Part shown: positions 1 through 33,481 of the stretch, piece by piece
Position numbering within the stretch: the first letter of the stretch is position 1
Layout of the letters: each line of letters begins with the position of its first letter
Sequence record: SRR31156797_22474
Reading direction: 5' to 3' (one strand)
Length of the DNA stretch: 33,481 nt
Translations under genes and position numbers: made by a program
Notes under the pieces: model-generated
Databases searched by the model: none
What the model was told of the DNA's origin: nothing
The model's input: only the letters and a program-made list of their open reading frames with translations

Positions 1-66
1 GTCAGTAGCGGGGGTAAGACATACCTGACGATTGATGAGTGGCAACATAACCACCCTAACTTATAG
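1..66 (+). CDS. probable 3' end of an upstream gene (partial, VSSGGKTYLTIDEWQHNHPNL*)
   Basis: Frame 1 is open from base 1 to TAG at 64-66 and is followed directly by a terminator hairpin; product unrecognisable. Confidence 0.4.
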   Translation, partial: VSSGGKTYLTIDEWQHNHPNL

Positions 67-70
67 AACA

Positions 71-96
71 ATGGCTTCCAAACGGGAGCCGTTTTT
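71..96 (+). terminator. intrinsic terminator
   Basis: ATGGCTTCC-AAAC-GGGAGCCGT stem (with G:U pairs) followed by a T run. Confidence 0.7.
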
Positions 97-210
97 ACAT
101 CAGAGTCCATCGCTGTCTTGTTGGATGTTAAAAGCAAGTGTTGCACCAAAAGTAGGTTAATGAGATAAACGGTGCATAGAGTTTGATATCATCTGACGGA
201 GGGAGAAAAG

Positions 211-696
211 ATGGTGACTCAGGGAAAATTGTTCTTTTTCTGTGGCAAGATGGGCGCGGGAAAATCGACCCAATCACACAGTGTCTCTACCCAACACAAT
301 GCCGTATTGATCTCTGAAGATGAGTGGTTATCGGCCCATTTTCCTAGCCAAATCCAAACATTTGATGATTACATTAAATACTCTAGCTTGATCAAACCCT
401 TCGTTAAACAGCATGTGCAACGTATTTTGAGTACAGGTGCGAATGTTGTTATGGATTTCCCCGCCAATACTATTCGTCAACGCCAATGGTTTTTATCTCT
501 ATGCCTTGAACAAGGTTGTGACCATGAGCTTCTGTATCTCAATGTAAGTGATGAGCAGTGTTTGTCCCATTTAGACAATCGCCGCAAGGAGCAACCACAA
601 CGGGCCCATTTCGATACAGCAGAAGTATTTCACCACGTCACTCAGTACTTTGAGCCTCCTAGCGTTAAGGAAGGTTTAAATTTAACCCAAGTCTAA
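211..696 (+). CDS. P-loop ATP-binding protein / predicted small-molecule kinase (AAA_33-like)
   Basis: N-terminal Walker A GKMGAGKS, 'ISEDEW' and 'VVMDF' motifs typical of small nucleoside-kinase-fold proteins; GAGGGAG RBS. Confidence 0.75.
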   Translation: MVTQGKLFFFCGKMGAGKSTQSHSVSTQHNAVLISEDEWLSAHFPSQIQTFDDYIKYSSLIKPFVKQHVQRILSTGANVVMDFPANTIRQRQWFLSLCLEQGCDHELLYLNVSDEQCLSHLDNRRKEQPQRAHFDTAEVFHHVTQYFEPPSVKEGLNLTQV

Positions 697-705
697 GGAA
701 AGCAT

Positions 706-1158
706 GTGAACATCAAAGTGGTATCGGTAGAAAAGGATAAGCATTCTACTCAGTTTAATCAGTTATTTGCAGAATATGCATCTGACCTTAGTCGGGACAT
801 TAGGGCGGCTTCGCTCTCCCAACTATTTGAACTGCCGTACTTTCATGGGTTTATCTGTTTCGTGGATAACCAGCCTGCAGCTTGTGCCGTCTGTTATGAG
901 TCTTTTTCAACTTATCGGGCAATGAAAATGCTCAATATTCACGATTTTATGGTGTCAGGGCATTACCGTGGACAAGGATTAGGAAAAGTTTTATTGCAAA
1001 GCATTGAGCAATATTGCATCGAAAATGGCTATCTGAAAATTACCTTAGAAGTGAGCGAGGCGAATTCGGTGGCGCAAAAACTTTATCACTCTTGTGGATT
1101 TCAAGATTACCAAGTAGAACAACAAGGCTTACTGCACTGGCAAAAATACCTCAGGTAA
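706..1158 (+). CDS. GNAT family N-acetyltransferase
   Basis: Acetyl-CoA motif V..HYRGQGLG and 'LEV...NSVAQKLY..CGF'; GTG start with AAGGA RBS. Confidence 0.9.
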   Translation: MNIKVVSVEKDKHSTQFNQLFAEYASDLSRDIRAASLSQLFELPYFHGFICFVDNQPAACAVCYESFSTYRAMKMLNIHDFMVSGHYRGQGLGKVLLQSIEQYCIENGYLKITLEVSEANSVAQKLYHSCGFQDYQVEQQGLLHWQKYLR

Positions 1159-1226
1159 TTGGTATCATCACACAATGATGCTTTCAAACCTCATTAAAAA
1201 ATTAAAACAAACATTAGGAAGTAAAC

Positions 1227-1544
1227 ATGTCACTCATCGCGCAAACACCAGCCCCTCCATATTATGCTGTTATTTTTACTTCTACCCGAACTGACGTAGA
1301 TAACAGCTATAATCAAGTGGCGCAAAGAATGGTCGAGTTGGCCCAGCAACAATCGGGTTTTTTGGGAATAGAATCCGCGAGACAAGAGGTTGGCATTACG
1401 GTCTCGTATTGGGCGGATGTTGAATCCATTAAATGCTGGAAAGCGAACGTGGAACATATCGAGGCTCAAAACTCGGGTCGCAAAGAGTGGTACGACAGTT
1501 TTAAAGTTCGTATTTCCCTTGTTGAACGCGATTACGGCTTGTAG
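1227..1544 (+). CDS. antibiotic biosynthesis monooxygenase (ABM) family protein
   Basis: 'TPAPPYYAVIFTS', 'GFLGIESAR', 'GITVSYW', 'H..AQ..G' pattern of YqjZ-like ABM proteins; TAGGA RBS. Confidence 0.85.
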   Translation: MSLIAQTPAPPYYAVIFTSTRTDVDNSYNQVAQRMVELAQQQSGFLGIESARQEVGITVSYWADVESIKCWKANVEHIEAQNSGRKEWYDSFKVRISLVERDYGL

Positions 1545-1563
1545 TCGATTTTAAGTTTGAGCG

Positions 1564-1593
1564 TCCCAACATGTGTTCCCTAACATGTTGGGA
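1564..1593. terminator. stem-loop between convergent genes (probable terminator or mRNA 3' end protector)
   Basis: Perfect 11-bp inverted repeat TCCCAACATGT / ACATGTTGGGA; no clear U-tract. Confidence 0.55.
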
Positions 1594-1620
1594 TTGCTAC
1601 TCTGCTGGCAAATTGTCGGA

Positions 1621-2991
1621 TTAAGTCGTGACTTCTTTCTGCTTCACTTGCTCCGTTTCTTGTTCGTTCTGCTGCTCTTCGTCGGTCGGTTGATCTTTTT
1701 CCTCAGACTCTTGTTCTTCCGTCTCTTCTTCATCAGAAGGCGTCATGTGCTCTTGAACCAACTCAACGTCAACCCTCGGGTCAAGAGCTGTTGCCAGCGG
1801 CGATGAAACCAAGTCACCGGTTGCCATAATGTAATCTTCCGTATCCGGAACTTCGTCTTTCTGTTTTGTGTTGATGTACTGCAACAAGACAAACATGATA
1901 ATGCTGCACAGTGCCATAAAACCATAGAGCATGTTATTACCAAACCATTGCATGATTGAGGATGCAATCAGAGGCCCGATACTTGAACCGATTCCCAGCG
2001 TTAACAGCAAGCTGGCGGATAGCCCGACTCGTTCGCTGTGCTCAATCCTCGAGTTGGCCAGCGCTGATGCCAGTGGGTAGAGAGTAAATCCCAGAATACC
2101 GAACAGAAACGTCAGTCCTAAAGCGATATACGGATGGTAGGGAATAAAGGCAATGCCGAGTGTTACGGCTCCTAGAATGGCGCAGTTAATACGTATAAGA
2201 CCACTACGAGAAACCACATCAGACAATTTACCCATCGGCCACTGAGCGAGTAGGCCTGCAAAAATAGTGATTGTCATGTAGGTAGCGACTTGTTCTGGTT
2301 GTAAACCCAGATTACTCGCATAGGCCGGGGCTAAACCGTAAAACGAACCCACAATCATACTGCTTAACGCGACGGTAGTGAGCGCGAATGGTGCTTTTTT
2401 CCAGTAATAAGTGACGCGTAGAGGGGCAGGAACCAGAGGGTCAGGGTGAATACGTCGGGTGAGTGCAATAGGCACGATACACAGAGCGAAACACATCGCG
2501 ATAAGTAATAAGGGCTCTAATCCTAAATCTGGGTAAATGCTGATTGCGCCTTGCCCCAAAATCAAAGCAAAGTAAGTGACGATCATGTAGCTGGCAAATA
2601 CGGTTCCTCGCTGGCTATTGTCTGCTTGCTCGTTGAGCCAGCTTTCCAACACCATGAACTGGCACATCATTCCGATACCAACGATAAAGCGTAGTGCTAT
2701 CCATATCGACAGTTGGTCAACCAATGCATGACCCAACGCCGATGCGGTGACCAGTCCTGCACTGGCAACAAAAGCCCGAATATGTCCTACTTGAGCAATT
2801 AACTTATGGCCAATTTTAGAACCTGCGACTAGCCCTAAATAGTAAGCAGACATCATTCCACCAATCCAAATTTGCGGCACTGCCATTGCCGATAGCTTTA
2901 GGCCTAAATAAGTGGTGAGTAAGCCACTGGCTAGAACGGTAAGAAGTGTGGTGAAAAATAGGGCTGTGAAAGTACGCAGTGCGTTGGTCAT
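1621..2991 (-). CDS. MFS transporter (YcaD-like) with acidic C-terminal tail
   Basis: About 12 hydrophobic segments, 'WPMGKLSDVVSR' MFS loop motif, 'ESWLN' and 'RGTVFASY'; AAGGAG RBS. Confidence 0.9.
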   Translation of the reverse strand: MTNALRTFTALFFTTLLTVLASGLLTTYLGLKLSAMAVPQIWIGGMMSAYYLGLVAGSKIGHKLIAQVGHIRAFVASAGLVTASALGHALVDQLSIWIALRFIVGIGMMCQFMVLESWLNEQADNSQRGTVFASYMIVTYFALILGQGAISIYPDLGLEPLLLIAMCFALCIVPIALTRRIHPDPLVPAPLRVTYYWKKAPFALTTVALSSMIVGSFYGLAPAYASNLGLQPEQVATYMTITIFAGLLAQWPMGKLSDVVSRSGLIRINCAILGAVTLGIAFIPYHPYIALGLTFLFGILGFTLYPLASALANSRIEHSERVGLSASLLLTLGIGSSIGPLIASSIMQWFGNNMLYGFMALCSIIMFVLLQYINTKQKDEVPDTEDYIMATGDLVSSPLATALDPRVDVELVQEHMTPSDEEETEEQESEEKDQPTDEEQQNEQETEQVKQKEVTT

Positions 2992-3164
2992 TCAATACTC
3001 CTTGTTAAATGGCAAGGTGATTGGGTTTGCGGTCACTCAATAGATATGATGCAGAAAATTTGTGCAGCTTGAATGGATGAGTCTAGCTTTTATTGTTGCT
3101 AAATCAAACGGCTGAACGAAAAACGCTATCGCAGAAGGGAGATTTGATAATAAAAAGTAGAATT

Positions 3165-3188
3165 GCCTGCGCTCGGTAAAACGCAGGC
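3165..3188 (-). terminator. probable terminator downstream of the chemoreceptor gene
   Basis: GCCTGCG / CGCAGGC inverted repeat 10 nt after the stop; the T run follows a short spacer on the minus strand. Confidence 0.5.
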
Positions 3189-3198
3189 TAAATCGTGC

Positions 3199-4512
3199 CT
3201 AAAGCTTTTGATTGAACTGGCTTACAGCATCTAAAACTTTTATCGCACCTTGTTGAACGGATTCCATCACTTGTCCAGCTTGAGTCGACAGTTCTAATGT
3301 CTCTCCCGCTTGGGACTGACATTGAGTAATGATCTCTACCGCTTTTGAGGTTCTTTGCAAGTTCTCAGAGACAACAGTAGCGATTTCCTCTGTTGTGGTA
3401 TTGGTTCTTGAGGCTAATTGTCTTACCTCATCAGCCACAACCGCAAAGCCCCGTCCTTGTTCTCCGGCGCGTGCGGCTTCTATCGCGGCATTGAGTGCGA
3501 GTAGATTGGTTTGATCGGCAATGCCGCTAATACTGCCAACAAGGTCTTCGATTTTCTTAGAGTGTTCGTTCAGTGCTTCTATGTCAGAGCTTGCTTGTTT
3601 CATCTGCTGAACGAGAGCTTCCATTCGGTCAATAATAGACGTGACGACATGCTGACCTTGTGTTGTTTGTTCTCCAGTTTCCTCTGAAACGCTGAAGGCG
3701 ATCTGAGCTGCTTCTGCGACGGCGATTTCTCGATTAACTTGGTCGGTTACTACGGTGGCGAACTTTACTACCTTGTACAACTCGTCTAAATCATTGTGGA
3801 TTGGGTTGTAAGACGCCTCAAGCCAAACCACCTGGCCATAGCTGTCAATACGTTTAAAACGTTCGGAGACAAACTGACCTCGGCCAAGTTTTTTCCAAAA
3901 TTCTTCATAGGCAGGCGAATTTACCTCTTCCGGATCGCAGAATATCCGGTGATGTTTTCCAACGATTTGCTCACTGCTGTATCCCATGGTACGTAAGAAG
4001 TTATCATTGGCGCGAAGAATGGTACCATCGAGTGAGAACTCGATGACGGCTGTTGAGCGATTGAGTGCTTTCAGCATATCTTCATGCTCTCGAGACACTG
4101 AAATTGTACGGGTTAGCTCTGAAGCAAAGACAGCGAACCTGAGTAGCTCTTGTTTGTTGTTGAAGATAGGTTGAAGAATGATGCGTAACCAAGCTTCTTT
4201 GCCATTTCCTTTATCGATTTGTACCGCTCCATTCCAGTGTTTTTTCTGTGCGACGGCGTTTTTTAAACTTTCGAAATGACGAGTGTTACGTGCTTTTTTA
4301 GGGACAAGCTCGGTAAACACAGTGTCTGCGATTTGGGATAATGAAATGTCGAGCTCTTTCTCAAAGTTAGCGTTGACCGATGTGATTTTCCCGTTTGGGT
4401 TTAAGGTCAGCCTGATCATGTCTGTATCAAGGCTTTCACCAATTTGCTGTAGCGAGTACAACTCATTCTTTAACTGCTGGTTTTCTTTTTGAAGTGACTT
4501 GTTAAAAAACAT
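3199..4512 (-). CDS. soluble PAS-PAS methyl-accepting chemotaxis protein (BdlA-like)
   Basis: Two PAS/PAC regions ('[17 protein letters not shown]...WLEASYNPI') and the MCP hairpin '[37 protein letters not shown]'; no TM segments. Confidence 0.92.
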
Positions 4513-4703
4513 AATGACCCTTGATGTTGGTATATCGCTCTGCTGGCGTTTAACACTAATTATGGCATTTATTATCCGTTTTATTTATTTTTATCACACT
4601 AAAGCATTAATGATGCAAATAAATTCATGAAATATTTAAGTAAAAATGTATAACAGCAGTCGTTGAGACCGAAATCTGAAGTCGTTAGTCAAAAGGAAAA
4701 AGC

Positions 4704-5456
4704 ATGAGTAAGCAGAAAGTGGTGATTGTTACGGGAGGTGGACGTGGGATTGGTGCAGCCACCGCGAGATTGTTTGCTCAGCATGGTTATGCCGTCTGTA
4801 TTAATTATAAATCGAACTCAACGGCCGCTTTAAATTTGGTTAGAGAACTAGAGCAATTGGGAACTCAATGTATCGCTGTTCAAGCCGATGTTTCACAGCA
4901 AGAGGATGCGATTCGTTTGTTTGAAACGGTTGATAAAGAGCTTGGTGGTGTATCGGTTCTGGTGAACAATGCTGGGATTTTGAAAAAACAGATGCGTTTG
5001 GATGAGATGGATGCCGAAAGAATTAATGCAGTACTGACCAATAATGTGACCAGTTACTTTTTATGTAGCCGAGAAGCGGTTAAGCGCATGTCTACTCGCT
5101 TTGGTGGCCACGGTGGCGTGATAGTAAATGTTTCTTCTGGTGCATCGCGTTCTGGTTCTCCAAACGAATATATCGACTATGCGGCATCAAAAGGTGCGAT
5201 TGATACATTAACTTTGGGTTTAGCTAAAGAGGTCGCTGACGAGGGTATTCGAGTAAACTGTGTACGCCCAGGTTTAATTTATACTGATATGCATGCCGAA
5301 GGTGGTGAACCTGCCAGAGTCGACCGACTAAAAGCCAAAATTCCGATGCAGCGCGGTGGAACTCCGCAAGAGGTTGCAGAAGCTATTTATTGGCTCGCTT
5401 CTGAGCAGTCATCGTTTTCAACGGGCACGTTCATTGATACTACGGGTGGGTTATAA
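4704..5456 (+). CDS. SDR family NAD(P)-dependent oxidoreductase (YgfF-like)
   Basis: TGGGRGIG, NNAG and catalytic YxxxK (YAASK); AAAGGA RBS. Confidence 0.92.
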   Translation: MSKQKVVIVTGGGRGIGAATARLFAQHGYAVCINYKSNSTAALNLVRELEQLGTQCIAVQADVSQQEDAIRLFETVDKELGGVSVLVNNAGILKKQMRLDEMDAERINAVLTNNVTSYFLCSREAVKRMSTRFGGHGGVIVNVSSGASRSGSPNEYIDYAASKGAIDTLTLGLAKEVADEGIRVNCVRPGLIYTDMHAEGGEPARVDRLKAKIPMQRGGTPQEVAEAIYWLASEQSSFSTGTFIDTTGGL

Positions 5457-5499
5457 CTCACTTTATTTCAAGAAGAATTGCTATTTAGAATTTATGAAG

Positions 5500-5531
5500 A
5501 AGGCTACTCATTGAACTGAGTAGCCTTTTTT
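5500..5531 (+). terminator. intrinsic terminator (possibly bidirectional)
   Basis: AAGGCTACTCA-TTGAAC-TGAGTAGCCTT followed by T's, between the convergent SDR gene and the copper operon. Confidence 0.85.
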
Positions 5532-5614
5532 CGGGTCCGATTAAACATGCTTAGAATAGCGTTGTGAGGCTATGATTTACAATGTAAATGCCTTTTATCA
5601 ATTGCTCTCAAAGC

Positions 5615-6055
5615 TTAATATTTTTTGTATAAACTCATTTTGCCCGACTGGTCAAACGCAATCACGTTGAAATCTTTGTATGGTTGGTTTGGTGCCGCCA
5701 TCCCAGGAGAGTGTTGAGGCATCCCCGGTGCAGCTAAACCTGAAACATTGTTTGGTCTTTCACTTAGTAGGCGTGCGATATCTTCTTCGGGTACGTGCCC
5801 CTCTACCATATAGCCGTCAATCACCGCAGTATGACAGGACATCAACTGGTTAGGCATACCAAACTGTTTCTTCACTGAACTCCAGTCTTTCTGATGGTGG
5901 ATATTCACCTCGTAGCCTTTGTCTTCCATGATCGCTGCCCACTCTTTACAGCAACCACAGGTTGGCGATTTGTACAGTTCTATTGTTGGCTTCGCAAATG
6001 CTGAAAAGCTTAATGTTAGTGCCGAAAGTGTTATCGCTTTTATCAAGTGTTTCAT
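5615..6055 (-). CDS. copG: DUF411 / CopG-like periplasmic copper oxidoreductase
   Basis: Signal peptide (AFA|K), YKSPTCGCC..W, SCHTA, EGHVP and GLAAPGMP.HSPGM motifs; last gene of the Cu operon. Confidence 0.85.
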   Translation of the reverse strand: MKHLIKAITLSALTLSFSAFAKPTIELYKSPTCGCCKEWAAIMEDKGYEVNIHHQKDWSSVKKQFGMPNQLMSCHTAVIDGYMVEGHVPEEDIARLLSERPNNVSGLAAPGMPQHSPGMAAPNQPYKDFNVIAFDQSGKMSLYKKY

Positions 6056-6080
6056 TCATCATTCCTCTTGCGCGAAAGTA

Positions 6081-6641
6081 TCACTTCACATCAATGGTTA
6101 AGTGACTTTGATTATAGTTAAGTTTAATGACCCCTATATCCGGGGTCCATTCCAGTGCTTTAGTTTCGTAAGGACTCAGCTGTATAGATTGTTCGGTAAT
6201 GGATTTTGGTAGGTTGAGATCAATGGCCTCGAATGTCTTATTAAACAACACCAGTTGAGTCGGTTTGTCGAGTTCAACTGAGACACTGGAATCCAAAGGT
6301 TTATCTTCGATAGTCCACTCGACCAGATGGACCTTTCCTAAGGTTTGTAAATAAAGAGCTAAGTTCTTTTTGTCACCGTTAGAAAGTGCGCTGGCTAAAA
6401 GCATCATGGTTGGCTCGGTAGCGAGGCTATGATTGATGTCCTCGAGTGTCTTACCTCTAATGTTTCCTCCCACATTGCCAGCACCATTAGCAAATAACCC
6501 ATGACAAGCTGAGCAGCCATAACCACCCGCGGTTCGAAACAAGTGTTCGCCAGCCTCAAATGAGGGAGGCGTTTCGGCTTGAGCGACAAAGCTGGTTAAT
6601 GTGATCAAAGAGCAAATTAACGCATTATTTAAAACTTTCAT
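6081..6641 (-). CDS. periplasmic mono-heme c-type cytochrome with beta-rich C-terminal domain
   Basis: Signal peptide (AQA|E), single CxxCH (CSACH), candidate distal Met in 'PTMM'; GGAG RBS. Confidence 0.8.
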   Translation of the reverse strand: MKVLNNALICSLITLTSFVAQAETPPSFEAGEHLFRTAGGYGCSACHGLFANGAGNVGGNIRGKTLEDINHSLATEPTMMLLASALSNGDKKNLALYLQTLGKVHLVEWTIEDKPLDSSVSVELDKPTQLVLFNKTFEAIDLNLPKSITEQSIQLSPYETKALEWTPDIGVIKLNYNQSHLTIDVK

Positions 6642-6664
6642 GATGTCCGTTTGTTCTCCAACAA

Positions 6665-6690
6665 AGCCCCAAAGGAAGTTCTTTGGCGCT
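6665..6690 (-). terminator. intra-operon hairpin after copI (partial terminator or stabiliser)
   Basis: On the minus strand AGCGCCAAAG-AACTTC-CTTTGGGGCT followed by TTGTT. Confidence 0.45.
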
Positions 6691-6698
6691 GATTGAAC

Positions 6699-7262
6699 TT
6701 AAAGCGTAATTTTCTTAGTCATGCCCGCTTCTGCATGGCCGGGAATGTTGCAGGCAAACTCAACATTTTTGTCACCATGGAAGTGCCACAGCATTTGTTT
6801 CGCTTTTCCGGGTTCGACCGTGACAGTGTGCCCCATATCATGCATGTGCTGACCGTTCATATTTTTCATCATTTCACGGTGCATCAGTTGCTCTTCTTCA
6901 GAACCAATGGTGAACTCATGATCGATTTTGCCTGTATTCATCACCACAAACTGAACCACATCATCCGGCTCAATAGTGACCTCTTTCTTGAAGGTAATTT
7001 TCATATCGTCAGACAGAATGACATGTACGACTTTGTTTGGTTTAGCGCCATTAGCTGGCATACCGACATCAGACATGCCATCCATATTCATCATGTTGCC
7101 ATGATCCATATTGGTGTTGTCCATCATCATAGTGCCTGTAGACATTTGGCTGTGGTCCATATTGCTATGATCCATGTTGCTGTGATCCATGGCGTTGTTC
7201 ATCGCCGCGAAAGCGACGGAAGAGCTGATGGTTAACGCGATAGCTAATGTTAATTTTTTCAT
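6699..7262 (-). CDS. copI: CopI-like periplasmic cupredoxin with Met/His-rich N-terminus
   Basis: Signal peptide, (MDHSN)n repeats, type-1 Cu ligands HEF...C-x4-H-x4-M (CNIPGHAEAGM). Confidence 0.85.
   Translation of the reverse strand: MKKLTLAIALTISSSVAFAAMNNAMDHSNMDHSNMDHSQMSTGTMMMDNTNMDHGNMMNMDGMSDVGMPANGAKPNKVVHVILSDDMKITFKKEVTIEPDDVVQFVVMNTGKIDHEFTIGSEEEQLMHREMMKNMNGQHMHDMGHTVTVEPGKAKQMLWHFHGDKNVEFACNIPGHAEAGMTKKITL
7146..7190 (-). repeat. three imperfect 15-bp tandem repeats encoding MDHSN/MDHSQ
   Basis: ATGGATCACAGCAAC ATGGATCATAGCAAT ATGGACCACAGCCAA on the minus strand. Confidence 0.8.
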
Positions 7263-7280
7263 GTTTGTTTCCTCAATAAA

Positions 7281-10200
7281 TTATTGGGTTTCACGCTGTT
7301 TCCACAGCTTGAAGATTGCCGGTATAACGAGCAAAGTCAGTAGTAAGGCAGACGCCATGCCACCAATCATAGGAGCGGCGATGCGTTGCATGATTTGTGA
7401 ACCAGTACCATGGCCATACATGATTGGGATTAAGCCAATGATGACGGTAATAACAGTCATCATGACAGGACGAACACGCAGTCCGGCACCCTCGCGAATA
7501 GCGTTGTTTAAATCATCTTTAGTAATCGGAACACTTTGTTCCTGAGCTTTGAGTTTGGTGTAGTGCCATGCCTGATTGAGATAAACCAGCATGATGACGC
7601 CTATCTCCACCGCCACACCGGAGAGGGCGATAAAGCCTACGCCTACCGCGATGGATAAGTTGTAGTTGAGTGAATACATCAGCCACAGGCCACCTACCAT
7701 CGCTAATGGTAGCGTTGCCATGATGATCAGCACTTCACCGATACGACGGAAGCTGAAGTAGAGAAGCAGAGTGATGATGGTTAGCGTGATTGGAATGACC
7801 ACACTCAGGCGTGCTTTCGCGCGTTCCATATATTCGTATTGCCCAGACCATGCTAACGAGTAACCGGCAGGCAGTTTGAGCTCATCAGCCACTCTTTTTT
7901 GCGCTTCAGTGACATAAGAGCCGAGATCTCTGCCATCGATGTCGACAAACACCCAGCCGTTAGGACGAGCATTCTCAGTCTTGATCATTGGAGGACCGTC
8001 TTCGTAGCGAATATCGGCCACATCCGCCAATGCAATGCGAGCACCGTTGGGTGTAACTAACGGCAAGTTCTGCAATTTCACTACCGAATCGCGGTAGTCT
8101 TGTGGGTAGCGAACATTAATCGGGTAGCGTTCTAGCCCTTCAATGGTTTCTCCGACATTCATACCGCCAACCGCGGTTGAAACCACTTGTTGGACATCTT
8201 TGATATTCAGTCCGTATCGAGCTGCCGCTTTACGTTTGATATCGACGGTTACGTATCGGCCGCCTGCTACGCGTTCTGCGTAAACTGAAGCAGTGCCTTC
8301 TATTTGGTTGAGAATCGGTTCTAGTTGTGAACCAATGCGTTCAATGGTTTTCAAATCTGGCCCGACGATTTTGATACCAATCGGTGTTTTGATACCGGTT
8401 GCCAACATATCTATACGGGTTTTGATTGGCATTACCCAAGCGTTTGTTAGCCCCGGGAACTGGATTAAACGGTCAAACTCTTTACGTAGTGATTCGCTGG
8501 TAACGCCTTCTCGCCACTCTTCACGCGGTTTAAGCTGAATGACAGTTTCGATCATCGTTAGTGGTGCTGGGTCGGTTGCGGTTTCTGCACGTCCCACTTT
8601 GCCCCAGACGGTTTCCACCTCCGGTACGGTTTTGATTAGCTTGTTGGTTTGTTGCAGTAGCTCACGCGCTTTACCGATTGAGATTCCTGGGTAGGTAGTC
8701 GGCATATACATTAAATCGCCTTCATCCAACGGTGGGATAAATTCGCTACCCAGTTTACTGGTTGGGTAATACGCTGAAGCCATAAGCGCGATAGCTAAAA
8801 CCAGTATCGATTTAGGGTACTTGAGGCTCACATTCAGTAGCGGACGATAGAGCGCGACTAGCCCTTTGTTTACGGGGTTTTTATGTTCAGGCAGAATTTT
8901 TCCGCGAATGAAATAGCCCATGAGTACGGGAACTAATGTAATCGCTAAGCCTGCGGAAGCAGCCATGGCATAGGTTTTGGTAAACGCCAGCGGCGAGAAC
9001 ATTTTCCCTTCCTGACCTTCCAATGCGAACACCGGAACAAAGCTTAATGTGATGATAAGCAGCGAGAAAAACAGAGGAGGTCCCACTTCTTGAGCCGCGT
9101 CACCAATGACTTGCCAACGGTTTTTGTCGGTCAGAGGGGTTCGTTCAATGTGCTTATGCACATTTTCGATCATCACTATTGCACCATCGACCATGGCTCC
9201 TATGGCAATCGCGATGCCACCCAGCGACATGATGTTGGCGTTGATGCCTTGCCAGTGCATGATGATAAACGCTGATAAAATACCGACAGGTAAACTTAGA
9301 GCAATCACCAGCGATGAACGAATGTGGAACAGGAACAGTGCACAGACAATCGCAACAACAATGAACTCTTCCGCCAGCTTCTTCCATAAGTTATCAACCG
9401 CCGCGTTGATTAGGGTAGAGCGGTCGTAAGTTGGAACGATCTCAACGCCATTTGGTAAACCACGTTGCAGTTCTTCGAGTTTGGCTTTTACGTTGTCGAT
9501 AACCTGACTGGCGTTTTCACCAAAGCGCATCACAATCACGCCACCAACCGCTTCACCTTCACCGTTCAGTTCAGAGATACCACGACGCATTTGCGGGCCA
9601 AGGTTGATGTCTGCAATGTCACCGAGTAACAGCGGTGTTCCTTGGTTGGTGACTTTAAGTGGTAAAGACTCAATGTCTTCAATGCTCGTCAAATAGCCTG
9701 TGGTACGAACCATATGCTCGGCTTCTGCGACCTCAACCACCGACGCGCCCGTTTCCTGATTGCCGTTTTGAATCGCCATGTTGACTTGCTGAAGCGTCAG
9801 ATTGTAAGCGCGCAGTTTTGCCGGATCGATTTGAATTTGATATTGCTTAACCATGCCGCCGACCGTGGCGACTTCGGATACGCCATCAACGGTTTGCAGT
9901 TCGTATTTTAGAAACCAGTCCTGCAGGCTACGTAGCTGTGCTAAATCGTGCTGTCCGTTTTTGTCTTGCAGCACATAGCTGAACACCCAGCCTACGCCTG
10001 TCGCATCAGGGCCAAGAGTTGGTTTCGCATTTGCAGGCAGCTTTGGTGCGACTTGGCTAAGGTATTCCAGCACCCGTGAACGCGCCCAATACATATCGGT
10101 TTTATCATTGAAAATGATATAGACGTATGAGTCCCCAAAGAACGAATAGCCACGTACCGTTTCAGCTCCCGGAACCGCGAGCATGGCTGTCGTGAGCGGA

Positions 10201-10400
10201 TAGGTCACTTGATCTTCAACCACTTGTGGAGCTTGCCCCGGATAGCTGGTTTTAATGATCACCTGCACATCTGACAGATCAGGAATAGCGTCAACGGGAG
10301 TATTTTTAACACTGTATAGGCCAGCACTGACTAGCACGATGGTTGCTAGCAACACAATAAATCGATTGCTCAGAGACCAGCGAATAATGGCATTAATCAT
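7281..10400 (-). CDS. cusA: CusA/SilA heavy-metal efflux RND permease
   Basis: 1039 aa; '[33 protein letters not shown]', '[13 protein letters not shown]', 'DLMYMP', 'PLTMIET', 'RIDMLATG' (Cu-binding Met positions as in CusA). Confidence 0.97.
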   Translation of the reverse strand: [1039 protein letters not shown]

Positions 10401-12106
10401 TGCTTGCCTCCGATTCGTTCAATACTCTTCAGAGCAAAATCATCGTTTTGTTTTTGGACTAGAAACCGAACTCGGTCACCTTCGTCTAAACCTGAAAGTT
10501 TCACATCGGGGTCGACCGTGAAGTTCATTTCACCCGCTTCCCAGTTCCATTCAGATACGGGTAAATGCTGTACAGTAATCATGCCGAAATCGGGCATAAG
10601 CATGGTGATATCACCTTCAACCCAAACCTCTCCGGCCAAAACATTGCCGTCTGATTTTAAGTCGATAACTTGATATCCCCCTTCTGGTGTCTGTTTTAGT
10701 TCAAATTCAATCACTTGGCCGTTAGTCAATGAGGCGATATCAACACCGTCAGCAGCGATGAAATTCATCGTCATTCCCGGCCAGTTCCATTCTGGGATAG
10801 GCTGGTGGTTAATGGTCAATGTGCGTGAGGTGGGTAATACATCACTAATGGTGCCTTTTGCCCACACACTATCTGCACTGTCTGCAACACCGTCGATACG
10901 CGCTAAGTCGGCGGTTTGGCTTGACTCTGAATCCAGTAAGAAGTGCGCAGAAGAAGCGACTTTACTCTGCTCGGTCAGTCCTTGTAGAACTTCTATTTGG
11001 TCGCCAGCTTCGCGTCCAACCTGAACTCGAGCGGAGCGGTACTTGCCATTACCTTCCGACAATACAACGCGAGTCATTCCGCCGGTACGAATCACCGCTG
11101 ATTTAGGAATGGTGAGTACGGACTCGTCTGTCACAGGTTGCAGTGAAATATTGGCAAACATGTTGGGTTTGAGTTCTCCCTTTGGATTAGGGAACTTGAG
11201 TCGCAGACGTAATGTGCGGGTTTGTGGGTCTAGAATTGGGTAGACGTAATCAATTTCACCTTGCCACTCTTTACCCGGAATCGCATCGAGATTCATTGTT
11301 GCTTTACTGCCAGCTTTTACCCAGTGTGATTGGCGCTCAAACACTTCTGCATCAACCCACACATTTTCAATTGGGCCGGCACTAATCACTGCTTGTGCAG
11401 GCGATAGATAACCCCCTTCACGAACGTTAAGGCTAGCGATGATGCCATCGGCTTTCGCCTTAATGTCGATGGTTTGCGACGCTTTGCCACGTTTTACTAT
11501 TGCCTTGATTTGTTGGCGGTCGACACCGAGAGTGACCAGACGTTCTGTGGCTCCTTTGATTAATCCGTTTCTACCAGTACGGTAAGCATTGATCAGCTCC
11601 TCTTGAGCTTTGACTAAATCAGGCGAGTATAGAGTGAAAAGTACGTCGCCCTTGCTGATTTTATCGCCAACAGCATTAACATTGAGTTTCTCAACCCAAC
11701 CAGCCACACGAACGTTGGTTTGCCACAATTGGCTTTCATCAAAGGCGATGTAACCGACGGTTTCGATACTGGGTGAGAGACGAGCCATTTTGGCCTGTAC
11801 CACTTTCACTCCCAGGTTATTTTCTACCGCCGGATCAATGGTAACCGTGCCCGGTTTGGTCTCTTCAGCACCGTCTTCGGCGTAAACTGGGATCAGATCC
11901 ATCCCCATCGGAGATTTGCCCGGTTTGTCGCGTTTGTAGTTTGGATCCATTGGAGCAACCCAGTAGAGCGGTTCGTTACTTGCTTTCGTCTGTTCTGCTT
12001 GAGCTGTGTGAGTAGCCATCCCTGTTTGTGACAGAAATGTTTGTGCGCCAAATCCCAGCGTTGCGCCGATAACAAGCGCGAGTGTTGTTACATGAATTGT
12101 TTTCAT
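10397..12106 (-). CDS. cusB: CusB-type periplasmic adaptor fused to two C-terminal CusF-like domains
   Basis: N-terminal 'YWVAPMDP...KSPMGMDLIP' metal-binding motif, MFP core, then 'INHQPIPEWNWPGMTMNF' and 'VQHLPVSEWNWEAGEMNF'; ATGA overlap with cusA. Confidence 0.93.
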   Translation of the reverse strand: MKTIHVTTLALVIGATLGFGAQTFLSQTGMATHTAQAEQTKASNEPLYWVAPMDPNYKRDKPGKSPMGMDLIPVYAEDGAEETKPGTVTIDPAVENNLGVKVVQAKMARLSPSIETVGYIAFDESQLWQTNVRVAGWVEKLNVNAVGDKISKGDVLFTLYSPDLVKAQEELINAYRTGRNGLIKGATERLVTLGVDRQQIKAIVKRGKASQTIDIKAKADGIIASLNVREGGYLSPAQAVISAGPIENVWVDAEVFERQSHWVKAGSKATMNLDAIPGKEWQGEIDYVYPILDPQTRTLRLRLKFPNPKGELKPNMFANISLQPVTDESVLTIPKSAVIRTGGMTRVVLSEGNGKYRSARVQVGREAGDQIEVLQGLTEQSKVASSAHFLLDSESSQTADLARIDGVADSADSVWAKGTISDVLPTSRTLTINHQPIPEWNWPGMTMNFIAADGVDIASLTNGQVIEFELKQTPEGGYQVIDLKSDGNVLAGEVWVEGDITMLMPDFGMITVQHLPVSEWNWEAGEMNFTVDPDVKLSGLDEGDRVRFLVQKQNDDFALKSIERIGGKQ

Positions 12107-12119
12107 TGTGTTTGCCTTG

Positions 12120-13502
12120 TTATTGTTGCTCTGAATCGATGTTTACTTCTGGTTTGTTGACCTGATAGCTGTAGCTGTTTAGTAATGCTGAGAGGTTGTT
12201 GTTAACCAGATTGAGATCGGTGATGAGACGCTGGTACTCCAGCTTTAATGCAAGTTCATCACGACTCGCTAAAATCACATCGTTAAATTGAGCTGTGTTG
12301 TTTTGGTAGCCTCGCTCTGTAGCTTCCACGCGTGAATCGGCTTGTGGCAGCAAAGTGGATTCAAAGCGTTGTAAGCGTTGAGCGAGGTTATTTTTGTCAA
12401 CCAATAGGGCGTTAACTTTGGCGTTCATTTGACGCAGCAAAGTGTCTTTTTGCGACTGTGCTGCGCCGACTTGATATTGTGCCGCTGCCAGATTTTTGTC
12501 CTGCTTGTTTCCCGTGAACAAGGGGATATCCATAGTGAGGTAAGCACTGACTAAATCCGATGCAGGTTCACCGCGCATGTTGTTGGATTGACGATAGGCG
12601 TACATGACTTCGACACCGAACTGAGGTGCGTAGGACTCTCGCGCGATATCGACTTGGGTTCGACGTACATCAATCGAGGCATCCACCATTTGTACCGTTG
12701 GGTTTTGGTTAAGTTGAGGGTAAAAGTCATTGGTGGTTGCCGAATCTTCGAGATGCTGCAAGGTACTCCAGTCAAGTTGATTGGTAGCGGTGAGAGACTG
12801 ATTGTTCAAAAGCCAGTCTGAGCCTAACCATTCCGACAACTGAGCATTGAGGCGTTGTTGCATTTGCTGATTGGCCTGAATTTTTTCATCCAGTTTTGTC
12901 ACCTGTAACTGGGCGTTAATCAGATCCTGAGTTTCACTTTTACCGATGGAGTAATTGGTGTTGATGTAATTTTCCAATTCTTGCATCAGAGTTCGGTTTT
13001 CAAGCAGTACACGATTTGCCACTTGCTGGTAACCGAGTTCTAGCCAGATTTTCGTCATGGCATTAATGATTTCGAGTTCTCTTGTGGCAACTCTTACTTC
13101 AAGTCCACTAGCCTGGAAATTGGCTTTTCTATCGTTTAGATCGGATGTGTCGCCACGATTGAACTGTTGCATCAGACCAACAGAGATGTTGGTCATTGGG
13201 TCTTCGTCAAAGGCAAAGCTATCGGTGGGTAATCCAGTCACGCCAAATTTCAGTTTTGGATCCATTAAGGTCGCGCTGGCTTTACCCGTCTCACGCACAG
13301 CGAGTGCTTCTGCGTAGTATTGACGGCGTATTCCATCGTTAGTCAGTGCTGCTTCAATCAGCTGAGTCAGTGTTTTATCGGTATTTGGCTTCATCTCACC
13401 CGTTGCAGGCTCATTCATGAGCTGCTCGTTGGCGTACAAAGGAGCTGCTGCCAATACCGCTGCACTTACAGAAAGTGCCAAAAGGCATTGTTTTAATTTC
13501 AC
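12120..13502 (-). CDS. cusC: TolC-family outer membrane efflux channel (CusC-like)
   Basis: Signal peptide, OEP repeats ('P.L..G...', 'LTMDIPLF', 'GYQNNTAQFNDVI'); first gene of the CBA trio; GTG start. Confidence 0.85.
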   Translation of the reverse strand: MKLKQCLLALSVSAAVLAAAPLYANEQLMNEPATGEMKPNTDKTLTQLIEAALTNDGIRRQYYAEALAVRETGKASATLMDPKLKFGVTGLPTDSFAFDEDPMTNISVGLMQQFNRGDTSDLNDRKANFQASGLEVRVATRELEIINAMTKIWLELGYQQVANRVLLENRTLMQELENYINTNYSIGKSETQDLINAQLQVTKLDEKIQANQQMQQRLNAQLSEWLGSDWLLNNQSLTATNQLDWSTLQHLEDSATTNDFYPQLNQNPTVQMVDASIDVRRTQVDIARESYAPQFGVEVMYAYRQSNNMRGEPASDLVSAYLTMDIPLFTGNKQDKNLAAAQYQVGAAQSQKDTLLRQMNAKVNALLVDKNNLAQRLQRFESTLLPQADSRVEATERGYQNNTAQFNDVILASRDELALKLEYQRLITDLNLVNNNLSALLNSYSYQVNKPEVNIDSEQQ

Positions 13503-13508
13503 TTTTTT

Positions 13509-13584
13509 ATTCCATCACTGAGCGCGTAACGCGCACGAGAATTCTTCCGTATTGACTACGGAACCTAATTGCTGAAGATGGAAT
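13509..13584 (-). promoter_or_regulatory. RNA structure sequestering the cusC ribosome-binding site
   Basis: In the mRNA, AUUCCAUC (13584-13577, overlapping the leader stop) is complementary to GAUGGAAU (13516-13509, cusC SD region) and encloses two hairpins (13545-13563, 13522-13534). Confidence 0.65.
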
Positions 13585-13982
13585 TAAGCTATTGGAGGCC
13601 GATAAAGGCTTTGAGTTTGATGAACAACTTCACCGGAAAGGGGGGGAGTAAATAACACCAAAGAGGTACTGGCTGTTACGATGAGATTGGGGGCTGTAAA
13701 TAGTGCAACAGAGGTCGCGCAGGTTGAATCACAGCAGTCGTGGACGATATCGGTTTGCACGTGACATTGTGCCGTCATAGCATCGGTATCGGCGGACGGC
13801 TTCATCATGTTTTGATGATGGAGAGGCATCGATTGCAGGTTGGAACAACCGGATTCTAGGGTTTGTTCACTAAATGGCGCGGCGTTGTTTATCATCATTG
13901 AACTTGAGGCGAAGCTGGACATAAGCAGTGCTGCTAATGCCAGGATCGTTATCCAAGTTGTAGGGATGATATTAAAGCGCAT
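13584..13982 (-). CDS. CopL/CutF-like Cys/His/Met-rich exported leader protein with C-terminal RPP motif
   Basis: Signal/TM N-terminus, 'MPLHHQNMM', 'CHVQ..VHDCCDSTC', ends 'LYRPPIA*'; ATG 13982 preferred over TTG 13988. Confidence 0.75.
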   Translation of the reverse strand: MRFNIIPTTWITILALAALLMSSFASSSMMINNAAPFSEQTLESGCSNLQSMPLHHQNMMKPSADTDAMTAQCHVQTDIVHDCCDSTCATSVALFTAPNLIVTASTSLVLFTPPLSGEVVHQTQSLYRPPIA

Positions 13983-14012
13983 ATTCAATGAATCCTTAAT
14001 AGAATGGGAATG

Positions 14013-14043
14013 ACTATAAAGCTTCCCCCTAGGGAAAGGTCAA
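14013..14043 (-). promoter_or_regulatory. sigma70 promoter with CueR (MerR-family) operator
   Basis: TTGACC-19 bp-TATAGT with dyad ACCTTTC-N7-GGAAGCT across the -35 and spacer, versus CueR consensus ACCTTCC-N7-GGAAGGT. Confidence 0.9.
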
Positions 14044-14098
14044 TCATTTTTCGTTGTGTTTTATTGGTTCGATGTTTTTTTAACCGACTGTGTTTCAA

Positions 14099-14626
14099 TC
14101 AATTTTCAAGGTCAAAACACTCCGCGTAACTACTACATTGTTCGCAACTCGGTGAGCGACAAATAAAGTCGCCACCGTTTTCACACAACTGCCGATATAA
14201 AAACCGTTTCCAACGCATATTGTTGACGTTTTGGGCTCTTAGCGGTGGGAAATAGTCACTAAACAATGCCGTGAGGCGAGGGCGTTCTGGCATACCAAGA
14301 TCATGCCAAAGGTGCTGGCTTCCCATGCACGCACAGGCCAGAATGTGTGCCATCTCTTCACCTAAAGGCACAGCAGTATTTAGTGAGTCGAGTAACAGTG
14401 CTTTCAGCTCATTGAACTCTGATTGACGCATATTCAGTAGTTCAAGACGAAGCCGCAAGTTTGGCTCCACCTCGGGTTCAAGAGGTGGGTTCTCTATGCC
14501 GAGTTCGTGCAACAGATGATGAAAATGAGGATCGCTAAGGCCTAAGCTCAACGGCAGGGCACTGTTACCTGCAGCGTAATTTTCAATGATAGGCAACCAA
14601 TAATCTGTAGCCAGATGTTTACTCAT
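14099..14626 (-). CDS. nifQ: NifQ, molybdenum donor for FeMo-cofactor synthesis
   Basis: 'HLWHDLG', 'N..NMRWKRFLYRQLC' and C-terminal Cx4Cx2Cx5C (CRSPSCEQCSSYAEC). Confidence 0.95.
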   Translation of the reverse strand: MSKHLATDYWLPIIENYAAGNSALPLSLGLSDPHFHHLLHELGIENPPLEPEVEPNLRLRLELLNMRQSEFNELKALLLDSLNTAVPLGEEMAHILACACMGSQHLWHDLGMPERPRLTALFSDYFPPLRAQNVNNMRWKRFLYRQLCENGGDFICRSPSCEQCSSYAECFDLEN

Positions 14627-14895
14627 GTTTGCGCTCTAACTTCTTTCGTCACCACCAAGGGCATCAAACTGCCCACAGGGTTAAGTGGATTGCTGGCACT
14701 ATCAATAATAGCCTCTTCGACCGGACAAATACTGGCACATTGTGGGTTGTCAAAGTGGGACGTACACTCATCACAGCGTTTTGGGTGAATATGGAACTGG
14801 TTGGCCAGATCGGCGTCCGGATAGACGGCTTGATTGGGACAGACCACCATACAAGCGTGGCAACCTACACAGTTATTGCTGATGACAAAGCTCAT
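14623..14895 (-). CDS. fdxN: 2x[4Fe-4S] nif-associated ferredoxin
   Basis: CxxCxxCxxxCP and CxxC-x8-CxxxCP; ATG 14895 has a GGAGG RBS and overlaps the nifB 3' end by 23 bp; ATGA overlap with nifQ. Confidence 0.88.
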   Translation of the reverse strand: MSFVISNNCVGCHACMVVCPNQAVYPDADLANQFHIHPKRCDECTSHFDNPQCASICPVEEAIIDSASNPLNPVGSLMPLVVTKEVRAQT

Positions 14896-16228
14896 AGACA
14901 GCCTCCGACGATGAATTAGTAACAAGTTCTTTAGCGATAGTATTTAGGCTGTCAGAGACAGGTTTGAATGCAAAATCCACATTCGGCTGTACGCCGAGCT
15001 TTTCCAGTTCTCGCCAAGGGGTGATCCCCATTCTGGCACTGAGAACCATTTGGCAATCGGCAATGGATTGGATTAACGCCTCTTTTTCAATTTCACCATC
15101 ACCACATTCTTGTTTGCCATTGCAGTAAAGTTCAACATGACGTGTTTCTTGGTAGAGGAATTGCTCGGATTGCTGATCAAACAGATAGATTTCAAACCGT
15201 GTGGCGTGACCAAAGTGCAGTTGAATGTACTCACTACCATCGCTAGCAACAGCTACACGGTATGTTTTATGGTTCGCAACCGGTTGAGACGGATTTGAAT
15301 CCGAATTTGTACCGGATGAACATGGTGACTCGCCATCTCCGAGCATACCGACCGCATCTGCTCGGCATTGCTGGCAATGGGTCATTTGTGGCATATGGTC
15401 ACCACATTGTTCACGAGCGAATAACACTTCTTCTTCGGTTGGACCTCGCTGGCCCGACAAACCAAAGTAAGTTCCATGAGCAGGATCGGAAATGAGCGGC
15501 ATAATGTTGTGCAGCAGAGCGCCGCGTTTTTTTACTTCTTCAGATACTTCTGCAATATGTTGGTGGTTCACGCCGGGGATAAGTACGGTGTTTACTTTGA
15601 CCAACATGCCAGCCAGAGCTGCTAGCTCAAGACCAAGCAGTTGTCTTTCGATAAGAGTCTGAGCCGCTTCGCGTCCGCGTAAGCGGCGATTATTGAAGTA
15701 AATCCAAGGATAGATCTTCTCACCAATTTCTGGGTTTACAGTGTTAATGGTAATAGTCAGATGGTGAACGCCAACTTCTGCTAGCTCTTCAACATGATCG
15801 GCCAAAGCCAAACCGTTGGTGGAAATGCAAAGCTGTACCTCCGGATGTGCGTCTTTAAGCAGACGAAGAGTGGTGAAGGTTGCTTTAGGATTAGCCAAAG
15901 CGTCACCAGGCCCAGCGATACCTGCAACGGTTAAGTTTGGGGCGCGTTTTTTTATCGTGTTGAATTGCTTGAGTGCACCGCTGCTGTCCATCACGTTAGA
16001 CACCACGCCGGGGCGTGACTCGTTACTGCAGTCGTATTTTCGGTTGCAATAGTTGCACTGGATATTACAGGCTGGTGCCACAGGCAGATGCATCCGCGCA
16101 TACTGATGTGCCTCTTTTGAGTAGCAAGGATGCTGTTGGATTTTTTCCTGCACTTGCTTGGTAAAGAAGTGATGAACTTTCTCTTTTTTCGCATTTGGCG
16201 ATCCGTTCGCGCGAGAATGACTTTCCAT
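14873..16228 (-). CDS. nifB: NifB radical-SAM FeMo-cofactor biosynthesis protein with C-terminal NifX-like domain
   Basis: HPC, CNIQCNYC, ESRPG, AGPGD, TITIN, CQQCRADA; C-terminal 'VAVAS...HFGHATRF'. Confidence 0.98.
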   Translation of the reverse strand: MESHSRANGSPNAKKEKVHHFFTKQVQEKIQQHPCYSKEAHQYARMHLPVAPACNIQCNYCNRKYDCSNESRPGVVSNVMDSSGALKQFNTIKKRAPNLTVAGIAGPGDALANPKATFTTLRLLKDAHPEVQLCISTNGLALADHVEELAEVGVHHLTITINTVNPEIGEKIYPWIYFNNRRLRGREAAQTLIERQLLGLELAALAGMLVKVNTVLIPGVNHQHIAEVSEEVKKRGALLHNIMPLISDPAHGTYFGLSGQRGPTEEEVLFAREQCGDHMPQMTHCQQCRADAVGMLGDGESPCSSGTNSDSNPSQPVANHKTYRVAVASDGSEYIQLHFGHATRFEIYLFDQQSEQFLYQETRHVELYCNGKQECGDGEIEKEALIQSIADCQMVLSARMGITPWRELEKLGVQPNVDFAFKPVSDSLNTIAKELVTNSSSEAVYELCHQQ

Positions 16229-16288
16229 GTCTACCTCTTAATCTCCAGATAAAAACTTGGGCTCTTAGCCCTCATAATATTAAGGAGT

Positions 16289-16304
16289 AGCAAGCTTTGT
16301 TCCT
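16289..16304 (-). promoter_or_regulatory. sigma54 -24/-12 promoter of nifB
   Basis: AGGAAC-AAAGC-TTGCT (GG-N10-GC). Confidence 0.85.
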
Positions 16305-16320
16305 ATCTATAACCTTTAAT

Positions 16321-16333
16321 ATTCAATAGGTTA
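16321..16333 (+). promoter_or_regulatory. IHF-like site in the nifB promoter
   Basis: ATTCAATAGGTTA, one mismatch to WATCAANNNNTTR, lying between the UAS and the -24/-12 element. Confidence 0.55.
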
Positions 16334-16381
16334 AAAATGGTGCTTAACAACAATTGTTCGAAACCGGACAAATTAAGCACC
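16333..16381 (-). terminator. probable nifLA terminator hairpin enclosing the nifB UAS
   Basis: GGTGCTTAA / TTAAGCACC 9-bp inverted repeat starting 10 nt after the nifA stop, followed by ATTTTT on the minus strand. Confidence 0.55.
16355..16370. promoter_or_regulatory. NifA upstream activator sequence for nifB
   Basis: TGT-TCGAAACCGG-ACA (TGT-N10-ACA). Confidence 0.88.
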
Positions 16382-16391
16382 CTATTGTTTG

Positions 16392-17993
16392 TTATATTTG
16401 TTTCATTTCGATGTTCATGGTCTGAATTCGATAAGCGATTTGTCGCGGTGTCATATTTAGCAGGCGGGCGGCTTTGGCTTTCACCCAGCCAGAGCGTTCT
16501 AGCGCATCAATCACCATCTCTCTTTCGTCACCAGTCGAGAAGTCTTTGGCCATGTTCTGTGGCTCCGAGGTTGAAGTCGGTGGCACTGACGGCTGAGTTT
16601 GCGTTGGTGTGAAAGGGTGTTGAGCCGCGGGTTGAAACACAGGTTGAGACTTGTTAAGTGTAATCAGATCTGGGCCAATCGTACCGGATTCGCACAGGAC
16701 CGAAGCTCGCTCTAAGGTGTTCTCCAACTCACGAACATTACCCGGCCATTGGTGAGACATCATTAGGCGAATCGCTTCATCGCTTAACGTTAACTTGCGC
16801 TGTTGCGCTTTACTTAAGTTCTGAATCATATGTTCAGCGAGCTCTGGAATGTCTTGCAGACGTTCGCGTAGTGGTGGCAAGTACATTGGCATAACATTGA
16901 GTCGATAATATAAGTCTTCACGGAAATTGCCTTGCGCGACTTCTTGTTCAAGATACCGGTTGGTTGCGGCAATGATCCGTACATTGACTGAGATTGTGGT
17001 TGTTCCACCGACGCGTTCAAACTCTTTCTCTTGTAATACGCGAAGCAATTTTGCCTGGAATGCCGGACTGGTTTCACCGATTTCATCCAGAAAAATTGTA
17101 CCGTTATCCGCCATTTCAAAGCGGCCTTTACGTTGCTTAACTGCACCTGTAAACGCCCCTTTTTCATGACCGAACAGCTCTGATTCAAGAAGGTTGTCGG
17201 GCAGCGCAGCACAGTTGAGTTTGACGAAAGAAAGGTTGGCGCGAGGTGAGTTGTAGTGAATGGCATTGGCAACCAGTTCTTTACCTGTGCCGGATTCACC
17301 GCGGATAAGAACGGTGGAATCCCAGCGAGAGACCAAGCGAATTTGCTCAAAGATCTGACGCATTGATTTGGTATGCCCGACTAAGTTGCGGAAGCTATAG
17401 TTGTTGCGGACTTTACGTCGTAGGTTATCTCTTTCATCCACTAACTGTTGCTGATGCGTCTCGACCTTATGGGCAAGCTGAACATTCTTGGCGATCAAAT
17501 TCGCAATCATGTTGAGAAAGTCTGTCTGTAAGGTAATGAACTGTTCCACAAATCGAGGAGGTTGAGCCGATAGGGCGCCAATCACTTTTCCGTTAGCGTC
17601 TTTTAACGGTACACAGATAAAAGGTTTCTCATAGTCGTAAAGCGCCAGTTTGTCCGCAAAGCGTTGGTCGTTGCCAAGGCTATTGATCACGATAGAGCTA
17701 CCTTGGCGTAATACTTCCCCGACTAACCCTTCTCCGACTTTGTATGAGACCTGCTTATGTTGTGCGGCAGAATTGGGCTGTGGCGAATGTACTGATTTGA
17801 TCAATAAAATATCGCGAGCATTGTCCAGAATCGTCAGCATACCGCATTGCAACCGACACTCATCGTGCAGCAGTTGCAAGATTTTGTCGGAAGACTCGAC
17901 ATAGTTGAGGCTGGTATTCAACACGCTAGACACTTTATACATCGCGGCCAGTAATTGACGTTCTAAATTCAATAAAGTCATTTCTTCTGTCAT
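16392..17993 (-). CDS. nifA: NifA, sigma54-dependent nif transcriptional activator (GAF-AAA+-HTH)
   Basis: GAF N-terminus, [24 protein letters not shown]-terminal '[21 protein letters not shown]'. Start uncertain (17993 or 18005), next to the nifL stop. Confidence 0.97.
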
Positions 17994-17998
17994 GTCGA

Positions 17999-19528
17999 TC
18001 ACCATTGGCTGATGGGGAAGGTTAGACAAATATGCGCACCCCGTAAGCGTTCACTGTCGCTGACATTGATGGTGGCTGAGTGTTCATTGAGAACTTGTTG
18101 AACGATAGAGAGCCCAATCCCTCTGCACCCAGACTGGTGCTTTGGTTTCGTGCTGAAAAAGGGTTGGAAGATTTTCAGTTTGTGCGAATCTTCTATTCCA
18201 ATACCACTGTCTTCAACCACCACTTTTATTTCACCATCTGTTTCGTAACAGCAAATAATGATCGTACGCTCACTGGTTTTCGCCGCTTGTATGGCATCAA
18301 TGGCATTATCGATTAACTGCTTTAACGCAAGAATAAGCCGGTGAGACATGCCATTGATCGTGGATATACGGGGAGACAATATCAGCTCAAGATTGGTGGA
18401 GGATTTAAGTAACTCATCGGTGCTGATATCACTGACATCACGAATGACCTGATTTAGGTTCACTGGCTGAAAAGCTTCACGACTGCGTTCAGGAATCGCC
18501 AGCTTGATATCCTGCATAGCATCTAGCGCACTGTCCATCGCTTCATCCATCGCGACCAGTCCAGGGCATGAAGGATTGGTTCGTTTGAGAATACGTACCG
18601 CCGATTCAATCATGTTGAATGGGCCTTGCAGTTGATGCAGCGTGCCCATTAATGCTTCCTGCATTGCATGAACGTACTTGTTGTCGCGCGCCATTAATTT
18701 CATCGCGTTGATCCGTCGCTCCTCAACGAGCTGCTTTTCGCGCGTTCTTTCTGAAATCGCGATGACGGTGTACTCATCATCCTCGGGGAGGAAATAGGAA
18801 TCGACAGAACTGCCTGAAATCGGAGCTTTGACTAAAGCGTATTCGAACCAGCGTTCGCGCACGGGTTCTTTACTGGCAACGTAAACACCTTTGTAACGAC
18901 TCTCTTTTTTCCCTAAAAAGTCGGTAATGGAGTCGTGGCCATAATCATCGATCAGACTGTTTAGTAACGCTTCAATGGGGGACTGGTTGATGCTCTTTTC
19001 AATATGACTGAATTTCTCATTGCTGAACAGAACATTGTGAGAGCGGTCGACTAATGCAATGGCTATTGGCGCGGCATTGAGTACCGCCTGGAACATGGCG
19101 AACTGGTTTTTTTGTTCTGTGACACGCTGGTGGCGTTCGGTAATATCGCGGTGAATCGCGTAATAGCACACTTTGCCATGAGGATGCGATAAACGAGAGA
19201 TTGAGATCTCTGCTATGTAAGCTTCGCCATTTTTCTTGCGGTTGACGAGCTGCCCTTGCCAGTGATGACCTTCAGAAATGGTTTTCCACAGACTTTCATA
19301 AATCGATTTGGGCGTTGCTTTATACGAAAGAAGTGAAGAGTTGTTACCGATCAGCTCTTCATAGCTATAACCCGTAATGTCTGAAAATGTCTGATTTACA
19401 AAGAGAATGGTTCCCTTGTGATCCGTAATGCTGATCGCTACTGGTGCATGTGAAACGATTTGTTCAAATGCTTGATAATCAAATACGGGTGGCGTTGAGC
19501 CCTCTAATAACGTGTCTACTTGTCCCAT
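17999..19528 (-). CDS. nifL: NifL redox/nitrogen-sensing anti-activator (PAS-PAS-GHKL)
   Basis: PAS1 '[21 protein letters not shown]', H-box-like 'LHQLQGPFN', N/G1/F/G2 boxes; upstream of nifA. ATG 19528 has an AAGGA RBS and lies downstream of the predicted promoter. Confidence 0.95.
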
Positions 19529-19573
19529 AAGTGCTGTCCTTTGCTCTGTTTGGTCCTTCGGCAAAGTACACAA

Positions 19574-19589
19574 TGCATTTCTTATTCCA
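19574..19589 (-). promoter_or_regulatory. sigma54 -24/-12 promoter of nifLA
   Basis: TGGAAT-AAGAA-ATGCA (GG-N10-GC) 45 nt upstream of ATG 19528. Confidence 0.7.
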
Positions 19590-19632
19590 CATGAAAACTA
19601 ATGACATTGTGGGGCTTGACTTAACATCACCT

Positions 19633-19648
19633 TGTTTGATTTAGGACA
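19633..19648. promoter_or_regulatory. NifA UAS 1 in the nifL-rnfA intergenic region
   Basis: TGT-TTGATTTAGG-ACA. Confidence 0.75.
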
Positions 19649-19671
19649 AACGAGCCGATAATTCTCCACTT

Positions 19672-19687
19672 TGTCACCTTTCCGACA
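19672..19687. promoter_or_regulatory. NifA UAS 2 in the nifL-rnfA intergenic region
   Basis: TGT-CACCTTTCCG-ACA (extends to TTGTC...GACAA). Confidence 0.88.
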
Positions 19688-19779
19688 ACGCTATTTTCTT
19701 CATTTTTGTAGTGCTTAGTTGAGCGTTAAGGTTCGGTTTCACAGGGCTGGACGAATCAAAGTAGTGCAAAAATAACCAC

Positions 19780-19795
19780 TGGCACAGGCTATGCA
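19780..19795 (+). promoter_or_regulatory. sigma54 -24/-12 promoter of the rnf operon
   Basis: TGGCAC-AGGCT-ATGCA, near consensus TGGCAC-N5-TTGCA. Confidence 0.92.
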
Positions 19796-19856
19796 CCAAG
19801 CTAGTGAAAGCTCCATAGCTTCTGTTCAAGCGATGGATTAGAAAAGGAATGGTGTT

Positions 19857-20432
19857 ATGTCTGAAGGATTGATTATTTTGCTCAGTGCGGCGTTTGTTAA
19901 CAACGTGGTTCTGGCTAAGTTTCTCGGTCTATGTCCATTTATGGGCGTATCCAGCAAGATCAGCAGCGCGGTAGGGATGGGAGTTGCGACGACATTTGTA
20001 CTGACCATCGCTACGGTCTCAACCTGGCTGTTGGAGTTTTATGTATTGAGACCCTTAGGTCTCGATTTCATGCGTATCATTGCTTTTATCCTCGTGATCG
20101 CCGCAGTGGTTCAGTTCACAGAACTCTATGTGAAGAAGAGCTTCCCTGCGCTTTATCAAGCACTCGGTGTCTATCTACCACTCATCACCACCAACTGCGC
20201 TGTGTTTGGGGTGGCTTTGTTAGCGGTACAAGATGATCTCTCATTCATTGATACGTTGATGTTCAGTGTTGGCTCTGCTGCGGGTTTCTTAATCGTCATC
20301 ACTTTATTTGCTGGACTACGCAGTCAGTTAGTGTTGAGCCGAGTCCCTGCGGCATTCAAAGGCACCCCAATCGCATTTATTACCGCGGGTTTCTTATCGA
20401 TGGCCTTCATGGGCTTTTCTGGAATGGCTTAA
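19857..20432 (+). CDS. rnfA: Rnf electron transport complex subunit A
   Basis: 'NNVVLAKFLGLCPFMG', 'LGVYLPLITTNCA'; multiple TM segments. Confidence 0.96.
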   Translation: MSEGLIILLSAAFVNNVVLAKFLGLCPFMGVSSKISSAVGMGVATTFVLTIATVSTWLLEFYVLRPLGLDFMRIIAFILVIAAVVQFTELYVKKSFPALYQALGVYLPLITTNCAVFGVALLAVQDDLSFIDTLMFSVGSAAGFLIVITLFAGLRSQLVLSRVPAAFKGTPIAFITAGFLSMAFMGFSGMA

Positions 20433-20475
20433 CTGACAGCGCTCACCATCATAAGACGGTCAAGGAGGACTGACG

Positions 20476-21009
20476 ATGTTAATCATGGCATTAGTATTTT
20501 TTATCAGCTTAGGAGGATTGCTCGGGGTGGCTCTTGGGTATGCAGCCATTCTGTTTCGTGTTGAGAGCAATCCATTGGTCGACCAAATTGAGTCCATTTT
20601 ACCTGGTGGACAATGCGGTCAATGCGGTGAAGCTGGGTGTCGTCAAGCTGCTGAAAAAATGGTTTCCGGTGAGCTAAACCCCAGTTCTTGTCCTCCGGGA
20701 GGGGCTAACCTTGCCGTATCTGTTGCCGAGATGCTTGGCGTATCGATTGACGTTGATGAGCAAGATAAACCCTTGGTTGCTTATATTGCGGAAAGTCAGT
20801 GCACCGGTTGTAACCGTTGTTATAAGGCTTGTCCGTTCGATGCCATTGTTGGTGCGCCAAAGCAAATTCACACCGTGATCAAAGATGTCTGTACGGGTTG
20901 TCAGCTATGCCAAAAAGCGTGTTCTCAACACTGTTTAAATATGGTGGAGGTTGAGCCAGATGCATCCAATTGGTATTGGCCGAAACCCACACAGCCGGTT
21001 GCGGTATAG
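20476..21009 (+). CDS. rnfB: Rnf subunit B (Fe-S)
   Basis: N-terminal TM, 'LPGGQCGQCG..GC', CPPGG, two CxxCxxCxxxC motifs; AGGAGG RBS. Confidence 0.96.
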   Translation: MLIMALVFFISLGGLLGVALGYAAILFRVESNPLVDQIESILPGGQCGQCGEAGCRQAAEKMVSGELNPSSCPPGGANLAVSVAEMLGVSIDVDEQDKPLVAYIAESQCTGCNRCYKACPFDAIVGAPKQIHTVIKDVCTGCQLCQKACSQHCLNMVEVEPDASNWYWPKPTQPVAV

Positions 21010-21018
21010 GAGCTGATT

Positions 21019-22740
21019 ATGTTGAGTTTAACAGGGTCACCGTTTCGTGGTGGCATTCATCCTAAAGCGTATAAAGAGCTGACGAAGGACAAGAAAATTG
21101 ATACGGGTTTTTGGCCTCGTAATATCTACCTGCCATTGCAGCTTCGCAACGGAGCGCGACTCAAACCGCTAGTTAAAGTGGGGGAACACGTTTACCGCGG
21201 GCAAAAAATCGCAGTCGGTCACACGGATATGATCGCGCCGATACATTCGTCAGTGAATGGGATAGTCACTGCGATTACCGAGCATTTAACGACACATCCG
21301 GCCAAAGTGAAATGTGAAACCATTATTATTCGTGCGAACGAAAACCGCCAGTGGGGAGAATCGGCGGTGACCAGTAGTATTCAAAATTTAGCACCGGAAG
21401 CCATTATTGAGCGTGTGAAAGAAGCGGGAATTGTTGGCTTAGGTGGAGCAGGATTTCCTACGGCGGCGAAACTGATGTTTGCACGTAAAGGGAAGGTAGA
21501 TACGCTGATCATTAACGGCGGGGAGTGTGAACCTTACCTAACCTGTGATGACCTCACCATGCAGACTTTTGCTTCTGAAGTGGTTTCTGGCATCAAGTTG
21601 ATGATGAGTGCAAGTGGCGCGAAAAAAGCCATTGTGGGTATTGAAGACAATAAGCGTGATGCTTTCGATGAGATGCTTCATGCTGCCAATGCAGAGCCGG
21701 ATATTGAAATTCGTCTGGTACCCAGCGTTTACCCTATGGGGTCTGAAAAGCACATGATAAAAACCCTAACCGGACATGAAGTCCCTGCTGGTGGCTTATC
21801 GACGCAAATCGGTATTTTGGTCAACAATATCGCCACCGCTCGCGCTGTGTATCATGCGGTTCGTTTCCAACGTCCACTGGTGTCACGCATTGTGACGGTT
21901 TCTGGTCAGGGGATAGAGCAGCCATGTAATCTCGAGATACCGATAGGTACGCCCGTCAATGATGTGATCAACTACTGTGGTGGATTGCGCGCCAGCACTG
22001 AACGACTGTTGTTTGGAGGCCCGATGATGGGGCAGGTGATCCCGTCACTTCAAGCGGCTGTCGATAAGACGGTTGGGGGCATTCTCGCTTTAACAGACGA
22101 TGAGGTGATTGACGAATACAAACATCAAGAATGTATTCGTTGTGGACAGTGTGTTCGTGCTTGCCCTATGAACTTAATGCCTTTTCAGATGGCAGCTTAT
22201 ACACGTGTTTCAGACTTTAAACGTGCTCAAGATCTTGGCGTGCAAAACTGTTTATCTTGTGGTGCATGTAGTTATGTCTGCCCTTCTTCCATTCCTTTGG
22301 TTCAGTACTTTATGCACGCGAAAGGGGTGATCAACTCCAATGCACAGCAAGAAAGGAAATCGGCTCAAGTTAAGGCATTGAATGAAGCTCGCAAGCAGCG
22401 CCTAGAGCAAGAGGCATTAGCAAAACAAGCGGCTAAGTCAGCCAAGCGTCCGGGACGCCCTTCAAGAGGGGCTCCAGTAGCCACTGCAACAGAAGGCGCA
22501 GAAAAACCTGCTCGTCCAGCGAGACCCTCTCGGCCTTCACGTAGTGGTTCTGCCGAGAGCATAACTGCTGAAACTGTCGTCGCAGCAAAACCTGAACGTC
22601 CAGAACGACCAACAAGACCCGCGAGAAAACCACGCAATGAAAATGTGGATGCTGAACAAGTTGAAGCTGTTGCTGATAAACCTCAGCGACCCGCTCGTCC
22701 ACCAAGACCTCAACGCAAAGTGAGGGAGGAACAAGCATGA
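21019..22740 (+). CDS. rnfC: Rnf subunit C (NADH/FMN-binding, 2x[4Fe-4S]) with Arg/Pro-repeat C-terminal tail
   Basis: 'GGIHP', 'GIVGLGGAGFPT', 'NGGECEPYLTCD', 'CIRCGQCVRACP', 'CLSCGACSYVCPS'. Confidence 0.96.
   Translation: MLSLTGSPFRGGIHPKAYKELTKDKKIDTGFWPRNIYLPLQLRNGARLKPLVKVGEHVYRGQKIAVGHTDMIAPIHSSVNGIVTAITEHLTTHPAKVKCETIIIRANENRQWGESAVTSSIQNLAPEAIIERVKEAGIVGLGGAGFPTAAKLMFARKGKVDTLIINGGECEPYLTCDDLTMQTFASEVVSGIKLMMSASGAKKAIVGIEDNKRDAFDEMLHAANAEPDIEIRLVPSVYPMGSEKHMIKTLTGHEVPAGGLSTQIGILVNNIATARAVYHAVRFQRPLVSRIVTVSGQGIEQPCNLEIPIGTPVNDVINYCGGLRASTERLLFGGPMMGQVIPSLQAAVDKTVGGILALTDDEVIDEYKHQECIRCGQCVRACPMNLMPFQMAAYTRVSDFKRAQDLGVQNCLSCGACSYVCPSSIPLVQYFMHAKGVINSNAQQERKSAQVKALNEARKQRLEQEALAKQAAKSAKRPGRPSRGAPVATATEGAEKPARPARPSRPSRSGSAESITAETVVAAKPERPERPTRPARKPRNENVDAEQVEAVADKPQRPARPPRPQRKVREEQA
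22444..22720 (+). repeat. four (RPx)n peptide repeats in the RnfC tail
   Basis: KRPGRPSR, KPARPARPSRPSR, KPERPERPTRPAR, KPQRPARPPRPQR separated by Ala/Glu/Val linkers. Confidence 0.85.
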
Positions 22741-23738
22741 TTAAGTATGACGCTGCGATAGGGCCATTTGCTCACAACGCAAATTCCAGCACACGCATTA
22801 TGTACACCGTGATATTGACCTTGTTACCTGCCTGCCTGTTTGGTTTTTTTCAGTTCGGATTAAACAGTGTGCTGTTGATGTTAGCCACTTGTTTAGCAGC
22901 GGTAGTGACCGAGTGGCTCTGTCTCAAAGCAATGAACAAAAACGCAGCGGCCTGCATGGATGGTTCTGCATTATTGACCGCCGTATTACTTGTGATGAGT
23001 TTACCGCCAACATTTCCGGTAATGCTTGGTGTGTTTGGTGTGGTATTTGCCATCTCATTGGGCAAACACATTTATGGTGGATTAGGGCAAAACTTGTTTA
23101 ACCCTGCGATGTTGGCGCGAGTCATGCTGCTGATTTGTTTTCCAGTTCAGATGACGTTGTGGGCTGACCCGACCCCAATCGATTTAAGCCACAATCTGGT
23201 ATCCGTTCCTGACGGTTGGTATCAGTTTGATGGTGTGACTTCCGCTACGGCGTTAAGTAGCGAGCGCTCGCAATCTATCGCGTTTTGGGATCTGTTGTTC
23301 GGTCAACAGTCCGGTAGTTTTGGTGAAACCAACGCGCTGTTTATTCTACTTGGCGGGTTGTATCTTTTGCATCGTCGTATTATCCATTGGGCGATCCCAA
23401 CCTGCTTCATGATGGGTCTTGGAGTTCCAGCCATGATTGCACATCTCATCTCACCTGAAACGTATTTACCATTCTGGGTTCAATGGACCAGCGGGGGGGC
23501 AATGCTCGGCGCATTTTATATTGCGACAGATTTGGTGACCTCGCCAACCAGTGTTCGTGGACAAGTTGTATACGGTTTTGGCTGTGGTCTGCTGGTGTGG
23601 TTAATCCGAACATTTGGCAGTTACCCTGAGGGCGTGGCCTTTGCGGTGCTAATGATGAATGCAGCGAGTCCGTTGATCGACTATTACATGCGGCCTGATG
23701 TGTTTGGTGGCCGCGTTGTCACGGAGAAGTCATCATGA
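22737..23738 (+). CDS. rnfD: Rnf subunit D
   Basis: '[17 protein letters not shown]', FMN-attachment-type 'DGVTSAT', 'ATDLVTSP', '[10 protein letters not shown]'. Confidence 0.96.
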
Positions 23739-24343
23739 TCGAGCAAATAGAGAAATACAAACATCGAGTTGGCTACCAAGCAGGACTGTTATCTGTCACT
23801 TGCGGTTTGGCAGCGATCCTTTTGGTGCTAACGCAATGGCTGACTCAGCCAGTGATAGAACTGCGGATTGCAGAGGATCAAAATGCGCTGCTTGGTGAGG
23901 TACTGGGTGGTCAGGAATACAGTAACGATGTTTTCGCAAACGGCAGTGTTATTGAGTATCAAGGCGCCCAATATGACCTTTTTCCTGTTGAAAATGAACA
24001 GAAAGAGCTGATTAGCTGGGTGATCCGTGGTGAACAGGATGGCTATAGTGGACCTATTCATTTCTTGGTCGGAGTGACTTTAAACGGCGAAATCATCGGT
24101 GTGCGCATCATTAGTCACAGTGAGACGCCGGGGCTGGGCGATAGAATCGAAATTGCGAAAAGCTCTTGGGTACTCAGTTTTGCCAAACGTTCATTAGAAA
24201 ACACGCCCCTGTGGGCCGTAAAGAAAGATGGTGGTGATTTCGACCAGTTTAGTGGGGCGACCATTACACCTCGCAGTGTCGTGAAGGGCGTTCATAAAGC
24301 GTTACTGGCATTAGAACAAGCACAGGAGGCCCGCAATGAGTAA
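23735..24343 (+). CDS. rnfG: Rnf subunit G
   Basis: 'GYSGPI', 'HSETPGLGD', FMN-binding '[11 protein letters not shown]'. Confidence 0.96.
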
Positions 24344-25037
24344 TTCTACTTCTATCAAAGATAATAACGTGGATTATAAAAACATTATTCAACAAGGACT
24401 TTGGGACAACAATATTGTTCTAAGTCAGTCACTCGCTCTGTGTCCGCTGTTAGCGGTGACCAGTAGCGCGACTAACGGTTTAGGATTAGGGATGGCAACC
24501 TTGGTGGTTATGGTGCTCTCTAATGCTCTCAATTCCCTAGCAAAAGGTGTAATCAGTAAAGCGGTTCGAATTCCGGTGAATGTTATTATCATCGCGACTC
24601 TCGTTACGGTTATTGACGCTTTATTAAACGCCTATTTGCATCCACTGCATAAAGTGCTGGGGCTTTTTATTCCCCTGATTGTCACCAACTGTGCCATTTT
24701 AGGCCGGGTTGAATCTTATGCCAGTCGTTCGGCCGTCATCCCTTCCGTGATTGATGGTGTGTTCATGGGGCTGGGCTTCACATGGGTTTTAACCGTGCTT
24801 GGCGGCATCCGAGAAGTCGTCGGTAGTGGGACATTGTTTAGTAATGCCAGCCTATTACTTGGGCAAAGCTTCTCGTTCTTAGAAACCACGGTGATTCCGG
24901 ATTATCACGGTTTGTTGTTGGTTATTTTGCCACCGGGCGGATTTTTAGCGCTAGGTTTGGTTTTGGCTCTAAAGCAGAAGCTCGAATCGGTCGTGCAGAG
25001 CAGTCGCATTGAGAAGTTGGCAGCGCAAGGAGAGTAA
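24336..25037 (+). CDS. rnfE: Rnf subunit E
   Basis: 'LCPLLAVTS', '[12 protein letters not shown]', 'ILPPGGF'. Confidence 0.96.
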
Positions 25038-25039
25038 TA

Positions 25040-25300
25040 ATGAAGGTCAGTGTGGTTTATGCCTTACCCACGGAACAGGTTTGGCTTCCTGTGACAGTGG
25101 AAGAGCAGGCGACGGTACTCAGTGCCATTCATGGCTCAAAAATTTTGGAAATGTTCCCGACGATTGAGCTGGATAACCAGAAGGTGGGGGTTTTCGGAAA
25201 AATAACCACATTAGATGCACCTTTGAAAAGTGGTGACCGTGTAGAAATATACCGTCCCCTTATCTGGACACCAGACGATGATGACGAAGACGACGATTAA
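25040..25300 (+). CDS. rnfH: RnfH ubiquitin-like protein with acidic tail
   Basis: 'VSVVYA', 'KVGVFGK', 'GDRVEIYRPL'; ends DDDDEDDD. Confidence 0.93.
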   Translation: MKVSVVYALPTEQVWLPVTVEEQATVLSAIHGSKILEMFPTIELDNQKVGVFGKITTLDAPLKSGDRVEIYRPLIWTPDDDDEDDD

Positions 25301-25316
25301 TGTCGTGTTTACGACA
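25301..25316. promoter_or_regulatory. NifA UAS for nifF
   Basis: TGT-CGTGTTTACG-ACA, an extended palindrome TGTCGT-N4-ACGACA. Confidence 0.88.
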
Positions 25317-25332
25317 AAATGTCTTTTTGTTG

Positions 25333-25363
25333 TGAGTTATTGATTTTAACTTATTGATTTTAA
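25333..25363 (-). promoter_or_regulatory. tandem IHF-like sites (13-bp direct repeat TTATTGATTTTAA)
   Basis: AATCAATAAGTTA (25359-25347) is a perfect WATCAANNNNTTR; the second copy (25345-25333) has one mismatch. Confidence 0.75.
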
Positions 25364-25375
25364 ATGCTGTAATTT

Positions 25376-25391
25376 GGGTATGTCGTTTGCA
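25376..25391 (+). promoter_or_regulatory. sigma54 -24/-12 promoter of nifF
   Basis: GGGTAT-GTCGT-TTGCA (GG-N10-GC). Confidence 0.8.
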
Positions 25392-25450
25392 ATACCTTTC
25401 AGGGAAGAGACTGATAAGTCCCTAGGACACAATTTTTCAAGGAGTGATGT

Positions 25451-25987
25451 ATGGCTAAAGTAGGCATTTTTTTTGGTACCGATACGGGTAGCACACGCAA
25501 AATGGCAAAGCTGATCCAGAAGCAACTAGGTGATGAAGTTGCGGATAAGCCAAAGAATATCAATCGAGTTGATGCTGCGGAATTTACCAGCTATGACTAT
25601 CTAATTTTGGGCACACCTACTCTAGGAGATGGTCAATTGCCGGGGTTGTCTGTTGACTGTCAGGAAGAGAGTTGGGAAGAATTTCTTCCAAACTTTACCG
25701 GTATGGATCTGACAGGAAAGAAAGTGGCTCTATATGGCTTAGGAGATCAAGTTAGTTACAGTAATGAGTTTGTTGATGCGCTCGGAGAGCTGTATGACTA
25801 TGTTGCAAACTGTGGCGCTGAAATGGTCGGGTTCTGGCCAACAGAAGGCTACGAGTTCAATTCTTCTAATGCCGTGGATGGTGATGAGTTTGTGGGATTA
25901 GTAATTGATAAAGACAATCAGTCTAGCCTCACTGAACAACGTATAGCCGGTTGGCTGGAACAAATCCGTGCTGAAATGGGGCTTTAA
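25451..25987 (+). CDS. nifF: long-chain flavodoxin NifF (electron donor to nitrogenase)
   Basis: 'GIFFGTDTGSTRK', 'ILGTPTLGDGQLPGL', 'GLGDQVSYSNEFVDALG'; own NifA/sigma54 promoter. Confidence 0.93.
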   Translation: MAKVGIFFGTDTGSTRKMAKLIQKQLGDEVADKPKNINRVDAAEFTSYDYLILGTPTLGDGQLPGLSVDCQEESWEEFLPNFTGMDLTGKKVALYGLGDQVSYSNEFVDALGELYDYVANCGAEMVGFWPTEGYEFNSSNAVDGDEFVGLVIDKDNQSSLTEQRIAGWLEQIRAEMGL

Positions 25988-26089
25988 TCTATTTAGCACT
26001 CTCAGTTTCTTAACGGTGGTTGGTGCGTTCCCACATTACGCCGGCTTACAGGCAGTCGAGCAACCATCGTTAAGTTCTTTATTGAATTA

Positions 26090-26114
26090 CGGGCTTGTTA
26101 AGTTAAAAAGCCCG
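26090..26114. terminator. hairpin between convergent nifF and vanR
   Basis: CGGGCTT / AAGCCCG inverted repeat; weak U-tracts. Confidence 0.5.
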
Positions 26115-26121
26115 CTTTCAA

Positions 26122-26790
26122 CTAATCGCCAAATATATCAACATAGTCAAGTGTCACATTAGCATGCTCTTTCATTAATGCTTCAGCTCTGGCGCCTTGC
26201 TGATTAGCAATAGCGTGCACAATGGTATGGTGCTGCATGTGTGCAATATAAAAACGTCGATATTCCTGCTCCATTTTGTCGAAGTTGAAAGTAATAGAAT
26301 CTACCGTGCCGAAGGGCATATGCTCATTTTTTTGTAATGATGATGCAATGGCTGGATTACCACTCGCTTCTAGTACTAATGAATGAAATTTCTTATTAAT
26401 TTCATGGTATAAGTTGAGGTCACTTTCCGTTACGTACCCTTTTTCAAAAATTACGTCTCCTATTTTTAGACATTCCAGGAAACCTTGATGTTGAACTTCA
26501 GTTATCCCTTTCTCAGCCGCTTGTCGAGCCGCTAATCCTTCGAGAACACCTCTTACTTCAATAGCACCAATAATGGTTGTTTGTGTAATTTCTCTAACAG
26601 AATAACCTCGGCCTTTAAGCTTATTTAAAAGGCCTTCTTGTTCGAGTGAGCGAAAAGCTATGCGTACCGGAGTTCTGGAAACACCAAGACGTTCAGCCGT
26701 TGGTAGTTCTGCTAGTCGTTCCCCTTGGGCTAATTCACCAGACACGATCATTCGTCTTAGTGCTGAAACTACTTCTATTCCAGAGCTCAA
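26122..26790 (-). CDS. vanR: GntR/FCD family transcriptional regulator (VanR)
   Basis: GntR HTH 'AERLGVSRTPVR', FCD domain 'N..FH...QH..I'; divergent from vanAB; TTG start with GAGG RBS. Confidence 0.85.
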   Translation of the reverse strand: MSSGIEVVSALRRMIVSGELAQGERLAELPTAERLGVSRTPVRIAFRSLEQEGLLNKLKGRGYSVREITQTTIIGAIEVRGVLEGLAARQAAEKGITEVQHQGFLECLKIGDVIFEKGYVTESDLNLYHEINKKFHSLVLEASGNPAIASSLQKNEHMPFGTVDSITFNFDKMEQEYRRFYIAHMQHHTIVHAIANQQGARAEALMKEHANVTLDYVDIFGD

Positions 26791-26934
26791 AATTCACTTA
26801 CCTCATTTAACTTTTCTGGTGATTATCATGATGCATTTACACATCGAAATATAGCGTTTCAACGTTAACAAAAATTTAATGTTTTTCGAAGTGGAAAGCA
26901 AAACTCTGATCTTTTATTGCACTATTTAATCAGA

Positions 26935-26946
26935 ATTGGATCCCAA
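26935..26946. promoter_or_regulatory. VanR operator-like box 1
   Basis: ATTGGATCCCAA, 10/12 to the Caulobacter VanR operator ATTGGATCCAAT. Confidence 0.65.
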
Positions 26947-26980
26947 AATTAGCAATATTGGCTGTAAATTTTAGTTTTGG

Positions 26981-26998
26981 TGCTATTCTGGATCCAAC
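26981..26998 (+). promoter_or_regulatory. extended -10 (TGcTATTCT) overlapped by VanR operator-like box 2
   Basis: TG-n-TATTCT at 26981-26989; TCTGGATCCAAC at 26987-26998 (9/12 to ATTGGATCCAAT). Confidence 0.6.
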
Positions 26999-27060
26999 AA
27001 AGTGTTAACAAAAGTACAACAAAAATAACAAATGTGACGTGACGTAAAGAGGAAAGAATC

Positions 27061-28119
27061 ATGTACCCAAAGAACTGCTGGTATGTTGCCTGTACTCCAG
27101 ATGAAATTGAAACAGCGCCTTTAGCAAGGACAATTTGCAATGAAGATATTGCTTTTTACCGTGATTCAGAGGGGAGAGTTGCGGCTGTAGAAAACTTTTG
27201 TCCACACAGAGGTGCGCCATTATCTTTGGGATATCTCGAAAATGGTGAATTGGTCTGTGGTTATCATGGCTTGCGCATGGGAAGGGATGGAAAAACGATT
27301 TCAATGCCGAAGCAAAGGGTTGGGCGGTTCCCATGTGTGAAGTCGTATCCTGTTGAAGAAAGGTACGGGTTTATTTGGGTGTGGACTGGAGATAAACATC
27401 TTGCAGATGCTAATGATATTCACCATTTAGAGTGGGCCGATAACCCTGAATGGGCATATGGCGGAGGTCTATTCCATATAAATTGTAATTACCAACTTAT
27501 GATCGATAACTTGATGGATTTGACTCACGAAACCTATGTTCACGCATCAAGTATTGGTCAGAAGGAAATTGATGAAGCACCGGTGCGGACGAAATTGGAA
27601 GGCAACCAAGTTGTCACCTCAAGATTTATGGAATCTGTAACGGCGCCTCCTTTTTGGCAAATGGCTCTGGAAAGTAATGGACTGGATCCCAAAGCACAAG
27701 TTGACCGCTGGCAGATTTGTCGTTTTACGCCCCCAAGCCATGTGTTGATCGATGTTGGGGTTGCTTTAGCCGGGAATGGTGGATTTGAAGCTCCGGGCAA
27801 TCTTCGTGCTGGCAGTACTGTTGTTGATTTCATTACACCTGAAACGGAAACCAGTATGTGGTACTTCTGGGGAATGGCAAGAAACTTCAAACCTCAGGAT
27901 ACCGAGCTTACCGATAAAATTCGTTCAGGTCAGCACACAATATTCAGTGAAGACTTAGAAATGTTAGAGCGACAACAGCAGAACCTTTCGAAAAATCCAC
28001 ACAGGGAGTTATTAAAGCTCGATATTGATGCGGGGGGCGTTCAGGCTCGACGCATGATCGACAAGCTTCTTGAAGCAGAAAACGGCGTTACAGATATGAC
28101 CAACGCTAAAGCAAGCTGA
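27061..28119 (+). CDS. vanA: vanillate O-demethylase oxygenase subunit (Rieske non-heme iron)
   Basis: Rieske CPH...CGYH, mononuclear Fe 'DNLMDLTHETYVH', and VanA-typical 'HHLEWADNPEWAYGGG', 'VDRWQICRF', 'IDAGGVQ'. Confidence 0.93.
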   Translation: MYPKNCWYVACTPDEIETAPLARTICNEDIAFYRDSEGRVAAVENFCPHRGAPLSLGYLENGELVCGYHGLRMGRDGKTISMPKQRVGRFPCVKSYPVEERYGFIWVWTGDKHLADANDIHHLEWADNPEWAYGGGLFHINCNYQLMIDNLMDLTHETYVHASSIGQKEIDEAPVRTKLEGNQVVTSRFMESVTAPPFWQMALESNGLDPKAQVDRWQICRFTPPSHVLIDVGVALAGNGGFEAPGNLRAGSTVVDFITPETETSMWYFWGMARNFKPQDTELTDKIRSGQHTIFSEDLEMLERQQQNLSKNPHRELLKLDIDAGGVQARRMIDKLLEAENGVTDMTNAKAS

Positions 28120-28129
28120 GGAGGCCAGT

Positions 28130-29074
28130 ATGCTAGAAGTACAAGTTATTGCGAAACGACTCCGTAGTCAGAATGTGGTTAGTGTCGATTTATCAGCGCT
28201 TGGTGGATCGAGATTACCAGCATTTGAAGCTGGTGCGCATATTGATTTGCATCTGAAAAATGGCTTGGTGAGACAATATTCTTTGTTTCATTCTCCTACG
28301 CGGCACAATTGTTATCGGATAGCTGTTCAACTTGCCGAAGATTCAAGAGGCGGTTCAGAGTGGGTTCATCGCCAGTTGCAAGTGGGGGACGTCATCACCA
28401 TAAGTGAACCTAAAAATATTTTTAAATTGGAGCAAAAAGCCGAGCAACATATTTTGTTTGCAGGTGGTATAGGCATTACACCGCTGCTCAGTATGGCAGA
28501 AGTTCTTAATGAGACTAATCGGAAATTTGAACTTCACTACTCTGCTAAAACCGAGGTTCAGGCTGCATTCATTAATGAAATCTCAAGATCTAGTTGGTCA
28601 GATCGTGTTCAATTTTATTTTAGCGATGTGGGAAGGCGGGTAAATGCAGATGATATTTTTGCAGGCCTTAACCCACAAACACATGTTTATGTATGTGGTC
28701 CCGAACGCTATATCAATTACATTCTTGAAGCCGCCAATAATGCCGGGTGGCCAGAATCGCAAGTTCACCGAGAGTTTTTTCAAGCTTCAACTTGTACTCA
28801 TGATAATAGTGCTTTTGAGATCCACTTGAGTGTTAGTGGATTAACCTTAGATGTTCCAGCAGATTCCACTGTTCTTGAAGTTCTTACACAAGCGGGAATT
28901 GATGTTCCCTATTCTTGTGAGGAAGGTGTTTGTGGAACCTGTATTACACCAGTGTTAGATGGTGTCCCTGAGCATAGGGACCATTATTTAACTAATGAAG
29001 AAAAGTCATGCAATCGCGAGTTCTTGCCGTGTTGTTCTCGCTCTAAAACTCCCTCATTAACCATAGAAATCTAA
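28130..29074 (+). CDS. vanB: vanillate O-demethylase reductase (PDR/VanB family FMN/NAD/2Fe-2S)
   Basis: 'GAHID', 'RQYSL', 'SRGGS', 'AGGIGITP', 'YVCGP', 'CEEGVCGTC...PCCSR'; GAGGAGG RBS. Confidence 0.93.
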   Translation: MLEVQVIAKRLRSQNVVSVDLSALGGSRLPAFEAGAHIDLHLKNGLVRQYSLFHSPTRHNCYRIAVQLAEDSRGGSEWVHRQLQVGDVITISEPKNIFKLEQKAEQHILFAGGIGITPLLSMAEVLNETNRKFELHYSAKTEVQAAFINEISRSSWSDRVQFYFSDVGRRVNADDIFAGLNPQTHVYVCGPERYINYILEAANNAGWPESQVHREFFQASTCTHDNSAFEIHLSVSGLTLDVPADSTVLEVLTQAGIDVPYSCEEGVCGTCITPVLDGVPEHRDHYLTNEEKSCNREFLPCCSRSKTPSLTIEI

Positions 29075-29107
29075 TAATAAACATGAAGCAAAGAAAGGAA
29101 GCTACCA

Positions 29108-30121
29108 ATGACGTTGAAACTCAAAACAAGCTTATTAATGGCTTGCAGTACTCTTATCTCATCACATCTATACGCCGCTGAGTATAATTTACGCTTATCT
29201 CATCCGTGGCCAGTATCATCTTCAATAAATAAGGGGATAAGTGAGTGGGCTCAGTCTATAGAAAATGATTCGAGTGGGCGTATCAGCATCGATATTTATC
29301 CCTCTCAGACATTGACCAAATCAGCTAAGTCTTATGAAGCTGTGGTCAGCAATATCGCTGATATTACTGCGACTGTTCAAGGGTATACCGCGAACCGTTT
29401 TCCTTTATCTCAGATCGTGGAACTACCGGGAGTGGTACAGAACGCTGCACAAGGCTCTTGTATTCTTCAAAAACTCTACGATGACGGGGATATTAAGCAA
29501 GAATATGATGATACTCATGTCTTATATATGTACACCAACGGTCCTGGTCATATTCATATGAAGGAGGGAGAAGTTCTTCTTCCTGAAGATTTGAAAGGGA
29601 AACGTATTCGACAGCCAACAGCTATTGTTGGACAGTTATTGAAAAACTTAGGCTCTCAACCTACAGGCATTCCCGCTCCTGATGCATACGAAGCCCTTGA
29701 AAAGGGAGTCATTGATGGTGTTGCTATTTCATGGGATGGGGCGAAAGTATTTAGACTTGGTGAGATCGCTCCTTATCATACAGAGTTAAACCTATACAGC
29801 TTGGCTTTTGTTGTTACGATGAATAAGCGCGTTTACCAAAATCTTCCTGCGGATTTGCAGAAGGTCGTTGATAAAAACAGTGGTAGCGACTGGTCACAAC
29901 ACATGGCTCGTATTTTTGACGAACTGGATCAGCAAGCTATCAGCGAAGCCAAGCAAAGAAGTGATCAGGTTGTTTCATTTGGTCAAACGACTCAGGAAGC
30001 ATGGCAACCAGAGCTTGATAAAGTGACAAAGCAGTACTTGGATGATTTAGAGTCGAAGGGATTACCGGCTAATAAAATCTATGAGCGTATACAAGCAATC
30101 CATCAACAATGTGAAGCATAG
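29108..30121 (+). CDS. dctP: TRAP transporter substrate-binding protein (DctP family)
   Basis: Signal peptide, 'SSGRISIDIYPSQTL', 'PEDLKGKRIR', 'YEALEKGVIDG'. Confidence 0.9.
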   Translation: MTLKLKTSLLMACSTLISSHLYAAEYNLRLSHPWPVSSSINKGISEWAQSIENDSSGRISIDIYPSQTLTKSAKSYEAVVSNIADITATVQGYTANRFPLSQIVELPGVVQNAAQGSCILQKLYDDGDIKQEYDDTHVLYMYTNGPGHIHMKEGEVLLPEDLKGKRIRQPTAIVGQLLKNLGSQPTGIPAPDAYEALEKGVIDGVAISWDGAKVFRLGEIAPYHTELNLYSLAFVVTMNKRVYQNLPADLQKVVDKNSGSDWSQHMARIFDELDQQAISEAKQRSDQVVSFGQTTQEAWQPELDKVTKQYLDDLESKGLPANKIYERIQAIHQQCEA

Positions 30122-30228
30122 TTTTAGCTTGAGAGACACTATGTTGTGAACGTCTATAAATACGCTAGCAGGGCATCTGAACCAGTTTGGTATTGCTTTT
30201 TAGTCACAGTATAGACCCAGAAATAACT

Positions 30229-30257
30229 AAAGCCACCAGCTGAGCTGGTGGCTTTTT
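30229..30257. terminator. bidirectional intrinsic terminator
   Basis: AAAGCCACCAGC-TGA-GCTGGTGGCTTTTT between convergent genes. Confidence 0.9.
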
Positions 30258-30295
30258 ACATCGATCAGATCATGTCGTTGCGTGTTAGCCGATCG

Positions 30296-31978
30296 CTAAC
30301 GCAGTCGACTAATCAGCCCAATATCTCGTATATCAATTCGTCCATCCCGGTTAAGGTCACGTCTATCACCCGGAGTTAATGCAGCTTGATTTCGGTACTT
30401 AGCCAGTTCATCGCGATCGGCAGGTGTGACCGAGCTGTCTCCATCAAGATCGCCTGGTTTCGTCGGGTACATTTGATATTTTGAGAATGAAGTGAGGCTA
30501 CCCACAATGGCTCGGTTTGCAGTGTAACCTTGACCTACAACGATAGCGCCAATCACTTCAATTGCCCCGTCAATTTGTTGAAGTTGTGAGGCAGAGATTG
30601 AGAATGGCACTTGGTTGTCACCCAGATTAAAACTCAATGATTGTGCAACTTCTATTAACGTCTCGCCTTGTGGGGTAACAGCTTTGAAAGAGACCTGATA
30701 ACTACCCGCGCGGGTCACGTTTACCGGCACTGATACATTAATAGTGTCGATATAGTTATCGCGTTCAGTGGTTGTGACTGACAGAGAGTTACCAATCACG
30801 ATTGGAGGCTGGCAAATTTGCTCAATATTTTGTAGCTCTTCAACCGCGCCCAAGTTTAATTGGCTAATAGGGCCAGGTGAATAATCATCAAGGTAAACCA
30901 GTTCGACGTTCGAAACTAAGAACGAGTTTACGCTACCTAACTTAGCGCGGATCTCGTCACTGGTGAACGACACAGTATTGACCTCAGTTATGCCTTGATT
31001 CGCGTGCTCTATACGAACATGCTTACTGATTTCATCTCCATTTTCATTGGATAATGTTGTGCGATACAGATAAGTTCCCGGCGTTGTGATATTAACTTCA
31101 TTGCGTTGGTTTATCGTAACAACACATTGATTACCATTTTGATATTGGGTTTGCAGGTCAAACTCAACAGAATTGAGCTGAGCTGGGCTTGCAAATACTT
31201 CAATTTCTCGACCAACGGTTTTGCTATATTGAACCCCATTACGGGTATAGTTTACTTCGGTTTGAACGGTATAGCGGCCAGCCTGATCAAAGGAGTAAAC
31301 CGCAGAGAAGACATTGTCCCCTTGCACTCCGTCTGCACCTTGTCCGTTATCTTCCAGTGGAAATTGTCCTACTTTGGTCAATGCTTCGTTGTAAATTTCT
31401 GCGATTGGCGATGCTGGCGTTAAGTTTTCTGTATCAGGCCCGACAGATAAACCAACCGAGATAGGAGTCTGGGTGTAAGCTTCATAGCTGGACAGCGACA
31501 GCAGTAATGGCTCACTTTCTTGTGCTAATACCGTGACAAGAGCTGCGGTTTGTGTCGGTGCTGCGGGAAATGTAAATTGCAGTTGATATTCAGCGCTACC
31601 CGCTAACTGATCTTTGGCTAACGTGAGTATAAACTGACCACCGGGTAACTCTTGGCTGTTACCACTGTTGAAATAGTCAGCGGCTTGAACTCTGTCTAAT
31701 ATTCGAGTACCACTGGCCGTGAAAAGGGTCATTTCAACACCATCAACAGGAACAATAGCTTCAATAAATAACGCCTCAGGGTCGGTTAGATTGACTTCAA
31801 AACTCAAAGTTTGTTGACCGACAGAAATAGGTGCAGTGATGGAGTCAGGCAGTGTAGGGTTGGAAATTTCAACCGCATTTACCACACAACTCACGAATAG
31901 TATCCATATACTAGCGATTGTTTTTAAGTTCATCGTTAAGTTCCATTTGCTCAGAGTGGAGGAAAGTAGGTTTGTCAT
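30296..31978 (-). CDS. secreted beta-rich protein with choice-of-anchor-X-like motif and C-terminal dockerin-like domain
   Basis: TAAGGAGG RBS; signal peptide (VNA|V); 'LEDNGQGADGVQGDNVFS'; duplicated Ca-loop 'GDLDGDSSVTPAD' / 'DLNRDGRIDIRD'. Confidence 0.75.
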   Translation of the reverse strand: MTNLLSSTLSKWNLTMNLKTIASIWILFVSCVVNAVEISNPTLPDSITAPISVGQQTLSFEVNLTDPEALFIEAIVPVDGVEMTLFTASGTRILDRVQAADYFNSGNSQELPGGQFILTLAKDQLAGSAEYQLQFTFPAAPTQTAALVTVLAQESEPLLLSLSSYEAYTQTPISVGLSVGPDTENLTPASPIAEIYNEALTKVGQFPLEDNGQGADGVQGDNVFSAVYSFDQAGRYTVQTEVNYTRNGVQYSKTVGREIEVFASPAQLNSVEFDLQTQYQNGNQCVVTINQRNEVNITTPGTYLYRTTLSNENGDEISKHVRIEHANQGITEVNTVSFTSDEIRAKLGSVNSFLVSNVELVYLDDYSPGPISQLNLGAVEELQNIEQICQPPIVIGNSLSVTTTERDNYIDTINVSVPVNVTRAGSYQVSFKAVTPQGETLIEVAQSLSFNLGDNQVPFSISASQLQQIDGAIEVIGAIVVGQGYTANRAIVGSLTSFSKYQMYPTKPGDLDGDSSVTPADRDELAKYRNQAALTPGDRRDLNRDGRIDIRDIGLISRLR

Positions 31979-32177
31979 CGTTCCTCCTTATTGGCTTGAG
32001 CGAAGTGATAGTATATTTGTTTCATAGCCGATTTTCATTATAGGGTGATTTTTAGTTTGCTCGTCATTTGTTGACTCTTATTGAATAACTTCATGCTAGA
32101 ATTCGCGTTTCAAACTAGAGCAGTTGGTCTCATTCTGTTCTATCTTTTTTGTTAATTTATCTTTTCAGAGTCAATAC

Positions 32178-33374
32178 ATGTCATTTGCAAAATTAGGATT
32201 GAGTGAAGCACTGTCGAAAGCCGTGGCTGAACTTGGTTATCAAAAACCTACGTCGATTCAAAACAAAGCTATACCGATCATTTTGCAAGGGCAGGACTTA
32301 ATTGCAGCAGCGCAAACTGGTACCGGTAAAACCGCGAGCTTCGTACTGCCAATCCTTGAAAAGCTACAGAAAGCGCAAACGCAAAAGAAAAAACGTGTAC
32401 GTGCTTTGATTTTGGTTCCTACTCGTGAACTGGCGATTCAGGTGGCTGATAAAGTTGAGCAATATGGCAGTCAAACACAGCTCACGTCACTAGCTATGTA
32501 TGGCGGTGTGGATGAGAAAGCACAAAAAGACGCACTAATCGCTGGTGTTGATGTGCTGGTGGCGACGCCTGGACGCCTGCTTGATATGTATGGTCAACGC
32601 GCCGTGTATTTCGAAGAGATTGAAATGCTGGTGCTGGATGAAGCGGACCGCATGCTGGATATGGGCTTTATCGAATCGATCAATAAAATTATTGATCGCG
32701 TACCGAGAGAAGCTCAGTTCTTACTTTTCTCTGCAACATTGTCTAACAAGGTTCGTGATTTAGCGAAAACGGCGGTTACTGATCCTTACGAGATTTCGAT
32801 TGCTGCCAATCAAGCATCAAAATCCAATATTGAACAGTGGCTAATCACGGTCGATAAAGATAAAAAATCGGCGTTATTAAGTCATTTGATTAAAGAGAAT
32901 CAGTGGGATCAAGCTTTGATTTTTATTGAAACGAAGCATGGTGCGGCTAAGTTAGTGTCACAGTTAGAAAAGCGCGAGATCCCAGCGGAGGCTTTTCATA
33001 GCGGCCGTAGCCAAGAAGTGCGTACTCGCCTGTTGAAAGATTTTAAAGAGGGAAAAATCAAGTACCTTGTGGCAACCGGTGTTGCAGCGCGAGGGATTGA
33101 TATTGAAGAGTTATCACGTGTAGTGAACTACGATCTGCCTTTCCCTGCGGATGAGTATGTTCACCGTATTGGCCGTACTGGTCGTGCAAGTGCGAGCGGT
33201 GAAGCGATTTCGTTTGTCTCCAAAGATAACTTTAAAAACCTGTGCATGATTGAAAGCCGTTTAGGTCATTTGATTGAACGCCGCGAAGTTGAAGGCTTTG
33301 AGCCTCGTAAGCCAGTGCCAATTTCAATCTTGAACTACGTGCCGAAGCATAAGCGTCCTAAAGAAGAACAATAG
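32178..33374 (+). CDS. DEAD-box ATP-dependent RNA helicase (RhlE-like)
   Basis: Q motif (F..LGL...PTSIQ), AQTGTGKT, PTRELA, TPGRL, DEAD, SAT, ARGID, HRIGRTGR; ATG 32178 preferred over TTG 32124. Confidence 0.96.
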   Translation: MSFAKLGLSEALSKAVAELGYQKPTSIQNKAIPIILQGQDLIAAAQTGTGKTASFVLPILEKLQKAQTQKKKRVRALILVPTRELAIQVADKVEQYGSQTQLTSLAMYGGVDEKAQKDALIAGVDVLVATPGRLLDMYGQRAVYFEEIEMLVLDEADRMLDMGFIESINKIIDRVPREAQFLLFSATLSNKVRDLAKTAVTDPYEISIAANQASKSNIEQWLITVDKDKKSALLSHLIKENQWDQALIFIETKHGAAKLVSQLEKREIPAEAFHSGRSQEVRTRLLKDFKEGKIKYLVATGVAARGIDIEELSRVVNYDLPFPADEYVHRIGRTGRASASGEAISFVSKDNFKNLCMIESRLGHLIERREVEGFEPRKPVPISILNYVPKHKRPKEEQ

Positions 33375-33406
33375 CGGCAATCCCTTTTTTCTTGAGCAAA
33401 TGACGA

Positions 33407-33432
33407 AAAAGCGAGCTTATTAGCTCGCTTTT
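33407..33432. terminator. bidirectional intrinsic terminator
   Basis: AAAAGCGAGCT-TATT-AGCTCGCTTTT. Confidence 0.85.
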
Positions 33433-33481
33433 GGTTTATTACGTATAGTTTATACCAATCGTAGTAAATAACTGCTCATCC

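Follow-up and report, generated by a model that had tools for sequence, protein, structure and literature searches.

A putative copper switch of the CutF type, acting on translation, at the start of a Vibrionaceae cusCBA-copI operon

The DNA analysed here, a window of 33,481 nucleotides (sequence record SRR31156797_22474), carries a cusCBA-copI operon behind a presumably CueR-type promoter, and the element at the head of this operon is probably a CutF-type translational copper switch, a reading to which we assign a probability of roughly 0.6. Transcription would begin at the MerR/CueR-type promoter, and the product of the first cistron would be a short exported peptide. In the free mRNA, eight nucleotides starting from the last base of the leader stop codon would pair with the Shine-Dalgarno (SD) region of cusC and close a three-way junction, keeping translation of cusC, and by polarity of the pump too, low. 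A ribosome that lingers on the final leader codons would cover the 5′ arm of this closing helix and free the cusC ribosome-binding site, while, by analogy with CutF, copper binding by the Cys/His part, exported by then, would lengthen the pause at the prolines and thereby raise cusC translation. This analysis shows how the element is built, that it is conserved, that its RNA covaries and that the SD becomes unmasked in the model.

Table 1. Features of the leader, the RNA element and the operon in the window
Feature	Position	Strand	Remarks
Promoter	14013..14043	minus	TTGACC 14043-14038; 19-nt spacer with imperfect dyad 14038-14022; TATAGT 14018-14013
Leader ORF (P0001)	13584..13982	minus	132 aa; predicted signal peptide, His/Met-rich stretch, C73, H81xCCxxxC88, QSLYRPPIA + stop
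Predicted export signal, residues ~1-26	13905..13982	minus	Arg2, hydrophobic core, SFA/SSS, from sequence
HDCCDSTC, residues 81-88	13719..13742	minus	putative metal-binding H-x-C-C-x-x-x-C
Arg128-Pro129-Pro130 codons	13593..13601	minus	candidate ribosome pause site; then Ile, Ala, stop
Leader stop codon	13586-13584	minus	
RNA element, last leader codon to cusC start codon	13500..13589	minus	covariance model R2
P1 5′ arm, AUUCCAUC (anti-SD)	13577..13584	minus	from last base of leader stop codon
P2 hairpin, UUCCGUA-GUCAA-UACGGAA	13545..13563	minus	MFE fold; arms 13563-13557 / 13551-13545
P3 hairpin, GC-rich	13520..13536	minus	MFE fold; directly 5′ of SD arm
P1 3′ arm, GAUGGAAU	13509..13516	minus	contains cusC SD GGA 13513-13511
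cusC, outer-membrane factor	12120..13502	minus	GTG start 13502-13500, predicted to be masked; Pfam OEP 3.3e-26
Operon remainder, cusB to DUF411/copG	5615..12106	minus	
cusB	10397-12106	minus	two CusF-like stretches
cusA	7281-10400	minus	
copI	6699-7262	minus	
Cytochrome-c-like gene	6081-6641	minus	
DUF411/copG	5615-6055	minus	

The first open reading frame of the operon (Table 1) encodes, as the earlier note had described, a protein rich in Cys, His and Met (five, five and eight residues, respectively) with a hydrophobic N-terminus and the ending LYRPPIA directly before the stop codon. AlphaFold2 placed a helix at residues 5-26 as the sole secondary structure (pTM 0.28), and the leader is predicted to be a short exported peptide with no globular fold beyond its signal helix. 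An unbiased profile search over 1.84 billion representatives matched 215 protein clusters, and of 301 Vibrionaceae species genomes sampled, 207 contain a leader profile match; the members, which include proteins of V. cholerae, V. vulnificus, V. mimicus and V. alginolyticus, are nearly all annotated as 'hypothetical protein'.

Residues H81, C83, C84 and C88 are invariant among 21 Vibrionaceae leaders, and C73, C83, C84 and C88 are each conserved in at least 90% of 150 sequences (P0001 and 149 profile hits). Of the 150 best profile hits, 133 carry RPP with exactly two residues left before the stop codon, and in 116 of 129 sequences the distance between the second Cys of CxxxC and the first Pro is precisely 41. 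The strongest conservation lies in the last nine residues, together with their distance to the stop codon and to CxxxC, and QSLYRPPIA is kept between the window and the related locus L003 despite nine synonymous nucleotide differences. An invariant SLYRPP(I/S/T)(A/V)-stop at a fixed 41-residue distance from CxxxC is as expected of a nascent-chain sensor. The ending had been likened to the R(A)PP class; RPP is conserved, but the motif is RPP and not the R-A-P-P arrest motif of ApdA/ApdP, a departure from the canonical form that counts against the arrest reading.

Downstream of the leader, a post-stop segment complementary to the cusC SD region and a multi-branch structure with UUCCGUA/UACGGAA and GC-rich inner hairpins had been proposed, and both were found. 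AUUCCAUC is the exact 8-nt complement of GAUGGAAU (13584-13577 and 13516-13509), the SD GGA lying 8 nt ahead of the GTG start, and in the MFE fold of 13480-13620 on the minus strand this helix (P1) closes a three-way junction that holds the two hairpins, P2 and P3. The arm-to-arm duplex of P1 reaches -14.1 kcal/mol, whereas shuffles average -6.5 kcal/mol and none of 200 is as good. The case for a putative RNA switch is carried by comparison between loci, the single-sequence fold of 13480-13620 being not significant (z -0.93; 34 of 200 shuffles as good). A search of Rfam 15 returned no family for the junction, its three matches at E 1.4-5.4 being due to chance, and no intrinsic terminator was found in the spacer between leader and cusC.

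Separate folds of 21 Vibrionaceae loci with a downstream cusC-like gene yielded the same junction, with the post-stop segment paired to the SD and two hairpins, in every case, and in all 21 the helix starts at the leader stop codon. Across the 19 sequences of A8, an alignment fitted to the model, paired cells make up 84.3% compared with 28-45% for slid partners, both-sided changes occur in 12 of 19 pairs and none of 500 shuffles reaches the observed values; a separate count gave similar figures, and these pair counts come from alignments fitted to our own structure. In relatives, P2 is a hairpin at the same position with a different sequence and both-sided changes in five of six modelled pairs; P3 displays such changes in four of five modelled pairs, with 90.6% of cells paired, and cognate pairs of P1 arms reach -12.1 kcal/mol as against -9.1 for non-cognate ones. 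RNAalifold on MAFFT spacer alignments of 21, 16 and 11 sequences recovered only P3 or part of P2 each time, because the helices are put out of line by the variable P2 and by shifts of one base in register behind the stop codon, and the structure supplied to the covariance model was therefore our own. At E ≤ 1 the window escaped model R1, while model R2, trained without the window but with its close relatives L001 and L002, found it at 34.5 bits (E 3.5e-5), missed four Vibrionaceae loci with long insertions and matched none of 30 profile-sampled loci. For these 30 loci, taken from the profile search alone, 24 MFE folds join the opening 20 nt to the final 28 nt, several of these 24 loci being near-identical to one another, and six lack the closing helix; a best-duplex landing test (26 of 30 observed, 13.3 expected under a lax null) gives the helix only modest support. 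Leader, RPP ending and SD-hiding helix are conserved across Vibrionaceae, with the covariation seen in A8, as the earlier note had anticipated, and it is from synonymous changes under the peptide motif together with compensatory changes in the RNA that selection is argued.

RNA structure is thus predicted, on computational grounds only, to shield the downstream ribosome-binding site in the manner of CutF-type elements. The modelled accessibility of the SD has a median of 7e-5 in the free RNA and climbs to about 0.07 when Pro130 occupies the P site or the stop codon the A site (median 0.075 for a terminating ribosome), whereas with Pro129 in the P site the median is 7e-4, the SD stays masked and the helix remains nearly intact. 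The proposal that a pause at RPP melts the helix holds in the folding model for the former two states and fails for the latter. The P site of the RAPP-type arrest state lies at the position modelled here as Pro129, and EF-P normally rescues a lone diproline; both points weigh against a pause at RPP. Since Pro129 in the P site leaves the SD masked, a pause one codon later or at termination would be needed. We infer the pause itself, its tuning by copper or by export, and the direction of that tuning.

That a terminating ribosome suffices for the modelled unmasking would also suit plain translational coupling without a regulated pause, in which each finishing ribosome briefly opens P1, allows cusC to start and fixes the leader-to-pump ratio, copper control being left to the CueR-type promoter alone. 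The constant start of the helix at the stop codon and the conservation of the promoter agree with this scheme, but it leaves unexplained the near-invariant SLYRPP plus two residues, the 41-residue CxxxC spacing, the export signal and the Cys motif, and we regard it as unlikely.

The promoter, which we take to be of the MerR/CueR type from its TTGACC-19 nt-TATAGT layout, was missed by a promoter scan with 16-18 nt spacers, and its dyad was also detected as an inverted repeat. TTGACC-19 nt-TAnnnT with a dyad recurs in 23 of 23 sequences (the window and L001-L022), some 32-45 nt before the leader ATG. Metatranscriptome contigs from four runs (three studies) span leader, spacer and cusC at 88-99% likeness and are compatible with co-transcription, such contigs being blind to a single transcript, to its ends and to levels, and possibly stemming from DNA carry-over. 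In V. cholerae, the 3′ half of the switch has been lost together with cusCBA in a natural deletion; VCA0261-0260 of this species are reportedly the subject of a 2012 study by Marrero et al. For V. parahaemolyticus, PMC12341060 reports binding of CueR to the cus promoter and, in Table 1 of that paper, copper induction of cusC by 1454-fold and of the unnamed gene directly before it, VP_RS17550, by 75-fold, a difference that bears on the leader switch, and that coupling would leave unexplained, only if the unnamed gene is a homologue of the leader.

This 20-fold gap in mRNA induction between the upstream gene and cusC would also fit a control of transcription like that of CruR, in which Rho is held off by a paused ribosome and terminates transcription within the 81-nt spacer once the pause ends, so that the switch would act on mRNA and not on initiation. 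Such is the mode of action of CruR according to PMC9426467, and the lack of an intrinsic terminator in the spacer would be in keeping with it. In the same source, however, copper relieves the CruR pause and turns the operon off, the wrong sign for an efflux pump, and the geometry of the leader fits CutF (41, +2) and not CruR (48, +3, by our arithmetic). With a short, highly structured spacer that would probably be a poor Rho loading site, and with SD masking as the conserved feature, we consider Rho-based control very improbable.

The Vibrionaceae subfamily is missed by Pfam DUF2946 and falls below the NCBIfam CopL cut-off, and the DUF2946 likeness previously suggested for the leader did not survive the HMM comparison. 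Pfam DUF2946 (PF11162) gave no match to P0001 even at E ≤ 1 and matched only three of the 150 aligned sequences (P0001 and 149 profile hits; best E 0.0022), while hhalign of the leader-family profile against one true DUF2946 protein aligned the signal peptide alone, with a probability of 15%; two UniRef clusters of the family bear the name 'DUF2946 domain-containing'. The CXXC and RAPP motifs of DUF2946-type proteins (Roy et al. 2022) are absent from the leader, which carries CCxxxC and RPP without Ala. NCBIfam CopL_fam (NF033807) aligns with P0001 end to end (its residues 21-132 on positions 17-129 of the 129 in the profile) at 26.4 bits (E 8.9e-6), under the curated cut-off of 40 bits, and was matched at E ≤ 0.01 by 95 of the 150 sequences. 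That the ORF instead yields a mature periplasmic copper binder or a trans-acting regulator in the style of CopL or CzcI, with an RNA structure incidental to gene spacing or mRNA stability, would suit the name of this nearest NCBIfam family ('metal-binding regulatory protein'), the export signal and the Cys/His/Met richness, but is hardly credible given the lack of a predicted fold, a conservation that peaks in the last nine residues and in their distances to stop and CxxxC in keeping with a chain still growing within the ribosome tunnel, a covariation that argues for a selected structure, and the exclusively cis-acting nature of CutF and Xanthomonas CopL according to PMC9973294.

CutF of Rhodobacter capsulatus, encoded in cutFOG, has a published switch mechanism (Ozturk et al. 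2021, 2023, 2025 preprint), with stalling of ribosomes on the proline motif under copper, EF-P dependence and a need for export as its hallmarks. It shares with the window leader the design of a small first cistron, Sec-exported in CutF and predicted to be so in the window, that has CxxxC and ends two residues after its C-terminal prolines. The second Cys precedes the first Pro by 41 in both (C69xxxC73 and P114PPRL118 in CutF, by our arithmetic), and in both, by prediction for the window, the spacer RNA structure covers the following gene's ribosome-binding site. The CutF-like rule set of Ozturk et al. 2023 covers the length of 132 aa with PP at residues 129-130 as well as the 81-nt spacer from leader to cusC; it also asks for an N-terminal signal peptide, for which residues ~1-26 of the leader are the candidate. 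The two differ in the next gene (a multicopper oxidase for CutF, an RND outer-membrane factor in the window), in the proline motif (PPP and RPP, respectively) and in the RNA, described in the papers as a stem-loop and predicted in the window as a three-way junction closed from the stop codon; the window leader, moreover, has no Pfam DUF2946 match. CruR of Bordetella pertussis (DUF2946), according to Roy et al. 2022 (PMC9426467), is an exported upstream ORF, as the window leader is predicted to be; it also has a Cys motif and, close to its C-terminus, Arg-(Ala)-Pro-Pro, shows conserved spacing of the motifs and heads copper-related operons, but it has CXXC, RAPP, 45 intervening residues, three residues after the motif, a 162-nt spacer and a dispensable signal peptide, and it acts via Rho to shut off a copper importer.

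CopL of Xanthomonas/Stenotrophomonas, the best library match, is described in PMC9973294 as cis-acting and needed for copper-induced expression of the next gene; besides the sub-threshold score of the window leader, it differs in that this next gene is a copA/copB-type oxidase in Xanthomonas and cusC in the window. SecM and VemP, the latter an arrest leader from Vibrio itself according to the introduction of the Ozturk 2025 preprint, are exported leaders whose pausing close to the C-terminus opens a helix that covers the SD of the next gene, but they sense secretion activity, control sec genes, lack a metal motif and have no sequence relation to the leader.

The suggestion that such a leader was new for a Vibrio cusCBA operon proved too strong, for the switch class is published, CusC-type neighbours included: Ozturk et al. 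2023 (PMC9973294) already give a place upstream of RND efflux genes of the OEP/CusC type as the commonest one for CutF-like proteins. The RNA junction of the subfamily appears to be undescribed. Literature on copper arrest peptides and cusC, and on CutF and Vibrio, was not found to describe the Vibrio element, and these proteins may already be among those listed in the supplement of Ozturk et al. 2023.

As a tentative extension of the CutF-type reading, the element might act as a two-compartment coincidence detector, in which CueR reads cytoplasmic Cu(I) to make mRNA and the half-exported nascent leader reads periplasmic copper to set the dwell of the ribosome on the last codons. By folding the 81-nt spacer, the junction would set the stop codon beside the cusC start, and as the helix opens, cusC could be started by that ribosome or by another held ready at the conserved U-rich junction. 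If true, this would account for the rigid geometry of RPP, two codons, stop and helix, and for a copper response far stronger in cusC than in the leader.

The covariation of the RNA junction is enough for its curation as an RNA family, and the leader is widespread in Vibrionaceae yet missed by standard family models. The V. cholerae deletion offers a ready-made comparison, and the leader would be a genetically easy system for metal sensing by a nascent chain that spans ribosome, translocon and periplasm. If the CutF-type reading is true, the switch would add a second layer of copper control, atop CueR, to the main periplasmic efflux pump.

As read from its translation, the window's leader protein (P0001, 132 residues) carries a basic, hydrophobic N-terminal stretch and counts 5 Cys, 5 His, and 8 Met among its residues; the Cys/His/Met richness and the LYRPPIA ending reported in an earlier note are both present. 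The ending SLYRPPIA recurred in all nine close relatives retrieved by a word-indexed search, and a genome scan yielded 22 loci, which belong to Vibrio, Enterovibrio, and Photobacterium. The invariance of QSLYRPPIA across these loci is partly by construction, because this string was itself one of the scan patterns; outside the C-terminal motif, their proteins share just 24–34% identity with the window's leader. Between the window and one such locus, L003, the motif DNA carries nine synonymous differences and no amino-acid change. Free of this bias, a profile search over 1.84 billion representatives returned 215 clusters at E ≤ 1e-3, of which 112 reached E ≤ 1e-10. Among the best 150 of the 215 matches, RPP lies within the last 12 residues in 143, and in 133 exactly two residues separate it from the stop, so that the conservation of RPP in homologues on which the earlier note had made its proposal depend is borne out. 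CxxxC and RPP occur together in 129 of 151 proteins examined, and the distance from the second Cys to the first Pro is exactly 41 residues in 116 of these 129 and 40–42 in 125. Judged from these sequences, the leader is under selection as a peptide. AlphaFold2 (150 sequences) predicted the signal helix alone, with a mean pLDDT of 68 and a pTM of 0.28.

Features of the leader, its spacer RNA, and the surrounding operon
Feature	Position	Strand	Remarks
Upstream genes	upstream	(-)	nifQ; radical-SAM/NifX-type nifB-like; GAF sigma-54 nifA-like activator; PAS-domain histidine kinase
Promoter	between nifQ and leader	(-)	TTGACC, 19-nt spacer with imperfect dyad, TATAGT
Leader ORF	ATG 13982 to stop 13586-13584	(-)	132 residues, C-terminus QSLYRPPIA
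HDCCDSTC block	leader residues 81-88	(-)	
P1 (closing helix), 5' arm	13584-13577	(-)	AUUCCAUC; begins at the stop codon's last base
P1, 3' arm	13516-13509	(-)	GAUGGAAU; perfect complement of AUUCCAUC; contains GGA
cusC	first gene downstream of leader	(-)	Pfam OEP
cusB	10397-12106	(-)	N-terminal HMBD; two C-terminal CusF-like stretches (Pfam CusF_Ec, E 1.7e-43)
cusA	downstream of leader in operon	(-)	
copI	downstream of leader in operon	(-)	NCBIfam equivalog, 307 bits
Cytochrome-c-like gene	6081-6641	(-)	YGCSA-type cytochrome-c motif
DUF411/CopG gene	downstream of leader in operon	(-)	
180-aa His-rich ORF	6693-7235	(+)	antisense to copI; most likely a shadow of copI Met/His-rich codons, no gene

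The promoter layout of TTGACC, 19-nt spacer with dyad, and TAnnnT is present in all 23 sequences compared; a spacer of this length with a dyad typifies MerR/CueR promoters. CueR of V. parahaemolyticus binds the cus promoter, according to the available text of PMC12341060; no cueR was found among the scanned ORFs of the window. Because the two CusF-like stretches lie within CusB, the periplasmic chaperone is part of a fusion with the adaptor and has no gene of its own. The copper operon directly adjoins nitrogen-fixation genes (regions 14099-19573 (-) and 19857-25037 (+), including an rnf cluster), which marks the host as a diazotrophic Vibrio-like organism.

The minimum free energy fold of 13480-13620 (-) reproduced exactly the helix over the cusC Shine-Dalgarno (SD) sequence and the two inner hairpins that had been proposed: P1 closes a junction holding a 7-bp UUCCGUA/UACGGAA hairpin and a GC-rich hairpin, and the GGA of its 3' arm lies 8 nt 5' of the cusC GTG start (13502). 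As a whole, this region does not outdo its shuffled versions (z -0.93), 34 of 200 having a fold as good; the arm-to-arm duplex reaches -14.1 kcal/mol versus -6.5 with shuffled 5' arms, none of 200 being as good. In metatranscriptome contigs of related strains, the spacer differs at 13509 (terminal P1 pair), 13554 (loop of inner hairpin P2), and 13574 (P1-P2 junction), the sole spacer positions among the 40 of 89 differences listed.

With the window counted in, a cusC-like ORF of 453–483 aa follows at an SD-associated start in 21 of 23 sequences, with GGA 4–11 nt before the start; V. cholerae L008 and the contig L011, which is truncated, are the exceptions. Each of the 21 loci having this ORF shows pairing of the GGA region with RNA that lies at the stop codon or immediately behind it, and each spacer folded singly gives the same three-way junction (z -1.7 to -4.3 against mononucleotide shuffles). 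The P1 core UCC:GGA is invariant and its flanks co-vary, as in AUUCCAUC:GAUGGAAU, AAAUCCAUC:GAUGGAUUU, UAAUCCGAUC:GAUUGGAUUA, and AUCCAUUCU:AGAAUGGAU, while P2 is almost wholly different in sequence from lineage to lineage. A conserved, U-rich unpaired run, UUUUYC, stands right 5' of the second inner hairpin, P3, in many relatives (L006-L022), and the window has AAUUCUC at this position (13537-13544 (-)); our guess is that the 30S subunit or protein S1 uses it as a standby site.

Because plain MAFFT plus RNAalifold did not recover the conserved junction from the spacers, a covariance model was built from 11 spacers with a structure that we supplied, then realigned and rebuilt (R2). The window lay outside the training set and is matched by R2 at 13500-13589 (-), scoring 34.5 bits (E 3.5e-5). 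The covariation sought across Vibrionaceae cusC leaders was found in the 19-sequence R2 alignment, where both partners vary in 12 of 19 pairs, 84.3% of cells pair versus 28–45% with slid partners, and none of 500 shuffles attains these values, counts that are biased toward the structure to which this alignment was fitted. An independent sample comprised 30 loci found via the protein profile alone, several near-identical and most from the family that also supplied the first set (of the 29 order-sample genomes, at least 21 reappear in the family sample); 28 end in RPP plus two residues, and in 24 the first 20 nt pair with the last 28 nt in the minimum free energy fold. R2 matched none of the 30, so the architecture is shared and the sequence is not. 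The observation is real, and the RNA structure is selected.

Counting the centre genome, profile matches occur in 2/400 genomes of the class sample, 54/401 of the order, and 207/301 of the family; the leader family is Vibrionaceae-centred, and many genomes of the family sample carry 2–4 matches. At the loci of some family members (L033, L055), cusC is replaced by a gene for a ~195-aa protein with a YGCSA-type cytochrome-c motif; the window's operon has its own gene of this type. The locus of V. cholerae ATCC 14035 (L008:2501-3023) is a natural deletion of the switch's 3' half: the leader is intact, and the spacer, alignable to that of V. mimicus (L006) over ~71 nt, retains the 5' arm, P2, and only the 5' half of P3, leading into a 169-aa CopI/Cot-like gene with cusCBA absent. 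No helix over the SD of that gene was found in its fold (MFE -9.5). Source annotations of family members read 'hypothetical protein' nearly throughout, and two UniRef clusters are called 'DUF2946 domain-containing'. Of the suggested DUF2946/CopL affinity, the first half failed, as Pfam DUF2946 does not match P0001, gives weak matches to 3 of the 150 family sequences aligned (P0001 with 149 profile matches), and by hhalign one true DUF2946 protein aligns with the family over the signal peptide only. NCBIfam CopL_fam aligns with P0001 end to end but at 26.4 bits, below the 40-bit cut-off, and matches 95 of the same 150 at E ≤ 0.01. An Rfam search of the spacer RNA returned no family.

In the CutF model, as given in the available text of PMC9973294 and a 2025 preprint, CutF is exported co-translationally, copper is bound by an exposed CxxxC, and the C-terminal prolines stall the ribosome, which melts a stem-loop masking the next gene's ribosome-binding site. 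From the published residues (C69xxxC73; C-terminus P109EPEGPPPRL118), we calculate for CutF, as for the leader, 41 from second Cys to first Pro and two residues after the prolines. All points that can be checked in sequence fit the model here, including both spacings. This kind of system is already known: the available parts of Ozturk et al. 2023 (PMC9973294) list 5,334 CutF-like proteins, give OEP/CusC-type genes of RND systems as their commonest downstream neighbours, and mark CusD, SilD, and CopL by name within the network. The novelty claimed for the Vibrio element goes too far. No published description was found of this Vibrionaceae leader subfamily (the supplementary lists of Ozturk et al. 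may include its proteins), of its RPP-x-x-stop rule, of a three-way junction with a closing helix from the stop codon, or of its combination with a CueR-type promoter. The earlier interpretation is probably right in kind, the element being a variant within a known class.

A ribosome's footprint extends to +14 from the first P-site base, and in our accessibility model mRNA was blocked through this position. The median probability over 21 loci that the SD is unpaired was 7e-5 in free RNA (window 0.002), 7e-4 with Pro129 in the P site (0.000), 0.073 with Pro130 there (0.109), and 0.075 with the stop codon in the A site (0.291), so by this model P1 would be sited to open only with a ribosome on the last three leader codons. 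The classical RAPP arrest state, with Pro in both the P and A sites, would not suffice. The proposed pause three codons before the anti-SD is thus only partly right, as the two later states would unmask the SD but Pro129 in the P site would not, and the exact position of the putative pause would matter.

The CruR logic, in which copper relieves the pause and Rho terminates, does not make sense for an efflux pump, whereas the CutF logic, in which copper lengthens the putative pause and turns the pump on, makes sense. In V. parahaemolyticus at 1 mM copper, cusC mRNA rose 1454-fold and that of an unnamed gene just before it, a possible leader homologue, 75-fold, values that are noisy from low baselines; loss of cueR lowered the cus genes 2.6- to 4.4-fold and copA 38-fold (PMC12341060, Table 1), and the available text offers no discussion of the gene upstream of cusC. 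If this gene is homologous to the leader, these figures would fit a second, post-initiation layer of control.
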